Origin: Patescibacteria group bacterium
Lineage (GTDB): Bacteria; Patescibacteriota; Patescibacteriia; UBA10025; JBIOWE01
Direction of reading: 5' to 3'
Assembly (NCBI GenBank): GCA_044868145.1
Contig: JBIOWE010000006.1
Coordinates: 284,537-348,536, forward strand
Length of the DNA stretch: 64,000 nt
Shown here: one piece after another, positions 1-64,000 of the stretch
Numbering within the stretch: the first letter of the stretch is position 1
Layout of the letters: the number at the start of each line of letters is the position of its first letter
Program-made: the position numbers and the translations under genes
Notes under the pieces: model-generated
Seen by the model: only the letters and a program-made list of their open reading frames with translations
The model's database searches: none
Told to the model about the DNA's origin: nothing

Positions 1-686
1 TCATCTCCCCAAAAGACACCCATGTAGGGAAAAATGTTATTATAAAACCTAGTGCGGTGCTTGATGCGGAAAAAGGCCCTATCGTTCTTGAAGATGGAGT
101 CGAAGTAATGCACCAAGCCACACTCATCGGTCCATTGTACATAGGTAAAAAAACAAAAGTAAAGATTGGGGCAAAGTTGTATGGTGGATCCTCGATTGGT
201 CCGGTTTGCAAAATTGGCGGTGAAGTCGAGGAATCGATTATACAAGATTACACGAATAAGCAGCATGAGGGCTTTCTCGGACACGCGTATATTGGTTCGT
301 GGTGCAACTTGGGCGCTGACACGAACAACAGTGACCTAAAAAATAACTACGGAACAGTCGACGTAATGATGAACGGTGAGAAAATTGATACAGGCCAAAC
401 CTTTGTCGGCCTTTTCATGGGTGATCATTCAAAAACCGGTATTAATACGATGTTTAATACTGGAACGGTAGTTGGTTTTTCTTGCAACGTCTTTGGAGCT
501 GGATATTTACCAAAATATATCCCTTCCTTTTCGTGGTTTGACGCGCAGGCGGGCAGCCATACCTATAAACTTGATAAAGCATGTGAAGTCGCAGGGCGAG
601 TTATGGCGCGTCGCGATATCCCTTTTACAGCTTCGCAAAAAAAGTTATTTGACACGATTTACAAACTAACAGAGAAGGAGCGATGA
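1..686 (+). CDS. 3-prime part of a gene truncated by the window start. It is a left-handed beta-helix (hexapeptide-repeat) C-terminal domain of a sugar-phosphate nucleotidyltransferase/acyltransferase (GlmU/RmlA-like)
   Basis: The frame is open from nt 3 with no stop upstream of the GTG at 57. Repeated hexapeptide-like motifs (VGKNVIIKPSAV, IGAKLYGGSSIGPVCKIGGEVE) are typical of LbH domains. Confidence 0.55.
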   Translation, partial: ISPKDTHVGKNVIIKPSAVLDAEKGPIVLEDGVEVMHQATLIGPLYIGKKTKVKIGAKLYGGSSIGPVCKIGGEVEESIIQDYTNKQHEGFLGHAYIGSWCNLGADTNNSDLKNNYGTVDVMMNGEKIDTGQTFVGLFMGDHSKTGINTMFNTGTVVGFSCNVFGAGYLPKYIPSFSWFDAQAGSHTYKLDKACEVAGRVMARRDIPFTASQKKLFDTIYKLTEKER

Positions 687-1423
687 ACGGTATGAACATC
701 ATTATTGTCAAAGATTACGACGAGGTAAGTCGTAAAGCAGCAGACCTTATAATCGAACAGATTAAACAAAAACCATCTTCCGTTCTCGGTCTCGCGACCG
801 GCTCAACACCAGTGGGCACGTATAAAACCCTTACCAACGCGTTAAAGAAAAAGGAAGTCGACTTTAGCGATATTACTACGTTCAATCTTGATGAGTACTA
901 CCCTATTGACCGTGAACACGACCAAAGTTACTGGTATTTTATGCATACGAACTTGTTTCATCATATAAATATCCGTGAAGGCAGAAAGAACATTCTTAAC
1001 GGAAAAGCGGAAGATGTTGATCAAGAATGCAAAGATTACGAGGCAGCAATTAAAAAAATTGGCGGTATTGATCTACAATTGCTTGGTATTGGGAATAATG
1101 GACATATCGCCTTTAATGAACCCGGCTCTTCCTTTACCTCAAGGACACGACTCGTTGATCTTGATGAAAGTACCATCCAAGCGAATAGCAGGTTCTTCAG
1201 CTCAAAAGACAAAGTTCCTGGCAAAGCGCTTTCAATGGGCCTTGGGACAATCATGGAAGCAAAAAAAATAATACTGCTTGCCACGAGTGAAAAAAAAGCA
1301 AAGGCGGTACGGCTATCTATTGAAGGCCCTCAGTCTGAAGATGTTCCTGCCTCTGTGTTGCAAAAACATACGAACTGTACATTCATAATTGATCAAGCAG
1401 CGGCATCTTTATTAAAAAAATAG
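683..1423 (+). CDS. nagB: glucosamine-6-phosphate deaminase/isomerase (NagB family)
   Basis: Near-colinear similarity to E. coli NagB motifs (GLATGSTP; TFNLDEY; SYWYFMHTNLF; GIGNNGHIAFNEPGSSFTSRTR; ANSRFF). 4-nt overlap with the upstream gene. Confidence 0.8.
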   Translation: MNGMNIIIVKDYDEVSRKAADLIIEQIKQKPSSVLGLATGSTPVGTYKTLTNALKKKEVDFSDITTFNLDEYYPIDREHDQSYWYFMHTNLFHHINIREGRKNILNGKAEDVDQECKDYEAAIKKIGGIDLQLLGIGNNGHIAFNEPGSSFTSRTRLVDLDESTIQANSRFFSSKDKVPGKALSMGLGTIMEAKKIILLATSEKKAKAVRLSIEGPQSEDVPASVLQKHTNCTFIIDQAAASLLKK

Positions 1424-1426
1424 GCT

Positions 1427-2011
1427 ATGCCTGGAAAAAAATATTTCGTGCACGAATCAAGCTTTGTTGATGAACCATGCGAAATTGGTGAAGGAACCAA
1501 AATATGGCATTTTTGTCATATTATGAAAGGTGCGAAAATTGGAAAAAACTGCTCACTTGGTCAGAATGTCAATGTTGGAGGCGGTGCTATTATTGGTAAT
1601 AATGTTAAAATACAGAACAATGTTTCAATATACGACGGCGTTACTCTTGAAGATTATGTTTTTTGTGGACCATCGATGGTTTTTACGAATGACCCCAAAC
1701 CTCGATCTAAATACCCACTCGGACGTGAAAATTACTTACCAACACTCGTTAAGGAGGGCACAAGTATAGGAGCAAATACTACAGTTGTTTGCGGCAATAC
1801 AATTGGTAAGCACGCCTTCATAGGATCGGGATCGGTAATAACAAAAAATGTGCCGGATTATGCATTAGCATATGGCGTACCTGCAAAAGTATGTGGCTGG
1901 GTATGTGAATGTGGCCAAAAACTAGAGTTCAATAATCAAACGGCGCAGTGTGTAAAGTGTTCGCGTAAGTACAGAAAAGAAGGTGAATCAGTAACCTTGG
2001 CCAGCCAATAA
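1427..2011 (+). CDS. hexapeptide-repeat sugar N-acetyltransferase (WbpD/WlbB/QdtC-like) with a C-terminal Cys-rich zinc-ribbon-like tail
   Basis: LbH repeats ([31 protein letters not shown]). C-terminal CGWVCECG...CVKCS. Context next to DegT and Gfo/Idh/MocA genes. Confidence 0.7.
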
Positions 2012-2012
2012 A

Positions 2013-3128
2013 ATGAAATTTGTTGATCTTTACAAACAATATCTTTTAATAAAACCTGATATTGATAAAGCGATTGAAGGCGTAATCAAACGCAGTTCAT
2101 TTATCTTAGGTGAAGATATTACCGAGCTTGAACAAAGAATCGCCAAGTATTGCGGTGTAAAATACGCAGTTGGGCTCAATTCTGGCACGGATGCCTTAAT
2201 TTATTCACTCCGTGCATTAAAAATTCACGAAGGTGATGAAGTTATAACGTCCCCCTTTTCATTTTTTGCGACAGCTGAAGCTATAATGCTTGAGAATGCA
2301 AAACCTGTTTTTGTAGATATTGATCCGCAAACATTTAATATCAACCCACACTTAATAGAAAAAAAAATAACAAAAAGAACTAAGGCAATTATTCCGGTAC
2401 ACCTTTTCGGACAACCAGCTGATATGGACCCAATTATGAAGATCGCACGACGCTATAATCTTTTCGTTATCGAGGACGCAGCACAAGCTATAGGCGCTCA
2501 ATACAAGAACAAAAGGGTTGGTTCGATGGGTCATGTTGGTTGTTTATCTTTTTTTCCTGCAAAAAACCTTGGTTGCTATGGTGACGGAGGAATGATTGTT
2601 ACAAATCAAAAAATTATTGCCGATATGATTAGAAAAATGATTAACCATGGATCTATAAAACGATATTATCACGAATTCGTTGGCGATTCTTCGAGATTAG
2701 ACAATCTGCAAGCAGCGATTCTGAATGTGAAGATTCGTTTTATTGACCGCTGGAACTTATACAGAAGGAAAATAGCAAAGTTATATGAGACATTGCTTGA
2801 TCCGCAATTCATCAAAGCACCAGTTACGCTGCCAAAAACGAAATCAGTTTATCAACAGTATACGGTTCGAATAAAAAACAGAGATAAGATACAACAAGAC
2901 CTCTCTAAGGCTGGTATACCAACGGCTATACATTACCCAATGGCTATCCATCTGCAGCCGGCTTGTAAAAACTTGGGATATAAGAAAGGTATGTTTCCGA
3001 TCTCTGAACAAGCTGCCAACGAAGTTCTCTCACTGCCAATTTATCCAGAATTGTCAAACATCGAAATAAGAAAAATTGCGAATAATGTTAACAAACTAGC
3101 TAGAAAATATGCAGGAAAACAAAATTAA
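2013..3128 (+). CDS. DegT/DnrJ/EryC1/StrS family PLP-dependent sugar aminotransferase (WbpE-like)
   Basis: Family motifs: SGTDAL, DEVITSPFSFFAT, HLFGQPADMD, FVIEDAAQAIGA, SFFPAKNLG. 371 aa. Confidence 0.85.
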   Translation: MKFVDLYKQYLLIKPDIDKAIEGVIKRSSFILGEDITELEQRIAKYCGVKYAVGLNSGTDALIYSLRALKIHEGDEVITSPFSFFATAEAIMLENAKPVFVDIDPQTFNINPHLIEKKITKRTKAIIPVHLFGQPADMDPIMKIARRYNLFVIEDAAQAIGAQYKNKRVGSMGHVGCLSFFPAKNLGCYGDGGMIVTNQKIIADMIRKMINHGSIKRYYHEFVGDSSRLDNLQAAILNVKIRFIDRWNLYRRKIAKLYETLLDPQFIKAPVTLPKTKSVYQQYTVRIKNRDKIQQDLSKAGIPTAIHYPMAIHLQPACKNLGYKKGMFPISEQAANEVLSLPIYPELSNIEIRKIANNVNKLARKYAGKQN

Positions 3129-4104
3129 TGTAGCGGTTATCGGTACCGGGAATATGGGTAGACACCATATTAGAAACTATTTCGAGATTGAGGAATCGAA
3201 CCTAGTAGCAATATGCGACATTGACCCTAAAAAACAAAAATTGTCAAAAAAATTTAAATGTAAATTTTACAAAAATTACAAGCGAATGCTATTGAAAGAA
3301 AAAATTGACGCTCTTTCTATTGCCGTTCCGACAAACGCACATGAAAAAATCGCCCTTTACGTGCTAAAAAGGGGAATACACGTTTTAGTTGAGAAACCTA
3401 TCGCGTCAACTGAAACTGGTGCAAAAAAAATGATTACTCTAGCGAAGCGATCAAATAGTCTTTTGGCTGTTGGCCATATCGAGCGTTTCAATCCAGGAGT
3501 AAAAAAAATGCAGGAACTAATAAAAAAAGGCGCTTTAGGAAAAATAATCTCAATCATTGCGAAAAGAGTAGGACCGTTTGCGCCAAGAATTAAGGAGGCT
3601 GGCGTATTAATTGATTTAGCAGTTCATGACATAGACATAATTAGCTATTTATTCGGTCAAAAACCATCACACGTTTATGTCAACGGGGGCAATGCCATAA
3701 ACAGAAAGATCGAAGACTATGCAGAAATGTTTTTGAAGTTCGGTAGCAGCTCTGGGTATATTCAAGTAAATTGGATTACGCCGGTAATCATTCGTGAATT
3801 ACATGTAACTGGCACCGGGGGGTACGCGCGTTTAAACTATATTACCCAAGAATTAGATTTTTATAAGTCACATTATAAAGAAGACTTCGATGATTACGGC
3901 GATTTCGTCATTCAATTCGGCATTTCTAAAAAAAAGTCGGTCCCAATAAAAACTGAGGAGCCACTCCGTCTTGAACTAAAATCTTTTCTTTCAAACGTTC
4001 AAAATAAAACTAAACCTGAAGTGACGGGCGAACAAGGGCTGCAAGCTTTGAGTGTTGCTCTGAAAGCCTTAAAAAATGTAAAATATGCGAAAGCTGGACA
4101 ATAA
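3109..4104 (+). CDS. Gfo/Idh/MocA family NAD-dependent nucleotide-sugar oxidoreductase (WbpB-like)
   Basis: N-terminal Rossmann segment VAVIGTGNMGRHH with the EKP motif (VLVEKPIA). Typical 331-aa size. Overlaps the upstream DegT gene. Confidence 0.8.
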   Translation: MQENKINVAVIGTGNMGRHHIRNYFEIEESNLVAICDIDPKKQKLSKKFKCKFYKNYKRMLLKEKIDALSIAVPTNAHEKIALYVLKRGIHVLVEKPIASTETGAKKMITLAKRSNSLLAVGHIERFNPGVKKMQELIKKGALGKIISIIAKRVGPFAPRIKEAGVLIDLAVHDIDIISYLFGQKPSHVYVNGGNAINRKIEDYAEMFLKFGSSSGYIQVNWITPVIIRELHVTGTGGYARLNYITQELDFYKSHYKEDFDDYGDFVIQFGISKKKSVPIKTEEPLRLELKSFLSNVQNKTKPEVTGEQGLQALSVALKALKNVKYAKAGQ

Positions 4105-5050
4105 GGCTGTCCTCGTGACAGGTGGCGCCGGTTTTATCGGAAGCCATCTTGTTGATGCCCTAACTCATGAAAACGTTAAAGAAATTATCATTGTGGACAA
4201 CTTTTTTCTAGGGAAGCGCAGAAACCTTCTCGAGGCAAAGCAAAGTTTTAAAAAGTTGGAAATAATAAAACACGATGCCACAGATTATACTTTCATGAGA
4301 GAATTAATCAGTCGTAAAAAAGTTGACGTTATATTCAGTTTGGCTACAAAAGCGCTCCCCTACTCTTTTACTGACGCTGATGACGCCTACTTTGTGAATG
4401 TAAACCTTGCTAATGTTCTCTTACGACTACTACGTGACCGACTGTTTAAAACGTTAATACATTTTTCATCATCAGAAGCTTATGGATCATCAGAAACGAC
4501 AAGAATGTCAGAGAGCCATCCTTTACAGCCTACAACTCCCTATGCAGCTGGTAAGGCCTCTGCCGACCTGCAGCTTTTGGCGTGGCAGAAATTTTTCGAT
4601 TTAGATATCTCTATCGTTAGGCCATTTAATACCTATGGCCCCCGTCAGAATGAGGGATTATACGCCGGAGTTATACCCATCACTATCAAACGCATATTAA
4701 ACAATCAGAAAACCATTTTGCAGGGCGACGGTAAACAAACTCGCGATTTTACCTACGTAACGGATATTGTAAAAGCTGCTGTGAGTATTTACAAAAAAAC
4801 CTCGACAAAAGGTAAGGTCGTCAATATCGCCAGCGGCAAAGAAATTTCGATACGTACTATCCTCAGATATATTATGGAACATTTGCACTATCGTAGGGGG
4901 ATCATCAGAAAGCCGCAAAGAAGATCTGACGTGCGTCGGCATCGAGCTGACATCCAACTTGCGCGTTCTTTAATTAAATACAAACCATTAGTCGATTTAC
5001 GTACTGGCCTTAAGAAAACAATCAACTGGTATAAAGAAAATATACAATGA
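4085..5050 (+). CDS. NAD-dependent epimerase/dehydratase family protein (nucleotide-sugar 4,6-dehydratase/epimerase-like)
   Basis: VLVTGGAGFIGSHLVDAL Rossmann motif. Catalytic YAAGK (YxxxK). 321 aa. Confidence 0.8.
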   Translation: MRKLDNKAVLVTGGAGFIGSHLVDALTHENVKEIIIVDNFFLGKRRNLLEAKQSFKKLEIIKHDATDYTFMRELISRKKVDVIFSLATKALPYSFTDADDAYFVNVNLANVLLRLLRDRLFKTLIHFSSSEAYGSSETTRMSESHPLQPTTPYAAGKASADLQLLAWQKFFDLDISIVRPFNTYGPRQNEGLYAGVIPITIKRILNNQKTILQGDGKQTRDFTYVTDIVKAAVSIYKKTSTKGKVVNIASGKEISIRTILRYIMEHLHYRRGIIRKPQRRSDVRRHRADIQLARSLIKYKPLVDLRTGLKKTINWYKENIQ

Positions 5051-6162
5051 TTCGACTCATTATACCGGATATAAAATTTAGTGACGTTGCAAAGAATTTT
5101 CAAAAAATCCTCAATTCTGGCAGATTGACGCAAGGAGAATACGTCAAGAAATTTGAAAAAGCAGTAGCTGAATTTGTCGGAACTAAATATGCTTTTGCAA
5201 CTACTTCGGCAACTACAGCCTTACACTTGTCTCTTGTGGCATTGGGGATTAAAAAAGGGGACGAAGTGTTAGTTTCCGATTTCACTTTTCCCGCAACTGC
5301 TAATGTTGTTGTACAGGTAGGCGCTCGACCTGTTTTGGTTGACATACGTCTCGATAGTTTTAACATTGATTTAAACGACCTAAAAAAAAAGATCACGAAA
5401 AAAACGAAAGCTATCATTCCGGTTGATGCTTTTGGCCGTCCGGTAGACATGCCCTCAATAATGAGTATTGCGAAAAAACATAAACTTTTTGTTATTGAAG
5501 ATGCTGCGTGCGCCATTGGCGCTTCATTCGACAGAAAAAAAACTGGTAGCCTTGGCACTGTTGGATGCTTCAGTTTTCACCCGCGAAAGTCAATTACTAC
5601 GGGTGAGGGAGGCATGATAACAACCAATGATGAAAAAGTTGCAAAAAATATTCTTATCTTAAGGAACCATGGGGGAATTTTACAAAAGTCAAAAAGGTAT
5701 TATCAGTATGTTATGGCGGGCTTCAATTATCGAATGTCAGAAATTCAAGCAGCGATGGGCTTGCAACAAATGAAAAAAATCAATAATTTGATATCTCAAC
5801 GAATTAAAATAGCGAGTCGAATGACTCAAAAAATTCAACAAATATCTAATTTACGCCCACCCCTAGAATTATTGAATGAGAAGAATGTTTTTCAATCATA
5901 TGTTACGCTTGTATCAGAGGATATCAATAGAGATCTTGTAATAAAGAAAATGCGAAAAAAAGGTATAGAAACGACGCTCGGGACCTACGCGTTACATGCT
6001 CAACCGTTTTTTATCAAGCATTATCATTATAAACCTGGACAATTGAAAAATTCTTACAAAGCTTTTCTGAAAACACTGACTTTGCCGTTGTATAATACAA
6101 TGACAGCTCAACAAATTAAGTATATCACTAACAACTTGAGAGAGATTCTAACAATAAAGTAA
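5047..6162 (+). CDS. second DegT/DnrJ/EryC1/StrS family sugar aminotransferase
   Basis: TSATTALHLSL, FTFPATAN, VIEDAACAIGAS, SFHPRKSITTGEGG motifs. 4-nt overlap with the upstream gene. Confidence 0.85.
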   Translation: MIRLIIPDIKFSDVAKNFQKILNSGRLTQGEYVKKFEKAVAEFVGTKYAFATTSATTALHLSLVALGIKKGDEVLVSDFTFPATANVVVQVGARPVLVDIRLDSFNIDLNDLKKKITKKTKAIIPVDAFGRPVDMPSIMSIAKKHKLFVIEDAACAIGASFDRKKTGSLGTVGCFSFHPRKSITTGEGGMITTNDEKVAKNILILRNHGGILQKSKRYYQYVMAGFNYRMSEIQAAMGLQQMKKINNLISQRIKIASRMTQKIQQISNLRPPLELLNEKNVFQSYVTLVSEDINRDLVIKKMRKKGIETTLGTYALHAQPFFIKHYHYKPGQLKNSYKAFLKTLTLPLYNTMTAQQIKYITNNLREILTIK

Positions 6163-6166
6163 TAAT

Positions 6167-6709
6167 ATGGTGCAACCTATCATTCGAAAATCACATGGAT
6201 CGGGAAAATTTAATAAAAAAGACTTTTCTCATGTAGGAGAGAATGTAATTATCGAACCCGGCGTTTTCGTATTTCATCCAGAGAATATAGTAATTGGCGA
6301 CCATGTTTATATTGGACATTATACAATTCTCAAGGGTTACTATAAAGGTAAAATGGTTATCGGTTCTGGAACATGGATAGGCCAACAATGTTTTTTCCAT
6401 AGCGCGGGTGATATAGAAATTGGCGAGAATGTCGGCATAGGACCAGGAGTAAAAATTCTTACTTCAACCCATTCAATCAACGAACCTGACAAACCGATTA
6501 TACACGCCCAAGAAATGCTTTATAAAAAAGTAATCATTAAACCAGATGCTGACATTGGTGTAAACGCAATTATTTTACCCGGCGTAACAATTGGACGTGC
6601 TGCGCAAATAGGTGCAGGAGCCGTAGTAACCAAAGACGTCCCAGATTATGAAATTTGGGCTGGCGTACCAGCTAAATTCTTAGGCTCAAGGAAGCAAACG
6701 TCGTTATGA
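6167..6709 (+). CDS. hexapeptide-repeat (LbH) acetyltransferase
   Basis: Tandem hexapeptide motifs (IGENVGIGPGVKI, IGVNAIILPGVTIGRAAQIGAGAVV). Confidence 0.7.
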   Translation: MVQPIIRKSHGSGKFNKKDFSHVGENVIIEPGVFVFHPENIVIGDHVYIGHYTILKGYYKGKMVIGSGTWIGQQCFFHSAGDIEIGENVGIGPGVKILTSTHSINEPDKPIIHAQEMLYKKVIIKPDADIGVNAIILPGVTIGRAAQIGAGAVVTKDVPDYEIWAGVPAKFLGSRKQTSL

Positions 6710-7824
6710 TGTGCGTTCGATGCATCTACCATGATAAGATCCCGGGAATTTCTTTTGATTCCGAACGTATTTGCAACTATTGTCGAACTTCTGAACAAAT
6801 GGTAAAAGAGTATCCTGATGGGAAAGAAGGAGAAAAAATATTTTCTCAAATTGTTGAGCAGGTCAAAAAAGATGGTAAAAATCGAAAATACGATTGCGTA
6901 ATTGGAGTAAGCGGAGGCTGCGATTCTTCATATTTGGTTTACATGGCTAAAAAGTTTGGCTTGCGTCCCCTGGCAGCACATTTTGATAATACCTGGAATT
7001 CTTCCATATCTGCTGACAATATAAAAAAAGTTCTTAAAAAACTTAATGTAGATTTATTTACCCATGTGGTGGACAACGAGGAATTCAATGATATGGCTCG
7101 TGCTTTCTTAGAGGCGTCAGTTCCTGAAATTGATGCTCTTTCAGATGTTGCACTTGCCACTGTTCTTTACATGGCTGCCGCGAAGTATAAAGTAAAATAT
7201 ATCTTCGACGGTCATAATTTCCGCACGGAAGGAATGACACCCCTCGGTTGGTTCTACTTCGATGGCAAATACGTTTCTGATATATATAAAAAATTTGGTA
7301 AAGGCAAAATAGTCTCCTACCCAAATTTGTGGTTATCAAAATGGTTGAAGTGGCTGATTATAGACCGGCCCAAAAGAATACGTCCTCTCTACTATTTAGA
7401 TTATAATAAAGAAGAAGTGAAAAAATTTCTTACTAGGGAATTTGGCTGGCAATGGTATGGCGGGCACCACATGGAAAATAAGTATACTATCTTTTGCGAT
7501 AACTATGTAATGCCAAAAAAGTTCAATATAGATTTACGATATGTTGAATTTTCAGCGATGATACGTTCCGGTCAGATGACGAAGGAGCAGGCTCTTAATG
7601 AAATTCAGATACCCCCTGAATGCAAAGATGAGTTAATTCAAGAAGTAAAAAAGCGTTTAGGATATTCTGACGAGGAATTCAATCGTCTCATGGATAAACC
7701 ATTGAAATCTGCAAAAGATTATAAAACGTATCATAATATTTTTAGGGCGATGAAGCCAATTTTTTGGTTTATGCTGCGAGCGGACTTAATTCCAAAAAGT
7801 TTCTACATTAAGTACACCAATTAG
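6706..7824 (+). CDS. N-acetyl sugar amidotransferase, a PP-loop ATPase (WbpG/LPS biosynthesis protein family)
   Basis: N-terminal CxxC...CxxC zinc ribbon. PP-loop SGGxDS (VIGVSGGCDSSY). Immediately followed by hisH-like and hisF-like genes, as in the P. aeruginosa wbpG-hisH2-hisF2 arrangement. Confidence 0.75.
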   Translation: MMCVRCIYHDKIPGISFDSERICNYCRTSEQMVKEYPDGKEGEKIFSQIVEQVKKDGKNRKYDCVIGVSGGCDSSYLVYMAKKFGLRPLAAHFDNTWNSSISADNIKKVLKKLNVDLFTHVVDNEEFNDMARAFLEASVPEIDALSDVALATVLYMAAAKYKVKYIFDGHNFRTEGMTPLGWFYFDGKYVSDIYKKFGKGKIVSYPNLWLSKWLKWLIIDRPKRIRPLYYLDYNKEEVKKFLTREFGWQWYGGHHMENKYTIFCDNYVMPKKFNIDLRYVEFSAMIRSGQMTKEQALNEIQIPPECKDELIQEVKKRLGYSDEEFNRLMDKPLKSAKDYKTYHNIFRAMKPIFWFMLRADLIPKSFYIKYTN

Positions 7825-7887
7825 AACTGTTTTAACAGATAAAATCATAATCAGAATTTATTTTTTATTTTCTATTAGAAAAAGCGC

Positions 7888-8502
7888 ATGATTGTTATTG
7901 TCGATTACCACATGGGTAATGTTGGATCGATAAAAAATATGATAAAAAAACTGGGCAGTGACTCGGTTATATCATCAGATCCAACAACAATTAGAAACGC
8001 TGGCAAGCTAATTCTTCCTGGAGTTGGAGCGTTCGATAATGGCATGGAAAATATCAATAAACTAAATCTTCTCGACATATTAAATGAAAAAGTTTTACAA
8101 AAAAGAACGCCGATCTTAGGGATTTGCTTAGGAATGGAGTTAATAACCAAATCAAGTGAAGAAGGAATACGAGAAGGGTTAGGTTGGATCGACGCAAGCA
8201 CAGTGAAATTTAAGTTTTTGGACAATGTCGAGAATCTAAAGGTACCGCATATGGGATGGAACACAATACAGATAAAGAAACAAAGCCGTATTCTTCTCAA
8301 TATGCGCGAAAATCCAAGGTTTTACTTTGTCCACTCGTATCATCCCGTTTGTAACAACGTAAAAGATGTCGTAGCAGAAACGACATATGGATATCCGTTT
8401 ACTTCTATTTTCGCACATAAAAATATTGTTGGCGTACAATTTCACCCAGAAAAAAGTCATAAATATGGCATGAAGCTTCTTCAGAATTTTATTGAAATGT
8501 AA
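7888..8502 (+). CDS. HisH-like class I glutamine amidotransferase (imidazole glycerol phosphate synthase glutaminase-subunit homolog)
   Basis: MIVIVDYHMGNVGSI start. GICLGMELI catalytic Cys motif. C-terminal VQFHPEKS (His/Glu of the triad). Confidence 0.8.
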   Translation: MIVIVDYHMGNVGSIKNMIKKLGSDSVISSDPTTIRNAGKLILPGVGAFDNGMENINKLNLLDILNEKVLQKRTPILGICLGMELITKSSEEGIREGLGWIDASTVKFKFLDNVENLKVPHMGWNTIQIKKQSRILLNMRENPRFYFVHSYHPVCNNVKDVVAETTYGYPFTSIFAHKNIVGVQFHPEKSHKYGMKLLQNFIEM

Positions 8503-8504
8503 AT

Positions 8505-9266
8505 ATGCTCTCTGCGCGCGTTATTCCTTGTCTTCTAAATAAAGATTCGTCCTTAGTAAAAACGATTAAATTTAATGAAGTTAACTACATAGGTGATCCT
8601 GTAAATACGATCCAGATTTTTAATAATTTTGAGGTTGATGAATTGGTCCTGCTAGATATTGCTGCAACAAATGCACAAAGACCCCCAAAACTTGAATTAA
8701 TACGTAACGTTGCCAATGAGTGTTTTATGCCGCTCGCTTATGGTGGGGGCATCCGTGATATTGAAACAATCAGCAAGATTTTCGGTCTCGGTTCAGAAAA
8801 AGCAATCATTTGTTCTTATGCGGCTGAAAATCCAGAATTTGTCCGACTTGCTTCAAGGAAATTCGGCAATCAAAGTATTATTGTTGCCATTGATGTAAAG
8901 AAAAACTTTTTCGGAAAATATGAAGTCTTTACACACTCAGGAAAGAAAAATACAAAAAAAGACCCTATAGAATTTGCACGATTAATGCAGGAAATGGGTG
9001 CGGGGGAAATTTTTCTTAATTCTATTGACTTAGACGGCACCATGGCGGGTTATGACTTAGGTCTTGTGAACGACATGACCCACGCTATTACTATCCCATT
9101 AATTGCTTGTGGCGGTGCGGGTTCTCACGAAGATCTAAAAAAAGCAATAAAAGCGGGTGCATCGGCAGCAGCTGCTGGCAGTCTTTTTGTTTATCAAGGT
9201 AAAGACCTTGGCGTCTTGATTAATTTCCCCTCGCAAAAAGAGTTAGAAGAAATTCGTTCGATATGA
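8505..9266 (+). CDS. HisF-like cyclase subunit homolog (TIM-barrel partner of the WbpG-type amidotransferase)
   Basis: ARVIPCLLNKD...GDPVN...VDELVLLDI...GGGIR...ACGGAG motifs characteristic of HisF/HisA barrels. Confidence 0.8.
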   Translation: MLSARVIPCLLNKDSSLVKTIKFNEVNYIGDPVNTIQIFNNFEVDELVLLDIAATNAQRPPKLELIRNVANECFMPLAYGGGIRDIETISKIFGLGSEKAIICSYAAENPEFVRLASRKFGNQSIIVAIDVKKNFFGKYEVFTHSGKKNTKKDPIEFARLMQEMGAGEIFLNSIDLDGTMAGYDLGLVNDMTHAITIPLIACGGAGSHEDLKKAIKAGASAAAAGSLFVYQGKDLGVLINFPSQKELEEIRSI

Positions 9267-10270
9267 AGATCCTTCACGCACCATTTAACATAGCTGGCCA
9301 GGCATCAATTATTTCCAGAGCTCAAAGGAAATTAGGAATTCAGAGCGACGTAATGGTTTTTAGTCAAACCTATCTTGAGTACGAAAACGACATTATTTTA
9401 AACATTAATACGAAGCCTTTAGCCTCAAAGTTTGGGGTCGTGTTAAAAAACTTTCTCTATTGCATAAGGACGTATGACATTTTCCATTTTCACTTCGGTT
9501 CAAGCCTTTTGCCGTTTCTCATAGATATGCATATTCTTAAATTGCTTGGGAAACCAATGCTCATGCACTATTGGGGGTCGGACGTTATACAAATTGACAT
9601 TGCAAAGAAGTACACACTGCTCAGCGAGGAAGAATTGAAAGAAATCTTCAAAAGTATTCATAGCAGAAGGCGTAGAAAAAAAATTCGTAGAATCGAAAGC
9701 CTGGCTAACATGACAATAGTTGGCGATTACTCTCTTCAGCGATATTCCCCAAAGAGTATTGTCATCCGCCAGGCAATTGATTTGTCTGCATTACAATTCG
9801 TAGGAGTCCCGACAAAAGAAAATAATATCAACGTTGTTCATGCTCCAACCAACCGTAAAATAAAAGGTACGCATCATGTTATAAGCGTAATAGATGATCT
9901 CAAGAGACAAGGTTATAATATGAATTTACAAATAGTGGAAAACATGCCCAATAAAGAAGCGTTAGAGATATATAAAAAGGCCGACATCGTGATTGATGAC
10001 GTGCTGCAAGGTCCTTACGGTATTTTTGCGATTGAAAGCATGGCTTTGGGAAAACCAGTGCTCGGTTATGTAAGAAACACCGAGCAATATCCAGGATTAC
10101 CAATAATGAACACCAGCCCGAGCTCACTCAAAAACAATATCTTATCTCTTTTTAACAACCGCCCATTACGTATAACCCTCGGCAAGCAAGGTAGAGCCTA
10201 CGTCGAACGTCATCATGATAGCTTAAAGATCGCCCAGCAACTAATAGATATCTACAAAACACTATCGTAA
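9263..10270 (+). CDS. glycosyltransferase (GT-B fold, GT1/GT4-like)
   Basis: C-terminal region (FAIESMALGKPVLGY) resembles the GT-B nucleotide-sugar-binding domain. Sits in the glycan cluster. 4-nt overlap upstream. Confidence 0.5.
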   Translation: MKILHAPFNIAGQASIISRAQRKLGIQSDVMVFSQTYLEYENDIILNINTKPLASKFGVVLKNFLYCIRTYDIFHFHFGSSLLPFLIDMHILKLLGKPMLMHYWGSDVIQIDIAKKYTLLSEEELKEIFKSIHSRRRRKKIRRIESLANMTIVGDYSLQRYSPKSIVIRQAIDLSALQFVGVPTKENNINVVHAPTNRKIKGTHHVISVIDDLKRQGYNMNLQIVENMPNKEALEIYKKADIVIDDVLQGPYGIFAIESMALGKPVLGYVRNTEQYPGLPIMNTSPSSLKNNILSLFNNRPLRITLGKQGRAYVERHHDSLKIAQQLIDIYKTLS

Positions 10271-10286
10271 CGGGAATGTGACTTTA

Positions 10287-11756
10287 TTATGAAGTCGTGC
10301 CCGTTTTTTTATTATTAAATAGTAGACTCTTCATAAATCGGATTTCTTCTACGGAAAATATTCTAAAAATGAAACAAGTGCCAACGTACAAACATCCACC
10401 TACAACACCGGCAATGAGTAGATCAAAAAGCGAGCTAGGTTTCAACAGAGCAATCATAAGGACAATGATCATGCTTGAAATTAAACTCTTTCCAACGATT
10501 ACAAAATCAAACTTAATTATTAGGTATTTTTTTGCAAAATAAGTCACAAGGAAAAAAACAAAAAGATAAGCAATCAATGTGGTAAGTCCCGCCGCAATAA
10601 TGCCTAACCGTGGAACTAGTACAATATTTAACACAACGTTTAATATCCCAGCCAAAATCCACGTCAGAGCTATTATTTTCGTTTTTTTTACCAGAAAAAT
10701 TATTTCGCCAATAATTACAAGGAGTCCATAAAATAAAAAAGATAGTGCGACAGCAGGAGTCACTAAATACGCACTGGTAGCGATTTCACGAGTCGACAAA
10801 ATCTCTAGAATTGGACGCGATAAAAAAGATACTGCAGTTACAGCAGGGATCGCAAGCACAAGAAAATACTTTAAAGAATAATATATATATTTCTGGACTT
10901 CGTCGGTCCTTCTGTTATCGTAAAGATCAGACAAATAAGGGGTTAGGACAAACGAAAAAGGTTCTACAAGCAATAAAATCATAGCGCCTAATGCATACGC
11001 TGGCGAATAATAACCCACCGCGGTAACACCGACGAAATACGCAATAACATAGCGGTCACTTAACTGTACAAACCAGCCCGCAACGTTTGATGGTAAAGAG
11101 GGTAAACTATAATGTAAATAATTTTTTACATTCTGAAATTTTGGCAAGCAGAAACCGATTTGTTTGTAAACAGATAGAGATAAGTAAATAAACAAAAGAG
11201 CCTTAAACACGATAACAGTCCATATTACGGCGGCGATGTGATAGCCTGAAAATACAATCAAAAAAATTATTAATAAACTAGCGTAATTTTCCAATAGTAC
11301 AAAAAACGAATATTTCCCTATTTGCTTGAAGGTTCGAAAATAAGCTAGAAGTATTGTATTTGCCGACTGGAAAATGATGATCAGCGTAACAAGCTTTAAC
11401 AGATCTGCACGATTGTCAAAAAACTTTGCGGCAATAGGACCCGATGCCAAAAAAATAATACAACTGAAAATAATACTCAATACAACAACAATGGTAAACA
11501 CGGAATAAAAACCCTCTTGGATTCTTTTTTTATCAACTTCTGCGGCCAAAAACCGAACTAACGCTCCGTGCAAACCGAGCGAAATTAATGGCAAAAAAAA
11601 CTCAGCTGTGGCAATGATTTGTGACCATAATCCAAATTCATATGGCCCTAGAATTTTGGTCAAAAGAGGAATGAGGAAAAAGGATCGCAGTTGTATTAAA
11701 CCTTGAGTAATTCCAATTAAGCCCAAGTGACGGCCGAAGCTAAAAATATTAACCAT
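10287..11756 (-). CDS. polysaccharide biosynthesis protein / Wzx-like oligosaccharide flippase (MOP superfamily)
   Basis: 489 aa with 12-14 predicted TM helices and no soluble domain. Cluster context. Confidence 0.6.
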   Translation of the reverse strand: MVNIFSFGRHLGLIGITQGLIQLRSFFLIPLLTKILGPYEFGLWSQIIATAEFFLPLISLGLHGALVRFLAAEVDKKRIQEGFYSVFTIVVVLSIIFSCIIFLASGPIAAKFFDNRADLLKLVTLIIIFQSANTILLAYFRTFKQIGKYSFFVLLENYASLLIIFLIVFSGYHIAAVIWTVIVFKALLFIYLSLSVYKQIGFCLPKFQNVKNYLHYSLPSLPSNVAGWFVQLSDRYVIAYFVGVTAVGYYSPAYALGAMILLLVEPFSFVLTPYLSDLYDNRRTDEVQKYIYYSLKYFLVLAIPAVTAVSFLSRPILEILSTREIATSAYLVTPAVALSFLFYGLLVIIGEIIFLVKKTKIIALTWILAGILNVVLNIVLVPRLGIIAAGLTTLIAYLFVFFLVTYFAKKYLIIKFDFVIVGKSLISSMIIVLMIALLKPSSLFDLLIAGVVGGCLYVGTCFIFRIFSVEEIRFMKSLLFNNKKTGTTS

Positions 11757-11773
11757 ATTGACCCATTAGCTTT

Positions 11774-12982
11774 TTATTGGTGGTAGACCTTGCAATTATA
11801 TTGAGCCTCCAAGTAAACTTCTTGATATCTCCGAGATATACTCTGAGGAGTTAGGTTTTTTTTACCAAATTCTACATTGTGAGAAATCAATTTATCACGT
11901 AATTTATTATCGCGTGCCAAATGAACCAACTGAGTACTATAATCTTGAATGTCCAAGGGCGTAAACCCAATACCGCACCCAAAATCCAAGAAATGACTTT
12001 GACTCGGATGACGAGAAATCAGCAACGGGACACCGCAGGCTATTGCCTGTGAAATACTAATAGTCGGAAATAACGCCCAAGTAGCAATATCCGAGGCGTT
12101 GAAAAGCGATGCGAGCTCTTGCTCTTTAACAAATCCTTTTTGAATAACATAGGGCCTAATTCCTAATTCATCAATAAGGTCATTCAACTGATTTGCATAA
12201 TTATATTCACCATCTCCAACGATCAAGAGACGTAAACGTTGCTCATGTTTTATTGAAAACGCAAACGCCTTCAGAAGAACATCGTGTCGTTTAAATGCAT
12301 GCAAACTCCCTGTTGTAATAATTAAGACATGATCATCAGAAATATCGAGCACATTTCTAGTTCTCTTCCTTATTTCTTCGTTACGGGAAAAAAATTCTGT
12401 ATCTGCTCCAAGCGGAATTAGATGCACTCGTCCCCTATCAATTTTGTATTCTTTTTTTAAAAAATCGATACCACCTTTTGTGACGGAAACAATTGAATCT
12501 GCCCAGAAATATGCTCGATTAACGATACGTTTTCTAACAAATTCATATTCTAACTCTACTAATTTTCTATTGTCAAACGAGCGTGTATATTGATGTTGAT
12601 CAATGACAATTGGCGCTTTATGACGGACTATGTTTGCTACCTGCACTGGTAACCCGTGGGATGGTTCATGGAGGTGCCAAATGTCAGCACGAAGATTTTT
12701 TACTATGCTCGCTACGCCCCGACAAAAGTACAAATCTGAGTAATGAAATAATGTTGGTAAAGTAATGATCTTGTTTGCGACACTGTTTTTTTCACTATTG
12801 CGGGTGCCCTCCGCATTCGGGATTTCATTCCTTTTCAAAACTTCTTTCCAGCTTTTGTGGCCAGCCTTTGTTGTAACAAAAATCACGTCGTGTCCTAACT
12901 TTAGCTGGGCCTTCGCTAATAAAGCTTCTTTTTGGCTTACGCCCGATGATACAAGTGTTTTAGTTACATGTACGATTCTCAT
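11774..12982 (-). CDS. glycosyltransferase family 4 (GT-B)
   Basis: MRIVHVT start. C-terminal GT1/GT4 signature region (FPT...ISQAIACGVPLL). Confidence 0.7.
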   Translation of the reverse strand: MRIVHVTKTLVSSGVSQKEALLAKAQLKLGHDVIFVTTKAGHKSWKEVLKRNEIPNAEGTRNSEKNSVANKIITLPTLFHYSDLYFCRGVASIVKNLRADIWHLHEPSHGLPVQVANIVRHKAPIVIDQHQYTRSFDNRKLVELEYEFVRKRIVNRAYFWADSIVSVTKGGIDFLKKEYKIDRGRVHLIPLGADTEFFSRNEEIRKRTRNVLDISDDHVLIITTGSLHAFKRHDVLLKAFAFSIKHEQRLRLLIVGDGEYNYANQLNDLIDELGIRPYVIQKGFVKEQELASLFNASDIATWALFPTISISQAIACGVPLLISRHPSQSHFLDFGCGIGFTPLDIQDYSTQLVHLARDNKLRDKLISHNVEFGKKNLTPQSISRRYQEVYLEAQYNCKVYHQ

Positions 12983-12989
12983 TTGTCGC

Positions 12990-13973
12990 TTATTTTGACA
13001 CTACAATTTCAATGGTATCACCAACATGAAGAAAATTCATGAAATACCTAAATGGTAATAACAAAAAATTAATAATGATATTAAATAACATAAGCTGATC
13101 GTTATAAAGTTTCTTGTTGATTGAAAGTTGACGCTTTTTCCTAAGGGACGCATCGGTAAGGACATTTAAAAAAGATCCTAAAAAACGAAAAGGGTCGGAG
13201 TTATAGTTTAGTTTTGTCACGATGAGCCCCGTTTTATACGCATATAATTTAAGTGTCTTAGGCGAATAATGATATAAATGACGAGGTATTTCCAAATTAA
13301 CCCAAAACTGTTTGAATAATTTAAAAGGCAGTGAACTTACATTTGGAACCGTAACGATTATTGATCCACCGGGCTTTAAAATACGTTTTAGTTCTTGTAA
13401 AAGCAATGTAGGACTCGGGACATGTTCGAAAACATGGTTTAAGGTTATTACATCAAAATAATCTTCTGGAAACTTTGCTGAAAATAAATCTCCTGGAAAG
13501 ATGTTCAAACCATTTTTTTTGGCAAATTCTTTATCAAAACTCCCAGGCTCGACGCCATAAACGTTCATTCTGAGGGAGCGCGCCCTTAATAAAAACTCCC
13601 CCGAGCCGCTTCCCACATCTAAGAAATTTCCTTTGGGCACAACCAAGACTGTTCGTAATAATGGTCGTATCGGCGCAAATAATACACGAAAAAAGAAGTT
13701 TTTCCGATGACTAAAATATAATTTATATATATAATTATTAATCTTCCCTAAAAATGATTTTTTCGTTGGTTGAGTCAGGGAATAGTAAGCTTGTTTAGGA
13801 TAAGCAATATCTAATTCACTTAATTCTATTTGCGGATTTTGCATAATTAAAGAGCACTGCGAACATTGAACAATATCAAAAGATTGTGCATTGTCAAATA
13901 TACGGTCATGGCCAGAAAATAAAAAAATTAAATCGTGGCTTCCACAAAGATCACATTCTGAAATTTGTTTCAT
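12990..13973 (-). CDS. class I SAM-dependent methyltransferase with an N-terminal Cys4 zinc-ribbon
   Basis: CDLCGS...CSQCS pattern. Motif I LDVGSGSGEF. Methyltransferase fold motifs. Confidence 0.7.
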   Translation of the reverse strand: MKQISECDLCGSHDLIFLFSGHDRIFDNAQSFDIVQCSQCSLIMQNPQIELSELDIAYPKQAYYSLTQPTKKSFLGKINNYIYKLYFSHRKNFFFRVLFAPIRPLLRTVLVVPKGNFLDVGSGSGEFLLRARSLRMNVYGVEPGSFDKEFAKKNGLNIFPGDLFSAKFPEDYFDVITLNHVFEHVPSPTLLLQELKRILKPGGSIIVTVPNVSSLPFKLFKQFWVNLEIPRHLYHYSPKTLKLYAYKTGLIVTKLNYNSDPFRFLGSFLNVLTDASLRKKRQLSINKKLYNDQLMLFNIIINFLLLPFRYFMNFLHVGDTIEIVVSK

Positions 13974-14045
13974 AGATAAAATATATTGATATGCTTGTTG
14001 ATCGTTGGATTGATTGTATTTAATACGACCAAAATATATTTCGAG

Positions 14046-14315
14046 TCACGAGAAGTTAATTACTTTTCGAATCAAATAATATAACATATACCAGAAAAGA
14101 ATGTTTAATGGGACGCCGATGATAAGTGTAAATAGCACTAATAAATCAAGGGGCATTTGCAAAGAGAAAGAAATCATTTCTACGACTTTAATCGGAAAAA
14201 GTATAACCCAACTTACCCATGGAGTCTTTTGAAATATTGCCTGGTTGAAACCAATGAAAATTCCGACTACAAGAACCATCAGTAGTAATACTTTCTTTTG
14301 ATCACTGAACTTCAT
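14046..14315 (-). CDS. small membrane protein (hypothetical)
   Basis: 89 aa with three hydrophobic helices. Overlaps the stop of the upstream gene. Confidence 0.35.
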   Translation of the reverse strand: MKFSDQKKVLLLMVLVVGIFIGFNQAIFQKTPWVSWVILFPIKVVEMISFSLQMPLDLLVLFTLIIGVPLNILFWYMLYYLIRKVINFS

Positions 14316-15813
14316 AGACTATAGTTCCCTCGTTTTCGTAAACTTTTTCGAAGTATGGATTGATAAAGGCAAAATTTGAAAATCCCTCATACCCGAGTAC
14401 CTTGAAATTTTGTTCCTCAAAAATAGCTCCCCAAAAAACGTATCGAATATCGTACTTCTTAGACAAACGCGACCGCACGCCGGGGTCTTTATTTGTGAAG
14501 ATACCGACTTTTTCTCCTTCCGGAAACTCGATAAGATTTTCAGTTACAATCGGTAAGAAGTAGCCAAATTGCTGCGCGCCGGTGAAGACGGTACCAGGAG
14601 GTATGTTTTCTCGAATCCACTTATATGCTGCGATATCGCTTTCCGGAATCTGTGTTGGGTGAAGACCGGGGCAACTGCGCACATAACATTTCTTATAATC
14701 TTGCTGTTGAGCCAGTACGAAGGGAAGCAACAGAATAACTAAGAATGCAATGGCCACAAACCGTACCCTACTTTTTCTAATCTGATCCATCAAAAAACAC
14801 ACGCCATACCCGACGATGAACATTATTGGTGCGACGAGAAAAGGCGCAAACCTGTTCGGAAAAAAGGGAGACCCGATCAGGTTTGACTGAGTGAGAAAAT
14901 ATGTTGCAAGAAACCAAAGGCCTAGAACGGTATTTTTTTTAAGAAGAACAAAATAAACGCCTACAAGAAAAAACAAGATGAGCAACGGGTTTCCGAGTGT
15001 AGTATTGAACATATCGGAGAAAGAAAATCCATAATTATCGATGGAAAAACGAGGAAGTATATTCAAACTGCTCGGGGTGAACAAAAAGTAGAAAAGCGTC
15101 AGACCGAGGAATACGCTTGATAACACTATGACTTTTTTACGCATATTTCTTTTTCGAATGTAAAAAAGAAATATATATGTAAGCGTTATCAATAGGGCAA
15201 GGAAAAAGGTCAATACGTGAACAAAAAAAATGATGGCGAGAACCGAATACGCGTACATTAGGTTTGTCCTTCTTTCGGTCTCCTGATGTTTTACGAGAAA
15301 ATAGAGTAACAGAGGCAGGAAAAACATCCCTAAAAGTTCCGCAACGTGACCAAGCCAATACATGCTACCGAAATAGAACGAAAAGAAAAGTAGAACAGTT
15401 ATTAGAACGCTACCGATAAAATTCTTGTAAACATAATAGCTTAATAGAAAGTAGCTTAAGACAGCTAATGCTAATAGGCTCACGAAAAATATTTTACCGA
15501 ATTCGAGACTACCAATGAGGGATGGATCTATGAGATACAAGACGGCAAGCACAATATGGACAGGAAATTCGGTCGAAATAAATGAACCATAGAGGGTTCG
15601 TGTTGACGATGGATTGTATGGTAACTGTGCATCCAACGCGCCATGGGTTGCTATGAGTTTTGACTTCATCAGTGTAATTGCTGTATCACAACACGGGGCG
15701 TACGCATGGTCGCCGCTATAATAAAGAAAAACTAAGGCACTTAAACCGACAACACAGCTTGCCAGAATAACGACTCGCATGAATTTATATCGTGAAGCAG
15801 GTAAAGGTGTCAT
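14302..15813 (-). CDS. large polytopic membrane protein with a C-terminal extracytoplasmic domain. Candidate GT-C-type glycosyltransferase or glycan polymerase
   Basis: About 11 TM helices followed by a ~150-aa soluble C-terminus. Embedded among GT and methyltransferase genes. Confidence 0.5.
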   Translation of the reverse strand: MTPLPASRYKFMRVVILASCVVGLSALVFLYYSGDHAYAPCCDTAITLMKSKLIATHGALDAQLPYNPSSTRTLYGSFISTEFPVHIVLAVLYLIDPSLIGSLEFGKIFFVSLLALAVLSYFLLSYYVYKNFIGSVLITVLLFFSFYFGSMYWLGHVAELLGMFFLPLLLYFLVKHQETERRTNLMYAYSVLAIIFFVHVLTFFLALLITLTYIFLFYIRKRNMRKKVIVLSSVFLGLTLFYFLFTPSSLNILPRFSIDNYGFSFSDMFNTTLGNPLLILFFLVGVYFVLLKKNTVLGLWFLATYFLTQSNLIGSPFFPNRFAPFLVAPIMFIVGYGVCFLMDQIRKSRVRFVAIAFLVILLLPFVLAQQQDYKKCYVRSCPGLHPTQIPESDIAAYKWIRENIPPGTVFTGAQQFGYFLPIVTENLIEFPEGEKVGIFTNKDPGVRSRLSKKYDIRYVFWGAIFEEQNFKVLGYEGFSNFAFINPYFEKVYENEGTIVYEVQ

Positions 15814-16778
15814 GTTCTTTGGTTTTTCCTTAAATACATAAGGTTGTTACGAGAAAACACCCGGTTTACTGCCTCAAAAGAAATTACTTTCCGTTCTTGT
15901 ATTGCCTTCCTTTTCACAAGAAATAATTTCATTTTTTTTAAGCTCTCGAAACGTGCGCTAAGGAGAACGAATACGACACCCTTGAATGTGTAATAGGTGA
16001 AAGAAATGACTTGATAAAAAATAATCGATGGGAGGTTCCGTAATAATAAACCTCCGGAGTAATTTTTTATAATGAACCAAAAATAGTTTCTCTGATTATT
16101 AAATAAGGCGAAGTGCGATCCTCTTTTCTTCGTGGAGATAGCATGGTGGTGCATAACAGGTGCTTCATAAAAACTCACATTATGCCAACCACGCAGTACG
16201 GCGCGGAATCCCAAATCAAGGTCTTCGGAGTAAAATTTGAAATCGCGATCAAAGAGTTCTCCGGATACCTGTAGGAGGTCGCGAAGCATTGCACAAGAAT
16301 ACACTGCGGCGCCTCCGGACGGGCAAAGAATCTGCTCCTGCACACTTTTTGCATTAAAACCAGCACCAGAGCGATGTAACGTAATGCCAAGCGTGTCAAT
16401 CCTCGAGTCGTCAAGCCGAATCATTTTCAAAGCAATCATCCCAGTTCTTTCCGATACCTTACGTAAGAATGACAGAAGCTTTACAAAAAAATCTGCTGTA
16501 ATGAGTGTATCGTTGTTCAACAGTAATACAAACTCATACCTATTAATTAAGCGTTCGAGACCTTTGTTGTAGCCTTCCGCGAAACCAAAATTCTTTTCCA
16601 GCGGAATGACAAAAACTGGCGGAAACGAGCCCTTTACCATCTCGATCGAATTATCCGTTGACCCATTGTCAATAACATACACATCGCTGGCCGGATTCGT
16701 CTGATAAATACTGGATAGACATTCGCGAAGAAGACCCATACCATTCCAGTTGAGAATAGCAACGGCTAATGTCTTCAT
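15810..16778 (-). CDS. glycosyltransferase family 2
   Basis: LNWNGMGLLRECL, VIDNGSTD and NFGFAEGYN motifs of GT-A/GT2. Confidence 0.75.
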   Translation of the reverse strand: MKTLAVAILNWNGMGLLRECLSSIYQTNPASDVYVIDNGSTDNSIEMVKGSFPPVFVIPLEKNFGFAEGYNKGLERLINRYEFVLLLNNDTLITADFFVKLLSFLRKVSERTGMIALKMIRLDDSRIDTLGITLHRSGAGFNAKSVQEQILCPSGGAAVYSCAMLRDLLQVSGELFDRDFKFYSEDLDLGFRAVLRGWHNVSFYEAPVMHHHAISTKKRGSHFALFNNQRNYFWFIIKNYSGGLLLRNLPSIIFYQVISFTYYTFKGVVFVLLSARFESLKKMKLFLVKRKAIQERKVISFEAVNRVFSRNNLMYLRKNQRT

Positions 16779-17554
16779 ACAGACGTTCCTTTCCCTCGAA
16801 AAAAATTAGTTTCATAAGATCTCGAATCTAGAATGGAATGGAAGACTCCATGTTTATTTGTCCGCTCTACTAAGAAAAAGATTGTTACAGAAAGCCCGCG
16901 AAATATCCGACTCAGCGCCTTACTCAAAATAGGCGGAAAAGGATACAAATTAGATCCTCGTGTTTCTAAAACTCGAAAGTAATTATCGGCCTGAATAAAT
17001 CTTTTGAATCCAGGGATGGTGTATCCGCGCACATGTGCACTTAGTATTTCGAGGGAGGTTGGCTGCTCTCCAAATAACAAGAGTAGTCGATTATGGAACG
17101 CTGCGAGATTTGGCATTCCTGCGATGAAAATTCCACCAGACATCAACGCCCTTGAAATCTCCGAACAAATCCAAAAGATTTCCTTCGTGTGTTCCAAAAT
17201 TTGATTCGCAATAACAATGTCAAAAAACATATCCTCAACCGGAATGCGGTCCCGTTCTAAATCGAGAGTGTACACCGTAATTCCTTTTTCTTTTGATTCT
17301 TGAATCGAGCGAGGCACGTATTCAATGCCATACAATTCCACCGTAATAGCAGCGTTCATCGAACGGATCCCTTCTTTGATATTCGCCAAATCGTATCCTT
17401 TTCCACACCCAATATCTAAAATACGAATTGTTTTGCCCGGACGTTGAATAGCGTATGCCTTTGCCCATTTGGCAATAATTTTTCTTCCATAGTTTAAATA
17501 TGTCCACTTTCCTACTAATTTTTCCATTGGCTGTATGACCGTGCGTAATGACAT
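16775..17554 (-). CDS. class I SAM-dependent methyltransferase
   Basis: Motif I ILDIGCGKGYDL. Motif post-I/II IVIANQILEH. Confidence 0.7.
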   Translation of the reverse strand: MSLRTVIQPMEKLVGKWTYLNYGRKIIAKWAKAYAIQRPGKTIRILDIGCGKGYDLANIKEGIRSMNAAITVELYGIEYVPRSIQESKEKGITVYTLDLERDRIPVEDMFFDIVIANQILEHTKEIFWICSEISRALMSGGIFIAGMPNLAAFHNRLLLLFGEQPTSLEILSAHVRGYTIPGFKRFIQADNYFRVLETRGSNLYPFPPILSKALSRIFRGLSVTIFFLVERTNKHGVFHSILDSRSYETNFFRGKGTSV

Positions 17555-17557
17555 ATA

Positions 17558-18670
17558 TTATCCAAGTACTTTCTTCACTAATCGTAAAATGCTTTCCGGC
17601 TGCACCCCTCTCATACACTCAAGTTCCGATAAACCTGCGGGAAATTTGCCCTCATCGTCAGTAAGTGCTCCGGGCAAATCTGGCTTCCATACGTACGTGT
17701 GTCGTAACCCAATTGGTGCCTTTCGCTCTGGATGTACGGGTCCGAAAATAGAGATTACTGGGATGCCCGCAGCGGCTGCCATGTGCATTGGTCCGGAATC
17801 GTGAGTAACAAACACACGACAGTGTTTCATAAGTGCTATAGATTGTTTGATTGATGCTTTTCCAGCCACGTTTTTAACAAAGTTTTCATCTGTTGATTCA
17901 ATGATTCCTTTATTGATTTTTTTGTCTCCAAGTCCCCCGAACATTAGAATCCTAATCTTAGGAAAGCTTTTTAGAAGTAGGCGTGTCAACTCGATAAAGT
18001 GATCTGTCGGCCAGCGACGAATGAGCATTGATTGGCCAGGATTAACCGCACCGCCTGCCATCAATCCGACCACCGCTGCGTTTTGCAAGTTGTGTTCACG
18101 TACAAAATCATTGGCAAAGTGTTTATCCGATTCCGCAAGAAACACTTTCATTCCTTCATACGCTGCCGGCTTACCCAGGGCTCGTAAAAGATCAAGGCTG
18201 TATTCAATTTCATGTCTTATCGGTCCGTAGATAACATTCAAATTATTAGCAAACCCCTCCCCTTTCCTATCGAACCCTATCCTGAACCGAATCCCGCACA
18301 AAAATCCAAACAATGATGCAAAATAATGACGATCAAGAATGAAACCAATATCTATCTTTTCTCTTCTTACCTCCTTAGCCAAGTTCCAAATTTTTAAGTA
18401 GTGGCGATCCCATATAATTTGATCGTCGAATGGAACGAGCGAATCAATGGCTGGGTTTCCCTCAAGCACTGCCTTTGACCAATTGCCTACCACATAGATA
18501 ATGCGTGCGCTTGGATATGCCTTTCGAACATTTTCAAGCAGTGGCGTTGACATCAACACATCACCAATCGCACCAATCTTAATGATGGCAATCGTCTTTG
18601 GATTACTCGGTATGTTTTTGTTTTTGAACAAAAAAGTTAGTTTACCAATTGGTATAACAAGCAATTTCAT
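17558..18670 (-). CDS. glycosyltransferase family 9 (ADP-heptose-dependent heptosyltransferase, RfaF/WaaC-like)
   Basis: IAIIKIGAIGDVLMSTP N-terminal motif. C-terminal HDSGPMHMAAAAGIPVISIFGP typical of GT9. Confidence 0.75.
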   Translation of the reverse strand: MKLLVIPIGKLTFLFKNKNIPSNPKTIAIIKIGAIGDVLMSTPLLENVRKAYPSARIIYVVGNWSKAVLEGNPAIDSLVPFDDQIIWDRHYLKIWNLAKEVRREKIDIGFILDRHYFASLFGFLCGIRFRIGFDRKGEGFANNLNVIYGPIRHEIEYSLDLLRALGKPAAYEGMKVFLAESDKHFANDFVREHNLQNAAVVGLMAGGAVNPGQSMLIRRWPTDHFIELTRLLLKSFPKIRILMFGGLGDKKINKGIIESTDENFVKNVAGKASIKQSIALMKHCRVFVTHDSGPMHMAAAAGIPVISIFGPVHPERKAPIGLRHTYVWKPDLPGALTDDEGKFPAGLSELECMRGVQPESILRLVKKVLG

Positions 18671-19152
18671 ATTCGCGAGCGATAGATTTTCAATATTCTA
18701 TTGATAATATCAGTTGTCGAAAGTAATCTTTTTTGTTTTTTGATAAGAACAAGCTTTCCACCGTATTTTCGAACAGTTGGGGCTTCGACACAGTTTTTCC
18801 CATACTCACTGCTATTTACATGGATATTTGGCCGGACAGTCTCAAGAAAACGTGTTGGATTCGTTTCGGAAAAAACGTACAAATAATCGATGCATCGAAG
18901 CGACGCAAGTAATTTTACTCGCGATGCTTGAGGAATAATAGGTCGATCCTTGCCTTTATACTTTTTAATTGAACTATCACTATTTACTCCAACGATAAGC
19001 ACATCACCGAGTTTTTTGGCACGTTCCAACATGAACACGTGCCCATCATGTAAGATGTCAAAGCTCCCGTTTGTCGTTACGATACGCCTGCGTAATCGCT
19101 TCAAGTCCCTCACTCGTCTCTTTAATTGCTGCTTTGTTAAAATTTTAGCCAT
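18667..19152 (-). CDS. D-glycero-beta-D-manno-heptose 1-phosphate adenylyltransferase (RfaE/HldE domain II, stand-alone)
   Basis: Cytidylyltransferase-like TNGSFDILHDGHVFML motif. 161 aa. Confidence 0.8.
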   Translation of the reverse strand: MAKILTKQQLKRRVRDLKRLRRRIVTTNGSFDILHDGHVFMLERAKKLGDVLIVGVNSDSSIKKYKGKDRPIIPQASRVKLLASLRCIDYLYVFSETNPTRFLETVRPNIHVNSSEYGKNCVEAPTVRKYGGKLVLIKKQKRLLSTTDIINRILKIYRSRI

Positions 19153-19678
19153 GCTGTTTTATCCAAAGACTCGCATCGTAAAGATTTGTTGCTCGATAAT
19201 CTGGGCTCACCTCGTATTGATTGTCCTTTCCCGCTTTACCAGTTTTGACAAGAATCGTCCTGCACCCAAGTAGTGAACCTGCGCGTATATCTTCCGTTTT
19301 ATCACCTATCACAAATGAGGCTTTCGTATCAATCACAAATTCACGTATTGCTTTTTTATAATTTTTTAGTTTCGGCTTTCGACATGTACAATGGGCAGAA
19401 GGCTTATGGGGGCACATGTATTCGGCGTGGATTCGTACACCCTTCGATTTCAAGAAACTTAAAAAATGATTCGTAAACTGCCTATAGTCTCGCAAGGTGT
19501 AATACCCTCGACCGATACCCGATTGATTACTTACGATGATCAACAAATACTTAAAGTCTTGCAATAGTCTCAAGCCACGAACGGCGTTCGGGAGGAACCG
19601 GAGATTCTGTTTCCTATACACATATCCAAAATCAACGTTGATGGTGCCATCACGGTCCATGAAGACTGCACGCCTCAT
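19145..19678 (-). CDS. gmhB: D,D-heptose 1,7-bisphosphate phosphatase (HAD superfamily)
   Basis: FMDRDGTIN HAD motif I. Zinc-binding CPHKPSAHCTCRKP insertion typical of GmhB. Confidence 0.8.
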   Translation of the reverse strand: MRRAVFMDRDGTINVDFGYVYRKQNLRFLPNAVRGLRLLQDFKYLLIIVSNQSGIGRGYYTLRDYRQFTNHFLSFLKSKGVRIHAEYMCPHKPSAHCTCRKPKLKNYKKAIREFVIDTKASFVIGDKTEDIRAGSLLGCRTILVKTGKAGKDNQYEVSPDYRATNLYDASLWIKQHG

Positions 19679-20673
19679 CGACGTATAAACTCAGCCAGTT
19701 CTTTTGTTGAGACCGTTGCCGTCCCTACTTTTTCGATACTTAATTTTGCCGCGATAGAGGCTAAATATGAAACTTCGTAGGGAGTAAGATCGTTGATACC
19801 CATGGCAATAATGGCCGCTACAGTGTCACCGGCACCCGAGACGTCAACCACCTTTTCTGCAAATGATGGTAAATGATACATTCTCTTTTGCTCGTCATAT
19901 AAATCCATTCCTTGGGCGCCACGTGTTACTAAGACATTCCGTATCTTTAAATTCTTTTTTAATTTCCGAATGAGTTGAGGAATTTTTGTATCTGGTACGG
20001 TTTCAAAGAAGCCAAACATGCGCGAAAGTTCAATGTCGTTCGGCGTAATAAAATCAACTCCCAAATACAATTCCGTATGCTCTGGTTTCGGATCAACAAC
20101 AATGGGCACTCGATACGTTTTTTCGACTTCCATAAGCGTTGTCATGACGCGACTGGTAATAACACCTTTGTTATAATCGGAGACCAAAATCGAATCCACC
20201 TTGGGGGCGACCCTTTTGATATACTGGATAAGGTTGTTCTCGATTGTCTTGTTAATTGTGATGGAAGTTTCTTCATCAACTCTGACAATTTGCTGACCCT
20301 GAGAAAGAACACGCATTTTAAGCGTCGTTGGCCTGCTGTGATCAAAAATGACGCCTTCAAGCGGCATCTTACTCTTTTTTAGCGTTTCCAAAAAACTCCT
20401 TCCGAAATCGTCATGCTTATTATGATCGCCAATAACGCCTGCCAAAATGGTAGAGCCCCCTAAAGCTTTAATATTCTCGGCACTGTTTGCCGCGCCACCG
20501 AGTTTGTAATACTTCCGTTGAGCGCGAACAATGATCACGGGAGCTTCTTGCGATACGGAGCGGGGCGGCCCCTCAATGTATAAATCGAGCATTAAATCAC
20601 CAACAACAAGAACTTTTTTCTTTCGGAAAAGTTGCAGTGAGCGAAGCAAGTGGTTTTTGAACGACCTCTGCAT
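19675..20673 (-). CDS. D-beta-D-heptose 7-phosphate kinase (RfaE/HldE domain I, PfkB carbohydrate kinase family)
   Basis: VLVVGDLMLDLY N-terminus. GAGDT anion-hole motif (DVSGAGDTVAA). Confidence 0.8.
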   Translation of the reverse strand: MQRSFKNHLLRSLQLFRKKKVLVVGDLMLDLYIEGPPRSVSQEAPVIIVRAQRKYYKLGGAANSAENIKALGGSTILAGVIGDHNKHDDFGRSFLETLKKSKMPLEGVIFDHSRPTTLKMRVLSQGQQIVRVDEETSITINKTIENNLIQYIKRVAPKVDSILVSDYNKGVITSRVMTTLMEVEKTYRVPIVVDPKPEHTELYLGVDFITPNDIELSRMFGFFETVPDTKIPQLIRKLKKNLKIRNVLVTRGAQGMDLYDEQKRMYHLPSFAEKVVDVSGAGDTVAAIIAMGINDLTPYEVSYLASIAAKLSIEKVGTATVSTKELAEFIRR

Positions 20674-20676
20674 GGT

Positions 20677-21273
20677 TTACTTCTTGTTAAATAGTTTTTG
20701 CTCCGCTAGCTCGCAGATGATGTGCAGAAGCGTAATGTGACCTTCTTGGATCCTCGGCGTGTCCGTGTGAGGGACTACCAAGGCAATGTCCAGATATTCA
20801 AGAATTTTCTTGCTCTTCAGTGATACAAGTCCAATTGTATGTAATTTTTTTTCTCGAGCCGTAATAAGCGCGCGAGCGATGTTTGTCGAATGACCATTTT
20901 TATCCAATGAAATGTCGCTTGTCGTCAGAACAAATAATATATCGCCCGGCTGGCCGAGAGCGTGGATTTGCTTATCAAACACAAAATCAAATCCGGAGTC
21001 GTTACCGATTGAAGTTAGTGCCGAACTATCCGTTGTCAACGCTATCGCCGGCAACGGTGGTCGCTCAATTTTATATCGATTCGTAAACTCGGCGGCAAAA
21101 TGCTGCGCGTCCGCAGCAGAGCCACCATTCCCACAAATAAGTATCTTATGCCCGGAACGGAGGCAATCCATAACGACATCAATCGCTCGTTCAATATCAG
21201 ACGTCATCGTTACGGCCATTTTAGTTTTCACCTTCGCACTCTCTTTCAGAAATTGTTCAATTCGTTCCTTCAT
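20677..21273 (-). CDS. gmhA: phosphoheptose isomerase (SIS domain)
   Basis: ILICGNGGSAADAQHFAAEF SIS motif. 198 aa. Confidence 0.85.
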   Translation of the reverse strand: MKERIEQFLKESAKVKTKMAVTMTSDIERAIDVVMDCLRSGHKILICGNGGSAADAQHFAAEFTNRYKIERPPLPAIALTTDSSALTSIGNDSGFDFVFDKQIHALGQPGDILFVLTTSDISLDKNGHSTNIARALITAREKKLHTIGLVSLKSKKILEYLDIALVVPHTDTPRIQEGHITLLHIICELAEQKLFNKK

Positions 21274-21282
21274 ATCAAAACG

Positions 21283-22389
21283 TTAATCATTGATCATCGT
21301 TTGAGCAACGGATAAAACGTCTGCAACAGTTATCTTTTCCATGGACTGCTCACGATCAATGTCTGGTATGTCACCTTTATGTACGTTAATCACTGGATTT
21401 GTACCTTTGTAAATATATCGGTTGCGTGGGCCATATGGCGCAAATCTCACTGGCGTGTTCGGACCAAATAAACCAAGCGTTGGTACACCTTGGGCGGCTG
21501 CGATATGAATTGGACCGCTATCATTTCCTATAAAAAGGTGAAATTTTGTCATAAGGTAAAAAAGTTCCTTTAATGTAAATTTTCCTGCAGCATTTATTAC
21601 ATTCGGGAGGTCTGCTGCAATCTTTTCGGATACCTGCTTGTCGCTCTGGGCTCCAACAACAATGAAAGTTGTGGGAAAGTCTTCTTGAAATCGTTCTATA
21701 AACGCCCGATAATTGGCCCAATTCCAGCGTCTTCCTTGTGCCGATCCGCCTGAACCAGGGGCAAAACCAATGAGTACCTTATCAATTAAATGATGTTTGC
21801 GTAATAAGTCATCAACCCCTCCCCTTTCGTGTCGTGAGAACCCAAGTGGTATCAGTCGCGAATAATCAGTATGGATTCCGATGGAGCGAGCTAGGTCAAG
21901 ATACGTTTGGACGACGTGTTGCTTATCATTGTAATGTACCTTCACGTCGTAAAGGATTGAGCGAACGCCGTGGCTAAACCCAATCGATCTTTTAGAAAAA
22001 AGAAATGTCAAAATTGCAGAAAGTCGAAAAAATGGTTCGAGGTCAAAGGCAAGGTCGTAATGATGAAAAAAAAGAAAAAAGGATGGGAGCCGGAAAAAGG
22101 TTAAAATGTGTACCGAAGTAATTATCGCATTATCGGTGTACACATCGCTATTTTTCTTTCTCGTGAGTACATCAATCCGAACAAAATCTCCGTATCTCTT
22201 TCGTATTGCATCAATTGTAGGAAGGGTCAGTACACTTTCGCCAATAGCCCATAGTTTGACAAAGAGTATCTTTCTCGGTTCAACCGCTTTGGTAGAATTG
22301 CGAACGAACTTGAGGGGATAAAACAAAAGGCAGAGTAGCCCCCCGATATACTTATCAATGAACTTTTGCAACGCGTTGACACTCATCAA
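21283..22389 (-). CDS. glycosyltransferase family 9 (second heptosyltransferase-like protein)
   Basis: C-terminal GNDSGPIHIAAAQGVPTLGLFGP GT9 signature. Confidence 0.7.
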   Translation of the reverse strand: MMSVNALQKFIDKYIGGLLCLLFYPLKFVRNSTKAVEPRKILFVKLWAIGESVLTLPTIDAIRKRYGDFVRIDVLTRKKNSDVYTDNAIITSVHILTFFRLPSFFLFFHHYDLAFDLEPFFRLSAILTFLFSKRSIGFSHGVRSILYDVKVHYNDKQHVVQTYLDLARSIGIHTDYSRLIPLGFSRHERGGVDDLLRKHHLIDKVLIGFAPGSGGSAQGRRWNWANYRAFIERFQEDFPTTFIVVGAQSDKQVSEKIAADLPNVINAAGKFTLKELFYLMTKFHLFIGNDSGPIHIAAAQGVPTLGLFGPNTPVRFAPYGPRNRYIYKGTNPVINVHKGDIPDIDREQSMEKITVADVLSVAQTMIND

Positions 22390-22739
22390 TGATCAGTCCT
22401 TTCATACTTTTTTTCTTTCTCGTTTACTTTGTCAAGTGCGATACGCCTCACAAGGCTGGTTATCTCCCGTTCGATAAATTCCAACTTAATGTAAATCCGA
22501 AACACCCCGTAAAACAAAACGATAATGGAGAAGTAAACCAGAGCGTCCACGCCTCGCCCCACGCCTACTGTGTTGGCTATTAGATCTGTAAATGCTGGCC
22601 ACCAGGTAAAAAAAACAATAATGGCCCAAACGAGGAACCACGCCGTTAAAGCCAATGGACTGATTGCCTTATTACGGTACTGCAAATATGCGCGTGATGC
22701 CGCAAAAAGCGCAAACAATGTTACAAGGATTTTAACCAT
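22386..22739 (-). CDS. DUF2304-like small membrane protein, as commonly found paired with GT2 genes
   Basis: 117 aa with two TM helices plus a charged C-terminal tail. Sits between the GT2 and GT9 genes. Confidence 0.45.
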   Translation of the reverse strand: MVKILVTLFALFAASRAYLQYRNKAISPLALTAWFLVWAIIVFFTWWPAFTDLIANTVGVGRGVDALVYFSIIVLFYGVFRIYIKLEFIEREITSLVRRIALDKVNEKEKKYERTDH

Positions 22740-23422
22740 TAACGAAGCAGTTTACCTACCAAATACTTAAAAAGAATTTTACCAAAAGAAAGCGAGCTCT
22801 GACCTTTTGCTAACGAATACTCGGAGTAATGAATGGAAACAGGAACTTCTTGGTACGCTAATTTGTGGCGGTGAATCTCGTCGAAGATTTCAGAGGCGTG
22901 CGCCATACGATCTTGATTTAAACGGATAGTTTGAGCCGCACGTCCGGATAATGCCCGTAAACCGTTATGGGTATCCGTAATGTTTACGCCAGAAGCTATC
23001 TTAGTAAAAAAAACTGCAGCGCGCAAAACGATTTTGCGCACAGCGGGCATTGCTATTGAAGGTTTATTGAGAAATCGCGAGCCGAGTACAACTTCAACAC
23101 GCCCTTCTTGAATCGGTTTAACAAGATGTTGAATATCTTCAACAGCATGCTGTCCGTCCGCATCAAATGTTACGATAATGTCCGCACCGTTATTTAACGC
23201 ATATGTGATGCCCGTTTTCAGAGACGCGCCCTGTCCCCGATTGATAATATGCCGTAAAACAACTACGCCGGTATTTTCTGCGATATCGGCGGTATCGTCA
23301 TCTGAACCGTCATCAATAACAACAATGTTCCTGTACCGTGGACGTATTTGGTTGATAACCTCTTTTATTTTTTTTGACTCATTCAGGGCAGGTATAACAA
23401 CGTAGATATTCATTGAAATCAA
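22739..23422 (-). CDS. glycosyltransferase family 2 (Dpm1/polyprenyl-phosphate glycosyltransferase-like)
   Basis: VVIPALNE, VIDDGSDDDT and DADGQH motifs. Confidence 0.75.
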   Translation of the reverse strand: MISMNIYVVIPALNESKKIKEVINQIRPRYRNIVVIDDGSDDDTADIAENTGVVVLRHIINRGQGASLKTGITYALNNGADIIVTFDADGQHAVEDIQHLVKPIQEGRVEVVLGSRFLNKPSIAMPAVRKIVLRAAVFFTKIASGVNITDTHNGLRALSGRAAQTIRLNQDRMAHASEIFDEIHRHKLAYQEVPVSIHYSEYSLAKGQSSLSFGKILFKYLVGKLLR

Positions 23423-23544
23423 TAGAAAAAAGAAATTTGCTAACTACTATATTCTACTGAAAAATTAAGTATTTTGCAAGTACCTCCTTATATGACAAGA
23501 AGAGACTTTAAGCCCCTTTCCAGGGTCCGTCAACGAGCACTCAT

Positions 23545-24849
23545 CTACCGCCCGATCCCTTTGTAGACAATCCCGAGCTTTTGTATTCCGCTCTTGTCAA
23601 GACAATTCTTCCCATCAACAACTACCCGAATCTTGTACTTTTTCAATATCTTTGGTGTAATCTTCTTGAACTCATCGTGGTCTGTCGCAAGAACTATGGC
23701 TTCAGATTTCTTGAGTAAAGACTCGAGGGATTGGACGTTGGAAAGGTTCGGCACAAACGGGTCGTAAATATGCAACGATACACCCAAGCCTTTGAGCAAT
23801 TTTATTATTTTGAGCGAAGGACTTTCACGCAGGTCGGCGATGTTCGCTTTGTAGGAAAGACCGAGTAATCCAACGGCAGTGCCGCGGGCCGGCCTTTTAA
23901 TTGCATTCAAGCTGTCAATCAGTTGGTCTACCGTATACTGCGGCATGCTGTTATTGATCTCGCGCGCAAGTTTCAAGAACGCATGGTTAAATCCCCTTTC
24001 ACGTGCCTTTTCTATTAAATAATATGGATCAACCGGTATACAGTGGCCACCAACGCCTGACGACGGCCAATGAGCCATAAATGCAAAAGGTTTCGTCGAC
24101 GCGCCTTTAATCACGTCTACCACGTCAATGCCAAGTGTATCAAACGATTTTGCCAACTCGTTCACGAACGCTATGTTAATATCGCGAAATGAGTTTTCGA
24201 CGATCTTAGTCGCCTCCGCTTCCTTAAGCGATTTCATCGGCAGAATCTCAGCTTCGATGATAGTTCGATAGAACTTCAAAGCGCGTTTCAATCCCCGCTC
24301 GTTGTAGGCACCAACGACGCGCGGGATATTACGAACGTTCCACTTTTTATCGCCCGGATTGATGCGTTCAGGGCAATGCGCCAAGTCAAAGTCCTTGCCA
24401 GCCTTCAGGCCGGACTTTTCTAGAATGGGCACCATAACCTCTTCGCATACGCCAGGGTTCACGGTCGATTCCATGATGATGAGCTGACCTTTTCGCAAAT
24501 TTTTGCGAATCCCCTCTGTCGCGGATATCACTGGCCGCAGATCGGGATGATAGAGTGCGTCAACGGGCGTGGGCACGCAAACGCAAATTATGTCCGCCTT
24601 TCGAAGAACTCGATAATCCGTTGTCGCTTCTATTTTTACGCGTTTCAACCATTCGCTCAATTCCTGGTCATGGATAGGGCTTACTCCCTTGTTGATGAGG
24701 TTGAGCTTCTTGCGGTCTTTTCCGATGCCATAGGTCTTATACCCTTTTTCCGCGCAAAGGCAAGCTAGGGGCAACCCAACGTAGCCAACGCCGATAACTG
24801 CAACCGCTTCTTTTCTTCGCTTTAATGTTTTACGCTTCATTGTTTTCAT
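23545..24849 (-). CDS. UDP-glucose/GDP-mannose dehydrogenase family nucleotide-sugar dehydrogenase (Ugd/WbpA/WecC-like)
   Basis: VIGVGYVGLP NAD motif. Catalytic region GGHCIPVDPYYL. The start is set at the internal MKTMKRK; the longer ORF to 24906 overlaps the upstream gene. Confidence 0.8.
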   Translation of the reverse strand: MKTMKRKTLKRRKEAVAVIGVGYVGLPLACLCAEKGYKTYGIGKDRKKLNLINKGVSPIHDQELSEWLKRVKIEATTDYRVLRKADIICVCVPTPVDALYHPDLRPVISATEGIRKNLRKGQLIIMESTVNPGVCEEVMVPILEKSGLKAGKDFDLAHCPERINPGDKKWNVRNIPRVVGAYNERGLKRALKFYRTIIEAEILPMKSLKEAEATKIVENSFRDINIAFVNELAKSFDTLGIDVVDVIKGASTKPFAFMAHWPSSGVGGHCIPVDPYYLIEKARERGFNHAFLKLAREINNSMPQYTVDQLIDSLNAIKRPARGTAVGLLGLSYKANIADLRESPSLKIIKLLKGLGVSLHIYDPFVPNLSNVQSLESLLKKSEAIVLATDHDEFKKITPKILKKYKIRVVVDGKNCLDKSGIQKLGIVYKGIGR

Positions 24850-25753
24850 ACCATTCCCACGTTTTTTTAATCCCTGTCTGCAATGTGGTGCGTGGCTTCC
24901 AACCAAGTAATGACTTGGCCCTTACATAGGACAAGGCACTTCGGCGTTGTTCGTCCGCAAGAGCAGGGCCGTGTTTCACTCCAGGGGTCTTATGTGAAAC
25001 CTCCTGCATAACAGTTAGTAATTGGTTAATTGATGTTTCCCTGCTTGTTCCAATGTTCACCGAACCAAGCGCAGTATTCTTCAATGCTCGCAGCGCAGCG
25101 TCCACCGCGTCCTGCACGTAGACGAAATCACGGGTTTGCTTGCCGTCGCCGTTGATAATAACTCGTTGACCATGCAAAAGACGCTTTGCAAAAATCGCAA
25201 CAACGCCAGCTTCCCCCTGCGGATCCTGACGCGGGCCATACACGTTTGCGTAGCGCAGTGCGACATATGGTAACTTAAATGTTCGCCAGTAAAAATTCAG
25301 ATATTGTTCAACAGAATACTTTGCAATACCGTACGGTGTTACCGGACGGCACTCGGTTTGTTCCGTTGTCGGTACCTTGGCGTCAAAACCGTACGCGCCC
25401 CCGGTCGAGGCAAACACGATTTTCCTGGCTCGATGCCGCTTTGCAATATCCAAGATATTAAGCGAGCCGATGATATTCTGTTCAGCATCAAAGATCGGAC
25501 GCTCGATTGACAGACGAAGACTTTTTTGTGCTGCGAAGTGAAAAACGTATTGGGGACGGCGTTTTTGAAAAATTGTTGCAATGGCTCTCGACCGTACGTC
25601 AACACGATAAAATAGAGCATTGGCATGAACATTGCTCCGCTTACCCGAGGATAAGTTATCAATCACAACCGTTCTGTACCCTCTGCGAATAAGGAGATCG
25701 ACAAGATGTGAGCCAATGAACCCCGCGCCGCCAGTCACCAGTACTGTACGCAT
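24830..25753 (-). CDS. NAD-dependent epimerase/dehydratase (UDP-hexose 4-epimerase-like)
   Basis: VLVTGGAGFIGSHLVDLL. YGIAKYSVE catalytic YxxxK. Confidence 0.8.
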   Translation of the reverse strand: MRTVLVTGGAGFIGSHLVDLLIRRGYRTVVIDNLSSGKRSNVHANALFYRVDVRSRAIATIFQKRRPQYVFHFAAQKSLRLSIERPIFDAEQNIIGSLNILDIAKRHRARKIVFASTGGAYGFDAKVPTTEQTECRPVTPYGIAKYSVEQYLNFYWRTFKLPYVALRYANVYGPRQDPQGEAGVVAIFAKRLLHGQRVIINGDGKQTRDFVYVQDAVDAALRALKNTALGSVNIGTSRETSINQLLTVMQEVSHKTPGVKHGPALADEQRRSALSYVRAKSLLGWKPRTTLQTGIKKTWEWYENNEA

Positions 25754-25756
25754 ACG

Positions 25757-26773
25757 TTAATTCGCTCCAAGGTCCAAGGATTTCCTGCCCTTCATGTATG
25801 CAATCGTTTGGGTCAATCCATCCTCTAACGAAGTTACCGGAAGCCATCCGAGTCGTTCTTTCGCAAAAGCAAGGTCTGGGACTGGCTGACGTGAAAATTC
25901 TTGACGTGATTCCTCGTAGATAACCTCGGATCGTGACTCACACATCTTGATGATGAGTCGCGCAACATCTTCTATCGTATACTCTTTGACGCCGCCCATA
26001 TTGACTGGACCTGACTCACTCGTCCGTATAAATTTCATTACGCCATCCATGATATCGCTCACGTAGCAAAAAGTGATCTTCGTATTGGGCTTAGCGGTAA
26101 TGACAATGGATTTACCCATGAGTGCCCGATGGATAAATTCCGGAATCATCCGACCGTCATCTAGCTTCATCCCCGGACCATAGGCATTAAAAATACGAAC
26201 GATCTTCGCATCAAAATTGTGGAGCTTTCGATATTGAAACGTCAAGTTTTCCGCGAAACGCTTACCCTCGCCGTATACGCTCCTGTCCGCGAGTGGGTCA
26301 AGAAACCCCCAGTAAATTTCGGGGATCGGCTTGTCTTCAATCGGTTCACCGTAGATTGCCGCCGACGAAAACAGCATAAACTTCGCATTGTATTTTTCCG
26401 CAACGTCCAAAGCGTGCTTTGTTCCAAAGGCGTTTGCGAGAAGCGTTTCAATCGGATATCGCACATAGTCACGCGGAGAGGTCGGGCTTGCCAAATGATA
26501 GACCTCCTGAACGCCCTGGAAGGAAATTTTGAATACCTCAAGTTCATCAAAACGCTCGAGATCAATGGGTTTGGTCACGTCGTGGCGAATAAATTTGAAA
26601 TCAGGATACTGCAGCAAATGATTAATGTTCTCCAAGTTCCCGGTCAGGAAATTATCAACGCAAATGACTTTGGCGTCTTTCAAAAGTAATTCGCAAAGAT
26701 GAGATCCAAGAAACCCCGCCCCCCCGGTGATGAGAACATTCTTTTTTTCGAAAATTGGTCGTTGTGTAGCCAT
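25757..26773 (-). CDS. UDP-glucuronate decarboxylase (UDP-xylose synthase / ArnA decarboxylase-domain-like)
   Basis: VLITGGAGFLGSHLCELL. YGEGKRFAE catalytic motif. IVRIFNAYGPGM, characteristic of the UXS family. Confidence 0.7.
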   Translation of the reverse strand: MATQRPIFEKKNVLITGGAGFLGSHLCELLLKDAKVICVDNFLTGNLENINHLLQYPDFKFIRHDVTKPIDLERFDELEVFKISFQGVQEVYHLASPTSPRDYVRYPIETLLANAFGTKHALDVAEKYNAKFMLFSSAAIYGEPIEDKPIPEIYWGFLDPLADRSVYGEGKRFAENLTFQYRKLHNFDAKIVRIFNAYGPGMKLDDGRMIPEFIHRALMGKSIVITAKPNTKITFCYVSDIMDGVMKFIRTSESGPVNMGGVKEYTIEDVARLIIKMCESRSEVIYEESRQEFSRQPVPDLAFAKERLGWLPVTSLEDGLTQTIAYMKGRKSLDLGAN

Positions 26774-26775
26774 AG

Positions 26776-27480
26776 TTATACGTGACGAAAACGTAGCTGA
26801 AGGAGCGTGAAAAACATCCGAGCGCTTGTAAGAAGTAATTTCAGAGGTGATCCGAGCAGCGCTGAACTTGACTGATCAACCCAGATTGTTGGTGCTTCGC
26901 GGATGCGGAAGCCGCGCTTCCAGGCAAGATAGAGGAGTTCAACATCGAAAACCATGTTCGTAATGCGTAAATCCGGGAGAAGACGATCGATGACTGTGCG
27001 TCGAAACAGTTTTGCGCCGCATTGCGTATCGCGAAACGGCAGGCGAAAGAGTAAAAAAACGCAGATACGGAATAAACGGCTGACTATGGTCCGGACAAAG
27101 GATCGGTCTGAAACCTTCGCGCCGGCTACCCACCGGGAAGCTATAACGCCATCAAACGCATCAAGTGATTGGAGTAGTTTTTTTAATTCAGTAGCGCTCG
27201 TTGCGCCATCCGCGTCAACAAAACCGATAATGTCTCCACGTGACTCAGCAAACCCTCGACGCACCGCGGCGCCTTTGCCGGCTTTTTCCGGGATGTTGAT
27301 TAAACGAACAATGGGGTTGGCTCTTTCAACTGCTTGAACGATTTTAACCGTGTGATCAGTGCACCCGTTTGTGACCACAAGAATTTCGACATCGCGCTGG
27401 AAAACTGACAAAAAATCTTCAAGGGTTTTGCGAATACGTCGTTCCTCATTATATGCGGGAATCGTCAATGACAAGAGCAT
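26776..27480 (-). CDS. GT2 polyprenyl-phosphate glycosyltransferase (ArnC/Dpm1/GtrB-like)
   Basis: LTIPAYNE, DADG and ASRW motifs. Followed by a GtrA-family gene. Confidence 0.75.
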   Translation of the reverse strand: MLLSLTIPAYNEERRIRKTLEDFLSVFQRDVEILVVTNGCTDHTVKIVQAVERANPIVRLINIPEKAGKGAAVRRGFAESRGDIIGFVDADGATSATELKKLLQSLDAFDGVIASRWVAGAKVSDRSFVRTIVSRLFRICVFLLFRLPFRDTQCGAKLFRRTVIDRLLPDLRITNMVFDVELLYLAWKRGFRIREAPTIWVDQSSSALLGSPLKLLLTSARMFFTLLQLRFRHV

Positions 27481-27524
27481 AGCGTGCTTGTATTATAGAA
27501 AAAAAGAGGACTGCGCACAAGGTG

Positions 27525-27980
27525 CTATTCTCGCTCGGTCGGACGGAAGGTCCAGAACTTATTCCCAAAGAAGTTACTAAACAGAACGAGAGAGATTGCA
27601 ACCGCCTTGGCAAAAAAATCCTCTCCGCTCCCAAATAACCGCTCTGCGTGCGTGTACTCAACAACTGCATACGTTATGCCGACATTCAAAAAATAGTTTA
27701 CCGTGCTGACAAGTAAGAATTTGCCGTACTCAATACGGCCGCGACCGCTTTGCCCCTGCTGAAACGTCCAGTATTTATTGAGAAAGAAATTGTTCAGGAT
27801 TGCGAGGAAAACGCTTATTGCTGTCGCATCAATGTAGTACAGTCCTACGCCCCGCGTCAGCAATGTGTAGACTCCAAAATCGATAACTGTTCCGGTCAGG
27901 CCGACAACCGAAAATTTCGCAAACTCATAAAGCGAGGGGTGCCGCTGAAAGAATTGTATGTTGTCAATTCTTTTGAACAT
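27525..27980 (-). CDS. GtrA family membrane protein (lipid-linked sugar translocation-associated)
   Basis: 151 aa with 4 TM helices. FKFSVVGLTGTVIDFGVY and NKYWTF motifs. Confidence 0.7.
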   Translation of the reverse strand: MFKRIDNIQFFQRHPSLYEFAKFSVVGLTGTVIDFGVYTLLTRGVGLYYIDATAISVFLAILNNFFLNKYWTFQQGQSGRGRIEYGKFLLVSTVNYFLNVGITYAVVEYTHAERLFGSGEDFFAKAVAISLVLFSNFFGNKFWTFRPTERE

Positions 27981-27985
27981 ATAGA

Positions 27986-30121
27986 TTAACGGGCAACTAC
28001 TCCGACAAACACGCCGCCACGAAACGCCAAAGTGTAGGCGAAGAATTGTCCAAGGACCTTGCCGGTTAGGTTAAAAAGACGAACTTGTGGTCCGCCACCA
28101 TACCCCGCACCCGCAACAATATCGTCTGTACCATCATTATTCACATCCCCAGCGGCAACATGAACGCCACCGCGAAAGGTTGATGCATACGCGAAGAATT
28201 GCCCAAGGACCGTTCCCGACTTCGTGAATATGCGGACGTGCGGGCCTCCGTTGGAAAAAGGACCTGTGACGATTTCATCCACCCCGTCACCGTTCACATC
28301 ACCGGAAGCCACGGAGACGCCACCCCGAAAGGTCGCGGCGTAGGCAAGAAATGGCACATACTTCCGCGTGCCAAACCGGTCAAAAATGCGTACCTCGGGA
28401 ACTGTGCCAACGCCTGCGCCAGCGATAATTTCATCTACCCCATCACCATTAACATCGCCGGCAGCGACGAAAACGCCGCCACGCTGCGCCTGATCAAAGG
28501 CAAAGAATCCCGGGGTGAACTTCGGCTTGCCATAACGGTCAAACACGCGCACCTGGGGTCCGCCGCCGTTGCCCGGACCGGTGATTATTTCATCCATCCC
28601 GTCGCCATCAAGATCTCCGACTGCAACATGCACACCGTTGCGAAATGTCGAGGCGTAAGCGAAAAACCCCGGCGTGAAGACTGCCGATCCGTTGGTTCGG
28701 AACACACGTACCTGAGGGCCGCCGCCAGGCCCTACGCCGGTAATAAGTTCCGAGGTACCGTCGCCGTTTACGTCGCCAGACGCTACTTCAACGCCTCCCG
28801 GAAACGTGGTTGCGTACGCGAAAAATTCAGATGCTACATTTCCTGATGCGTTGAGGAGGCGAACGTGGGGGCTGCCACCCGGGCCTGCACCCGTTACAAT
28901 GAGGTCGGACAGCACAATCGCTTGCTCGCTGTTAATGCTTTTTGCCAGGTTCACGCGTCCAGCGCCCAACTGACCCGCGTACGATGGATTACCCGCATCC
29001 AAATCATCTGACCCCTGAAACAGAACATCAGACACTTCAGAAAAAAATAGAAGGGGGTTTTTCGCCATGATGAGTGACAGGGCGCCGGCAATAACAGGGC
29101 TTGCGACCGACGTTCCGTACCATCCAGACTGATAGTAATCCGTAAACCCCTGGCCAGGAGAATAAAAAACCGTGCTGGTCATGTTAATGCCAGGGGCTGA
29201 AATATCGATACAGGGTCCATAGTTAGAAAAGCTTGTTTTGTGATCCAGCTCATCCGTGGCCGCAACACCGATAACATTGTCATTACACACCGGATATTGG
29301 GGTGTCGTGGCAAGGTTCACATTGTTATTACCGGCGGCGGCAACGACCAGGGCACCATGCTGCGCGGCATTGGTGATCGCCTCTTGAAGTACCTGACTAT
29401 TCGTTGATCCCACGAGGCTGAGATTGATAATATCAGCGCCCTTTGCAACAGCGTAGTTCACTCCTTCAGCAATAGTCAGAGTATCCCCCAGCCCGCTCCC
29501 GTCAAGCACGCGAACGGACATAACCCTACTGGTCCATACAACACCGCTTATGCCTGCCGCATTATTGCCTACTGCCGCCGCTATGCCAGCGACGACAGTG
29601 CCGTGACTCATGCCCGTGTCAGTCCACGCACCATCAAATTTCGGATTTGGATCAGCACTCCCTTGCACAAAATCCCAGCCATGAACGTCATCAATAAACC
29701 CATTCAGGTCATCATCAATACCGTTGCCAGGTATTTCTCCTGTGTTCATCCAAATATTCCCGGCCAGGTCCGGATGGTCAAGATCAACGCCGGAGTCAAG
29801 AACCGCGATAACGACGTCTTGTGATCCCGTTGTAACGTCCCAGGCAGTTGGCGCTTGAAGGGGTGAAAAATACCATTGGCTTGCATACAGCGAATCATCA
29901 GGCACTGTGGCCATCGAAAAACTCGCCAACGGTTCACGGATGGTGGCTCCATCATGTTCCATGATAATGGTATTGCCGTCCATACGGTAACTCACCCGAT
30001 CAAGATGATGAGGGCGACGGGAGACGTTATAACCAACGCTTGCCTCAACTGGATAAAACAAAAAGCACAGTACAAAGCACAGCGCAGTTAACGATCGTAT
30101 GGATGAGCAGCGCGCTGCCAC
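27986..30121 (-). CDS. secreted subtilisin-like serine protease (peptidase S8) fused to a C-terminal FG-GAP repeat beta-propeller
   Basis: N-terminal signal peptide. S8 triad motifs VLDSGVD (Asp), HGTVVAGI (His), GTSVASPVIAG (Ser). The C-terminal ~310 aa hold six ~44-aa repeats (GDVNGDGxDEIxxGxGxGGGPQVRxF...FFAY), with a possible degenerate seventh. GTG start 1 nt after the upstream stop. Confidence 0.85.
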   Translation of the reverse strand: MAARCSSIRSLTALCFVLCFLFYPVEASVGYNVSRRPHHLDRVSYRMDGNTIIMEHDGATIREPLASFSMATVPDDSLYASQWYFSPLQAPTAWDVTTGSQDVVIAVLDSGVDLDHPDLAGNIWMNTGEIPGNGIDDDLNGFIDDVHGWDFVQGSADPNPKFDGAWTDTGMSHGTVVAGIAAAVGNNAAGISGVVWTSRVMSVRVLDGSGLGDTLTIAEGVNYAVAKGADIINLSLVGSTNSQVLQEAITNAAQHGALVVAAAGNNNVNLATTPQYPVCNDNVIGVAATDELDHKTSFSNYGPCIDISAPGINMTSTVFYSPGQGFTDYYQSGWYGTSVASPVIAGALSLIMAKNPLLFFSEVSDVLFQGSDDLDAGNPSYAGQLGAGRVNLAKSINSEQAIVLSDLIVTGAGPGGSPHVRLLNASGNVASEFFAYATTFPGGVEVASGDVNGDGTSELITGVGPGGGPQVRVFRTNGSAVFTPGFFAYASTFRNGVHVAVGDLDGDGMDEIITGPGNGGGPQVRVFDRYGKPKFTPGFFAFDQAQRGGVFVAAGDVNGDGVDEIIAGAGVGTVPEVRIFDRFGTRKYVPFLAYAATFRGGVSVASGDVNGDGVDEIVTGPFSNGGPHVRIFTKSGTVLGQFFAYASTFRGGVHVAAGDVNNDGTDDIVAGAGYGGGPQVRLFNLTGKVLGQFFAYTLAFRGGVFVGVVAR
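27990..28920 (-). repeat. about six tandem ~132-nt degenerate coding repeats (FG-GAP blades) inside the subtilase gene
   Basis: Periodic protein repeat. The plus-strand antisense ORF 28199..28846 is an artifact of this repeat. Confidence 0.6.
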
Positions 30122-30122
30122 C

Positions 30123-31349
30123 TTAGAGAATTTCTAATTCAATTTTGAGATCAAGTGCGATGCCATCTCGGAGAATAGACGCTGTCACGATCGTACCTGG
30201 CGCGAGCGCCTGGATAAGGTCGGGCAGCGAAACTTGCGTATCAAGCTTTGTACCGTTAATCGCCACAATAATGTCGTTTTCCTTGATGCCCGCTTTTTGC
30301 GCTGGACTGCCTTTCTGAACTGCCAAACGATCTGGTCTACTGCTGGCGACGAGCGCACCTTCTTTTCTACCCTGCGTAAGGTCCGAAGCAATATTCGGGT
30401 TTCTTGCAAGGTCAATATAGTTCACACCCAGGAACGCACGAGAAACTTCTTTTAACCCCAGCACCTGATCAAGGGCAACACGCATATAGCGGATGGGCAG
30501 AATAGTATCATTATCGAGAAAAATACCAAGGAGCTTACCATCTTGAGTTACTGCGCTGAGCCCGTCTAGTTGAGTCGTCGCTTGAGTACCAATGCGATAA
30601 TGCGTTGGCACCTGCTCAGAAGTGAACGTAAGATCTTCTACCGATTTTGTGTCACTATACAGCTTGTCTGCTACGAATGAGCTGAAAAAGGCTTGGTGCG
30701 GGCCAACCGCGAATTGAGGAAAGGCGTACACCTGGCTGCCGTTTTGGACAGCGTCGTCTGTAACGAACGAAAGTGCAATGGTTTTGTTGGTTGCAATATG
30801 AAAGAAACGAACCTTGGTGAGAGGGTCAACTTGAATATGATCCACAGAAAAAATGGAACCGTCCGATGCCATAGCCACATAATCAATAGAAATATCGTCT
30901 AGTACTTTTTCCGTCGTCGCGCAAACGCCGTCATTGGTGAGCGTAGCCGCAAACCCCAGCCGATCCGCGTCAAGATAAACAGGCGCAAACACGTTATCAG
31001 TACTTTGCTTCTTGCGAAATAATTGAATTGTTCCCCGTTGCATATTGCCTGCAAGCTCTTTGAGTTGGGCTGTCGTGTCCTTTGAACTCCCAAGACTCAA
31101 CGTCGTTTCGACATTACGCAGACTCAATCCAGGAATGTTCAGCTGCTCGCCGTACAGAAGAACAAGGGCGCACCCGATGACACCGGAAAGTAAGCCTATA
31201 AGCATGGCGAAGAAAAAAGCAGAGAACGACAGAGTAGAGCGTTTACGCTGAGGATGATTGAAATCCGAGGAATCAGTTAACAACGCACCGGGAATCTCTT
31301 TGTTACTCGGACGTTGTTTGGGCGAAGTTGGAGTTAACTTTGGCTTCAT
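30123..31349 (-). CDS. membrane-anchored PDZ-domain protein (no recognizable protease triad)
   Basis: Basic cytoplasmic N-terminus, one TM helix (FFFAMLIGLLSGVIGCALVLLYG), C-terminal PDZ-like segment (VQKGSPAQKAGIKENDIIVAINGTKL). No GNSGG motif. Its stop lies 1 nt before the subtilase start. Confidence 0.6.
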   Translation of the reverse strand: MKPKLTPTSPKQRPSNKEIPGALLTDSSDFNHPQRKRSTLSFSAFFFAMLIGLLSGVIGCALVLLYGEQLNIPGLSLRNVETTLSLGSSKDTTAQLKELAGNMQRGTIQLFRKKQSTDNVFAPVYLDADRLGFAATLTNDGVCATTEKVLDDISIDYVAMASDGSIFSVDHIQVDPLTKVRFFHIATNKTIALSFVTDDAVQNGSQVYAFPQFAVGPHQAFFSSFVADKLYSDTKSVEDLTFTSEQVPTHYRIGTQATTQLDGLSAVTQDGKLLGIFLDNDTILPIRYMRVALDQVLGLKEVSRAFLGVNYIDLARNPNIASDLTQGRKEGALVASSRPDRLAVQKGSPAQKAGIKENDIIVAINGTKLDTQVSLPDLIQALAPGTIVTASILRDGIALDLKIELEIL

Positions 31350-31352
31350 AGA

Positions 31353-32117
31353 TTATACCCAGCGCGCAGTAAGAAAAACAATCAAAATCATCATAACCGA
31401 AACCAGCAGGTAGCGCCGAAAACTCGCTGGCTGAAAATTCTTGCGTAATGCATCGCGTATGGTTAAAAGAGATACATAATATACGGCAGTCAGAATAAAC
31501 GCGTCAACGAAGAAAGATGTGGGCAAGTATGTTGCGACGTAAAAAATCTCCATCGTCAACAGCGATAATGACACAATCGCATGTCGTCCTTCTCGCCATG
31601 AAATCTTGCTCACCCAAAAGAACAAATACGTGCTCAATCCGGTAAAAACGAACGACGCGGGAAGAAACATAAGAACGCGAGTATTAAAATAGAGTAGCAC
31701 ACCGTAGATACTGCAATAATAAAAGAATGTTGCAGTAAGCAAACTATAGGTTGTAATGTTTTCAAGCGCATAGGGTTGGTACAAATCGTGTTCTCGGGAG
31801 AAAAAAAGCACATTGCGTAATATCAACAATACCATTAATGAAGTAAGGAAGCCGACGAACTGTTGTAACAAAGGATGTTCAATAAAAAAGAAAAAAGCAA
31901 ACCCTGAACTGGTGAGGAGAACTACAATGAGAAAAAAATGAAAAAAGTTTCTTGAGAGATAGTTCTTCCCGGTAATGTACCAAACAAGAAAAGCGAGAAG
32001 GAAAAGGACTGCCGGAGCAACAACAATGATAGACTTTGGAGCCAGAAGCGCGACCTCAAACGCAATAAGGACGCTAAAGGCAGCTGCATAAATAAATGTT
32101 CTCTGGACGATAAACAT
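31353..32117 (-). CDS. polytopic membrane protein (hypothetical)
   Basis: 254 aa with about 8 TM helices. 3-nt gap to the PDZ gene. Confidence 0.45.
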   Translation of the reverse strand: MFIVQRTFIYAAAFSVLIAFEVALLAPKSIIVVAPAVLFLLAFLVWYITGKNYLSRNFFHFFLIVVLLTSSGFAFFFFIEHPLLQQFVGFLTSLMVLLILRNVLFFSREHDLYQPYALENITTYSLLTATFFYYCSIYGVLLYFNTRVLMFLPASFVFTGLSTYLFFWVSKISWREGRHAIVSLSLLTMEIFYVATYLPTSFFVDAFILTAVYYVSLLTIRDALRKNFQPASFRRYLLVSVMMILIVFLTARWV

Positions 32118-32119
32118 AA

Positions 32120-32644
32120 TTAACGTTGTTGCGTCTTTTGGTTGCTCTTACGCTCTTCGCGGAGTTCGCGGATCAGTTCCTGCACGCGTTCGGGATATTT
32201 AATCCCTGAAAGCTCAATAGTTACCGTTGGCGCGCCAGTTTGTAACACGAGCGTTCCGTAATGAAACAGCGTGCCGAACATACCGCGGATCTGAATGGTC
32301 ATATCTTCAATTTTATCATATTCGATTTCCGAGACCGTTCTGCGAAAAAAACCCTGCTGATCAACGTCAACGATGCGCTCGTTGGTAATAACCAGTGCGT
32401 TCAGCGAATACAGCATAACGGCACGGACGATGAGCGCCACACCAAAGACTAACGCAATAAGAAAAATGACCATGCCAACCGTTCGCAACCGAATCAGCGG
32501 GTAGAAAAAAAAGAAAAGTGCTATAATAAACAATGCGCCGAATGCAAAAGGTCCAAGGAAGACCAGCGGGTCCTTACGAACAACGCGAATGACCCGTTCG
32601 TCCGGGCGCAGGGCAATATGCTTAAATAATGACTGGTCTAACAT
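32120..32644 (-). CDS. bacterial PH-domain (bPH_2/YdbS-like) membrane protein
   Basis: Two N-terminal TM helices, then a ~90-aa domain with the pattern typical of membrane-flanked PH domains. Confidence 0.5.
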   Translation of the reverse strand: MLDQSLFKHIALRPDERVIRVVRKDPLVFLGPFAFGALFIIALFFFFYPLIRLRTVGMVIFLIALVFGVALIVRAVMLYSLNALVITNERIVDVDQQGFFRRTVSEIEYDKIEDMTIQIRGMFGTLFHYGTLVLQTGAPTVTIELSGIKYPERVQELIRELREERKSNQKTQQR

Positions 32645-32748
32645 GTATGGTATATGGCAAAACGTAAAACCTTGCGAGTCATCTGGCTTATTATCGTGAT
32701 TATCGGGGTATTAAGCATGATTTTTTTTACAATCTTGCCCGGACTCTC

Positions 32749-34593
32749 CTAGCCACGCTCCTTGAGCACTGCGAGGTACGCTTCCTGGGGAATCGTCACC
32801 TTCCCAAACAGGCGCATCCTTTTTTTGCCTTTCTTTTGCTTTTCCAACAATTTCTTTTTTCTCGTAACGTCTCCCCCATAGAGGGGCGCGGTAACGTCTT
32901 TTCGCATAGGCGAGATCCGGGCTGAGGCAATAATCTTGCCGCCAATGAGTGCCTGAATTTTTACTTCGAATTGTTGCCGAGGCAATATGTTTTTGAGCCG
33001 CTCACAAATTTTCCTGCCCGATCGCTGCGCGTTCTCTTCATATACGATGGTCGAAAGCTCTGGGACAAGTTCGTCGGCAACAAGAATGTCGAGTCGCACA
33101 ACTTGGGTAAGACGGTACTCAAAAAACTCGTAATGCAGTGATGCGTACCCTGATGTAACGCTCTTCATTGTATCATAAAAATCAACGATAATCGAGGCGA
33201 GCGGCAGCTCCGCACGAACGAGCAATCGGTCAGGATTTAAGTACTCAGTTGTTCGATAGATACCACGCCGTTCTTGAATAACATTGAGTATTTGTCCTAC
33301 AGACGTTGACGGCGAAATGATTTCGGCGTTTACCCATGGTTCTTCGATACGCTCGATCTGTGACGTTTCTGGCAACTCATGCGGATTAGAGATGAACAAT
33401 GCATCCGGCATTTTCTCTGGGGAAAGTTTTTTTCTTTTCTGAAGCGAGCGACGCCCTTGCTCGTTCAAAACGATTTTATAGGCGACGGACGGTACCGTGA
33501 GAATCACTGAAAGACCATACTCCCTGGTGAGTCGTTCTTGTACTATCTCGACGTGCAAAAGACCGAGGAAGCCACACCGAAAGCCGAAACCGAAGGCCTG
33601 CGATGAGTCGGGTTCATACACAAGGCTCGAGTCGTTGAGTTGCAGGCGCTCCATCGCCTGCCGTAGTTTCGGAAAATCATCACCTGACATACAATAGATG
33701 CCAGCAAATACCATTGGCTCAATCCGCTTATAGCCGGGAATCGGTCGGCTTGTGGGTTTGCCCGCATTCGTCATCGTATCGCCGACTCGCAAGTCCTGAA
33801 TATTTTTCAATCCGGTCACAACATATCCAATTGCCCCTGATCCCAATTCTTCTCGCGAAGAAAGTTTTGGTTTAAAGACGCCTACGTCAAGTACATCAGA
33901 TTCCTTCCCTGTTGCCATCATCTGAATCTTATCTCCCGCGGCTACCCGACCATTCATGACACGCGTGTACGCTATCACTCCTTTATAGTCATCAAACGCC
34001 GAATCAAATACGAGAGACTGCAAAGATGCGTCGTTATCCCCTCGCGGAGAAGGAACGCGTTTGATAACTTCTTGCAAAAGCGCTTCCACTCCTTGGCCTG
34101 TCTTTGCGGATACAAGCATTACGGATTCTTCTGCGACCTTAAGGAGCGTCGCGAGCTCCTGCCGAGTTTTTGCAACCTCGGCATTCTGTAAATCAATCTT
34201 GTTAATAACCGGAATGATTTGGAGATGCAACGACTGGGCAACATGCAGATGCGCAACAGTTTGTGCTTGAATACCCTGCGTGGCGTCCACGAGCAAAATT
34301 GCACCCTCACAGCAAGCAAGTGATCGCGATACTTCATAGCTAAAGTCCACGTGGCCAGGGGTATCGATAAGATTAAGCACATAACTCTGATACAACATTT
34401 GCACAGGCGCAAGCTTGATGGTAATGCCGCGCTCGCGCTCCAAATCCATTTGGTCGAGAAATTGGTCCTTCATCTCTCGCTTAGATACTGTGCCGGTAAG
34501 TTCAAGCAAACGGTCCGCGAGCGTTGACTTGCCGTGGTCGATATGGGCAATAATGCAAAAATTGCGAATCAATTGTTGCTCGTTATTTGCCAT
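32749..34593 (-). CDS. lepA: translation elongation factor 4 (LepA)
   Basis: IRNFCIIAHIDHGKSTLADRLL G-domain. DLERERGITIK. 614 aa. Full-length colinearity with LepA. Confidence 0.92.
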   Translation of the reverse strand: MANNEQQLIRNFCIIAHIDHGKSTLADRLLELTGTVSKREMKDQFLDQMDLERERGITIKLAPVQMLYQSYVLNLIDTPGHVDFSYEVSRSLACCEGAILLVDATQGIQAQTVAHLHVAQSLHLQIIPVINKIDLQNAEVAKTRQELATLLKVAEESVMLVSAKTGQGVEALLQEVIKRVPSPRGDNDASLQSLVFDSAFDDYKGVIAYTRVMNGRVAAGDKIQMMATGKESDVLDVGVFKPKLSSREELGSGAIGYVVTGLKNIQDLRVGDTMTNAGKPTSRPIPGYKRIEPMVFAGIYCMSGDDFPKLRQAMERLQLNDSSLVYEPDSSQAFGFGFRCGFLGLLHVEIVQERLTREYGLSVILTVPSVAYKIVLNEQGRRSLQKRKKLSPEKMPDALFISNPHELPETSQIERIEEPWVNAEIISPSTSVGQILNVIQERRGIYRTTEYLNPDRLLVRAELPLASIIVDFYDTMKSVTSGYASLHYEFFEYRLTQVVRLDILVADELVPELSTIVYEENAQRSGRKICERLKNILPRQQFEVKIQALIGGKIIASARISPMRKDVTAPLYGGDVTRKKKLLEKQKKGKKRMRLFGKVTIPQEAYLAVLKERG

Positions 34594-36187
34594 CAGCGTG
34601 ATTTCCGTTGATTATTTGCCGTCTTACCCTTACCAACCAATCAGTAATGATTTTGATTTCATCGCATCGTAGCAGCATGGCAAAAACAAGGTACGCGGTG
34701 ATGCCGACGACAGCAGCCACCGCTCCTTGGAGAAAGATACCAACAAACGTCTGCATATTCACTCCCTGCGCGATAACATATTTCGCCACCCAGATCACGC
34801 CCCCCATCGCGAGGGATGCGAGACTAATTTTCAGAACAGATTTGATAATTTTTGTGTCGTCCATATATCCAACTCGCTTGCGAAGAAATCCGAGTAACAG
34901 TAGCATTTGCAAGATGCTTGCAATGGAAAACGAAAGCGCAAGCCCGGTAACGGGATCCGACATAACTCGAGTTAAAATAAGCGCGCCAGTCAAATTAGCA
35001 ACAACCGAAACGCTTGCGATGAGCACCGGAGTTTTCGTGTCATGAAACGCGTAGAAGGACCTCGCGAGCAAAGGTATGACGCTTTGAGCGAACAACGACA
35101 CGGAAAAAAAGCCAAGCGTCTGGGCAGTAAGAAACGTATCTTCCCAATCGAAATTGCCGGTACCCAGAATAACGCGGACGATTTGGGCTCGCAATAAAAG
35201 GATGACCACGGAAAGCGGGATAATAAGAAACAGGATTCGACGAAAGCTCACGGAGAATTGCACGACAAACTTTTCAGTGTTCTTTTGAGCGAACGCTTCG
35301 GAAAAAATCGGAAACGAGGCTATGGCGAGCGAAACGCCGACAACGCTAATTGGAAAACTTCCCAAGTTATTCGCCAGGTTAAATACCGCGACACTGCCGA
35401 CAGCGAGCGTTGATCCGATTATTATGCTAACCATTTGTTCGATTTGACCTACCCCCAACCCAAAAGCGCGCGGAACCATCAAACGGCCAATCTTACGTAC
35501 GCCTGCGTGCGTGGAATCAAGAATGATCTTGTAACGAAACCCCAGCCGGCGAACCGCGGGTAGCTGAATCAGCACGTGTAAAATGGACCCCAACACAACA
35601 CCATAGGCGACCCCATATATTCCGTACTTTGGGGCCAACAACATAATACCGGCTATAATGCCGAGGTTATATAGAACAGGCGCAAAAGCAAAATTAACAT
35701 ATCGTTTGTACGAATTCAGCAGTCCGGTGAAAATATTTGAAATAGTAAAAAACAACACGGACAAAAGCATAATCCGCGTTAAATGGGCAGTGATCAATTG
35801 CTTGTCAGGAGAAAACCCTGGTGCAATAACTCCCGCGAGCTGCGGCGTGAACAGAAAAAAAATGCCGCCGAGCACAAGCACGCCGAGCAAGAGAATATTC
35901 AGCAATGAGTTGGCGATATGCCACGCTTCTTTGCCATTCTGTTCCCTATACTGTATGAAAACCGGAAGAAATGCCGATGACAAGGCCCCCAAAACGAGAA
36001 TGTTGACGATAAAATCTGGTATCTTGAACGCGGCGTAGTACATGTCGAGTTGGTCACCAGCACCAAATGTTGCAGCGAGTAAACGATCGCGCACAAGACC
36101 AAGCAACCGACTCACAATGGACGCTGTCGCTATAATAATTGCACCACCAGTTACGGTGGTGACGAGTTTCCGCCAAATTCTATTCCA
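34583..36187 (-). CDS. murJ: lipid II flippase MurJ (MviN)
   Basis: N-terminal SRLLGLVRDRLLAATFGAGDQLDMYYAAFKIPDF and 14-TM MOP topology. The start is set at the internal MWNRIW..; the ORF extension to 36370 is probably non-coding. The 3-prime end overlaps the lepA start by 11 nt. Confidence 0.8.
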   Translation of the reverse strand, partial: WNRIWRKLVTTVTGGAIIIATASIVSRLLGLVRDRLLAATFGAGDQLDMYYAAFKIPDFIVNILVLGALSSAFLPVFIQYREQNGKEAWHIANSLLNILLLGVLVLGGIFFLFTPQLAGVIAPGFSPDKQLITAHLTRIMLLSVLFFTISNIFTGLLNSYKRYVNFAFAPVLYNLGIIAGIMLLAPKYGIYGVAYGVVLGSILHVLIQLPAVRRLGFRYKIILDSTHAGVRKIGRLMVPRAFGLGVGQIEQMVSIIIGSTLAVGSVAVFNLANNLGSFPISVVGVSLAIASFPIFSEAFAQKNTEKFVVQFSVSFRRILFLIIPLSVVILLLRAQIVRVILGTGNFDWEDTFLTAQTLGFFSVSLFAQSVIPLLARSFYAFHDTKTPVLIASVSVVANLTGALILTRVMSDPVTGLALSFSIASILQMLLLLGFLRKRVGYMDDTKIIKSVLKISLASLAMGGVIWVAKYVIAQGVNMQTFVGIFLQGAVAAVVGITAYLVFAMLLRCDEIKIITDWLVRVRRQIINGNHADGK

Positions 36188-36614
36188 CATACGCCAGATT
36201 ATTCTAACATTTTTTTCGACTTTCCGCAAGTATGGAAGAATCATCGCGAGCTTTGGGTCTCGTGGGTTCCCAAAGCGAGCGATACAAAAGATTTTGCGAA
36301 AAGCGTCGAAAAATACTTTTTTAAAAAGGGTTTTTCGAAATAAAAAAGCTGTCAGGAAAAAACAACGCATTGACGCGAATTATTCGCATAGAATCCTGAA
36401 TGAATCAGGACGAGGAGAGAGGTTCGGTCCCCGAAGGGACATTCTATACTTATAGCTCGATCTCCGTCATTGCCATTCCTAACAGCTTTTTTGCGACAAG
36501 CTTGATGATTGAAAGGGAGCATTCCGTATCTTTGATAGACGAAACACGTTTATCGACCAAAGATACGGGGAAAGGAAGTATTATCTTTTCCTTTCCCTGA
36601 TGAATGCCCGGATA

Positions 36615-36944
36615 TCATTTTCCCATCCTGTGGTCCACCATGAATGGGAATCGATATGATTCGGCCAGTTCTTTGAGAGCCTTCAAATTCTCTGGGCAAG
36701 GCGTGGAGTTTTGCATTTGGCATACTACCACGGCATCGTCCCCATAAACCTTGAATGGCCCTGCTTCCGGCAGTTTTGGCGTGCATTCAATAAACTGTAG
36801 CAGTGCAATGAGCGAACGATATGAAGCTTCAGTAGGCGTTACTGATAATTGATCGACCGCCTTAGATTCAATACCAAGTTCAGGGATGCTGAAGGTAGCA
36901 AGAAAAACCTTCTTACGCTGCATCGCAGCAAAGTAGCATTTCAT
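36615..36944 (-). CDS. hypothetical protein (109 aa)
   Basis: Strong RBS AAGGAGGG 6 nt upstream of the ATG. No recognizable domain. Confidence 0.4.
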   Translation of the reverse strand: MKCYFAAMQRKKVFLATFSIPELGIESKAVDQLSVTPTEASYRSLIALLQFIECTPKLPEAGPFKVYGDDAVVVCQMQNSTPCPENLKALKELAESYRFPFMVDHRMGK

Positions 36945-37070
36945 TGTGACCCTCCTTTCGATGAAAGGAACTATTTACCTTAGATTCAATAGATGGTTAT
37001 AGAATCTCAGGAAAATGGGAGAGGCGTGTCATTGCATATCGCAACATCGCGCCTCTCCAAATCTGATAGC

Positions 37071-37340
37071 TTACTGCCAGTACGCTCCGTTTGTCTCATG
37101 GAGTGTTGGTGGCTTGCGCTCAACACGCAGTAATTGGTAAAAATGTTCAGGTACTTTCTCTCCTTGTTGCTCCAACGCGCGTACAATTCTCACGGCGTTA
37201 TGGTAATTTGCTTCGCTTTCTCGCAAACTTTCGCTCTCGGTGAACCGTTCGAGTTGTTCCAATAGCCTCCCTTTCGGAACCCCGCTTGCAGAAAGCTTTT
37301 TCTTGAATTTCTTGATGACTACTTCTACAAGGTTCTCCAT
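37071..37340 (-). CDS. hypothetical small helical protein (~89 aa)
   Basis: GGAGG RBS 4 nt before the ATG at 37340 (MENLVEV); the ORF could alternatively start at 37358. Hairpin terminator downstream. Conserved leader motif upstream. Confidence 0.4.
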   Translation of the reverse strand: MENLVEVVIKKFKKKLSASGVPKGRLLEQLERFTESESLRESEANYHNAVRIVRALEQQGEKVPEHFYQLLRVERKPPTLHETNGAYWQ

Positions 37341-37377
37341 AAAGCCTCCAATGTTCAATGTGCAAAGTTTCTCCCTC

Positions 37378-37419
37378 TTCTGAACCTGCCAGCTTGTGAC
37401 TACCAGGCTCGGAAGAGAA
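37378..37419 (-). promoter_or_regulatory. conserved 5-prime leader motif, copy 1 (upstream of the 37071..37340 gene)
   Basis: Shares about 80% identity over ~41 nt with copy 2 (37937..37984). The pairwise consensus on the plus strand is GAACC.G..AGCTT.TGAC.ACCAGGCTC..AAGAG. Confidence 0.5.
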
Positions 37420-37455
37420 GCGGGTTTTGGAACCTACCCGCTGGAGGTAAAAGAG

Positions 37456-37896
37456 CTACGGACTGTGGTATGCGGCAAACGGACTGTAGAAATGAACCTG
37501 TAATATCTCAATGTCTCCGGAATGGTATTTATTCATTCTCTTAAACGTGTCATTCAACCGATCAACAAAGTGTCGACGGGTCTCACTACCTTCTTTTAGG
37601 CCTTTAAACTCGTAAAGGCCGCAGAGGTCCTTAACAAAATCAAGTTCGATGTAAAGGTTTGACAATCGTGCACTTGAGGTATCCATCGCCGTTCGCAATC
37701 GGATTAACACCGGGACCTCTGCCCTGTCTTGGAATGTAACACGCATTGTGGCGAAGTATTGTGGTGAGTAGTCTTCAAACTGTACTGCTATTGTCGAACC
37801 TCGTGCAGGCAGCAAAATATAGAGCATTATTGACATCAGTCCTGACACCAATAATGTTGACATTAACATACCCAGCCAACCTGACCATTTTTTCAT
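37456..37896 (-). CDS. hypothetical membrane-anchored protein (146 aa)
   Basis: N-terminal TM helix. RBS GAGGAGG before the ATG. Conserved leader motif upstream. Confidence 0.45.
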   Translation of the reverse strand: MKKWSGWLGMLMSTLLVSGLMSIMLYILLPARGSTIAVQFEDYSPQYFATMRVTFQDRAEVPVLIRLRTAMDTSSARLSNLYIELDFVKDLCGLYEFKGLKEGSETRRHFVDRLNDTFKRMNKYHSGDIEILQVHFYSPFAAYHSP

Positions 37897-37936
37897 TGAT
37901 CCTCCTCGTTAAATTTAATGAACTTTTTTGATTCTT

Positions 37937-37984
37937 TTTTGAACCCGTTAGCTTATGACCACCAGGCTCAAAAGAGAGGAAGAG
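37937..37984 (-). promoter_or_regulatory. conserved 5-prime leader motif, copy 2 (upstream of the 37456..37896 gene)
   Basis: See copy 1. Located ~40-90 nt upstream of the start codon. Confidence 0.5.
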
Positions 37985-38080
37985 CGCAGAGTGACGTTTG
38001 AGCATACCCTGAAGGTATCCTCTCATCTGCAGATTTTTGCTATGGCTCTCCGCAATAGTCATAGCGCTCTTCCAAGAATG

Positions 38081-38143
38081 AATAAAAAAGAACAAGGCGG
38101 ATAGTTGGACGTATACTTCTCGCCCGCAAGGTGCCTTGTTCTT
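38081..38143 (-). terminator. putative intrinsic terminator after the 38167..38490 gene
   Basis: 11-bp stem AAGAACAAGGC/GCCTTGTTCTT around a long loop, followed by a T-run on the minus strand (and an A-run upstream). Confidence 0.45.
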
Positions 38144-38166
38144 TTTGATTGTAAAGTACAAACTAC

Positions 38167-38490
38167 CTAGCCTTGCGCTCGCGCCTTGAGCGGGTCTTGT
38201 GGGAAACCTCGAGCGAAGTTCTTGAGCTGAAAGGCAAACTGCTTCCGTCCGCGGTTATTCATCTGCTTAGGCTCTATAGGCAGGTATCGAAGAACCATCT
38301 TGTCCTCGCCGCTCAACTCCGTCACACTACAACCCATAAGCACTGATACAGCTACAGAAAACCCTTTGCGCAGATACAGCTCAGGGAAAACTCGCTTGCG
38401 GTACTCCCAGTCTGACTCGCCATCTTGCCTCGGAATACCAAGGCCCTCGAGGTTTCGCGTCAGGGCGTCTCCTTCATAGAAACTCGACAT
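38167..38490 (-). CDS. hypothetical protein (107 aa)
   Basis: RBS GGAGGTG before the ATG. Hairpin in the 5-prime UTR. Terminator downstream. Confidence 0.45.
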   Translation of the reverse strand: MSSFYEGDALTRNLEGLGIPRQDGESDWEYRKRVFPELYLRKGFSVAVSVLMGCSVTELSGEDKMVLRYLPIEPKQMNNRGRKQFAFQLKNFARGFPQDPLKARAQG

Positions 38491-38635
38491 TGTACACCTC
38501 CATTGATTTTCAAAGTCTCATATTATAAATCCGCTAGCATTTCTAACGAACTTGTAAATGAGGGGAACCGGAAGATATGTTGTGCATACTCCAGATTAAG
38601 GTTCCCCGATAGTATGTGATGAGTCAAATAGCTGA

Positions 38636-38833
38636 CTATTTTCCAAGATTGCTAAGAGCTATCGAAGCTAGAAAGAATGTGCAAGGAGCAATTAGCCAAT
38701 TAATTGACTCGGGCAGATTGGTTTGCCCCGTGAAGCCCCTGATTGCAGTGACCGATAGACAGCCGATCAGCAATATTATCCCAATAAACCAGAATCCCTT
38801 TGCTAAATCCTTCATCTCATCCTCCTTTGTCAA
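38636..38833 (-). CDS. hypothetical small two-TM membrane protein (59-65 aa)
   Basis: Two hydrophobic helices. A possible alternative start at the internal Met is preceded by AAGGAGG. Confidence 0.3.
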   Translation of the reverse strand: MTKEDEMKDLAKGFWFIGIILLIGCLSVTAIRGFTGQTNLPESINWLIAPCTFFLASIALSNLGK

Positions 38834-39544
38834 TGTATCCTTCCCTTCAGCCCATTATGTTGATAATAATGTGGCTCAAGGAAAGAGGGAAGGAGTGAAG
38901 GAGATTGTGCGGGTAGTACGTACATACGTTATGGTATGCGTACTGTTATAAACCGGCACGGCATCTACAGGGCCTTCCCCTCTTGAACTTGCTGATAAAG
39001 AACAGTTCGAGTAGTCAAGGACATTCGTCCTGGATAATTGCAATCTTTTTGCAAAAAGATTTTTTCATGCCCAATGGGCGCGTTCCTTTGGCAATGTTCC
39101 AAAGAAAGATCTGGAGGTGAGATGCTCGACCTAAGCCATACGGCCCTGCCGAGCGAAGAATGAATTGTAGTATACTCTTAGTTTACACCAAGAATAATTA
39201 CTTTTCATCCTTTTTATCTAACCCCTCCATATCCCACTTTGAAACAAAAAACGGATTGCTCGAGTAGAGAATCCGCCTTTTGTTAGCCGCCGGGATTTTC
39301 ATCGTCCGCGGCTCAACAATTGATTAATGCATTAAAGGCTTTTCAGCCTGCCCTTTTGTTCCTGTTCAGAGGCGCAAAAAGGCAAACCGTCTCTCTCGCT
39401 TTAAACCTTTTGATTGTTTTAAAAAACAAAATTAACAATACAGCATATACCTCTATGGTTTTCCTGTCAAGAGGGATATCCACATTGTATGGTTATTTTT
39501 GCGTTAAGCTAGCAAAAAAACATGTACATTTGAGTACAGGCACT

Positions 39545-39621
39545 TTGGGTAACCGCCAATCCTCAGATTGGCGGACCACGGTTTCCCACATTACGCCCGA
39601 TCTGAGGATCGGGTGTTACCC
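39545..39621. repeat. dual-hairpin structured element, copy A (outer stem GGGTAAC/GTTACCC; hairpin 1 CCGCCAAT-CCTCAG-ATTGGCGG; hairpin 2 CCCGATC-TGAG-GATCGGG)
   Basis: Read directly. A second copy at 51721..51787 has an identical hairpin 1, and compensatory substitutions in the outer stem and hairpin 2. Confidence 0.6.
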
Positions 39622-39630
39622 GCGAAAAAA

Positions 39631-41877
39631 CTACTGCCTTTCAATCAGTGCGGTGTATATTTGATCAGACGTGAGGTCAGCGGAAAACTTGAGCTGATTT
39701 TGAGAAGACTCCCCGCTTTGGCTCCACGCGAGCACGTATTGAGAGGGCAGTCGAAGGAACGAAACCAAGCCTGTCGGCGCAGAACCAGGCTGGCGTTGCA
39801 CGAGAAGAGAATAGGTATCAGTCGGGTGCGTCAAAAAACCCGTTCGTAAGCTAAACGGAAGTTTATAGGAAACTTCGACTGTTGCCTGCTGACCAGGACG
39901 CACAACAACCCAGTTGCCGAACACCGTTTTGCCAAATTCATGTGTTACGCGGGTTTGCGTTCGTTCATCGAGTGAAGGATTTTTCTCAATTGCCAAGAGA
40001 TCTTCGTCTTGCCCCGCATCAAGGTCAGGTTCTTTAAACCTGGATTGCGGAATGACGCTAAATCCTTGAGCGTCAATAAGCTCGCTGCCTTCGGGAACGT
40101 AGAATCGAACGTAGGAGACGTTATCAACGCCCGCAAAAGCATCATTCTTCGAACCGTTATGCACGCGTGTCAATTTAACTGTATCGATAATGGAGCCATC
40201 GTCAAGAACGCGAGCTTCATGGAGAATCAATTGTTGCATTGACGCGTCCGTTTTGCCGCCGCCAATGTTCGTCGTCACCACGGAAAGAAAATCTTTTTCA
40301 GCGGGCAGAATCGCCCCGGACCAACGAAGGTCCTCGATGCGCTGCTGCGTTTCTTGATTTTTGCTGAACAGCAGGAGGTCGCGCTGATCAAAGGAGGTGC
40401 TCAAAGCTCCTAACAAATCAACCAACTTATCAGGACTAACGGAGAAGAGCTTATTTAAAAGCACAGGCAGAAGATCAGCGATGAACGCTTTTGGCTCGCC
40501 ACTCTCTCGATGAGCGTCCGAATAGGATTGTGCGTACGCAACAAAATTTGATGCACTGATGACAGTGCCGTATGGGTCGCGCATATCAATGGACCCGGTT
40601 ACGTCAAGGAGGCGCTCAATAAATGTTGGTGTAAGCGCGATAACACCGTCAACGGACGGTCCGCCGCTTTTTTCGTAAAACCACATTACTTTTTTCGCGC
40701 TCGTAGGAAAATCCGGGAACCAATTCGCGTCTTGGATGTTCCAATACGGATTCACGAGGTGGAGCGGATTCGGGGACACAATCTTTTCAGGAAATTGGCC
40801 GGCGATGTCATAACTTCCGCCGCGTGGCACCTCAATCCTCTCTACTGCGCCCTGGTAAACGTCAATGAGCGCGAGGGAGCCGATAAACCCGCCCGTAGGC
40901 CGAAGCTCACGATTATTTTCAAAAAGCACCAAGTAACGTTGCTGCGTATGTGCGCCAAGCACCGAAAGAAGGGCCTGGGAAGCCTTTTCCAAATAACTGA
41001 AATTGTCCCGAAGGGCTGGCAGTACGCCGGCAAGCGTCTGGAACGTTTCGCGACTAGACTCCGGAATATCTTCAGGGCGAACCAGTGAAAGGTTATCGAT
41101 CGTCACGCGCACGTAATGTTCCAGCAGAGGCAAACGTTCGGTCAAAACCGAAAAGTCCCGTGTTACGGTTTCGTCGGAACCCGGGACGCGCGTATCAATG
41201 GCTTGCAACAAGCTCGCCAATTCCTCCCCTGCTTTACTCATATACTCTCCGGCGGTCAACAAATGCTCTGCGCTACGCGATTCGCTGGAAGCCGCCTTTA
41301 CGATATCAGTTGTGAGCCCGCCGAAGCTGCGGAATTCTTCTTGGGCTGCGACGAAGCCGTTCTTCGCCTGCTCAAAGGTTGATGAGGCTTTATCGTACTG
41401 CTGGGAGGCAATATACTGGGAGGCATCAATGAATTGACCGTATGCATCCGTGCTGGCGCCGAGTACCTTACCTTTCACTTCTTTGGCTTTTTGAATTGCC
41501 GAAACGACAAAAAACGGCACAAGCAATGCGCATAAGAGCAAAACAAACACCAGAAGATGTTTGAACCGGGGCGTAGACAACTTCCATGAAATGTCAGAAT
41601 GATTTTCTTTTCGTTTTTGACCTCCGCGCGGCCGCCGGTGCACAGGCGCGTCTTCTGCCGGCACGGTAAGGTGATGAATGGCTTTCCCCACTGTTTGCGT
41701 GCCCGCGCTAAAAAAGTTTTCCAACGCTGACTGGCGCACTGTCTGCTTCGGCTGCGAAGATTTGTCAGTCATTTTGCGAAGATTCAAAACATTTTCCTCG
41801 GGGACGCCAATCCCGGCGCGCGGCTTTTGAATACGCACGCTCCGTGAACCGTTTGTTTTGTGATTAGTCCGATTCAT
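39631..41877 (-). CDS. DUF4012-domain extracytoplasmic protein, membrane-anchored (cell-envelope polysaccharide locus protein)
   Basis: N-terminal basic region plus one TM helix. Core motif QRYLVLFENNRELRPTGGFIGSLALIDV, characteristic of DUF4012. 748 aa. Confidence 0.6.
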   Translation of the reverse strand: MNRTNHKTNGSRSVRIQKPRAGIGVPEENVLNLRKMTDKSSQPKQTVRQSALENFFSAGTQTVGKAIHHLTVPAEDAPVHRRPRGGQKRKENHSDISWKLSTPRFKHLLVFVLLLCALLVPFFVVSAIQKAKEVKGKVLGASTDAYGQFIDASQYIASQQYDKASSTFEQAKNGFVAAQEEFRSFGGLTTDIVKAASSESRSAEHLLTAGEYMSKAGEELASLLQAIDTRVPGSDETVTRDFSVLTERLPLLEHYVRVTIDNLSLVRPEDIPESSRETFQTLAGVLPALRDNFSYLEKASQALLSVLGAHTQQRYLVLFENNRELRPTGGFIGSLALIDVYQGAVERIEVPRGGSYDIAGQFPEKIVSPNPLHLVNPYWNIQDANWFPDFPTSAKKVMWFYEKSGGPSVDGVIALTPTFIERLLDVTGSIDMRDPYGTVISASNFVAYAQSYSDAHRESGEPKAFIADLLPVLLNKLFSVSPDKLVDLLGALSTSFDQRDLLLFSKNQETQQRIEDLRWSGAILPAEKDFLSVVTTNIGGGKTDASMQQLILHEARVLDDGSIIDTVKLTRVHNGSKNDAFAGVDNVSYVRFYVPEGSELIDAQGFSVIPQSRFKEPDLDAGQDEDLLAIEKNPSLDERTQTRVTHEFGKTVFGNWVVVRPGQQATVEVSYKLPFSLRTGFLTHPTDTYSLLVQRQPGSAPTGLVSFLRLPSQYVLAWSQSGESSQNQLKFSADLTSDQIYTALIERQ

Positions 41878-41885
41878 AAGCTATA

Positions 41886-43004
41886 TTATATCTGCAAATA
41901 CAAGGATTGGGTAGTGGTAGCAAGCTTATCCCAACTAAATAGGGAAACGCGCTTTAAGCCCCGTTGAATCATTATCTGGCGTACGTTGGCGTCTTCTAAA
42001 ACGGCATAAATCGCAGCGGCGATATCTTCCTCGCTTTGAGGATCGCAATATCGCGCGGCGTCACCAAGCACTTCAGGCAGAGACGAGCTTCGCGCCGCCA
42101 CAACCGGGACGCCGTGCGCCATCGCTTCCAACGGAGGCAAACCGAACCCCTCGAGCAGTGAGGGAAACGTATAAACGGAGGCATGTTCATAGATCGCCGG
42201 CAAGTCCTTATCCGTCACAAAACCAGGAAACAAAACCCGGCCCTGCAAATTGAGCAAGGCAACTTCTTTTTTCAGACGCTCGTAAAAGTAATCATGCTTC
42301 CCCACAAGAACAAGATAATGCGACACCCCCGACTCAATTAATAGTTTATAGGCACAGATCAGGCGCTCAAGATTTTTGTGCGGATATGCATTACCCACGT
42401 ACAAGATGTACGGCTTCTTGATCCGGTACTGGTTCAGAACGGTTTGCGATACCGTCGCTATGCTGCTCTGTTCTGGATCGACCGCCTCATGCGTCACGAC
42501 GATTTTGTGTGCAGGCAGCCGAAAAGATTCAATCAGCTGCGCTTTCGTGTACTCGGAGACAGTCAAAAGAGCTCGTGCGCGCCGGACAGCGCGGCGAATC
42601 ACCCAACGATACCCAAAAAGCTTCATCGCATACATCAGCGGGCCAAGGGTGGTCGCTCGTTTTGTCGGATATTGCAAGAGAATAAGATCGTGAATCGTTA
42701 CGATAAATTTACCGAAATACAAAATCGGCACGTTAAAATGCGGAAAATGCATAACCTGAATACGCTGTTTATAAATCGCCAAGGGCAGGTACACTTGTTC
42801 TTTCACGGTGTACCATCGGTAATCGGCAAGAACTTTCCGAAAACGAGGGTTACGCGGCTGATAATCCGCCCAGTTGTCTCCCCGCAGGAAGATAACATAA
42901 TCGTTCGCCGTATCAAGCCGTTCAAGATTCTCTATCAGTTTTTGCGTATAACGACCAAGGCCTTTGCCTATGGGTCCATAAAATCGTGCATCTATCCCTA
43001 TGCG
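41886..43004 (-). CDS. glycosyltransferase family 4
   Basis: MRIGIDARF start. C-terminal [20 protein letters not shown]4 signature. The ORF extension to 43064 is rejected. Confidence 0.75.
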
Positions 43005-43012
43005 CATAGTCG

Positions 43013-44149
43013 TTACGATGAAAAAGAAAAAATCCCGAGCGTTTCCCTGGCTGTTCGATCCCAAGTATATTGTTTTGACCGGTCCCTGCCTTTGGCTATG
43101 AGAGCGCGACGGACTCGCTCATCAGACAACACTGTGTCGAGCGCACGAGATACCTCCGCGACGTTTGTTGGATCAACCACGAGCCCTGCATCACCAACGG
43201 TTTCAACCAGTGAAGACGTGGCTGAGACAATAACCGGTACACCGGAAGCCATCGCCTCAAGTGGCGGTAAGCCAAACCCTTCGTACAACGACGGATAAAG
43301 GAATGCGCTACTATTGCGGTACAAGCTAGGCAAGCTGCGCTCTTCCCTGTACAACAAGAACTGGATGTCTTCACGTTCATTGACGAACCTTTTCAGATGC
43401 TGAAAGTAACCATGCGAATGAGCGTACGGATCGCCGATAAGCAACAGACGAAGCGTCCCCTTATGCGTCTTTTTATAACTCATAAAAGACTGCAGGAGAA
43501 ATTCAATATTTTTCCTTGGCTCGATATTTCCGACGTACAGCACGTAGGGCATCGGCGAATCTATTGGTTTTGGTGTTTGTGCATTATTTTCAGCCGAGAA
43601 ATAAGCTGTATCAACCCCGAGCGGCGTGATTCGGATTTTTTTCTCATCAACGTTGTACGCACGTACGAGGTCATGCTTGGTTTGCTCGCTCGGCACAAGG
43701 ATTGCATCAGCTTTGTTCAAAAGATGACGCGGGCGGATAAACCAATGCCACAGACGCCGTTTCCAAGGATACAATGCCGGGAAAAAGCGAAAAGAAAGGT
43801 CGTGAACAGTCAGGATAAAACGTACGCGTTTACTCATAGATAAGAAACCGACATTTGGCGCAAACAAAATATCAACCCCACCCAGCATTCGATCGAGCGA
43901 TGGCCAGTTGAACAAAACAAAAAAAGCATGTAATGCTTTATTGGGGTAACGCAGGTGACGTAACTGAACGCGGCTGCCTTCGAACCGTTTTAACCAAGGC
44001 AGGTCAGCATGGCGTATGCCTGTGTAAAACAAAATGTATGAGTTATCAGTGTCAATTGCCAGCAAGTGTTCCAGTAGATGTTTTGTATAGTAACCAACGC
44101 CGCTTACGCGAGAATCGACCAAGGAAGAAATATCAACGGCAATGCGCAT
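43013..44149 (-). CDS. glycosyltransferase family 4
   Basis: [10 protein letters not shown] start. [20 protein letters not shown] signature. Confidence 0.75.
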
Positions 44150-44781
44150 TAGACTCCTTCACGGTTGGGTCCTCCGCGAAGATAATATGCGATGCCGAGC
44201 ACGGCAAGACTGAGCAAGAAACCAACGACCCCACCGATGAGCGTGGTAACCCAAACCATTGGACTTTTTTGTACAATAACAGGCTCTGACCCAACAACAT
44301 TAAATAGTCCTTGGCCTTCTTCCGACTGGTTTGAGGCGACCGCTTTGTCCTGAACAATTTTAATGATTGCCTGCGAAAGAGTCGCCGCAGTCTGATGGTC
44401 GCGTTCTTTGAAACGGACAACAATATTTTGCGGGGAAAATTGCTTTGTTTTGAAGCGAGACGTAAACCCTTCAATGCTCGAGATCTGCGGATCAATGTTG
44501 GCCGCATGGTAAATCTCAAGCAACACGGATGGAGTCATGAACCAACTCATTACCGTTTGCGAAAAAAGATCGGACGCTTGTATGGCATAATACCCATCGT
44601 ACTGGTAGGCCGAGGTGTTCTGACGAATTGTGCGGTTGATGGAAAACGAAATAGAAGTATCGTACACCGGCGCACGAGTTGATGAAACGAAAAACGAAAT
44701 GCCCGCGCCAGCGATCGTCAAAACGACAACTATCCAAGTCGCCTTTTTGAAATATTGTCGGAACTGCGTATTGATAGTCAT
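44149..44781 (-). CDS. Wzz/chain-length-determinant-like protein (two TM helices flanking a periplasmic domain)
   Basis: N-terminal TM (WIVVVLTIAGAGISFFV) and C-terminal TM (VTTLIGGVVGFLLSLAVLGIAYYL). Cluster context. Confidence 0.45.
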   Translation of the reverse strand: MTINTQFRQYFKKATWIVVVLTIAGAGISFFVSSTRAPVYDTSISFSINRTIRQNTSAYQYDGYYAIQASDLFSQTVMSWFMTPSVLLEIYHAANIDPQISSIEGFTSRFKTKQFSPQNIVVRFKERDHQTAATLSQAIIKIVQDKAVASNQSEEGQGLFNVVGSEPVIVQKSPMVWVTTLIGGVVGFLLSLAVLGIAYYLRGGPNREGV

Positions 44782-44797
44782 ATGGATTCAGTATAGA

Positions 44798-45895
44798 TTA
44801 TTTTGAAAATTCTTTCCACTTTGTTCCAATAAAGTCACTGATGCGTTGTCGAAAGGATGCCTCATCGAATGTTTCCGCGTGCTGACGCAAAACTGAAGGG
44901 TCAAACTGATGAGGCTTGAACCGAATGACTGCATCAGCGAGCGCCTCCCATGATTGCTCGTCAAACAAAACTCCTGTTTTTCCCGGGATAACACTTTCAA
45001 CAGCGCCGCCAGACCCATAGGCAATAACCGGCTTACCCGAAGCCATTGCTTCAAGGGGTGTTATGCCGAAGTCTTCCTCTTGCGGATGCAAAAGCGCTTT
45101 TGCACCAGCGAGGAGTTTTTTCTTTTCCGCGTCGCTCACATGGCCGAGAAACGTAATATTACTTTTTGCCATTTCGCGTAGGCGTTCCTCCTCCTCGCCC
45201 GTGCCCACGATTTTTAAGGGCATGTTCAACTGATTAAACGCTTGCACAGCGAGATCGACGCGCTTATACGGCCGCAATCGCGAGATAAGAAGAAAATACG
45301 CACCGGGCTCGGTGCTCATCTGGTAATCGGCCACGCGAATCGGCGGGTAGATAACGTCACTCTTTCGCTTGTAATATTTTTCAATGCGCCGGGCGATAAA
45401 ATGAGAATTCGCAATAAACGCGTCAACCCGATCAGCGGCCTGTCGATCCCAAACCCGAAGATAACTACGATACAACTGCGAAAACCGTCCGACAAGGCGC
45501 TTACGCTCAAGAGCGTCAATCACGATCGTATGGTCACTCCACAAATACCGCGTTGGCGTATGGCAATAGCAGATATGCAACGTGCGAGGCCCTGTGATCA
45601 CGCCTTTTGCTAGGCCTGAACTGTCGGACAGGACAACGTCATAATCAGAAAGATCATAACTTTCTGTGGCTGAAATCATAAGGGGCAAGTACCAGCGAAA
45701 CTTTTTCCGAGCAAACGGCATATGAGCCAAAAATGACTCTCGTACATCTTTCCCTTCGAAAAGCCGATGCGTCCCCGCTTGGTCGTAAATCAACGTAAAA
45801 ATAGGGCTTTGGGGAAACATATCGGAAAAAACCTTCAGGACCCGTTCCGCCCCTCCTAATTGATTTAAATGATCATGCACCAACGCAACTTTCAT
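44798..45895 (-). CDS. glycosyltransferase family 4
   Basis: MKVALVHDHL start. [21 protein letters not shown] signature. Confidence 0.75.
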   Translation of the reverse strand: MKVALVHDHLNQLGGAERVLKVFSDMFPQSPIFTLIYDQAGTHRLFEGKDVRESFLAHMPFARKKFRWYLPLMISATESYDLSDYDVVLSDSSGLAKGVITGPRTLHICYCHTPTRYLWSDHTIVIDALERKRLVGRFSQLYRSYLRVWDRQAADRVDAFIANSHFIARRIEKYYKRKSDVIYPPIRVADYQMSTEPGAYFLLISRLRPYKRVDLAVQAFNQLNMPLKIVGTGEEEERLREMAKSNITFLGHVSDAEKKKLLAGAKALLHPQEEDFGITPLEAMASGKPVIAYGSGGAVESVIPGKTGVLFDEQSWEALADAVIRFKPHQFDPSVLRQHAETFDEASFRQRISDFIGTKWKEFSK

Positions 45896-45901
45896 AGATA
45901 A

Positions 45902-47293
45902 TTATGCCGCGGAACGAGCCAAGAAAACGACGAATGGTGTTTTCGCTAAAATTCGTAAATCGAACGCGAGGCTCCAGTTCTCAATATAGTAAATATCCAG
46001 TTTCGCTTCGTCTTCAAACTTTAGCTCCGATCGACCAGATATTTGCGCGAAGCCCGTCAGCCCGGGTTTAATGGTTAGCAACTTTTTGTGGCTCTTTTCA
46101 TACTTGTCCACCTCTTCCGGCTCATGCGGTCTTGGACCCACAAGACTCATCTCACCTTTTAGCACGTTAAAAAGCTGCGGCAACTCATCAAGACTTGATT
46201 TCCGCAGCAGTCGGCCGAATCGCGTGATGCGCGGATCATTTTTTATTTTAAATAGTGGGCCGTCGGATCGCTCGTTAAAATTTACCAGTTGCTTTTTGAG
46301 CGCATGCGCGTCTTTAATCATTGAACGAAATTTGTATAAGGTAAATCTATTGCCCCGCTCTCCCACGCGCTCGAGCTTTACGAAAATTGGTCCTTCGGAA
46401 TCAATGCGAATGAAGAGCGCTATCAAGAGAAAGATAGGCGTAAGAACCAAGAGCAAAAAGGAAGAAAAAACGAGATCAAAAATCCGCTTCAAGATTCGAC
46501 CCCATCCGTCAAGTTTGGTCCGTTTCACCTCAATCAATGGGATGTCGGCAATTGTGGTGACTTCAACGTTCGTTGCTTGAGTTTCGTACAGGTCGGCGGC
46601 GTATTTAAAAACAACATGATGCTCATCGCAAAAACCTTTGATTTGTAACATCTGCTGTTTGGAAAGAGCGGGGTCGGCCACAATGACTTCATCGACCGGC
46701 TGGAGCTTCATGCGCTCCTTCAGCGTGGTAATCGTTGCATCATCGACAGTAGAAAAACGGTCAATAACCTTGTACCCATAGGACGAATTGCGATGCAAGA
46801 TGGTAAGAACGTTTTCCGTTATTTCATCGTTCCCAATGATAATCACTTGATGACTGCCCACGCCTCTTCGCAAAAGCGCGTGCTGCACCAATCGTATTGC
46901 AAGCCGTCCAAGACTAACGAGTACAATAGAAAAAATCCAGCCGGCGATGATGATAAAACGAGAAGAGAAAAGCTCTCGTTGGAAGAAAATGACCAGAACT
47001 ACGACCGTAATGCTTGCCGTGCATGCGATGAAGATTTTTCCGAGTTCAATATTTCGCTTGCCAAACGAGTGAGCCGCATACAAACCTGAAATCGCGAAAA
47101 TACTCAAAAAAATCACTCCAACAACAAGAGTGATCCGCAAAAATTCTGAGAACGCAATATCATAGAAAACCGGACGAATGCCGGTTACTATCGGGGTAAA
47201 CCGCAGACTATATGCTGCAATGCCGGCGAGGAGAACCATGCAAAAATCGATCGGTACGAGAATTGCCGTAAAAAATAATTCAGATTTCTTCAT
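45902..47293 (-). CDS. initiating polyprenyl-phosphate sugar phosphotransferase (bacterial sugar transferase family, WbaP/ExoY/CpsE-like)
   Basis: N-terminal TM helices. C-terminal catalytic domain motifs (RFTLYKFRSM, DELPQLFNVLKGEMSLVGPRP). The start is set at MKKSELFF; the 5-prime ORF extension to 47632 is antisense to rnpB and rejected. Confidence 0.8.
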   Translation of the reverse strand: MKKSELFFTAILVPIDFCMVLLAGIAAYSLRFTPIVTGIRPVFYDIAFSEFLRITLVVGVIFLSIFAISGLYAAHSFGKRNIELGKIFIACTASITVVVLVIFFQRELFSSRFIIIAGWIFSIVLVSLGRLAIRLVQHALLRRGVGSHQVIIIGNDEITENVLTILHRNSSYGYKVIDRFSTVDDATITTLKERMKLQPVDEVIVADPALSKQQMLQIKGFCDEHHVVFKYAADLYETQATNVEVTTIADIPLIEVKRTKLDGWGRILKRIFDLVFSSFLLLVLTPIFLLIALFIRIDSEGPIFVKLERVGERGNRFTLYKFRSMIKDAHALKKQLVNFNERSDGPLFKIKNDPRITRFGRLLRKSSLDELPQLFNVLKGEMSLVGPRPHEPEEVDKYEKSHKKLLTIKPGLTGFAQISGRSELKFEDEAKLDIYYIENWSLAFDLRILAKTPFVVFLARSAA

Positions 47294-47344
47294 AATACTG
47301 CTTACCCCTTTGTATGTGTAAAGGGGGTGCTGGAAAAACGTTAA

Positions 47345-47753
47345 TGCCAAGGTAAGCCTGTAAGCCGAATTCTGTTCTCCTACTTGCAAGCAAGCGGAAG
47401 AGATAATTATCTCTCTGGGACCGCCATTGCTGGCGGCCTCTAGCGCCCGTTCGGGCTTGCACCGGAGAGGGTTTTCCACGCTCCTATCTCGCGATAGGTG
47501 CGCGTGAGCTCTTACCTCACGATTTCGCCATTGCCTGATCCCACCTCGTCGGCGGGCCATTGGCTGTGTATTTTCTGTTGCACTTTCCCTGGGCTTCAAT
47601 GCTTTACAGTTCTCGAGAGATCCGCAAAGCACCTACTCCCGGTCGCCGTTAGCGACTCTCCACTTCTCGCCTCGTCGGCGAGGGTGTTCGGACTTTCCTC
47701 CCCACCTTCCCCTTGCGGAAAAAGGCGAAGCAATTATCCAACTTACCTTGGCA
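47345..47753 (-). ncRNA. rnpB: RNase P RNA, bacterial type A
   Basis: The minus-strand sequence contains GGGGAGGAAAGUCCGAACACC (P4 5-prime strand), AGUGCAACAGAAAA, GGGAUCAGGCAAUGGCGAAAUCGUGAGGUAAGAGCUCACGCGCACC and ACAGAAUUCGGCUUA (P4 3-prime strand). P1 forms by pairing of CCAAGGUAAG with CUUACCUUGG. About 408 nt. Confidence 0.85.
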
Positions 47754-47757
47754 TGGT

Positions 47758-47790
47758 ATAGAGTAACGAAAATAAGGTATTTTGTCAATA
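47758..47790 (-). promoter_or_regulatory. putative sigma70-type promoter for rnpB
   Basis: Minus strand reads TTGACA-17 nt-TACTCT, ending ~7 nt before the predicted RNA 5-prime end. Confidence 0.4.
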
Positions 47791-47835
47791 CAAGATAAAA
47801 TAAAAAGCGTGACACATATTTCTTGTTATCACGCT
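47790..47835 (-). terminator. intrinsic terminator of plsC
   Basis: The minus-strand hairpin AGCGTGA..TCACGCT includes the stop codon and is followed by TTTTATTTTATC. Confidence 0.55.
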
Positions 47836-48452
47836 TTTAGTCTATAAATCGCATCGTACGCTTTTTGGGCTGCAGCCTCGTATGAACCTCCAAGCTCTTC
47901 AGACTCAATCGGTTGTCCAAAACGAATCTCAAGAGAGCCACGACCAATGAGCCAACGCAGGATCATAGACATCCATCCACGAAAGGTAATTTGGCGCTTG
48001 TAGCCATCCACATCAATAAATACGGGTACAACAGGCCGCTGCGACTGTAAAGCAATCAGTCCGACACCGGCATGGAGCTTTTTGTGCTCGGGCCTCGAGG
48101 AACCTTCGGGAAAGATCAGCGCCCATTCTCCGTTCTGCACCAACTTCACCACTCGGCGCAGTAAACCAATGTCGCTTTTCCCTTTTGCAACGTACAGGAC
48201 GCGCATCCCTGCGAAAAGCCGGCGGGCAAGCCAATTCCGACCAAGGTCAGCCCTCGCGAGAAAATAGATCTTACGGCGCGTTGCTTTATAAATACAGTAG
48301 CCAATCGCCGGCGGGTCAAAATACGATTCGTGGTTAGAAGCAATAATACATCCGCCCGCGTGCGGAAGGTTTTCTGCACCAATGATGCGAAATTTCTTAA
48401 AGGACACATCAAACACCAATCGTATCAAAAACAGCGATACGGAATAAATCAC
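47829..48452 (-). CDS. plsC: 1-acyl-sn-glycerol-3-phosphate acyltransferase (lysophospholipid acyltransferase family)
   Basis: HxxxxD motif (ASNHESYFD). FPEGSSRP motif. Confidence 0.75.
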   Translation of the reverse strand: MIYSVSLFLIRLVFDVSFKKFRIIGAENLPHAGGCIIASNHESYFDPPAIGYCIYKATRRKIYFLARADLGRNWLARRLFAGMRVLYVAKGKSDIGLLRRVVKLVQNGEWALIFPEGSSRPEHKKLHAGVGLIALQSQRPVVPVFIDVDGYKRQITFRGWMSMILRWLIGRGSLEIRFGQPIESEELGGSYEAAAQKAYDAIYRLKA

Positions 48453-48480
48453 GTCTCACCTCCTTTGTTGACGCTCTTTC

Positions 48481-48897
48481 TTACCGAGAACTCATCTGCT
48501 TGTCAAGCTCCTTATTCACGAGTTTGTCGGCTTCTTTATTTTTTTCTCGAGGAATCACACGGAAATCAACGCGCCTGAATCCAATCATCATATTCCAGCA
48601 TTTGACGAATAAGGAACCGAGCTCAACGTTTTTTATCTTGGCCTGACGCGAGAGCTGTGTCGCGATAAGCTCGCTGTCCACATAAAAATCAAGTTCACTT
48701 GCTTTCAAGCGCTTCGCCTGCTCCAGCCCAAATAAAACGGCATGATATTCAGCTTGGTTATTCGTCGCCTCGCCGATGTATTTTGAATAAGAGCCAACAA
48801 GAGTATTGCCATTCCAAATTACTACGCCAACGGCAGCTGGGCCGGGGTTTCCACGTGCGCCACCGTCAGTATAAATCTCAAGTTTTTTATTTTCCAT
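48481..48897 (-). CDS. rnhA: ribonuclease HI
   Basis: IYTDGGARGNPGPAA, NNQAEYHAVLFGL, and the DSELI and EKNKEAD catalytic motifs. 138 aa. Confidence 0.85.
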   Translation of the reverse strand: MENKKLEIYTDGGARGNPGPAAVGVVIWNGNTLVGSYSKYIGEATNNQAEYHAVLFGLEQAKRLKASELDFYVDSELIATQLSRQAKIKNVELGSLFVKCWNMMIGFRRVDFRVIPREKNKEADKLVNKELDKQMSSR

Positions 48898-48965
48898 GGA
48901 TACAGTGTATCATTTTGCGCGACGCTTTGACAAATGCACGTGGGACATGACTCCCAAATTCATCA

Positions 48966-48994
48966 TTGACAAAAAGATACGAGACTATTACTAT
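48966..48994 (+). promoter_or_regulatory. putative sigma70-type promoter of the 49026 gene
   Basis: TTGACA-17 nt-TACTAT, ~30 nt upstream of the RBS AAGGAGGAGG. Confidence 0.45.
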
Positions 48995-49025
48995 AAACAA
49001 AATAGAACCTTAAAAAGGAGGAGGC

Positions 49026-49409
49026 ATGTACGAACAATTCGAACGCATGGTATTTTTCGCCCTTGCTGCGATGTTTTTGTTGTTTGGAGGCATTTTTGCT
49101 TTCTGGCACGACAACCTGGCGAGCGTTACGTCAATAATGACGGGCATAAGCGTTTTGTTCTATTATGCGGCCATTCAAAGGCGACACCATGTTATTATCC
49201 GATTCTTCTTCTGTTGTGGATGGGCAGCCTTTCACGCTATCGCAATGATCTCGGCATTGTCCAAGACGCCAAACATCCGAGCAACAATATGGTTTACGCT
49301 CTTGGGATTGCTTATGCCTATAGCGGGTTTAATCTTTGGACATCGGCAATCTAAAAACATGGCAAATAGTATTTTGCCCCTCAAACAAAACCAAAAGCTG
49401 GATGAATAA
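49026..49409 (+). CDS. hypothetical membrane protein (4 TM helices, 127 aa)
   Basis: Strong RBS. Four hydrophobic helices. Terminator overlapping the stop. Confidence 0.5.
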   Translation: MYEQFERMVFFALAAMFLLFGGIFAFWHDNLASVTSIMTGISVLFYYAAIQRRHHVIIRFFFCCGWAAFHAIAMISALSKTPNIRATIWFTLLGLLMPIAGLIFGHRQSKNMANSILPLKQNQKLDE

Positions 49410-49428
49410 TATCTCCAGCTTTTTTATT
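49394..49428 (+). terminator. intrinsic terminator
   Basis: AGCTGGA..TCCAGCT stem followed by TTTTTTATTTT. Confidence 0.6.
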
Positions 49429-49491
49429 TTACTCCTTGACAAGACAACGAACGCGTGCTAGGCTAGACTATTCAAAACAAAAGGAGGAAAG

Positions 49492-49926
49492 TTGAAAAAA
49501 TATGTTCTTTACACATTAACTGTACTGATGTTTGTTCTGCTCATTGTTAGTGCCCTGAACTTACCGCACAAATATTCGGAGTACGAACACACATTAAGAA
49601 ACATACCCTTTTACTTTTGGGGTGACCAAGAAGGGGCATGGACATCGCTACAATACACTCGGGAAGAACTCCTTGTTCCTATTGGCGGCAACAAAGAAGT
49701 GCTGGTATGTATTTTTGAACGTTCTGGCAAAGGCAACGAATTGTTGTATGTGGTCATTCCGGGATATATCAGTGGATCTGGTCACAAAAAAGAGAGTAAC
49801 AACTTTGTTTCCAGAGTTCAGATCATCCACAGCTATCATAAAATCTTCATAGAGCCGCTGATTATCAGATATCTCAAAGCCCACCCACAGTACTATACCG
49901 AAGGTATGCCGATTAACTATTGGTAA
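49492..49926 (+). CDS. hypothetical secreted/membrane-anchored protein (144 aa)
   Basis: RBS AAGGAGGA. TTG start. N-terminal hydrophobic signal/anchor. Confidence 0.45.
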   Translation: MKKYVLYTLTVLMFVLLIVSALNLPHKYSEYEHTLRNIPFYFWGDQEGAWTSLQYTREELLVPIGGNKEVLVCIFERSGKGNELLYVVIPGYISGSGHKKESNNFVSRVQIIHSYHKIFIEPLIIRYLKAHPQYYTEGMPINYW

Positions 49927-49940
49927 TGCCGAGGTTCGAA

Positions 49941-49971
49941 AGCTGAGACGAAATATTCTCAGCTTTTTTTA
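49941..49971 (+). terminator. intrinsic terminator
   Basis: AGCTGAGA..TCTCAGCT stem followed by TTTTTTT. It abuts the recJ stop on the opposite strand. Confidence 0.65.
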
Positions 49972-51711
49972 TTCGTTTGATGCGTGCTTTAAGTCCTTCA
50001 CTTTGAGCTGCAGCTGTCGTTCGCTATTCCATTCGTTGACGGAAACTTCAAACACAATATCCACTTTGTCGCCGACGTTGAGCTTGTCGCCCCAGGAGTT
50101 CGCAAAACCGAAAGCGATAAGCTTATGCGGTTGCCCCGTCCCTTGCTCCACAAGTAATCGCAGATGCTTCCCATCGTTTCCAACGCGGTCTATGCTCGTT
50201 ACCGTCAAGCCCTCGGTTAAGAGGGTTGGTCGAGGATTTTTTTCACCAAATGGCTCAAGCTTTTCCAGCGTTTCCCAGATGTCCCAATGGATATCGGCGA
50301 GTTTGACCTGCGCGTCAATCATCATGCGAGGAACAAGGTCCTCCTTACCGAGCTGTTTATGCGCGTATTGTTCAAGACTCTCCTGAAAAACTGAAAGATT
50401 GCTTTTTGCCATGCTAAACCCGCATGCCTGGCTATGGCCTCCATATTTTTCAAAAAGCTTTTCGTGATGTACGAGCGCTTGCGTGATGTCGAACGCCGGA
50501 ATGCTGCGTCCTGACGCGACGATTGTTTTGTCTTTCAACGTCATAGCAAACGCGGGTCGATAATAATGGTTTGCCAGCTTGCCTGCAATCAATCCGAGTA
50601 ATCCGGCAGGCCAGTCTTTTTGAAACGCTGTAACCATTCGGATATCCGGGGGGAGCTCGCCGATTTGTTTTTTTGCCTGCTCAACGACCTTCTCCGTCAT
50701 TGTCTGGCGTTCCTGGTTCTTCTTATTGAGCTCCTGGCTGATTTGTTCAGCTGCCAATTCATCCTGAGTTTCTAAGAGCTCAAATGCCGTGTTCGCGTGG
50801 TCCATCCGGCCAGCAGCGTTCAAGCGCGGTGCAATCTGGAATCCGATGGAATAGGTGTCGATTCGCTCTGGCCGTATCCCGGCAAGGTCAATGAGTTTTT
50901 GCAAGCCCACTCTGCGGGTTTTCCGCAGGACAACAAGGCCATACTTCACGAGGGTGCGGTTTTCGCCGACGAGTCGCATCATGTCTGCAACAGTACTGAT
51001 AGCGACCAAGTCGAGCAGCCATTTTTCATATCCATCAAGTAAACGCTTCCCTTTGTCCTCCACGCATAACGCTTGCACAAGTTTATACGCCACACCGCCT
51101 GCTGCGAGATATTTAAACGGATATGTCTCACGCTTGAACTGCGGATTTAAAATCGCGTAAGCGGCAGGTTTCGTCGTTGGCTCTTCGTGATGGTCCGTTA
51201 CAATTACATCCATTCCCTTCTCATTCGCTAGCGCGATTTCAGGGGCGTTGCTTGTGCCACAGTCACAGGTGATAATCAATTTGGTTCCGCCTTTGGCGAT
51301 TGTCGTGACGGAATTCATATTCAGCCCGTACCCCTCGCGTTCGCGATGCGGCAAATACACCTCAACGGAATTGGCGCCAAGCTTTTTTAACGTTTCAACG
51401 AGCATCACTGATGCGCACACGCCGTCCGCGTCGTAATCCCCGTGCACCGTGATCTTCTCTTTTTTTTGAACGGCTTCGAAGATTCTCTTGACCGCTTTTT
51501 TCATGTCCACGAATAAAAAAGGGTCATGGATATCCTGACCGTAATCCGGATTCAAAAACTCGTCAATGGCTTTTTGATCGCGTATGTTGCGATTGAACAG
51601 CAACTGGAGAATAATCGGATCTATTTCTGGGAATTGCGCTTGAAATGCCGCTGGAACTTTCTTTGCAACAAGCCATTTACGAGTCATAGTTGGATGTATT
51701 GTATCATACAT
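49969..51711 (-). CDS. recJ: single-stranded-DNA-specific exonuclease RecJ
   Basis: DHH family motifs (VHGDYDADGVCAS, IVTDHHE), DHHA1 region and a C-terminal OB-fold. The start is set at the internal MYDTIHPT, because the longest ORF start overlaps the structured element at 51721. Confidence 0.85.
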   Translation of the reverse strand: MYDTIHPTMTRKWLVAKKVPAAFQAQFPEIDPIILQLLFNRNIRDQKAIDEFLNPDYGQDIHDPFLFVDMKKAVKRIFEAVQKKEKITVHGDYDADGVCASVMLVETLKKLGANSVEVYLPHREREGYGLNMNSVTTIAKGGTKLIITCDCGTSNAPEIALANEKGMDVIVTDHHEEPTTKPAAYAILNPQFKRETYPFKYLAAGGVAYKLVQALCVEDKGKRLLDGYEKWLLDLVAISTVADMMRLVGENRTLVKYGLVVLRKTRRVGLQKLIDLAGIRPERIDTYSIGFQIAPRLNAAGRMDHANTAFELLETQDELAAEQISQELNKKNQERQTMTEKVVEQAKKQIGELPPDIRMVTAFQKDWPAGLLGLIAGKLANHYYRPAFAMTLKDKTIVASGRSIPAFDITQALVHHEKLFEKYGGHSQACGFSMAKSNLSVFQESLEQYAHKQLGKEDLVPRMMIDAQVKLADIHWDIWETLEKLEPFGEKNPRPTLLTEGLTVTSIDRVGNDGKHLRLLVEQGTGQPHKLIAFGFANSWGDKLNVGDKVDIVFEVSVNEWNSERQLQLKVKDLKHASNE

Positions 51712-51720
51712 CTCACCACA

Positions 51721-51787
51721 TTGGGTAGGCGCCAATCCTCAGATTGGCGGCCCACATCGGCCGGATCTGAGGATCCGGCCTACCCAA
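51721..51787. repeat. dual-hairpin structured element, copy B (outer stem TTGGGTAGG/CCTACCCAA; hairpin 1 CGCCAAT-CCTCAG-ATTGGCG; hairpin 2 GCCGGATC-TGAG-GATCCGGC)
   Basis: Read directly. It is a paralog of copy A at 39545..39621. Confidence 0.6.
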
Positions 51788-51832
51788 GGGATGATAAGCA
51801 AGGAGTCGCCTCCATGCCAGCTTTCTTTATTA

Positions 51833-51925
51833 TGGGTAGTCTCGGGTCCCCCGCCCGCTTCGCGTTGCGAAGCAAGGCGGGCGGGCTTGACCCGAGGCGA
51901 GGTCAAGGGACCTCGCCTACCCGCT
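51833..51925. repeat. GC-rich nested palindromic element (GGGTAG..CTACCC outer; CTCGGGTC..GACCCGAG; CCCGCCCGC..GCGGGCGGG; GGCGAGGT..ACCTCGCC)
   Basis: Read directly. GC content is far above the local average. It shares the CCCGCCCG/CGGGCGGG stem with the element at 57296..57346. Confidence 0.5.
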
Positions 51926-51928
51926 GGA

Positions 51929-51957
51929 TTGACAGCAAGCGATGCACCATGTACTGT
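51929..51957 (+). promoter_or_regulatory. putative sigma70-type promoter of the 51987 gene
   Basis: TTGACA-17 nt-TACTGT, upstream of the RBS AAGGAGGTG. Confidence 0.35.
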
Positions 51958-51986
51958 AGGTACTATCAAAACAAAAAGGAGGTGCC

Positions 51987-52265
51987 ATGAGACCTGTTCG
52001 CTTTGACCTTTTAATTCACGTAGAGCGGAAGGAGGAGCTTCAAAAAGTAGTTGAATTTCCGGCATTCGGCTATACAGTATCCATTGTAAGAGGAAATGAC
52101 GAGGCTTTCCTGGATCAAGAAAAAAGAACCATTCAAATTGGCATTACGGAAAAAACGGTAAATGAGCTGCCAGGTGTTTTAAAAGTACAATTTCATAATC
52201 TATCTGATGGTTCTCTAAAATCGGGGGTTTACGTGCCAAGGGGTGGTAATGAATCAGGAACGTAA
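51987..52265 (+). CDS. hypothetical small protein (92 aa), possibly with a P-II/GlnB-like ferredoxin fold
   Basis: Strong RBS, and a terminator immediately downstream. The alternating hydrophobic pattern is weakly reminiscent of the P-II fold, but this is not secure. Confidence 0.45.
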   Translation: MRPVRFDLLIHVERKEELQKVVEFPAFGYTVSIVRGNDEAFLDQEKRTIQIGITEKTVNELPGVLKVQFHNLSDGSLKSGVYVPRGGNESGT

Positions 52266-52271
52266 TACCAT

Positions 52272-52305
52272 AAACGCTGGCACACCCTACCAGCGTTTTT
52301 TTATT
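52272..52305 (+). terminator. intrinsic terminator
   Basis: AACGCTGG..CCAGCGTT stem followed by TTTTTTTTATTT. Confidence 0.7.
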
Positions 52306-52411
52306 TATGCCCATTAACCGAGCGCAGGCCGCTGTGCCTGCGATCGGTTCACTTCAATTGATTGCACGTCGCACCCACAGCGGGGTGCTCTGGGCTTTTC
52401 GTACACTTACC

Positions 52412-53281
52412 TTACATAAGACCACTCATCAACGGGCCGATATCTCTTTTCGTGGCATCCTGTTTCACAAGCGGCTGCTCTATGATTTGCGGCAGCTCAT
52501 CTTCATAGCTCAATCTGTCTTCCCGTTTGTAAAAAATCCCGATCGGCATTTTGTCTGGCCCTTCTTGAGACTTTTCCCACGCTTTGTTTTTGTCCGTCGG
52601 TTTGTAGCTTTCCTTTTCAAGCTCGTACACGCGGCGATAGAACCACTGGAAAGTGTTCAGTTTGTTGAACGTCACGCATGGCTGCAAAACGTCAATGAGC
52701 GAGAAACCGCGGTGTCGCATCGCCTGCACCATCAGGTTCGTCAAATGCTTGGTGTTTCCGGCAAACCCACGAGCGATAAACGACGCGCCTGCACCGAGCG
52801 CAAGCGCGATCGGGTTTACGGGCTCCTCGATCACTCCCATCGGCGTTGACTTTGCTTTCACGCCTTTCATAGCAGTCGGCGAGTTTTGGCCAGTGGTCAA
52901 GCCGTACACTTGGTTATCATGCACGATAAGCGTGATGTCATGATTGCCCCGAATCGCATTCAAGAAGTGGTTCATACCTTCGCCATAGGTATCCCCATCG
53001 CCGGCAATGACCACGACGGGCAATTTGTGGTTCGCCATTTTCGCGCCTTCGGCAACCGGCAAAGGCCTACCGTGCAAACCATGGAATCCATACGCTTTCA
53101 CGAAACTCGCCATGTTGCCGGAACAACCAACGCCAAACACAATGAGCATCTGGTCAGGCGAAATGCTGAGCTCTACAAGCGCGTTCTTGAGAGCCGTCCA
53201 AATCCCAAAATCACCGCAACCCGGGCACCAGGTCGGGAATTGCGATGTTTCATAATCCTTGACGTTCAAAGGCGCGCTCAT
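52412..53281 (-). CDS. korB: 2-oxoacid:ferredoxin oxidoreductase beta subunit (TPP-binding; PFOR/KOR family)
   Basis: WCPGCGDFG motif. TPP-binding GDGD (VVIAGDGDTYGEGMNH). 289 aa. Confidence 0.85.
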   Translation of the reverse strand: MSAPLNVKDYETSQFPTWCPGCGDFGIWTALKNALVELSISPDQMLIVFGVGCSGNMASFVKAYGFHGLHGRPLPVAEGAKMANHKLPVVVIAGDGDTYGEGMNHFLNAIRGNHDITLIVHDNQVYGLTTGQNSPTAMKGVKAKSTPMGVIEEPVNPIALALGAGASFIARGFAGNTKHLTNLMVQAMRHRGFSLIDVLQPCVTFNKLNTFQWFYRRVYELEKESYKPTDKNKAWEKSQEGPDKMPIGIFYKREDRLSYEDELPQIIEQPLVKQDATKRDIGPLMSGLM

Positions 53282-55020
53282 AGAAGTTTTTTTGTTTTAC
53301 GAGCTAATTCTTCGGCATAGAACGGACGGCCGTCCGTTTTTAATATACGTTTTTCAACCAAAACACCGGTGTGCTCACGAATCAGTCCACCAAGCTGGCC
53401 AGTGCCGTTGTTCTCCACGAGAATTGGATTCTTGACTCTTTTCAATAGTTGCTCAACTGCTTTCGCAGGAAAAGGATGTAAAAAGATTGGACGCAAATGG
53501 TTGATGGTCATACCTTCCTTGCGCAATAAAGAAGCTGCTTCCATAATCGGTCCTTTGGTCGAACCCCAGCTTACGAACGTAACGTCTGCTTTTGCGTCAC
53601 CAAGCAATTTTGGCTGAGGTAATTCCTTCGCAATTTTCTCCAGCTTCCGCATTCGCTTGCCTTGTTGTTCATTCCGATTTGCTATTTCTTCATTCGCTAA
53701 GCCATACGGGTCATGCTCATCGCTATTCGCAACAAACACGCCATGCTTCATGCCAGGCAACGTTCGCGGTGACACGCCAGTTGGGGTTGGCGCATAGCGC
53801 AAATACTGTTTCGCTTCCGATAGCTCACCCTCGCGAACGATCGCGCCCCGATCAATGGTAATCTTCGACGGATCGAATGGCTCAAGCGTTGTGTTGCTTT
53901 CTTGCAAATACTTGTCCGTCAGCACAAACACAGGAATTTGATATTTGTCAGCTAGGTTGAACGCGTCAGCCATAAGATAGAAACATTCCGTAACATCGCC
54001 TGGCGCGAATACCACGCGTGGAAATTCTCCCTGCGCTGCGTGGATAACAAATCGCAAGTCGCCTTGTTCGGTCCACGTCGGCAACCCAGTCGCCGGGCCG
54101 GGGCGCATCGCTTCGACAATGACAAGGGGCGTCTCGGTTATACCTGCTAAGCCAACAGCTTCCACCATCAGTGAAAAACCGCCGCCGGACGTGGCAATCA
54201 TCGAGCGCACTCCCATAAATGAAGCGCCGATCGCCATGTTGATTACCGATATTTCGTCTTCCGCATGTTTCACGATCGCGTTATACTTTGGCGCTTCTTT
54301 TGCCACGTAGTGCAGAAGCGGCGAGGATGGCGTCATCGGGTAGCCAGCGTAAAACTGCATGCCAGCCGCAAGCGCGCCCATGCCCATGGCTTCTGTGCCG
54401 GAAAGGACCATGCGTTTTGGTGCGCCCTTCACTGGCGTGAGTCTCCAGCCAAAGGGTTTTTTCCAATGTTGTTGAACATAATCATAGCCGGCCCGGGCGG
54501 TTTTGATATTGGTTTCGTACACGTCTTTACCTTTTCGCTCGAATTCGCTCTTGATAACGCTCTCGATATACTCGAACGGATAGCCAACGAGTGCGAATGA
54601 TGCGCCGAGCGCGACCGTGTTTTGCATGAGCTTTTGTCCGCCTACTTGAACTGCGAGCTCGATAAACGGAACGTGAACCAGCTCAGCGTCTTTGCGGACT
54701 TTTTGCGACGGGTCATTTTTAATAACCGCAGGGTCGTACATAACCGCCGCACCTTGCGTTAACTCGTCAGCGTGGCGATCGATTGTTTCCTGATTCAAGG
54801 CAACGAGCAAATCCGTTGGCTCGCCTTGGACGTGGACCGGCTTGTCGGAGACTGTCACTTCGTACGCGTTGTGACCCCCGCGAATGAGCGATGGATATTC
54901 CGTGTAATCAAAAATCTGCAATCCTCCGCGACTGCAGATTTTCGCGAACATCATTCCAATAACCTTAATGCCATACCCCGCCTCCCCGCCGATTTTCCAA
55001 TTAAAATGGTTGACTCTCAT
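53278..55020 (-). CDS. korA: 2-oxoacid:ferredoxin oxidoreductase alpha subunit with a fused N-terminal gamma domain
   Basis: Gamma-like N-terminus (GGEAGYGIKVIG..IRGGHNAYEV), then the alpha-subunit core. 580 aa. 4-nt overlap with korB. Confidence 0.85.
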   Translation of the reverse strand: MRVNHFNWKIGGEAGYGIKVIGMMFAKICSRGGLQIFDYTEYPSLIRGGHNAYEVTVSDKPVHVQGEPTDLLVALNQETIDRHADELTQGAAVMYDPAVIKNDPSQKVRKDAELVHVPFIELAVQVGGQKLMQNTVALGASFALVGYPFEYIESVIKSEFERKGKDVYETNIKTARAGYDYVQQHWKKPFGWRLTPVKGAPKRMVLSGTEAMGMGALAAGMQFYAGYPMTPSSPLLHYVAKEAPKYNAIVKHAEDEISVINMAIGASFMGVRSMIATSGGGFSLMVEAVGLAGITETPLVIVEAMRPGPATGLPTWTEQGDLRFVIHAAQGEFPRVVFAPGDVTECFYLMADAFNLADKYQIPVFVLTDKYLQESNTTLEPFDPSKITIDRGAIVREGELSEAKQYLRYAPTPTGVSPRTLPGMKHGVFVANSDEHDPYGLANEEIANRNEQQGKRMRKLEKIAKELPQPKLLGDAKADVTFVSWGSTKGPIMEAASLLRKEGMTINHLRPIFLHPFPAKAVEQLLKRVKNPILVENNGTGQLGGLIREHTGVLVEKRILKTDGRPFYAEELARKTKKLL

Positions 55021-55024
55021 GTTT

Positions 55025-55327
55025 TTATGAAATAGATGCGAGATACGATTGAATGCGCTCTGCTTCTGCCTCTACTATCTCGCCGTCGTATTGGCCGGAA
55101 TGCGCGTGGCTTCCCGGATAGGACGGCTGCTTTTCATCAAGATGCACGCTAAACTCCGTGCCGTCGTTCCGTAATTTAAGATACACGTGAAAGCGCGGGT
55201 AGTTCCCTGTTCCAAGGCGCCTGCTGTAGCTCACTTGGCTTTCTCGATTCGCGAACTGATGATAGCCCAACCGAATCATGAGCACCTTGGGGTTCAGCTT
55301 CAACCTACCAGCCACGAAAAATGTCAT
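55025..55327 (-). CDS. hypothetical protein (100 aa) between acs and korA
   Basis: Tightly packed within the operon (gaps of 4-6 nt). No recognized domain. Confidence 0.4.
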   Translation of the reverse strand: MTFFVAGRLKLNPKVLMIRLGYHQFANRESQVSYSRRLGTGNYPRFHVYLKLRNDGTEFSVHLDEKQPSYPGSHAHSGQYDGEIVEAEAERIQSYLASIS

Positions 55328-55333
55328 CCTGCG

Positions 55334-57265
55334 TTAATCCTCGAGTGAACTGACGTCGCCAAGCGGCTGGCCAAGCTCCTGTGCTTTAAGAACGCGCCGC
55401 ATAATCTTGCCACTCCTGGTCTTTGGCAGTTTGTCCACGAACGCGATTTCTTCAACAATGGCGAGAGGGCCCATGGTATGACGTACGTGTTTTTTTAATT
55501 CGTCCTTGAGCATGTCAGACGGTTCAAATCCTTTTTTTAATATGAGGAACGCTTTTGCAACAGTTCCTTTCACCGGATGGGGTTTGCCGATAACGCCAGC
55601 CTCCGCAACAGCGTGATGCGAAACGAACGCGCTCTCGATCTCCGCGCTGCCGATCCGGTGGCCAGAAATGTTCATGACATCATCTGACCTACCTTGGATC
55701 CAAAAATAGCCGTCTTTGTCCTTGGTCGCGATGTCACCGCTCAAATACACGCCTGGAATCTTTTCCCAGTACGTTTCAAGATATCGTTTTGGATTTTTGT
55801 ACACGGTTTTCAACATCGCGGGCCATGGATTACGAATAACGAGATGACCACCTTTTCCCACTGGCACTGGTTTGCCATCTTTGTCCACGACATCCGCTTG
55901 AATACCGGGGAAAGGTTTGGTCGCGGAACCGGGCTTCAATGGCAACACAGGTAGAGGCGCAATCATAAACATGCCCGCTTCCGTTTGCCACCACGTATCC
56001 ATAATAGGGCATCGTTCGCGTCCAACAACTTTATAGAACCACCGCCACGCCTCCGGATTTATCGGCTCACCGACGGATCCCAGCAAACGAAGACTTTTCA
56101 TGTTGTGCTTCTTTGGCCATTCGTCGCCATATTTCATCATCATGCGCACAAGAGTCGGCGCCGTGTAGAGAATTGTCACGTTATGTTCTTCCACCATTGA
56201 CCAAATTCTATCGGGTTGAGGATAGTCCGGAACGCCAGCATATAAAATCGTTGTTGCCCCAAGCATTAATGGCCCATAGACTGCGTAGCTATGGCCGGTG
56301 ATCCAGCCCGGATCAGCCGTACACCAGTAAACGTCGACGTCCTGAACGTCCAGCACCCACTGAAGCGTTCGACTGACGCCCACCATGTAGCCACCATGCG
56401 CGTGAACAATGCCTTTCGGTTTCGCCGTTGTCCCAGACGTATAAAGAATGAAAAGCGTGTCCTCCGCGTCCATTACCTCAGTTTCAACCTGTTCACTGCT
56501 CATTTTCATGACGTCTTCCATCCAGACGTCCTTGCCTTTTTGAAACGCGACGTCAATACCCGCATATTTGCACACAACCACATGTTCAACCGAGGGGCAT
56601 CCTTCAGCAACTGCTTTGTCGACCGTGTCTTTCAGGGCAATCGGTTTACCTCGACGCGTCGCGCCGTCCGCCGTAATAACTACTTTTGACTCTGCATCTT
56701 GAATACGATCTCTCAATGCGAGATATGAAAAACCCGCGTAGACAAGCGAGTGGATGGCGCCGAGCTTCGCACAGGCCAGCATGGCCATGGCGACTTCCGG
56801 AATGTTCGGCATATAAATACTGACACGGTCACCGCGCTTCACGCCTAACGCACGCAGACCGGCAGCCAATTGATTGACATGGTCAGCGAGCTCACGATAC
56901 GTAAAGGTTCTGGTATCACCGTTTTCCGCCACGCCAATAATCGCCGCTTTGTCCCGCGTCGACGTCTTTTGATGGCGATCAAGAGCGTTCTGTACGATAT
57001 TGCACTTGCCGCCTTTAAACCAGCTATAAAATGGGGCCTTGCTCGCATCAAGGACTGTTACCCAGGGCTTAAACCATTCAAGCTCCTTCGCGGCCTCAGC
57101 CCAAAATCCCTGCGGATCGCTTGCCGCATGAGCCGCGACTTTCTCGTAATTCTTTACGTTCGCGACCTTCAGTACTTCTTTCGACGGTTTATACCATTCC
57201 GATTCTTTCATCAGGACTTCCGTCACATCCCCTTCTTCTGTGTTTTTCTTTTTTTCTTCTGGCAT
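55334..57265 (-). CDS. acs: acetyl-CoA synthetase (AMP-forming)
   Basis: AMP-binding signature YTSGTTAKPKG. 643 aa. Full-length Acs architecture including the C-terminal lysine region (SGKIMRR). Confidence 0.9.
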   Translation of the reverse strand: MPEEKKKNTEEGDVTEVLMKESEWYKPSKEVLKVANVKNYEKVAAHAASDPQGFWAEAAKELEWFKPWVTVLDASKAPFYSWFKGGKCNIVQNALDRHQKTSTRDKAAIIGVAENGDTRTFTYRELADHVNQLAAGLRALGVKRGDRVSIYMPNIPEVAMAMLACAKLGAIHSLVYAGFSYLALRDRIQDAESKVVITADGATRRGKPIALKDTVDKAVAEGCPSVEHVVVCKYAGIDVAFQKGKDVWMEDVMKMSSEQVETEVMDAEDTLFILYTSGTTAKPKGIVHAHGGYMVGVSRTLQWVLDVQDVDVYWCTADPGWITGHSYAVYGPLMLGATTILYAGVPDYPQPDRIWSMVEEHNVTILYTAPTLVRMMMKYGDEWPKKHNMKSLRLLGSVGEPINPEAWRWFYKVVGRERCPIMDTWWQTEAGMFMIAPLPVLPLKPGSATKPFPGIQADVVDKDGKPVPVGKGGHLVIRNPWPAMLKTVYKNPKRYLETYWEKIPGVYLSGDIATKDKDGYFWIQGRSDDVMNISGHRIGSAEIESAFVSHHAVAEAGVIGKPHPVKGTVAKAFLILKKGFEPSDMLKDELKKHVRHTMGPLAIVEEIAFVDKLPKTRSGKIMRRVLKAQELGQPLGDVSSLED

Positions 57266-57295
57266 ATTATATAGTAAATTTCTAATTTCTAAACC

Positions 57296-57346
57296 CCCGC
57301 CCGACTCGCTGCAGACGCAGCTCTTGTCAAAGCGGGCGGGCTAATT
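57296..57346. repeat. GC-rich palindromic element CCCGCCCG-N29-CGGGCGGGC in the gpmI-acs intergenic region
   Basis: Read directly. It shares the stem sequence with the element at 51849..51884. Confidence 0.5.
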
Positions 57347-57436
57347 TCTAAAAATTGGTTATTGGTAATTGGGATTTGATTAGACATTAGGTCAATTAGT
57401 AATGAGAAATTAATCACCAATAGTATATCACAGGAT

Positions 57437-59026
57437 TTAGTTCGCCAGAAGGGGTTGCCCGGTCATTTCTGGCGGTTTCGGTAAATGCATTTTCTCCAAG
57501 ATAGTCACCGTGACGTCGGACAAAACGCCCGCGGGCTGGAGCAAACTTAAATCGTGCGCCATGATCATATCTTTGAACGGGGTAACACCTTCTAAATCCT
57601 TGCTGACAGCAATAAAGGGCACAGGATTAACGCTGTGCTCTTTATCCATGACGCCGGTTTGAACATTCAAAAGCTCTTCCGCGTTGCCGTGGTCGGAGGT
57701 AATAAACGCAATGCCGTCGAATTGCAACGTCGCGTCCACTATTTGCCCGACGCATTCGTCAACAACTTCGATTGCCTTGAGCGTCGCTTGAATGTTGCCG
57801 GTGTGAGCCACCATGTCCGGGTTCGCGAAGTTGACGACGATAAATCCGTATTTGCCTTTTTTCATTTCCTTAATTAAGCGATCGGTGATTTCGTAAGCGC
57901 CCATTTCAGGTTTTTGGTCGTAGGATGAAACGCTGGGGGAAGGAATGAGCACGTTGTCCTGGTCGTCAAATGGCTTCTCCCGGCCGCCGTTCAAGAAATA
58001 GGTGACGTGCGCATACTTTTCCGTTTCTGCGATATGTAATTGCGCAATCTTTGCCTGCGCAATCACCCATGCGAGCGGTTGCTCGATGTATTGCGGCTTG
58101 AACGCGACGATTACCGGTAAGTCTCTATCGTATTCGGTCATCGTCACGAAAAACAAATTACGCATGTAGGTCGCGCGCGGAAATTTCTCGAATCCGGGAA
58201 GGATAAAAGCTTTCGTCAATTGGCGCGAGCGGTCGGGACGAAAATTGAAAAAAATCACCGCGTCCCCGTCTTGTACGGTTGCGACCGGCTTGCCGCCCTC
58301 CTGAATAACGGTTGGTAAAAACTCCTCATCGAAGTTTTGCTGAGCATACGATTTTTCGATCGCATGCAACGGGTTTGCGTCAACACGGTCGCCGACGCCA
58401 TCCACCATTGCTCGGTACGCTTTTTCTTCACGATCCCAACGATTATCTCGATCCATCGCGTAGTACCGACCAACAAGCGTAGCAATTTTTCCAACTTTTA
58501 CCTGCTTTATCTTCGTATTCAATTTCTGTACGAAATTGACTCCGCTCTGCCGAGGCGCGTCTCTACCGTCGAGTATCGCATGGATTGCCACGCGCGAAAG
58601 TTTTTGCTTCTTGCAGAATTCCAGCAAAGCGAACAAATGCTCGAGAGAGCTGTGGACGCCGCCCGCGCTCAACAACCCAATAAGATGCAGGGTGGATTTT
58701 CGTTTCCGCGCATGATTCGCGGCTTGCAAAAAAGCTTCATTCTCAAAAAACGATCCATCAGTGACAGAACGGGAGATCCGGGGCAGATCCTGGTAAACAA
58801 TTTTCCCCGCGCCGAGGTTCAAGTGACCCACCTCGGAATTTCCCATTTCTCCCCACGGAAGTCCGACTGCTTCGCCTGAGGCGTGCAGCGTCATGGTTGG
58901 ATAGCGATCAATCAGGCTATCGATGTATTCCGTATTGGCCACGGAAAGAGGATTGCCCTTTGAAGGAGGCGCGATGCCCCACCCGTCAAGAATAATCAAT
59001 ACCGTTGGTTTTACGACTTTTGGCAT
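57437..59026 (-). CDS. gpmI: 2,3-bisphosphoglycerate-independent phosphoglycerate mutase
   Basis: ILDGWG N-terminus. Catalytic Ser motif GNSEVGHLN. DGRD, SDHGN and DMVAH metal-binding motifs. 529 aa. Confidence 0.9.
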   Translation of the reverse strand: MPKVVKPTVLIILDGWGIAPPSKGNPLSVANTEYIDSLIDRYPTMTLHASGEAVGLPWGEMGNSEVGHLNLGAGKIVYQDLPRISRSVTDGSFFENEAFLQAANHARKRKSTLHLIGLLSAGGVHSSLEHLFALLEFCKKQKLSRVAIHAILDGRDAPRQSGVNFVQKLNTKIKQVKVGKIATLVGRYYAMDRDNRWDREEKAYRAMVDGVGDRVDANPLHAIEKSYAQQNFDEEFLPTVIQEGGKPVATVQDGDAVIFFNFRPDRSRQLTKAFILPGFEKFPRATYMRNLFFVTMTEYDRDLPVIVAFKPQYIEQPLAWVIAQAKIAQLHIAETEKYAHVTYFLNGGREKPFDDQDNVLIPSPSVSSYDQKPEMGAYEITDRLIKEMKKGKYGFIVVNFANPDMVAHTGNIQATLKAIEVVDECVGQIVDATLQFDGIAFITSDHGNAEELLNVQTGVMDKEHSVNPVPFIAVSKDLEGVTPFKDMIMAHDLSLLQPAGVLSDVTVTILEKMHLPKPPEMTGQPLLAN

Positions 59027-60582
59027 AGGTTCGTCTTTCGCATAACGGACGGCGGATCAATGCCCATGAGCGATAAAATTGTTGGCGCGACGTCCGCGAG
59101 AATGCCGTGCCGTTTCAATCGCACGTTGCGGAATCGCTTTGAGATGACGAAAAACGGTACTGGATTCATGGAGTGCTTCGTTTCAATTTCGTCGCTATCA
59201 GCATAAAGCATCTGCTCGATATTTCCATGGTCAGCAGTCAAGATGATTGTCCCGCCTTTCGCGTTTGTGGCCGGCACAACTTGTTTCAAGTAAGAATCAA
59301 CGTACTCGCACGCTTTCACCGCAGCCTTGAGATTACCACTATGGCCAATCATATCCAGGTTCGGATAGTTCACAAGGATAAAATCATGCATTTTGCTTTG
59401 AATCGCCTTCAGCAGCGTGCGGGTCAACTTTGCGCCACTCATTTGCGGAACTTGATCATACGATTGGACGGAAGGCGATTTAATCATAATACGCTCTTCT
59501 CCCGCGACTGGCTGCGCATAGCCGCCGTTAAAAAAATACGTGACATGCGCAAACTTCTCCGATTCTGAAATGAACAATTGGCGCCTGCCGGAGAGCACAA
59601 TCGGTAAACTTTTTTCAACGCGCACGCTGGGAAAGGCGCAGAGGATGTTCGGCAGATCTGGGCCAACTTCCGTCAATGTCACGAATAAAAAATTTTTCAA
59701 TATTTTTTTTCGCGCGAATCCGGCAAATGTCTTCTTATCCTGCGTGAACGCTTTTGTGAGTTGGCGCACGCGGTCGGACCGCAAATTAAAGAAAATAGCT
59801 GCATCGTTGTCCGCAATGCGTGGAAAAATTCGACTGTTATGGCGCAAGACGGTTGGCGTTAAATACTCGTCACTTTCTCCACGGTTATACCCGCGAACAA
59901 TTGCTTTCTCCACGTTGCCGGCGCGCAAGCCCTCACCAAGCACAAGCGCGTCGTACGCTTGCCTCGTGCGTGACCACTCTTTAATCCGGTCCATCGCATA
60001 ATACCGGCCCATCACTGTCCCGATTTTGTAATCACTCGGCAAGATACGGCTGAATTTTCTAAGTGTTGCGACGGAAGCGTACTTCGGCGCGTCGCGACCG
60101 TCCGTGAACAAGTGCAAATACGCATTCTTCACGCCGGAGACCCGAGCCAGCGAAATCAGTGCAAGCAGGTGGTCCGGATCCGCATGCGCGCTTTGGTCGC
60201 CGGTAAAGAGCCCTATCAAATGCAAATTCGATTTGTATTTCTTCACGTGCATGATGGCGGCATGGAGCGCTGCGTTCTTAAAAAATGTTCCATCGTTTAT
60301 GCTGTGGGAAATCCGCATCGCGTCCTGTTCAACTATCCGCCCGGCGCCAATATTCAAATGCCCGGCTTCGGAGTTCCCTGCTTGATTTACCGGCAAACCA
60401 ACTGCTCTCCCCGATGCCTCCAAGAGCGCGAAGGGATGACGTTCGAACAATGAATCAAGAAAGGGTGTTTTTGCTTGTGTAAAGGGGTTGCCGCGCTTCT
60501 CTTTTGTATAGCCCCAACCGTCAAGAATAACAAGAACGAACGGTTTTTTAGTACGGCCACTTTTTTTCATACGAGTTCCCAC
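59011..60582 (-). CDS. gpmI: second 2,3-bisphosphoglycerate-independent phosphoglycerate mutase paralog
   Basis: ILDGWG, GNSEAGHLN, DGRD, ADHGN and DMIGH motifs, all intact. Overlaps the downstream paralog by 16 nt. Confidence 0.85.
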   Translation of the reverse strand: MGTRMKKSGRTKKPFVLVILDGWGYTKEKRGNPFTQAKTPFLDSLFERHPFALLEASGRAVGLPVNQAGNSEAGHLNIGAGRIVEQDAMRISHSINDGTFFKNAALHAAIMHVKKYKSNLHLIGLFTGDQSAHADPDHLLALISLARVSGVKNAYLHLFTDGRDAPKYASVATLRKFSRILPSDYKIGTVMGRYYAMDRIKEWSRTRQAYDALVLGEGLRAGNVEKAIVRGYNRGESDEYLTPTVLRHNSRIFPRIADNDAAIFFNLRSDRVRQLTKAFTQDKKTFAGFARKKILKNFLFVTLTEVGPDLPNILCAFPSVRVEKSLPIVLSGRRQLFISESEKFAHVTYFFNGGYAQPVAGEERIMIKSPSVQSYDQVPQMSGAKLTRTLLKAIQSKMHDFILVNYPNLDMIGHSGNLKAAVKACEYVDSYLKQVVPATNAKGGTIILTADHGNIEQMLYADSDEIETKHSMNPVPFFVISKRFRNVRLKRHGILADVAPTILSLMGIDPPSVMRKTNLCQKS

Positions 60583-61826
60583 GCGTCGATCTCAAGGAGT
60601 CGGTTATATTTCACGAGTCGCTCCCCACGCGAGAGTGACCCAGCTTTGATGTAATCCGCGCCGACGGCGACGGCGAGGTCAGCGATGGTCGTATCAGTCG
60701 TTTCGCCAGAACGATGGGAAACCACCACGCGATAGTTGTTTTTTTGAGCAAGTTTGATACACTCGATTGTTTCGGAAAGCGAGCCTATCTGGTTCACCTT
60801 GATCAAAATTGCGTTCGCCGCTCTTTGGTCAATGCCGCGTCGCAGTCGTTCAGTGTTCGTTACGAACAAATCGTCCCCCACGAGCATAACAGACGAACCG
60901 AGCGAGCTCGTGATCTGACGCCAACTATTCCAGTCATCTTCCGCGAATGGATCCTCAATCGACGCGAGGTGATAATTGCGCATCCACTCTTTATATAAAC
61001 CTTGCAAACTATCAGGCGTCAACTTGCTGCCTTCTGGCTTCAGTACATACGCGTTGCCCTGCGGCTGGTAAAATTCAGACGAAGCCGCGTCAATGCCGAG
61101 TACAGCATCCGTGCCAGGTTTGTAGGACGCGTTTTTTATAGCCTCGAGGATGATGGAGAATGCCTGGTTGTGCGATGAAAGTTTCGGCGCAAATCCGCCC
61201 TCATCGCCAACGAGCGTAGAAAGGTTTCGACGGGTGAGCAGGTCTTTTAAGCTGTGAAAAACCTCCGACCCAAGACGCACATTTTCTTGAATCGTTTTTT
61301 TTTTCGGAATGAGCAAAAATTCTTGCACGGAGAATCCGGAGTCCGCGTGCTTGCCGCCGTTCAAAATGTTAAACATAGGTACGGGCATGCGCATTGGCTT
61401 TGGGAACTTATACGTGAAGCGTAGATACTCGTGGAGCGGCATGTTCTTACTGATCGCGGACGCATGGGCAACAGCAAGCGATACACCAAGAATCGCGTTT
61501 GCTCCAAGTCGCGATTTATTCGGCGTTCCGTCGAGCTCAATGAGTGTCTTGTCAACCGCTTGCTGATCGAACGGGTTTTTCTTTGCGAGCGCTTTGGCAA
61601 TATCAACTTCCACGTGTCGCGCCGCGTTGCGAACACCCCTTCCGAAAAAGCGTTTTGGATCTTTATCCCGGAGCTCAAGCGCTTCATGCGTGCCCGTTGA
61701 TGCGCCGGACGGAACGCAGGCAATGCCAACGCTTCCGTCAGCCAGGGTAACGCGTATTTCAAGAGTGGGATTACCGCGGGAGTCCAGTATCTCGAGTGCC
61801 TGAATTGATTTAATGGTAACTGTCAT
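60567..61826 (-). CDS. eno: enolase (phosphopyruvate hydratase)
   Basis: ILDSRGNPT and GASTG motifs. Catalytic-loop SHRSGETTDTTIADLAVA. 419 aa. Confidence 0.95.
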   Translation of the reverse strand: MTVTIKSIQALEILDSRGNPTLEIRVTLADGSVGIACVPSGASTGTHEALELRDKDPKRFFGRGVRNAARHVEVDIAKALAKKNPFDQQAVDKTLIELDGTPNKSRLGANAILGVSLAVAHASAISKNMPLHEYLRFTYKFPKPMRMPVPMFNILNGGKHADSGFSVQEFLLIPKKKTIQENVRLGSEVFHSLKDLLTRRNLSTLVGDEGGFAPKLSSHNQAFSIILEAIKNASYKPGTDAVLGIDAASSEFYQPQGNAYVLKPEGSKLTPDSLQGLYKEWMRNYHLASIEDPFAEDDWNSWRQITSSLGSSVMLVGDDLFVTNTERLRRGIDQRAANAILIKVNQIGSLSETIECIKLAQKNNYRVVVSHRSGETTDTTIADLAVAVGADYIKAGSLSRGERLVKYNRLLEIDAWELV

Positions 61827-61892
61827 CTTGAAAAAATTAAAAAGTAAAAGTCAAAAAGTAAAAAATAATGTAAAGAAATTTTCCTAAACTTT

Positions 61893-63089
61893 TCATTTTT
61901 CGTTTTTACTTTTTACTTTCTTCATAAGCGGCGCGATTCCGGGAAGCGTTTTGCCTTCCAGGAATTCGAGCATCGCGCCTCCGCCTGATGATAGAAAAGA
62001 AAAACGCTTTCCAAGTCCGAGGCCGTGTATTGCGTCAAGCGTTTCGCCGCCCCCAGCGACAGAAAACGCTTTTGTGCTCGCGACGGCTGATGCGATTTTT
62101 TTCGTGCCGTTCGAAAAACGTTCAAGTTCAAACCAACCCATTGGTCCGTTCCAAACAACAGTTTCCGCCTTGTAGATTATCGTTTGAAATAAATTGATTG
62201 TGTCTGGCCCGACGTCGAGAATCGTTTCATTTTCCCCAACATTCGCGACTGCGCACGTTCGCCCATGTGCCCGTTCACTGGCTTCTTGAGCGACAACCAC
62301 ATCAACAGGGATATGCAATTTGTTATCAGTGAGAGGCAAATGTTTCGCTTGCTCCATCATGGTTTCTTCGATCAATGATTTTCCAACCTGTAATCCTTGC
62401 GCTTTCAGAATGGTGTTCGCGAGCGCGCCGCCAAGCAACAAGTAATCAACTTTTTTCAACAACTCTTTGATCACTCCGAGCTTCGTGGAAATCTTCGCGC
62501 CACCGATAATGCCGACGTATGGCCGCTTCGGTGCGCCAACGAGCTTCGACAGCTCAGCGACCTCATGCGCCAACAGAAATCCCGCGTAACTCGGCAAGGT
62601 GGCTGCGATGCCCGCTGTCGAGGCATGCGCTCGGTGTGCTGAGCCAAAAGCGTCATTCACGTACACATCGCCGAGACGAGCCAACTCGCGGATAAAACCA
62701 GGGTCATTCGTTTCTTCGCCTTCGCAAAATCGTATGTTCTCAAGCAAGAGGATTTGTGATTCTTGTAACGCGCCTACGGCGTGTTCCGCTTCTTCCTCGC
62801 CAGCGCAGTGCGGCACATAGCTTATAGACTGTCCGGACAGAAGTGCTCTTAGTGTATCAAAAACAGGCTCCAACCGATATTTGCCTTGTCTGGTTCCGTC
62901 GGGCCTGCCTAAATGACTCAACAGTATTATTTTTGCTTTCTGTTTCACGAGATACTGGATCGTCTCCAAGGCCGCCCGAATCCGCATGTCGTCATCAACC
63001 TTGCCGTTACTGATCGGGACATTAAAATCCACTCGCACGAGCACACGCTTTCCTGCCACGTCCGCTTCTTGTATTGTCCGCAACTTCAT
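61893..63089 (-). CDS. pgk: phosphoglycerate kinase
   Basis: KRVLVRVDFNVP N-terminal signature. LSHLGRP. GGGA motifs. The start is set at MKLRT. Confidence 0.9.
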   Translation of the reverse strand: MKLRTIQEADVAGKRVLVRVDFNVPISNGKVDDDMRIRAALETIQYLVKQKAKIILLSHLGRPDGTRQGKYRLEPVFDTLRALLSGQSISYVPHCAGEEEAEHAVGALQESQILLLENIRFCEGEETNDPGFIRELARLGDVYVNDAFGSAHRAHASTAGIAATLPSYAGFLLAHEVAELSKLVGAPKRPYVGIIGGAKISTKLGVIKELLKKVDYLLLGGALANTILKAQGLQVGKSLIEETMMEQAKHLPLTDNKLHIPVDVVVAQEASERAHGRTCAVANVGENETILDVGPDTINLFQTIIYKAETVVWNGPMGWFELERFSNGTKKIASAVASTKAFSVAGGGETLDAIHGLGLGKRFSFLSSGGGAMLEFLEGKTLPGIAPLMKKVKSKNEK

Positions 63090-63116
63090 GGAGTAAAACA
63101 AAAATTTCTACCATAA

Positions 63117-63145
63117 ATTATAGCAGAAATTTGAAGAAAAGTCAA
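63117..63145 (-). promoter_or_regulatory. putative sigma70 promoter of the pgk-eno-gpmI operon
   Basis: Minus strand reads TTGACT-17 nt-TATAAT, ~30 nt upstream of the pgk start. Confidence 0.55.
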
Positions 63146-63292
63146 AACCGAATCAGTGGCAACTGATTCGTATTCGAATTGTTATGTACCGAAAAAACCC
63201 TTTCCGAAATCAGGAGGGGTAGATTCTAGTCACTTAATTTTTTTGGATAGTAGCGTCTTTCGCGGACCACCTTGATCCGTGATTATATTACA

Positions 63293-64000
63293 TTAATACT
63301 TTGGTCGCGGCATTCCAACCTTTGTCGGCCCTAGCAATCCTGCGTTATCTACTGGCGTTCTTTGGAGTTTCGGATTACCCGAAGGAAGTGAGTAACTATT
63401 CAAGGCACCTCCAACAATTTCATCTCTCACCTCTCCAGCAATGTCTCTAGCTATATCTCGAGTGGTATTGGGGGGTCCGATAACTTTCATCGCACGTAGT
63501 GCCCCCAGAAACGGAATTGCTGCTGAGACGACATTATAGGCATCACCCCAAGTTCCCTTGCCCTGGGCTATCTTGTAAATTGATTCTCCTGCACCGGCTA
63601 TACCCATGATAAGGCTTGCTCCAGCGAAGGGTAGATTATTAATAAAATCGTCAGAATCAATTCGACCACTCTTCGCAAGGTCGCTAGCACTCTTATGGCG
63701 CGCAAAATACTGTCCAAGATTCATTGCCGCAGCTAAGCTGGGCTGTCCATAGGCATAGGGTTGCTCCGGCGACATACTAGTGGTTTTCGATAGTCTGGCA
63801 ACCGTCTCCATGTGGATTCCCCCACTTATTGCTAAGCTCTGTGCCAGGCTCGTAACGAAAGAGGTTGGCATTGCTACCGCATCTATTGTCGCCGTTATTA
63901 CAACTTCCTGAAGCACGGTAGTTCCAATTACGGGAGTAAACCCTGGCAATTCCTGAAACCCGGTCGGGTCAATGAAGTTGGTCGGGCTATTGTTGACGTA
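63293..64000 (-). CDS. C-terminal end (5-prime truncated by the window edge) of an RHS/YD-repeat or polymorphic-toxin-like protein. It carries the DPxG(L/F) boundary motif, then a ~220-aa variable C-terminal domain with glycine-zipper segments
   Basis: The frame is open to the window edge. YVNNSPTNFIDPTGF matches the conserved RHS core-end motif (Y..NNP...IDPxGL). The downstream domain is Gly/Ala-rich (LIMGIAGAGESIY, IPFLGALRAM). Confidence 0.5.
   Translation of the reverse strand, partial: YVNNSPTNFIDPTGFQELPGFTPVIGTTVLQEVVITATIDAVAMPTSFVTSLAQSLAISGGIHMETVARLSKTTSMSPEQPYAYGQPSLAAAMNLGQYFARHKSASDLAKSGRIDSDDFINNLPFAGASLIMGIAGAGESIYKIAQGKGTWGDAYNVVSAAIPFLGALRAMKVIGPPNTTRDIARDIAGEVRDEIVGGALNSYSLPSGNPKLQRTPVDNAGLLGPTKVGMPRPKY

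Follow-up and report, generated by a model that had tools for sequence, protein, structure and literature searches.

The DNA analysed here is a 64,000-nucleotide stretch (the window) that carries six contiguous heptose and GT9 genes at positions 17558-22389 of the minus strand. ORF predictions and family scans agree with the initial annotation, which read these genes as gmhA, a split-off kinase, gmhB and a split-off adenylyltransferase, bracketed by two GT9-family transferases; all six predicted ORFs (6/6) lie at the coordinates given below. The six form the core of a 12-gene operon (14046-23422, minus strand) that is judged from its sequence to be translationally coupled. In order of transcription, the genes are:

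22739..23422, minus strand: GT2 polyprenyl-phosphate sugar synthase, GacI/PpgS/AglJ-like, operon gene 1 (PF00535, E 9e-24)
22386..22739, minus strand: DUF2304 small membrane protein, GacJ/Rv3632-like putative GT2 activator (PF10066, E 8e-22)
21283..22389, minus strand: GT9-A, putative heptosyltransferase (PF01075, E 7e-33)
20677..21273, minus strand: GmhA, sedoheptulose-7-phosphate isomerase (SIS_2, E 2e-25)
19675..20673, minus strand: stand-alone HldA-type kinase, RfaE domain I (PfkB, E 2e-35; TIGR02198, E 1.5e-91)
19145..19678, minus strand: GmhB, heptose-1,7-bisphosphate 7-phosphatase (HAD-IIIA; NF006506, E 1.5e-45)
18667..19152, minus strand: HldC-type heptose-1-phosphate nucleotidyltransferase, stand-alone RfaE domain II (CTP_transf_like; TIGR02199, E 1.3e-46)
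17558..18670, minus strand: GT9-B, putative heptosyltransferase, WaaF-like fold, CPR/archaeal clade (PF01075, E 1.5e-27)
16775..17554, minus strand: SAM-dependent methyltransferase (Methyltransf_31/11/12, E 4e-12)
15810..16778, minus strand: GT2 glycosyltransferase (PF00535, E 8e-14)
14302..15813, minus strand: GT-C-fold membrane glycosyltransferase of a rare family (GT-C fold; no Pfam model, distantly DUF6541-related)
14046..14315, minus strand: 89-aa small membrane protein, GT-C companion (conserved position next to the GT-C)

Across the 12 genes, neighbours overlap by 4-14 nt or are spaced by 3-9 nt; within the six-gene core the overlaps are 4-8 nt and the spacers again 3-9 nt. The second GT2 overlaps both of its neighbours by 4 nt, and the gene for the 89-aa protein overlaps the GT-C stop by 14 nt. 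Upstream of the first GT2 lies a gap of 122 nt with three promoter-like hexamer pairs—a count not above chance. Family scans also agree with the neighbours named earlier in the window, namely DUF4012, Wzx, GT4s and polyprenyl-phosphate-type GT2s; GtrA is close as well. The six core proteins pass the Pfam gathering scores, but their NCBIfam equivalog scores are all below the curated cut-offs; we therefore regard them as divergent, and can only infer their substrate specificities.

The four enzymes between the GT9s belong to the same families as those of the classical LPS-type heptose route: isomerase, PfkB kinase, HAD-IIIA phosphatase and cytidylyltransferase-fold nucleotidyltransferase. GmhA scores 212 bits with NF010546 and 179 bits with TIGR00441, both below cut-off, and is 47% identical to the corresponding gene product of the Methanococcus maripaludis cluster discussed below. 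The kinase (306.8 bits with TIGR02198, cut-off 345) has Burkholderia HldA as its best solved homolog (4e84, E 8e-46), and the GAGD motif lines up in the two. GmhB scores 154.9 bits with the beta-type model NF006506 versus 118.7 bits with the alpha-type NF050049; the top solved homolog, E. coli GmhB (3l8e, E 2e-26), aligns with it at the DxD nucleophile and at the zinc motif Cys-x-His...Cys-x-Cys. The nucleotidyltransferase (158 bits with TIGR02199, cut-off 181.5) is closest among solved structures to Burkholderia HldC (5x9q, E 6e-27) and carries HxGH (as HDGH) and STT motifs. Judged by family, GmhA would isomerise sedoheptulose-7-phosphate, the HldA-type PfkB kinase would phosphorylate O-1 to give the beta-1,7-bisphosphate, and GmhB would remove the 7-phosphate; the nucleotidyltransferase is predicted to be ADP-forming.

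Separate kinase and transferase genes distinguish the window from the classical LPS-type route, as does the lack of an HldD epimerase ortholog within the 64 kb—a gap overlooked when the ADP-heptose pathway was called complete on the strength of the four enzymes, which are indeed present. The clusters of Kerfeldbacteria and M. maripaludis do contain true HldD orthologs; with none in the window, the sugar probably stays D,D. The split arrangement had also been called archaeal or Gram-positive-like. The archaeal half holds, the M. maripaludis cluster being split too. The Gram-positive half is not supported: in the heptose route characterised for Gram-positive S-layers, another kinase acts and the transferase is GDP-forming. 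Heptose in the Aneurinibacillus S-layer glycan and the Campylobacter capsule comes from the GDP-D-glycero-alpha-D-manno-heptose pathway, with the GHMP-type kinase HddA and the NTP_transferase-type guanylyltransferase HddC. That route resembles the proposed one in placing heptose in a non-LPS surface glycan and in its GmhA and GmhB, whereas the window kinase is of the PfkB type and the transferase has a cytidylyltransferase fold. The monodomain architecture is shared with the split HldA/HldC of Burkholderia (and Neisseria), and the best solved homologs of both proteins come from Burkholderia, where, however, the heptose product goes to LPS. Relatives of the window genes vary in fusion, one having an NTase-GmhB fusion and another a different NTase fusion.

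The nucleotide of the donor deserves separate attention, since NTP promiscuity can occur in monodomain heptose nucleotidyltransferases from different kingdoms, where the STTR5 motif is not a strict requirement (PMC11461863). The enzyme could thus make CDP- or UDP-heptose, instead of or besides ADP-heptose, for use by the GT9s, and the fused Kerfeldbacteria ortholog does carry GRSTT. We consider this improbable: the window enzyme reads LLSTT, with Leu-Leu in place of Gly-Arg, and so has Leu rather than the Arg of STTR5, the motif linked to CTP/UTP promiscuity, before STT. The NTP-promiscuous Burkholderia HldC, in contrast, has DRSTT (PMC11573728). The residues that hold ADP-heptose in WaaC are also conserved in the window GT9s (Arg at the Lys192 equivalent, plus the D-S-G-x-x-H motif).

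GT9-A and GT9-B belong to distinct clades, A and B. GT9-A and its clade (bootstrap 72 in a neighbour-joining tree) carry Gly-Glu instead of Gly-Asp as N-terminal motif, along with a hydrophobic extension at the N-terminus. GT9-A itself has GES, RRW and DSGPIH motifs; it is 40% identical to the upstream GT9 of the CPR MAG cluster L083, and 36% identical both to M. maripaludis GT9_1 and to the upstream GT9 of Haliovirga. GT9-B keeps GD, RRW and DSGPMH and is 49-59% identical to CPR homologs, about 39% to proteins of M. maripaludis, Methanocaldococcus, Woesearchaeota and Haliovirga, and 25% to WaaF; nine of the 11 organism-named matches in its homolog list are archaeal. CAZy GT9 also includes non-heptose transferases, so one of the two might use another donor.

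Both proteins share with the Waa enzymes the nucleotide-sugar motifs common to GT9 GT-B transferases, and GT9-B in particular could be taken for an LPS enzyme: its best NCBIfam model is heptosyltransferase II (TIGR02195, 123 bits, cut-off 134.6), E. coli WaaF ranks second among its solved homologs, and many of its database homologs are auto-annotated 'LPS heptosyltransferase II'. On a classical LPS inner-core reading, the host would be a diderm, the two GT9s would do the work of WaaC/WaaF on Kdo2-lipid A, and the lipid A and Kdo genes would sit outside the window. We judge this very unlikely. The two GT9s are 20-27% identical to E. coli WaaC/F/Q/U versus 36-39% to archaeal orthologs, and they stand apart from the Waa enzymes in the neighbour-joining tree, in which deep support is weak. 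Family scans of essentially all large ORFs agree that lpx and kds genes are missing from the 64 kb and extend this to WaaA; tblastn with E. coli queries found no match to WaaA or WaaL in the same stretch. The operon context is that of GacI/J plus a GT-C, not of waa genes. The best named relatives of LepA are in Patescibacteria, Kerfeldbacteria and Falkowbacteria, which places the host, on sequence, in the Patescibacteria/CPR, a lineage proposed to lack an outer membrane (PMC12102498).

M. maripaludis, an archaeon unable to make LPS, has the same GT9 pair within a heptose cluster. This ADP-heptose glycan cluster is attributed to Tang et al. 2024, as relayed in PMC11573728, and strains KA1 and JJ feature in PMC12667266. 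It resembles the window in its split gmhA, nucleotidyltransferase, kinase and gmhB, set beside A-type and B-type GT9s (36% and 39% identical to those of the window) in matching relative order; the cluster further includes a methyltransferase, a GT4 and Wzx. It differs in having HldD and a third GT9, in the order of its pathway genes, and in that neither GT2/DUF2304 nor a homologous GT-C was seen within 8 kb. The role of heptose in archaea has been called 'elusive' (PMC11573728). Gene order is identical or near-identical in three CPR MAGs (L083, L086 and L081), and Haliovirga (L088) has a minimal GT2-DUF2304-GT9A-TPR-GT9B module; because Haliovirga belongs to a diderm phylum, the GT9 pair is not confined to cells without an outer membrane.

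The GT2/DUF2304 pair at the head of the operon is kept in L081, L083, L086 and Haliovirga. The first GT2 is 60% identical to its syntenic L083 counterpart and scores 207 bits with the PpgS model NF058614, below the cut-off of 370, and 99 bits with the AglJ model. By analogy with GacI/GacJ/GacL, the precedent for combining GT2, DUF2304 and GT-C (10.1101/180810), the DUF2304 protein would activate the GT2. Both the Streptococcus Group A carbohydrate system (GacI/GacJ/GacK/GacL) and mycobacterial PpgS/Rv3632/Rv3779 have a GT2 polyprenyl-phosphate sugar synthase directly followed by DUF2304, and each locus also encodes a GT-C transferase and a candidate flippase; however, they lack a heptose pathway and GT9s, and the window GT-C is of a different, rare family. 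That GT-C is a conserved partner of GT9-B. In L083 it directly follows GT9-B, the methyltransferase being a window-specific insertion, and in both L081 and L083 a weak homolog of the 89-aa protein comes right after the GT-C (E 3e-7 and 2e-6).

These partners bring in an archaeal-style alternative, in which the GT2/DUF2304 pair loads the first sugar on a polyprenyl monophosphate, GT9-A and GT9-B add heptoses to the same lipid, and an OST-like GT-C transfers the product en bloc to surface proteins. The genes share one translationally coupled operon, where the first GT2 is the only lipid-sugar-forming enzyme and also scores with the models for AglJ and dolichyl-phosphate hexose transferase; the Haliovirga module fits too. 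The predicted GT-C structure (pLDDT 65, moderate confidence, from an alignment of five sequences) best matches the oligosaccharyltransferases AglB, STT3B and PglB, but AftA, PMT and ArnT-type enzymes match nearly as well, and a WWDYG-type motif was not identified in it. The characterised Gac and PpgS trios, moreover, use the polyprenyl-phosphate monosaccharide as GT-C donor rather than primer, and no GT2/DUF2304 pair was seen within 8 kb at the M. maripaludis cluster. We regard this route as tentative and rather unlikely.

A soluble end product, such as a septacidin- or hygromycin-type secondary metabolite or a signalling molecule, is very unlikely. ADP-heptose is a precursor of such metabolites in Gram-positive actinomycetes (PMC11461863); here, however, the pathway is surrounded by two membrane-associated GT9s, a polyprenyl-phosphate GT2, the GT-C, Wzx and GtrA, no natural-product enzymes are present, and CPR genomes are highly reduced.

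Our preferred reading, to which we give a probability of roughly 70%, is that the operon is a heptose module of cell-surface glycan assembly, not LPS, in a Patescibacteria (CPR) bacterium. With a host thought to lack an outer membrane and GT9 relatives in archaea, the heptose most likely goes to a surface glycan. The LepA placement, the archaeal GT9 orthologs and the recurrence of the cluster in CPR MAGs and M. maripaludis thus support the monoderm-type glycan first suggested. At the cytoplasmic face of the membrane, GT9-A and GT9-B would put heptose on a polyprenyl-phosphate- or pyrophosphate-linked glycan rather than on Kdo2-lipid A, while the same operon would supply the GacI/GacJ-type polyprenyl-phosphate sugar synthase, the methyltransferase, the further GT2 and the GT-C-fold transferase. 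Given these partners and the nearby Wzx and GtrA, we infer that the lipid-linked, heptose-containing product is flipped; outside the membrane, it would then be finished or moved onto protein or a wall polymer. The synteny, the gene identities, the operon layout and the separation of the GT9s from WaaC/F in the tree are observed, whereas the donor, the acceptor and the final destination are proposals. ADP-heptose genes are already on record for CPR and archaea; what appears to be undescribed is the conserved GT9-A/GT9-B pair together with GacI/J-like and GT-C partners. Candidate destinations of the heptose are a capsule and an S-layer glycan, as well as other polymers.

The six genes that the initial annotation had placed at 17558-22389 were all recovered as open reading frames at exactly those coordinates on the minus strand, and they form the centre of a larger operon—12 genes, from 23422 to 14046. 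Junctions throughout this interval are either stop/start overlaps of 1-14 nt or spacers of 3-9 nt. A gap of 122 nt precedes the first gene and contains promoter-like hexamers; the promoter and terminator scan was at chance level overall.

Genes of the operon (window coordinates, strand, assignment)
from 23422, minus strand: gene 1, GT2; best models are the polyprenyl-phospho-GalNAc synthase PpgS and archaeal AglJ
minus strand: gene 2, DUF2304 protein
22389..21283, minus strand: gene 3, GT9-A, the upstream putative heptosyltransferase, 368 aa; PF01075, E 7e-33
21273..20677, minus strand: gene 4, GmhA; SIS_2, E 2e-25, with GmhA models as the top NCBIfam matches
20673..19675, minus strand: gene 5, stand-alone PfkB kinase; TIGR02198 rfaE_dom_I, E 1.5e-91
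19678..19145, minus strand: gene 6, GmhB; NF006506, E 1.5e-45
19152..18667, minus strand: gene 7, stand-alone cytidylyltransferase-fold enzyme; TIGR02199 rfaE_dom_II, E 1.3e-46
18670..17558, minus strand: gene 8, GT9-B, the downstream putative heptosyltransferase, 370 aa; PF01075, E 1.5e-27
minus strand: gene 9, SAM methyltransferase
minus strand: gene 10, GT2
14302..15813, minus strand: gene 11, 503-aa multi-pass membrane protein without a family match (the GT-C protein)
ends at 14046, minus strand: gene 12, 89-aa membrane protein

The four enzymes between the two GT9 genes can be assigned with some precision. GmhA is a SIS-domain sedoheptulose-7-phosphate isomerase, with GmhA models scoring 212 and 179 bits (below their equivalog cut-offs) and syntenic orthologs in four other heptose clusters. 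The kinase belongs with the PfkB heptose-7-phosphate 1-kinases (HldA, or domain I of HldE); it scores 306.8 bits against TIGR02198 (cut-off 345) and only 75 bits against the runner-up family, ribokinase, and among solved structures it matches Burkholderia HldA (4e84, E 8e-46) with the GAGD motif aligned. GmhB is of the HAD-IIIA type, with 154.9 bits against NF006506 (cut-off 178) and a match to E. coli GmhB (3l8e, E 2e-26) in which the DxD motif and the Cys-x-His...Cys-x-Cys zinc loop are aligned; by profile scores only, the beta-type model ranks above the alpha-type model. The nucleotidyltransferase (NTase) carries HxGH, as HDGH, together with STT, which places it with HldC and domain II of HldE, and it matches Burkholderia HldC (5x9q, E 6e-27). 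All NCBIfam equivalog scores fall somewhat under their curated cut-offs, so the six proteins are best described as divergent orthologs; Pfam gathering scores were passed, and the synteny supports the predicted family memberships.

The kinase and transferase families point to the beta/ADP route rather than the GDP-alpha route. The GDP-D-glycero-alpha-D-manno-heptose pathway of S-layer and capsule type was rejected as a candidate: the kinase is PfkB and not the GHMP protein HddA, the transferase is CTP_transf_like and not HddC, and no GHMP kinase or NTP_transferase family was found among the window ORFs scanned. There is no HldD in the window, where the best SDR is 27% identical to E. coli HldD and scores 118 bits against a cut-off of 274.6; assignment of either neighbouring SDR as HldD was rejected, as GalE models fit the best one better. 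Searches with E. coli HldD did find true orthologs in the clusters of a Kerfeldbacteria genome (43%, E 8e-76) and of Methanococcus maripaludis (37%). The motif (F/L)xxGRSTT with Arg at position 5 (STTR5) marks NTP-promiscuous heptose nucleotidyltransferases (PMC11573728, PMC11461863). The window NTase reads QKRLLSTT at this site and lacks STTR5, which favours a predicted specificity for ATP; the same region reads LLSTS and LLSTT in two related CPR loci (L083 and L086), GRSTT in a Kerfeldbacteria fusion protein, and DRSTT in Burkholderia HldC.

Heptose is textbook LPS chemistry, and in a classical LPS reading the two GT9 proteins would be inner-core enzymes. Both belong to the GT9 family, scoring 114 and 97 bits for PF01075 (gathering cut-off 22), and carry the D-[ST]-G-x-x-H motif. 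Among solved structures, the matches of GT9-B are to a Veillonella GT9 (3tov, E 2e-24), to E. coli WaaF (E 3e-21) and, far more weakly, to WaaC (E 1e-6); GT9-A gives weaker matches than GT9-B. Each of the two shares just 20-27% identity with E. coli WaaC, WaaF, WaaQ and WaaU, and all six WaaC, WaaF and WaaQ equivalog models score below cut-off, the best being 123 bits against 134.6 for GT9-B. GT9-A and GT9-B are themselves 26% identical, and BLAST resolves them as distinct paralog lineages with orthologs of their own. For GT9-A, identity is 40% with the upstream GT9 of L083 and 36% with both M. maripaludis GT9_1 (E 6e-70) and the upstream GT9 of Haliovirga; for GT9-B it is 39% with M. maripaludis GT9_2 (E 1.5e-80).

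A phylogeny against WaaC and WaaF had been proposed in the initial annotation, and a bootstrapped neighbour-joining tree gave no supported grouping with the Waa enzymes. Clade A comprises the window, L083, M. maripaludis and one Woesearchaeota sequence (bootstrap 72), and the CPR clade B has the same bootstrap value of 72; both clades lie apart from the Waa enzymes, with deep nodes unsupported. The outgroup GT9s (at most 36% identical, from diderm phyla) were among the matches listed by a genome-contig search with the GT9-B alignment. At the sites of WaaC Asp13, Lys192 and Asp261, clade B has Gly-Asp, Arg-Arg-Trp and Asp-Ser-Gly-Pro-x-His; at the Asp13 site clade A is uniformly Gly-Glu, GT9-A thus having Glu for Asp13. 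Both clades carry N-terminal hydrophobic extensions, which the E. coli enzymes lack.

The host also bears on the LPS question. The best named relatives of the window LepA are 'Patescibacteria group bacterium', Candidatus Kerfeldbacteria, Falkowbacteria, Komeilibacteria and Buchananbacteria, with a top identity of only 65%, which indicates a CPR/Patescibacteria host of a poorly sampled lineage. It has been proposed that Patescibacteria have no outer membrane (PMC12102498). Family scans of ORFs found no Lpx, Kds, WaaA or WaaL family in the 64-kb window, and tblastn with E. coli WaaA and WaaL against the window returned nothing; the earlier remark that lpx and kds genes are missing from it therefore holds. 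We regard the classical LPS reading as unlikely. The overall interpretation offered in the initial annotation is largely, and not fully, supported: a non-LPS glycan is probable, and the description of the split kinase and NTase as 'archaeal-like' holds, since the M. maripaludis cluster has the two as separate genes. The description of the split as 'Gram-positive-like' finds no support, as both enzymes have their best homologs in beta-proteobacteria. The characterised Gram-positive S-layer heptose route uses different enzymes.

Homologs of GT9-B occur at 49-59% identity in MAGs, including Kerfeldbacteria, and at about 40% in Woesearchaeota, Nanoarchaeota, Methanocaldococcus, M. maripaludis and Haliovirga; archaea account for 9 of the 11 organism-named matches in the homolog list. 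Gene order around these homologs is as follows, and that of L083 is the same as in the window.

Gene order in related clusters
L083, a CPR MAG (GCA_040960375.1): GtrA, GT2, SDR, SDR, GT2, DUF2304, GT9, GmhA, kinase, GmhB, NTase, GT9, GT-C, small protein
L086, a CPR MAG: GT2, DUF2304, GT4, GmhA, kinase, GmhB, NTase, GT9
L081, Kerfeldbacteria: GT2, DUF2304, GT4, GmhA, kinase, NTase-GmhB fusion (single ORF), true HldD, GT9, GT-C, small protein
M. maripaludis: GmhA, NTase, kinase, GmhB, GT9, GT9, HldD, GT4, GT9, methyltransferase, Wzx
L088, Haliovirga abyssi: GT2, DUF2304, GT9, TPR protein, GT9

Several of these loci have features of their own. In Candidatus Kerfeldbacteria (L081, JACQKH010000047.1, 8038-9024) a single 328-aa ORF joins a heptose NTase (GRSTT, i.e., STTR5) to GmhB, with the true HldD directly after it; this didomain arrangement lies outside the three nucleotidyltransferase types of PMC11573728. 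A divergent neighbour of a GT9-B homolog in a further locus (L089, GCA_053533175.1, 6431-7903) encodes 490 aa, with a heptose-type NTase domain followed by a C-terminal domain of about 330 aa without a family match. In Haliovirga abyssi (AP027059.1, 4888-9044), a member of a diderm phylum, the compact module consists of GT2, DUF2304, an A-type GT9 with Gly-Glu, a TPR protein and a B-type GT9; neither heptose-pathway nor LPS-core genes adjoin it, and the gene that follows encodes 1842 aa without a family match.

The operon opens with a predicted synthase pair of the GacI/GacJ (PpgS/Rv3632) type—a PF00535 gene followed, with a 1-nt overlap, by a PF10066 gene. For the first GT2 the PpgS model is best but below its cut-off, and the AglJ model also matches. 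Near the other end, the GT-C protein is predicted to adopt a multi-helix GT-C fold, and an acidic residue is conserved in its first extracytoplasmic loop. By sequence it has no match in the PDB, and Pfam at a relaxed threshold gives sub-threshold hints only; a word-indexed search returned only five homologous proteins, so the AF2 alignment was shallow. Its top matches in the fold search are OST-like. A WWDYG-like OST motif in the C-terminal domain was considered and rejected, as the conserved F/Y-W-D/G is not at the expected position. Precedent for GT2, DUF2304 and GT-C acting together comes from GacI/GacJ/GacL of streptococci and PpgS/Rv3632/Rv3779 of mycobacteria, in which a polyprenyl-phosphate monosaccharide serves as the GT-C donor (10.1101/180810).

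In the best-supported reading, the four pathway enzymes would convert sedoheptulose-7-phosphate to ADP-D,D-heptose, and the two GT9s, working on the cytoplasmic side, would attach heptose to a lipid-linked glycan other than Kdo2-lipid A. Once flipped, the heptosylated product would be completed or transferred on the outside by the GT-C protein of the same operon, and would end up on a surface protein or wall polymer. A second reading is suggested by the strict coupling of the genes, the AglJ-like match of the GT2, the OST-like fold matches of the GT-C protein and the minimal Haliovirga module: the GT2 product may be a primer that the GT9s extend, and the GT-C protein may move the whole oligosaccharide in one step, as happens in archaeal dolichyl-monophosphate pathways. 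A bolder extension, to which we give a probability of only about 0.15, is a mobile cross-domain 'heptoglycan' module, in which the GT9 pair heptosylates the polyprenyl-monophosphate-linked sugar of the GacI/GacJ-type synthase and an undescribed OST-like GT-C family transfers the product to surface proteins. Its fixed A/B pair may be common to CPR bacteria, DPANN and methanogenic archaea, and Fusobacteriota, with clade A marked by its Gly-Glu motif and by a putative membrane helix at the N-terminus.

The rest of the window fits the surroundings described in the initial annotation (DUF4012, Wzx, GT4s and others): family scans identify Wzx, GT4s and methyltransferases; an amino-sugar block; an NDP-sugar dehydrogenase with two SDRs; a GT2 with GtrA; and DUF4012, three GT4s and a phosphoglycosyl transferase. 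Housekeeping genes encode LepA, MurJ, RecJ, PFOR, acetyl-CoA synthetase and glycolytic enzymes. G+C content is 39.4% over the glycan region at 1-24000 (33-45% per gene), 42.6% over the six genes, and 48.5% over 24001-64000; a step of this kind is characteristic of glycan loci that vary or are exchanged horizontally, and suggests such an island here.

The amino-sugar block (57-10270) contains two DegT aminotransferases, a GFO_IDH_MocA oxidoreductase, three hexapeptide acyltransferases, an SDR, a glucosamine-6-P-isomerase-like protein and a PP-loop ATPase, then HisH-like and HisF-like genes, a combination that suggests diacetamido or acetamidino sugar synthesis. A subtilase (S8) with several FG-GAP repeats (27986-30121) has the highest G+C of the window (54%); next come a PDZ protein and a gene whose L083 counterpart has DUF5656, and this block is conserved in L083, upstream of its glycan operon. 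Bacterial class A RNase P RNA (47345-47749, minus strand, 205 bits, E 5e-65) covers the first ~96 codons of the longest phosphoglycosyl transferase (Bac_transf) ORF, 45902-47632, so the true start of this gene must be an internal codon. About 3.2 kb between MurJ and the DUF4012 gene (36400-39630) holds only short ORFs (at most 146 aa), with no Rfam match at the gathering threshold and no tRNA. Tandem overlapping paralogs of cofactor-independent phosphoglycerate mutase (57437-59026 and 59011-60582) adjoin enolase and phosphoglycerate kinase.

That ADP-heptose is also made by organisms other than LPS producers has been documented before. NDP-heptose enzymes are found across kingdoms; the cases described include M. 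maripaludis and a class of monodomain nucleotidyltransferases, the role in archaea being termed 'elusive' and the purpose of heptose in organisms without LPS left open (PMC11573728). ADP-heptose glycan clusters have been reported in M. maripaludis KA1 and JJ (PMC12667266), and an ADP-heptose pathway has been noted in the CPR class Paceibacteria (PMC9166423). Our literature search found no description of an A/B GT9 pair common to CPR bacteria, archaea and a fusobacterium, of its linkage to a GacI/J-type pair, or of the rare GT-C partner.

The locus provides a concrete, conserved genetic context for the role of heptose in cells without LPS—two dedicated GT9 clades, a polyprenyl-phosphate sugar synthase pair and a rare GT-C transferase. 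In CPR and archaeal genomes, the automatic label 'LPS heptosyltransferase II' is misleading. As ADP-heptose is an ALPK1 agonist in vertebrates, producers other than LPS-bearing bacteria widen the set of its potential sources. Strains of M. maripaludis with the orthologous GT9 pair offer a cultivable, tractable experimental proxy. The 'heptoglycan' module, if true, would amount to archaeal-style glycosylation (AglJ to AglB-like) using heptose in a bacterium without LPS. The locus is relevant, too, to the almost unknown glycobiology of the CPR envelope; the surface of these bacteria mediates their episymbiotic way of life.

Follow-up and report, generated by a model that had tools for sequence, protein, structure and literature searches.

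The window, a 64,000-nucleotide stretch of patescibacterial DNA, encodes a membrane-anchored protein that is, by sequence and predicted structure, a catalytically dead HtrA homologue with a full degenerate protease domain and a PDZ domain. It is followed directly by the gene for a predicted secreted subtilase (S8) with a C-terminal FG-GAP beta-propeller. Our preferred reading, tentative and at slightly less than even confidence, is that both genes belong to a conserved envelope operon segment in which the dead HtrA would act as a non-catalytic, membrane-anchored platform coupled with the S8 protease. The host lineage appears to be Kerfeldbacteria-like Patescibacteria (CPR).

Both open reading frames lie on the minus strand, where the earlier note had placed them, with the dead HtrA (408 aa, one PDZ) at 30123-31349 and the S8-propeller protein (711 aa, GTG start) at 27986-30121. 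The gene order reads MurJ, LepA, bPH, DUF5656, dead HtrA, S8, GtrA, GT2, epimerase and UDP-glucose dehydrogenase. A tight cassette begins on the same strand with a 174-aa bPH membrane protein (32120-32644; Pfam bPH_2, 7.7e-08), in which hydrophobic residues 25-87, read as two transmembrane helices, precede a bacterial PH domain. Next comes a DUF5656-type polytopic membrane protein (254 aa, 31353-32117, minus strand) with about 7-8 hydrophobic segments, separated from the dead HtrA gene by 3 nt. Downstream, also on the minus strand, a 151-aa GtrA-family membrane protein (27525-27980; GtrA_DPMS_TM, 9.7e-28) lies 5 nt 3' of the S8-propeller gene, and a 234-aa GT2 glycosyltransferase (26776-27480; Glycos_transf_2, 1e-26) is the first downstream glycan gene. 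Scans for promoters and terminators gave no informative signal. GC is raised to 0.54 at 28-30 kb, which probably reflects the Gly-rich repeats of the propeller.

The dead HtrA was characterized by DegP model alignment, AlphaFold2 and Foldseek. Its AlphaFold2 model has a pLDDT of 87.4, and a Foldseek search of the PDB with it finds the complete HtrA/DegP fold: at E about 1e-20, some 325 columns align with MucD, DegP, DegQ, DegS and M. tuberculosis HtrA, and the TM-score (target) reaches at most 0.80. A trypsin-like (S1C) protease domain (30456-31082, minus strand), degenerate when aligned with active HtrAs and across 136 family representatives, is followed by a PDZ domain (30126-30455, minus strand; PDZ_2, 9.2e-12; PDZ_6, 1e-10). 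The earlier note had described a PDZ protein lacking a triad; the PDZ domain and the missing triad both stand, yet the protein is more than a PDZ anchor, since this full degenerate HtrA domain precedes the PDZ. Like DegS, a membrane-anchored, single-PDZ HtrA, it places a trypsin-like double barrel between an N-terminal membrane anchor and a single PDZ at the C-terminus. Unlike HtrA, DegP and DegS, it has lost the catalytic His, Asp and Ser family-wide, carries a conserved cytoplasmic PTSPK tail, and scores far below NCBIfam cut-offs (TIGR02037, DegP: 70.2 bits against 416.2, at model positions 215-328 only).

Alignment with active HtrAs places K148, K179 and D262 at the former triad positions and QLDGL where the GNSGG oxyanion motif would stand. 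None of the 136 representatives keeps the triad, and the residues at the three positions are highly varied. Among the proteins matched by the family profile are those named "serine protease Do", at values of 1e-30 to 1e-52. Trypsin_2 (Pfam) is not matched by the window protein; weak Trypsin_2 matches remain in some orthologues. Conservation lies elsewhere. The predicted cytoplasmic N-terminus, MKPKLTPTSPK (31317-31349, minus strand), follows a consensus, MKxKxxPTSPK, kept by all representatives (n=136), and among 53 family members of about 25% overall identity P7, T8, S9 and P10 never vary, and conservation of K11 is at least 90%. In the PDZ domain, whose conserved carboxylate-binding loop reads R304-x-x-L307-G308-V, residues G308, G331 and D359 are invariant across the same 53 sequences, and conservation is at least 90% for R304, L307, S348, P349, A350 and I361. 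Loss of the triad throughout, together with a conserved PDZ loop and N-terminal motif, points to a gene kept for some non-catalytic function and not to one in decay. A single transmembrane helix at residues 41-67 (31149-31229, minus strand) is supported by Kyte-Doolittle hydropathy (38-68) and by AlphaFold2 (helix 42-67). The N-terminal tail is Lys/Arg-rich, and under the positive-inside rule the N-terminus would lie inside and the ectodomain outside.

The S8-propeller protein, characterized by Pfam, alignment and predicted structure, starts at a junction that reads CTC TAA G GTG GCA, which bears out the earlier note's spacing of exactly 1 nt between the dead-HtrA stop and the S8 GTG. The GTG at 30121 is the sole ATG, GTG or TTG start that yields a signal-peptide-like N-terminus (MAARCSSIRSLTALCFVLCFLFYPVEA, followed by S). 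Public gene calls of 665 aa (P0001) and 658 aa (P0002) start at ATG codons further inside the frame, so that the signal peptide is cut off. The predicted Sec-type signal peptide (residues 1-27, 30041-30121, minus strand), built on a hydrophobic segment at 5-31 and with cleavage assigned by eye between VEA and S, lines up with those at the N-termini of homologues. Residues 28-70 (29912-30040, minus strand) probably form a poorly conserved, shortened prodomain remnant by pLDDT and alignment; residues 23-69 are disordered in the predicted structure (pLDDT below 50), and the region is about 25 residues shorter than in homologues, which carry a weak Fervidolysin_NPro-like prodomain.

The thermitase/deseasin-like catalytic domain (28922-29911, minus strand) contains D109, H173, the oxyanion residue N265 and S338 as well as a conserved Cys pair, C279/C304. 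Peptidase_S8 (PF00082) matches residues 101-377 at 1.2e-49 (169.6 bits against a 21.8-bit cut-off), the model shows a subtilisin alpha/beta fold, and D109, H173, N265 and S338 stand in subtilase order and are invariant in a 24-sequence alignment. The intact Asp/His/Ser triad proposed earlier is thus present, and the enzyme is predicted to be catalytically competent. Unlike thermitase/deseasin-type subtilases (MEROPS S8A), with their PPC, PKD or beta-jelly-roll C-terminal domains, it has a shortened prodomain and a six-bladed FG-GAP propeller. Assignment as a mycosin (MycP, TIGR03921), the S8 protease of type VII secretion, was rejected at 156 bits, below the 278.75-bit cut-off; the protein has no C-terminal transmembrane anchor, and no ESX genes occur among its neighbours.

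The propeller (residues 404-711, 27989-28912, minus strand) matches FG-GAP (PF01839) in five stretches at 1.9e-21 (75.9 bits, cut-off 22.1) and FG-GAP_3 (PF13517) at 5e-18 (65.9 bits, cut-off 26.9). These matches, and a model that forms a closed beta-propeller rather than a beta-helix, uphold the fold proposed in the earlier note. Its repeat length does not survive, as the measured period is 51-53 aa, not 44 aa. Of its "about six, possibly seven" repeats, six stands and seven does not: five full DxNxDGxDE repeats and one blade split between the domain ends make six blades. Five of the blades carry predicted Ca2+-type loops (D-x-N-x-D-G-x-(D/S)-(E/D), at residues 450, 503, 556, 608 and 659) of the DxDxDGxxD type, a feature shared with integrin alpha and bacterial FG-GAP (VCBS-type) proteins. 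Phmmer matches include integrin alpha-V blades and the Vibrio hemolysin-related protein 6mlt. Unlike the seven-bladed integrin alpha, the window propeller has its best structural matches among six-bladed YWTD, NHL and Kelch propellers. In the model, the ring appears to close through a C-terminal strand (704-709) that completes the first blade, so the S8 C-terminus is unlikely to be a free PDZ ligand.

The fusion itself is ordinary and very common rather than peculiar to this locus. Its relatives number more than 6,700, and nearly all of those labelled with a source come from Patescibacteria and bear the annotation "S8 family serine peptidase". The window protein belongs to this group and shares its Pfam architecture; hundreds of listed homologues align with it across more than 90% of its length, at identities of 43-56%. 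Its structure is that of the family, whereas its position behind a dead HtrA is limited to the closest orthologues.

Relatives preserve this position closely. The cassette of bPH, DUF5656, dead HtrA, S8-propeller and GtrA is conserved in all six loci of the closest S8 orthologues. When loci are anchored on the dead HtrA, S8 is directly downstream in 9/9 that retain downstream DNA, and DUF5656 lies upstream wherever upstream DNA exists. In all 15 loci (14 in a count of the orthologous ones), an S8 start with a signal peptide falls no more than 23 nt to either side of the dead-HtrA stop (-23 to +23), and the junction is always tight or overlapping. Gene order holds while identity across loci ranges from 24-29% (dead HtrA) and 29-33% (DUF5656) to 48-56% (S8) and 57-64% (LepA). 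Three divergent dead-HtrA loci (L103-L105) have the order DUF5656, dead HtrA, (GtrA), GT2 and contain no S8, and dead HtrA is absent from all six more distant S8-propeller loci having upstream DNA. The gene pair whose conservation the earlier note proposed to check is therefore syntenic in the close loci and breaks up outside them, in both directions, so it is lineage-specific rather than a defining two-gene module. The note had also seen the block as wedged into a glycan locus; it is not an insertion there, as the whole order from MurJ to UDP-glucose dehydrogenase is kept in relatives.

DUF5656 and the glycan genes thus accompany the dead HtrA throughout, with S8 joining them in the window's lineage alone. 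The DUF5656-type protein of the window has no Pfam match itself; two orthologues match PF18900 (L088, 2.6e-08, 34 bits; L092, 2.2e-07, 30.9 bits; cut-off 23.3). Against an HMM built from orthologues the window protein reaches 353 bits, a partly circular value as it is one of the four training sequences, and the HMM matches every cassette locus with upstream DNA, including the S8-less L103-L105 at 1e-31 to 1e-43. The bPH gene lies 5' of DUF5656 in every S8-containing cassette locus with enough upstream DNA and is absent from the three S8-less cassettes. The earlier suggestion that the multi-spanning and bPH genes belong to the unit thus gains support, as both travel with the pair in relatives. 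GtrA follows S8 in orthologous loci and directly follows dead HtrA in L104 and L105, and GT2 keeps its position in all cassette loci with enough downstream DNA. By analogy, GT2 may be a GtrB/DPM1-like polyprenyl-phosphate sugar synthase.

In the preferred platform reading, the constant core is a fast-evolving membrane pair, polytopic DUF5656 and bitopic dead HtrA, with the dead protease and PDZ domains probably facing outside and a short, predicted cytoplasmic tail bearing the invariant PTSPK. What immediately follows this pair is always a putative GtrA/GT2 module for polyprenyl-phosphate sugars, along with nucleotide-sugar enzymes. In the window's lineage two more genes belong to the unit, bPH in front and the S8-propeller between dead HtrA and GtrA. 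Co-transcription would couple the amounts of dead HtrA and S8, with S8 exported via Sec and its signal peptide then removed. Unable, on this reading, to cleave anything itself, the dead HtrA might serve as a peptide-binding platform at the membrane, whether as holdase or chaperone, docking site or regulator. Its PDZ groove and protease-like shell would attend to exported envelope proteins, here possibly including S8, with which it may make physical contact, or the substrates of S8. Through its propeller the protease could bind a glycan or protein ligand, whether this belongs to the cell's own envelope or to a partner cell. That the dead HtrA works as a tether or chaperone is something we infer, and the surface-protein maturation and host interaction suggested in the earlier note likewise stand as candidate roles. 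The shortened, disordered S8 prodomain would fit with assistance from an external folding factor, and the longer prodomain retained by cassette orthologues indicates that such a need is not general.

The strongest competitor, a serious possibility although we think it probably does not hold, is that the two proteins are neighbours only. The S8-propeller would then be freely secreted, for nutrition or for dealings with a partner cell, like its thousands of patescibacterial paralogues, and would lie by chance in a lineage-conserved envelope operon; the dead HtrA would work with DUF5656 and GtrA/GT2 and have no particular tie to the protease. The huge S8-propeller family mostly lacks an adjoining dead HtrA, L103-L105 have the dead HtrA with DUF5656, GT2 and (in L104 and L105) GtrA but without S8, and other lineages too have S8 genes near GT2 or GtrA (L008-L011). 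Moreover, collinearity covers the whole block of about 12 genes, so conserved order alone cannot single out dead HtrA and S8. What weighs against mere adjacency is the stop/start junction, tight in every locus despite divergence of the dead HtrA to about 25% identity, and the joint presence or absence of S8 and bPH in the sampled loci. The cassette S8 proteins are also the top-scoring ones, and all seven top-ranked with known context (P0003, P0005, P0006, P0009, P0010, P0011 and P0014) lie in the cassette.

An unlikely reading makes the dead HtrA part of a signalling device, as a transmembrane sensor or anti-sigma-like substrate that S8 may clip as a site-1 protease. Its PDZ and protease-like ectodomain would detect cues from the envelope or a partner cell, and PTSPK would relay them to a cytoplasmic partner such as the bPH protein or a kinase. 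Regulated proteolysis of the DegS/RseA type is an established paradigm, and the bitopic architecture, the extreme conservation of the cytoplasmic motif against a fast-evolving background, and the adjoining predicted active secreted protease and PH-domain membrane protein would all fit it. However, the motif spans only some 11 residues and is kept in S8-less lineages, so that S8 is no required component, and genes for a sigma factor, a transcription factor or a site-2 protease are all missing from the cassette. A broader idea strikes us as decidedly improbable. It takes dead HtrA and DUF5656 as an undescribed CPR extracytoplasmic quality-control or signalling device linked to GtrA/GT2 glycosylation, with S8 as effector or processing enzyme. 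If true, the PDZ of the dead HtrA would monitor the condition of envelope proteins that are exported or glycosylated, and the PTSPK tail would report it to the cytoplasm. That the upstream protein retains protease activity through non-canonical residues, giving two working proteases at the locus, is highly improbable: the HtrA fold and PDZ are preserved and some orthologues match Trypsin_2 weakly, but unrelated residues occupy the triad positions across the family, conservation there reveals no substitute nucleophile, base or acid, and the oxyanion motif is gone.

A precedent for a retained but inactive HtrA is MamO, an HtrA-family pseudoprotease from the magnetosome islands of magnetotactic bacteria that works together with the active protease MamE and has transition metals as ligands (PMC4794232). 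MamO and the dead HtrA are alike in a degenerate HtrA active site retained for non-catalytic roles. They differ in lineage and context, which are unrelated, and in the candidate partner protease, which here is an S8 rather than an HtrA enzyme. The unstudied part of the locus is the dead-HtrA family, always set among envelope sugar genes, the protease-propeller fusion being already common. No GtrC or GT-C transferase, a role that DUF5656 might conceivably fill, was recognised alongside GtrA and GT2. As in GtrA/GtrB/GtrC modules, a GtrA-family gene and a possibly GtrB-like GT2 lie directly downstream, conserved together with the cassette.

Every gene of this region is encoded on the minus strand, with little space between neighbours. 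Read in the direction of the genes, MurJ (34583-36370) overlaps LepA (32749-34593) by 11 nt, a 104-nt gap separates LepA from bPH (32120-32644; Pfam bPH_2), and 2 nt further comes a gene for a 254-aa multi-TM protein (31353-32117). After another 3 nt follows the gene for a 408-aa "PDZ protein" (30123-31349; Pfam PDZ_2, 9e-12), whose TAA stop is separated by a single nucleotide from the GTG of a 711-aa S8 subtilase with FG-GAP repeats, the S8-propeller (27986-30121; Pfam Peptidase_S8, FG-GAP and FG-GAP_3). GtrA (27525-27980; Pfam GtrA) lies 5 nt downstream and GT2 (26776-27480; Pfam GT2) a further 44 nt away, followed by two epimerase/dehydratase genes, UDP-glucose dehydrogenase and further glycosyltransferases. 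Promoter and terminator scans gave scores no better than shuffled sequence.

The 408-aa protein had been described in the earlier note as a PDZ anchor without a protease triad. The triad is indeed absent, but the protein is more than an anchor, since Foldseek reveals an HtrA fold. Its AlphaFold2 model (pLDDT 87.4) begins with a disordered tail that leads into a TM helix (residues 42-67), a trypsin-like barrel and a PDZ domain. The structural alignments with MucD, DegP, DegQ, DegS and M. tuberculosis HtrA span about 325 columns, with E about 1e-20. By sequence, NCBIfam DegP/HtrA models pick up the end of the protease domain and the PDZ domain, scoring far below their cut-offs. In the window protein, K148, K179 and D262 align with the His, Asp and Ser of active HtrAs, and GNSGG is replaced by QLDGL. 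Exhaustive phmmer recovered 915 cluster representatives of this dead-HtrA family at E <= 1e-10, the top 150 being mostly full-length (400-430 aa) at 25-32% identity; word-indexed searches with the PDZ protein, and later with a family profile, had recovered almost no true members, a consequence of how quickly this family diverges. None of 136 full-length representatives has the His/Asp/Ser triad, and the residues at those three sites vary widely, so that residual catalysis is very unlikely.

Other parts of the protein are strongly conserved. Across 53 sequences, the carboxylate-binding loop of the PDZ domain (R304, L307, G308) and other PDZ residues are maintained, while P7, T8, S9 and P10 of an N-terminal, presumably cytoplasmic motif, MKxKxxPTSPK, are invariant. 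This motif, encoded at 31317-31349 (-) and shared by the homologues P0155-P0224, stands out in a family with otherwise about 25% identity and is a possible binding or phosphorylation site. A semi-conserved stretch, LY..L..IE(K/R)P, lies between the motif and the TM helix. Loss of the triad throughout the family, together with conservation of the PDZ loop and the N-terminal motif, carries the sequence signature of a pseudoenzyme retained for a binding or scaffolding role. The PTSPK pentapeptide also occurs, within A(S/C)PTSP(R/K), in the SDR-family epimerase/dehydratase just downstream of GT2 (25757-26773, -) and in its orthologues at the loci L086, L088, L091, L092 and L102; the match to the dead-HtrA tail was taken as coincidence, because the pentapeptide sits about 100 residues into the epimerase and not in an N-terminal tail.

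The S8-propeller is predicted to be a secreted protease. Pfam matches the window protein to Peptidase_S8 (1.2e-49), to FG-GAP in five stretches (1.9e-21) and to FG-GAP_3. The protein has the D109/H173/S338 triad and the oxyanion Asn, N265; these, like the Cys pair C279/C304, are invariant in a 24-sequence alignment. The N-terminus, MAARCSSIRSLTALCFVLCFLFYPVEA|S, resembles a signal peptide of the Sec type and lines up with those of homologues. Public gene calls start at internal ATGs and lose it (P0001, 665 aa, NCBI; P0002, 658 aa, Logan). The GTG at 30121, chosen in the earlier note, is the better start, because it alone yields a signal-peptide-like N-terminus and because, in 14 of 14 orthologous loci, the distance from the upstream stop to the start that supplies a signal peptide is between -23 and +23 nt. 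The C-terminal repeats, proposed to form an FG-GAP beta-propeller, match Pfam FG-GAP and contain five DxNxDGxDE loops; their period is 51-53 aa and not 44 aa as first given. In the AlphaFold2 model (pLDDT 87.7), 24 strands over residues 407-709 make up six four-stranded blades, and the strand register suggests that the first blade would be completed by the C-terminal strand. As the last residues are modelled as this final propeller strand, the S8 C-terminus is an unlikely PDZ ligand. Membership in the mycosin/T7SS group was also rejected (score below cut-off, no C-terminal anchor, no ESX genes). The prodomain region (residues 28-70) is shorter than in homologues and disordered in the model. 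One propeller repeat is missing from the orthologues P0011 and P0014 (columns about 700-760 of the S8-propeller alignment), and the S8-propeller gene of L102 (3194-4954) yields a protein of only about 587 aa. Blade counts in this family seem to range from five to six, a variation not usual in closed propellers.

Gene order around the six closest S8 homologues looked up (48-56% identity) is the same in all six: MurJ (if the contig is long enough), LepA, bPH, a membrane protein of 254 aa (with a DUF5656 match in two cases), a PDZ/weak-Trypsin_2 protein, S8-FG-GAP, GtrA, GT2, epimerase and UDP-glucose dehydrogenase. A seventh top match, P0003, corresponds to the S8 of L094, a metagenome locus with this cassette, as judged by an identical N-terminus; the slightly more distant P0024 has a different gene context. 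In total, 18 dead-HtrA gene contexts were sampled. Approached from the dead-HtrA side, a metagenome scan with a 16-sequence subset, working through the N-terminal motif, recovered 10 loci, of which one duplicates an earlier locus; S8 lies directly downstream in 9 of 9 with downstream DNA, DUF5656 is present in all with upstream DNA, and bPH in all that reach further upstream. The pairing of the PDZ protein with S8 suggested in the earlier note is therefore syntenic in relatives, and its inclusion of the multi-TM and bPH genes in the unit agrees with their presence in the S8-carrying loci.

The pairing has limits. The more divergent dead HtrAs P0164, P0175 and P0186 (P0186 comes from a genome with the label Kerfeldbacteria) show the order DUF5656, dead HtrA, (GtrA), GT2, epimerase, with neither S8 nor bPH in the three loci (L103 6001-7233, L104 6001-7230, L105 6001-7209); the dead-HtrA gene runs into the start of GtrA in L104 and L105. 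Conversely, the flanks of six S8 genome loci (Falkowbacteria, Uhrbacteria, Kerfeldbacteria and others) contain no dead HtrA; this negative sample (L006-L014) is small, as the contig scan used generic subtilase motifs and found about 8 full-length S8-propeller relatives among at least 80 loci. Both absences favour the main rival explanation, in which the S8 protease is merely a neighbour in a collinear operon; on the other side stands its constant place beside dead HtrA in the closer relatives. With S8 and bPH missing from the divergent loci, the invariant neighbours of dead HtrA are DUF5656 and GT2/GtrA, and GT2, usually with GtrA, adjoins it in every sampled locus with enough downstream DNA. 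Only in the window's lineage are the S8-propeller and bPH part of the unit, through gain there or loss elsewhere. Identities across the block are 24-29% for dead HtrA, 29-33% for DUF5656, 48-56% for S8, 57-64% for LepA and 58-66% for MurJ, making dead HtrA and DUF5656 its fastest-evolving genes. The 260-aa protein upstream of P0122, the closest active HtrA (L002), was considered as a DUF5656 relative and rejected, having no similarity by BLASTP or HMM.

An envelope-biogenesis operon segment is the best-supported reading. A membrane-anchored, non-catalytic HtrA scaffold, with its PDZ domain outside, would function beside DUF5656 and a polyprenyl-phosphate-sugar module. In the window's lineage its synthesis would be coupled in amount to that of a secreted, active subtilase whose propeller may bind ligands. 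DegP has protease-independent chaperone activity. By analogy with the HtrA pseudoprotease MamO, which activates MamE (PMC4794232), and with a subtilase whose crystal structure includes a separate chaperone protein (3wqb), dead HtrA could plausibly serve as a holdase, dock or regulator for the S8 protease or its substrates. A signalling device acting through the PTSPK tail is a more novel but less likely possibility, in keeping with the invariant tail. The earlier observation stands in corrected form and its interpretation in part.

The S8-propeller fusion is itself a known, abundant kind of protein. Among 8,000 candidates scored, more than 6,700 match at E <= 1e-10, the best 120 of them sharing its Pfam architecture, so the fusion is already in the databases; named matches are almost all from Patescibacteria (CPR) and labelled "S8 family serine peptidase". 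It is among the commonest secreted proteases of CPR and, to our knowledge, has never been characterised; literature searches found no paper on CPR S8-FG-GAP proteins or on DUF5656. S8 genes seem to lie near glycan genes in several CPR lineages. In L008-L010 the S8-propeller gene has GT2 genes no more than about 3 kb away; the Uhrbacteria locus L008 (5857-10004) carries two S8-propeller paralogues in tandem, and in Falkowbacteria L011 (3860-5856) an S8 without propeller is directly followed by a GtrA homologue.

CPR are tiny bacteria described as mostly episymbiotic, and we know of almost nothing established on their cell-surface biology. These results overturn nothing known, and the mechanism remains a proposal. 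They fix the S8-propeller architecture as signal peptide, active site and a predicted six-bladed Ca2+-type propeller, and correct the start codon of the public calls. They also recognise a large and rapidly diverging family, whose sole annotation is "PDZ domain-containing protein" (one member is "PDZ domain-containing protein [Candidatus Kerfeldbacteria]"), as catalytically dead HtrA homologues, a second, independent bacterial HtrA pseudoprotease example after MamO. HtrA pseudoproteases are a known kind of protein; new here is the family in which the tail is conserved and the DUF5656/GT2 (usually GtrA) neighbourhood is fixed, and it offers a concrete, testable entry into CPR envelope assembly.

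Upstream in the window, a DUF4012 gene (39631-41877, -; 748 aa) is separated from MurJ by 3.2 kb (36371-39630) with only short ORFs of 60-160 aa; public annotation places six small genes there (66-123 aa), none with a Pfam match, and the interval contains neither a tRNA nor anything that passes Rfam gathering thresholds. A DUF4012 gene also occurs near a non-cassette S8-propeller gene in L089 (1385-3415), beside MreB, GT4 and type-IV-pilus-like genes. Bacterial class A RNase P RNA lies at 47345-47749 (-; 205 bits, E 4.9e-65) and overlaps the 5' end of the ORF at 45902-47632, whose GTG start is therefore probably over-extended.

Follow-up and report, generated by a model that had tools for sequence, protein, structure and literature searches.

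Five small ORFs on the minus strand (A to E, 59-146 aa), which lie in the gap between murJ and the DUF4012 gene of the 64-kb window (i.e., the whole stretch of DNA that was analysed, 64,000 nt), are most likely real small genes, each translated on its own, that occupy a lineage-specific hypervariable accessory slot of a CPR cell-envelope locus, and we put the probability of this reading at roughly 55%. Five such ORFs had been placed here by the initial annotation, and all are present at these lengths:

36615..36944, minus strand: ORF A, 109 aa, soluble, orphan; also called in the source assembly
37071..37340, minus strand: ORF B, 89 aa (95 aa with a TTG start at 37358), basic, helical, orphan
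37456..37896, minus strand: ORF C, 146 aa, N-terminal transmembrane (TM) anchor followed by a ~110-aa alpha/beta domain; the sole island protein with a homolog
38167..38490, minus strand: ORF D, 107 aa, basic, soluble, orphan
38636..38815, minus strand: ORF E, 59 aa (65 aa with a TTG start at 38833), small, hydrophobic, putative membrane protein

This corrects the gene model of the source assembly, from which E is absent and in which the C region is split into two genes of 76 and 123 aa, to a 146-aa C and a 59-aa E, and the overlapping calls are doubtful; the 146-aa form of C is preferred over the split calls because it is supported by the alignment with its homolog P0007 (discussed below). 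The spacers A-B, B-C, C-D and D-E measure 126, 115, 270 and 145 nt, respectively, with stable hairpins in each, and paralogs of A to E were found neither among the five themselves nor elsewhere in the 64-kb window.

The case for translation is carried mainly by the start sites. As had been claimed, every ORF is preceded by a near-consensus Shine-Dalgarno (SD) sequence, with GGAGG located 3-9 nt before the ATG in 5/5, namely AAGGAGGG-5-ATG for A, TGGAGGC-4-ATG for B, GAGGAGGA-4-ATG for C, TGGAGGT-6-ATG for D and AAGGAGGA-5-ATG for E. When GGAGG, a distance of 3-9 nt, ATG and an ORF of >= 55 codons were counted together as one start-site pattern, the island yielded five sites on the minus strand and none on the plus strand, compared with a mean of 0.018 and a maximum of 2 in 5000 dinucleotide shuffles. 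On the minus strand of the full window the pattern occurs nowhere except at A to E, and an SD-like motif was seen at 6 of the 47 long ORFs of the window, most core genes being without an SD. The initial annotation had proposed that ORFs lacking conservation would be spurious, against which these statistics argue; as A, B, D and E have no homolog, their reality rests on the start-site statistics together with intermediate coding scores. On a hexamer scale where true genes score 0.21 +/- 0.12 and wrong frames -0.38 +/- 0.18, A to D reach -0.05 to 0.02 and E -0.19, values that belong to the lowest 3% of true-gene pieces and to the highest 1-3% of wrong-frame pieces. The host-like composition that had been reported holds for the GC content (0.457 in the island vs 0.451 in the window), although hexamer and codon usage is atypical. 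Of the five, E is the least secure, as it was not called in the source assembly and scores like non-coding sequence and lower than the ORF antisense to it (38616-38951, 0.04).

Strong folding is predicted for the intergenic spacers (z-scores of -2.2 to -5.7), and the hairpins listed here were found within and around the island:

36524..36598, minus strand: two adjoining hairpins 3' of A, folding z = -5.3
37018..37058, minus strand: hairpin 3' of B
37419-37442 and 37375-37418 (repeat D1), minus strand: two hairpins 3' of C, kept 3' of the C homolog in locus L015
37934..37977, minus strand: second copy of D1, an 80% identical hairpin repeat upstream of C
38081..38150, minus strand: intrinsic terminator 3' of D, a 14-bp stem between an A-run and a T-run
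38562-38607, minus strand: hairpin 3' of E

Terminator-like hairpins had been described after two of the ORFs; such hairpins do exist, but the number has to be revised, since 5/5 ORFs are followed by one. No sequence is shared between the hairpins that follow A, B, D and E, and the D1 pair alone recurs, being also the only direct repeat that stood out.

Two non-coding elements immediately upstream of the island, at 39089-39470, which were overlooked in the initial annotation, define the slot:

39242..39494, minus strand: element a, comprising a conserved TTGACA-17-TATGCT promoter at 39442-39470 and a transcript of ~190 nt with an intrinsic terminator at about 39245-39290
39089..39249, minus strand: element b, a structured RNA of ~160 nt in which a long stem closes a three-way junction, and which marks the slot as its conserved feature

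Element a is present as a single copy 3' of DUF4012 in 8/8 loci examined. Element b is described by a covariance model (R1), which scores 108.9 bits at the window copy, and compensatory changes were observed in 36 of its 55 pairs; with E <= 0.01, 24 plus-strand matches were obtained in 11 loci, at one to four copies per locus. About half of the copies end 11-48 nt ahead of the SD and start codon of the next gene; several copies are without a near downstream gene, among them that of the window, which lies 274 nt from the ATG of E. Neither element has a match in Rfam 15 at E <= 1, as searched with window positions 36300-39700 and with the copies in L009, L015, L018, L019 and L020, and within 36300-39700 no further copy of element b was found with filters off, none overlapping A to E. 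Repeat D1 was considered as an element b copy and rejected, and two pattern matches in viral contigs both failed the covariance model. What is newest about the region is this pair of conserved RNA elements, for which Rfam has no family, and model R1 is ready for scanning CPR genomes.

In its gene orientation, its position near starts and its strong covariation, element b resembles structured cis-regulatory 5' leaders, and the 3' strand of its closing stem contains an anti-SD-like CCUCC, as in SD-sequestering leaders. When set beside riboswitch-like leaders, it differs in that the genes following it are mutually unrelated, as is uncommon for ligand-sensing riboswitches, and in that it matches no Rfam family. 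Some or most of the ORFs might be no genes at all, in which case the stretch would be non-coding, made up of terminators and structured RNAs that give rise to the ORFs and to the SD-like purine runs as by-products. This would fit with the strongly structured spacers, with the purine-rich GGAGG strands that build stems in elements a and b too, with the low hexamer score of E, below that of the antisense ORF, and with at least one small gene call in the slot of a relative (9538-9771 of L018), which overlaps an element b copy and is probably spurious. We consider it quite unlikely, however, as an SD-spaced ATG with an ORF of 59-146 codons is found five times where 0.018 are expected, and on one strand only, the C protein is conserved from residue 1, and the sole element b copy of the window overlaps none of A to E.

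The initial annotation had regarded the ORFs as an accessory insert within a housekeeping and glycan-synthesis locus, and the relatives bear this out, as they retain DUF4012 and murJ-lepA, with small ORFs in between that are wholly different or almost absent. In the clade, a group of uncultured CPR bacteria, the genes are invariably arranged as Bac_transf-GT4-x-GT4-GT4-DUF4012 ... murJ-lepA-bPH_2, and the DUF4012–murJ gap is variable; GT4-GT4-DUF4012, a gap of 0.5 to 4 kb and murJ-lepA follow each other in ten further loci, as far as the contigs reach. The small ORFs in the gap differ from locus to locus and some loci are nearly empty, synteny with varying content being seen in L002, L015, L016/17, L018, L019, L020 and L026. 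Across the slot loci, identity amounts to 61-68% for MurJ and to about 40-44% for DUF4012, and an all-against-all comparison of the slot ORFs returned C and the L008/L009 pair as the only shared genes.

It is conceivable, if unlikely, that the ORFs are newly born or very young genes, in which case the gap would be mainly structured non-coding RNA, where most ORFs arose recently and gained strong SDs, with little or no established function. The intermediate coding scores and the host-like GC content would be in keeping with such an origin, as would the absence of homologs of A, B, D and E even from relatives with a 61-68% identical MurJ and the slot of L026, the closest relative by MurJ, which holds four element b copies and just one small called gene. 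Five consensus SD-ATG starts, each with its own terminator-like hairpin, rather constitute a mature organisation, and C is conserved, yet its coding score is no better than those of A, B and D. Moreover, the orphan status may reflect sparse sampling of the lineage, the nearest DUF4012 being only 42% identical.

The preferred reading, i.e., genuine genes in an accessory slot, is reminiscent of ORFan islets at fixed chromosomal slots, with which the island shares syntenic core flanks, species-specific content, short homolog-less genes and atypical codon and hexamer usage. It differs from them in that neither a recombinase nor a tRNA or flanking repeats were seen, in its host-identical GC content, and in the presence of elements a and b, conserved non-coding features that ORFan islets do not usually have. 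Variable content at a fixed slot, hexamer usage different from that of the core genes, strong SDs unlike those of core genes, and the fact that the assemblies of relatives often end just past DUF4012 could also be explained by a mobile-element remnant or a horizontally acquired cargo island (from a phage, plasmid or integrative element) at a hotspot. This appears very improbable, as nothing similar to the island was found among 50,697 phage records, 72,556 plasmids and the IMG/VR contigs, PHROG searches with its proteins gave noise-level matches only, none of the five proteins contains an integrase or recombinase domain, no tRNA gene was found in the 64-kb window, no direct repeat other than the internal D1 pair stood out, the GC content equals that of the host, and the boundary elements a and b appear to be vertically conserved together with the flanking genes.

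A related proposal, to which we attach little credence, is that the DUF4012-murJ gap serves this CPR clade as a dedicated platform for gene capture and expression, where element b would be a portable RNA leader or an attC-like strand-specific recombination site that duplicates and comes to lie before small genes newly acquired or newly born, and A to E would be the cargo of an integron-like system without a recognisable integrase. Integron arrays and CALINs (attC clusters without integrase) have in common with the island that co-oriented small ORFs, mostly without an assigned function, lie between folded repeats, and in the slots of relatives the structured element b likewise recurs between small ORFs. 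However, the attC repeats of CALINs are related to each other, whereas the hairpins of A to E are unrelated by sequence bar the D1 pair, and element b is single-copy upstream of the array. An intI gene was not identified either, the domain searches covering the five island proteins. Furthermore, attC sits downstream of its ORF, while element b is usually upstream, and element b is unlike attC in having a three-way junction, conserved internal sequence, an invariant G-U pair and a much better score on the gene strand. Owing to this far better gene-strand score and the junction features, element b is likelier to be an RNA than an attC site.

That the proteins belong to no recognisable family and to no catalogued system, as stated previously, was upheld, since Pfam, NCBIfam, PHROG and PDB searches with A to E gave nothing significant and the PADLOC-DB v2 defence models gave zero family matches at E <= 1. 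Individual queries against large protein collections comprised A and C; a concatenated query of all five proteins missed the self matches as well as P0007 and is thus uninformative. Judged by sequence comparison, A, B, D and E, for which tblastn against all collected loci found nothing, are orphans without a detectable relative, and C has P0007 as its only homolog. The five proteins, which have no assigned function, are by themselves only moderately interesting. The roles put forward earlier, namely toxin-antitoxin, secreted effector or phage defence, found no backing, as neither a toxin domain (PIN, RelE, MazF, HipA and similar) nor a DNA-binding antitoxin domain was detected among A to E in Pfam, NCBIfam or PADLOC, and structured spacers take the place of tight bicistronic pairs. 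A toxin-antitoxin, abortive-infection or other anti-phage cassette, as might be suggested by small, mostly basic and unassigned proteins in a region that, like defence islands, is variable, has only the slimmest of chances. Type II toxin-antitoxin modules also comprise small proteins in variable regions, but are characterized by bicistronic coupling, a toxin or antitoxin domain and conserved pairing, none of which is seen in the island; its genes neither overlap nor are tightly coupled, being separated by hairpin-bearing spacers of 115-270 nt. Co-occurrence of the five genes, which a cassette had led one to expect, was likewise not observed, as the block is found nowhere else and C alone recurs, by itself.

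P0007, the homolog of C, was found by exhaustive phmmer (E = 5.7e-19, 37% identity, covering C residues 6-138), and tblastn of C against L015 gave 37% identity across 131 aa. The gene for P0007 is located in L015, another Patescibacteria contig, directly downstream of DUF4012 and elements a and b. The two proteins have the same architecture and align with 52 invariant columns between M1 and F136, and the C/P0007 family (two clusters) is defined by an N-terminal TM helix and a domain of ~110 aa that carries the motifs EVPVLI-LR-MD-ARLSNL and NKYH-G-EIL-HF, which C fits. N-terminal TM helices had been assigned to two of the island proteins, which is correct for C (residues 7-33), and E has a hydrophobic, TM-like N-terminal segment (residues 3-30) followed by a second, weaker hydrophobic stretch noted by eye. 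A low-confidence AF2 model of C from the two-sequence alignment (pLDDT 59) predicts the order TM, beta-alpha-beta-alpha-alpha-beta, and Foldseek with this model against the PDB returned nothing below E = 1, a similarity to the FliL periplasmic domain at E of about 2 being meaningless. P0008 and P0009 were discarded as C homologs, as they are translated tandem repeats. C and E were also considered as type IV pilins or pseudopilins and rejected, as PF07963 gave no match and the prepilin motif (N_methyl, G-F/M-T-L-x-E) is missing at both N-termini by inspection.

For A, a by-eye motif (TxxEAxY...VYGDDxVVxQ) had prompted the idea of a truncated RNase H (RVT_3), which is unsupported. BLASTP of A against RNase H of the clade produced zero alignment, phmmer against the PDB did not find RNase H, and hhalign against a three-sequence RNase H profile aligned the same region with E = 0.3 and a probability of 0.2%. 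By inspection, the first catalytic Asp of the DEDD residues is absent from A, and the window has a separate rnhA at 48481-48897. A has a near-neutral charge and a low-confidence AF2 model (pLDDT 40), and a word-indexed search of a 5.8-billion-protein collection returned the self match only. Residues 29-83 of B align with WhiA 221-277 in phmmer against the PDB at a marginal E = 0.03, and Pfam and NCBIfam contain no WhiA or HTH_WhiA match to B, which stops ahead of the WhiA recognition helix, the HTH continuing in no frame downstream; B as a WhiA fragment is a weak lead at most. D matched nothing in the PDB, Pfam or viral sequences, and D-like tblastn matches in L008, L010 and L011 lie inside glycosyltransferase genes at E > 0.5 and were judged to be chance.

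The gap starts with element a, which supplies a promoter and a ~190-nt terminated RNA, followed by element b copies and then by species-specific small ORFs. Within the favored reading, the cargo in the present case would consist of a single-pass membrane-anchored protein (C), a tiny hydrophobic protein (E) and three small soluble proteins (A, B and D, of which B and D are basic), which may represent fast-evolving or recently acquired accessory factors. The glycan genes next to the slot, together with the pilin-like (L019), FHA and small membrane proteins encoded in the slots of relatives, suggest that A to E probably function at the envelope or cell surface or close to it. CPR bacteria (Patescibacteria), whose genomes are tiny, probably rely on contacts between their cell surface and a host. 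With small genes that change between species and SDs far stronger than those of most core genes of the window, the slot is a plausible place for host-interaction or surface-variation factors and for gene gain in reduced genomes. Transcription could proceed from the conserved upstream promoter with read-through or from weak local promoters, and translation may be gated by local structures, which are predicted to cover the SD of every ORF but D. The predicted unpaired probability of these four SDs (A, B, C and E) is 0.00-0.12 vs 0.20-0.28 for the other SD-led genes, a modest contrast.

Between murJ and the gene for a DUF4012 protein, five minus-strand ORFs of 59-146 aa (A-E) are present, as the initial annotation had described. 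Terminator-like hairpins, at first noticed after two of them, are stable and follow all five, and two conserved non-coding elements, a and b, lie just upstream.

The island, its flanks and its boundary elements (window positions)
34583-36370: murJ, flanking the island
36524-36598: hairpin(s) after A
36615-36944, minus: ORF A, 109 aa
37018-37058: hairpin after B
37071-37340, minus: ORF B, 89 aa (95 aa from an upstream TTG)
37375-37418 and 37419-37442: hairpins after C
37456-37896, minus: ORF C, 146 aa
38081-38150: classic terminator after D
38167-38490, minus: ORF D, 107 aa
38562-38607: hairpin after E
38636-38815, minus: ORF E, 59 aa (65 aa from a TTG at 38833)
39089-39249, minus: element b, a structured RNA of ~160 nt, directly after element a
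~39242-39494, minus: element a, adjoining the flagged range and outside it
39631-41877: DUF4012 gene, flanking the island on the other side

A near-consensus Shine-Dalgarno (SD) sequence is located 4-6 nt before the ATG of each ORF, which bears out the strong ribosome binding sites claimed for them. The pattern GGAGG, 3-9 nt, ATG and an ORF of at least 55 codons occurs at five sites on the minus strand of the island and at none on the plus strand, compared with a mean of 0.018 and a maximum of two in 5000 dinucleotide-preserving shuffles of the island; the starts of A-E are real and highly non-random. Elsewhere in the 64-kb window the pattern is missing from the minus strand and has two sites on the plus strand (49026 and 51987), and an SD-like motif precedes only 6 of the 47 long ORFs in the window, hence the island genes are distinct in their start signals. 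As most core genes in the window are tightly packed or overlapping and SDs are rare, strong SDs seem to be kept for small genes that stand alone. The only strong SD-led starts besides A-E belong to a second group of small plus-strand ORFs led by the consensus AAGGAGG (49026-49409, 49492-49926 and 51987-52265).

With a hexamer coding score trained on 43 long genes of the window, 300-nt pieces of true genes scored 0.21 ± 0.12 and wrong frames -0.38 ± 0.18. A (-0.05), B (0.02), C (0.01) and D (0.02) lie above ~97-99% of wrong frames, yet in the bottom 3% of true pieces, while E scored -0.19. Since C is conserved and scores no better than A, B and D, the low scores reflect atypical codon usage more than missing coding. 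The gene calls of the source assembly include A, B (89 aa) and D, omit E, and put a 76-aa ORF and, overlapping with it, a 123-aa truncation in the place of C, for which we favor the 146-aa form because its homolog P0007 aligns from Met1. A-D are probably genes and E is plausibly one; that the ORFs are partly spurious, as the score and omission of E might suggest, is quite unlikely when set beside the five start sites and the conservation of C. In the related locus L018, a copy of element b (9609-9776) overlaps a called 77-aa gene (9538-9771), which cautions that some of the small genes called in such intervals are spurious. Automatic small-gene calls at 36400-36600 (plus) and 37775-38005 (minus) of the window likewise coincide with structured elements, hairpins or genes of better support, and all these overlapping calls are probably spurious.

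A-E resemble no recognisable known family, as had been judged by eye: searches of Pfam, NCBIfam, PHROGs and PADLOC gave no match, and A, B, C and D had no significant match among PDB sequences, where B aligned to residues 221-277 of WhiA at E = 0.03, without Pfam support. The largest protein collections were queried individually with A and C alone. An exhaustive phmmer search of 1.84 billion representatives with C recovered its own truncated gene call and one real homolog, P0007 (138 aa, encoded in the related locus L015), which is 37% identical (E = 5.7e-19 over residues 6-138); two further matches were junk translations of tandem repeats. A word-indexed search of 5.8 billion proteins with A alone returned only the self match, and a concatenated search of this index was disregarded because even self matches were missed. 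For C and A, AF2 gave low-confidence models (pLDDT 59 and 40, respectively), and Foldseek found nothing with the C model. A by-eye likeness of A to the RNase H core gave no BLASTP alignment and a non-significant hhalign E-value of 0.3; the genuine RNase HI gene at 48481-48897 (minus, 138 aa), which is 68% identical to its homolog in L016, served as a comparator for A.

The common gene order in L016/17, L018, L019 and L026, the MurJ proteins of which are 61-68% identical to that of the window, is Bac_transf, GT4, a ~205-aa gene, GT4, GT4, DUF4012, gap, murJ, lepA and bPH_2, and the variable part is the gap between DUF4012 and murJ.

Content of the DUF4012-murJ gap in relatives
L002: ~0.5 kb, gene strand lacking any long ORF
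L015: three small membrane proteins following the C homolog
L016: genes of 82 or 106 aa, 115 aa (FHA domain) and 168 aa
L018: genes of 78, 77 and 163 aa
L019: 67 aa, 181 aa, two pilin-like N_methyl proteins and 125 aa
L026: 2.8 kb, one 78-aa plus-strand call and one 56-aa minus-strand call

The organism is a member of the Patescibacteria (CPR), and its closest DUF4012 protein outside its own species is 42% identical. A, B, D and E were not found by tblastn in any of the loci, and an all-against-all comparison of the gap ORFs revealed no shared proteins except C/P0007 and a pair in L008 and L009. The flanks are thus fixed and the content differs, so that the five-ORF island is what this species carries in a slot that is hypervariable across the clade. 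This upholds the general idea of an accessory cassette; conserved co-occurrence of the five genes was not found, only C recurring, in L015. Several contigs (L015, L020, L023, L024 and L025) end 35 nt to a few kb past DUF4012, several of them no more than ~1.5 kb past it, which is consistent with repeats (element b copies) or strain-level heterogeneity in the slot. The synteny block is longer still, as RNase P RNA (bacterial class A, 205 bits), located upstream of the glycan gene cluster at 47345-47749 (minus), has the same arrangement in L018 (433-932), L019 (877-1414) and L020 (60-574).

A remnant of a mobile element, which such changing content might recall, is very unlikely in our estimate: a concatenated query gave nothing at E ≤ 0.1 among 50,697 phage records and 72,556 plasmids, A, B, C and D have no relatives among IMG/VR contigs, and the GC content of the island (0.457) is, as the initial annotation held, like that of its surroundings (window, 0.451). 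Recent birth of the genes within a mostly non-coding RNA region also appears unlikely, given the homolog of C. The island spacers have folding z-scores of -2.2 to -5.7, and D1, a 44-nt hairpin repeat, lies on both sides of C (37375-37418 and 37934-37977, minus). Both hairpins after C, D1 included, are conserved, with compensatory changes, behind the C homolog of L015 (D1 counterpart at 3255-3310, with the preceding hairpin). By eye, the non-coding 3' flank of C is ~two-thirds identical in the alignment with L015, compared with 37% for the protein, and hence appears better conserved than the protein.

As accessory genes of the slot, A-E would be either fast-evolving or recent acquisitions. Their place of action may be the envelope or cell surface, considering the glycan-synthesis neighbors, the slots of relatives, which hold pilin-like, FHA and small membrane proteins, and the membrane anchoring of C and E, for which the two proposed N-terminal helices were recovered (residues 7-33 and 3-30, respectively; E has a second, weaker hydrophobic stretch by eye). 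The suggested toxin-antitoxin, secreted effector or phage-defense role found no backing, as toxin-antitoxin or defense domains and coupled gene pairs are lacking. Translation could perhaps be modulated by local structure, with a predicted SD accessibility of 0.00-0.12 for A, B, C and E versus 0.20-0.28 in other SD-led genes, a modest contrast. Small orphan genes that occupy a flexible slot belong to a kind already known; what is new is this particular slot, the corrected gene models and the small C family, and foremost the two uncatalogued RNA elements conserved at the slot boundary, neither of which matches an Rfam 15 family at E ≤ 1.

Element a, a candidate sRNA or leader, comprises a conserved promoter (TGTGGATAT..CTTGACA-17-GGTATAT), a ~190-nt transcript in which a CUCUUUGAGGAGAGAG hairpin is conserved, and a strong terminator; each of the eight loci checked for it has a single copy, 30-130 nt past the stop of DUF4012. 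In the window, the promoter is sigma-70-like (TTGACA at 39470, TATGCT ending at 39442). A sigma-70 consensus scan found no strong site before individual island genes, and A-E might be transcribed by read-through from this upstream promoter or from weak local promoters.

The copies of element b share one common shape (folding energy -59 to -87 kcal/mol each), in which a closing stem of ~20 bp, whose 5' side is a purine strand that includes GGAGG and whose 3' side has CCUCC and then pyrimidines, leads to a three-way junction with a second hairpin and a long arm capped by CUUGGU-NNNN-ACUAAG. In an alignment of 11 copies, pairing holds in 83% of cells and compensatory change is seen at 36 of 55 pairs, values reached by none of 500 shuffles, and the covariation score is 0.46 versus 0.11-0.15 with partners slid. 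The covariance model of element b, R1, has, at E ≤ 0.01, 24 matches on the plus strand in 11 loci (the window, L008, L009, L015, L016, L018, L019, L020, L024, L025 and L026), all in gene orientation and within the slot, with 1-4 per locus and exactly one in the window even with filters off. An SD and start codon come 11-48 nt after the end of about half of the copies, and the genes downstream have no relation to one another (they include a CPBP-type protein, the C homolog and a pilin-like gene). A highly improbable, if conceivable, reading is that element b serves an integron-like platform of CPR bacteria as a portable module for capture or expression.

A further long-hairpin repeat of ~75 nt (core GAUCCUCAGAUC ... 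AUCUGAGGAUU), not found in the loci of relatives, has two copies in the window, at 39545-39625 (minus), directly after the DUF4012 stop, and at 51720-51795 (minus). The outer stems of the two differ in a compensatory way, and their z-scores are -5.3 and -7.1.
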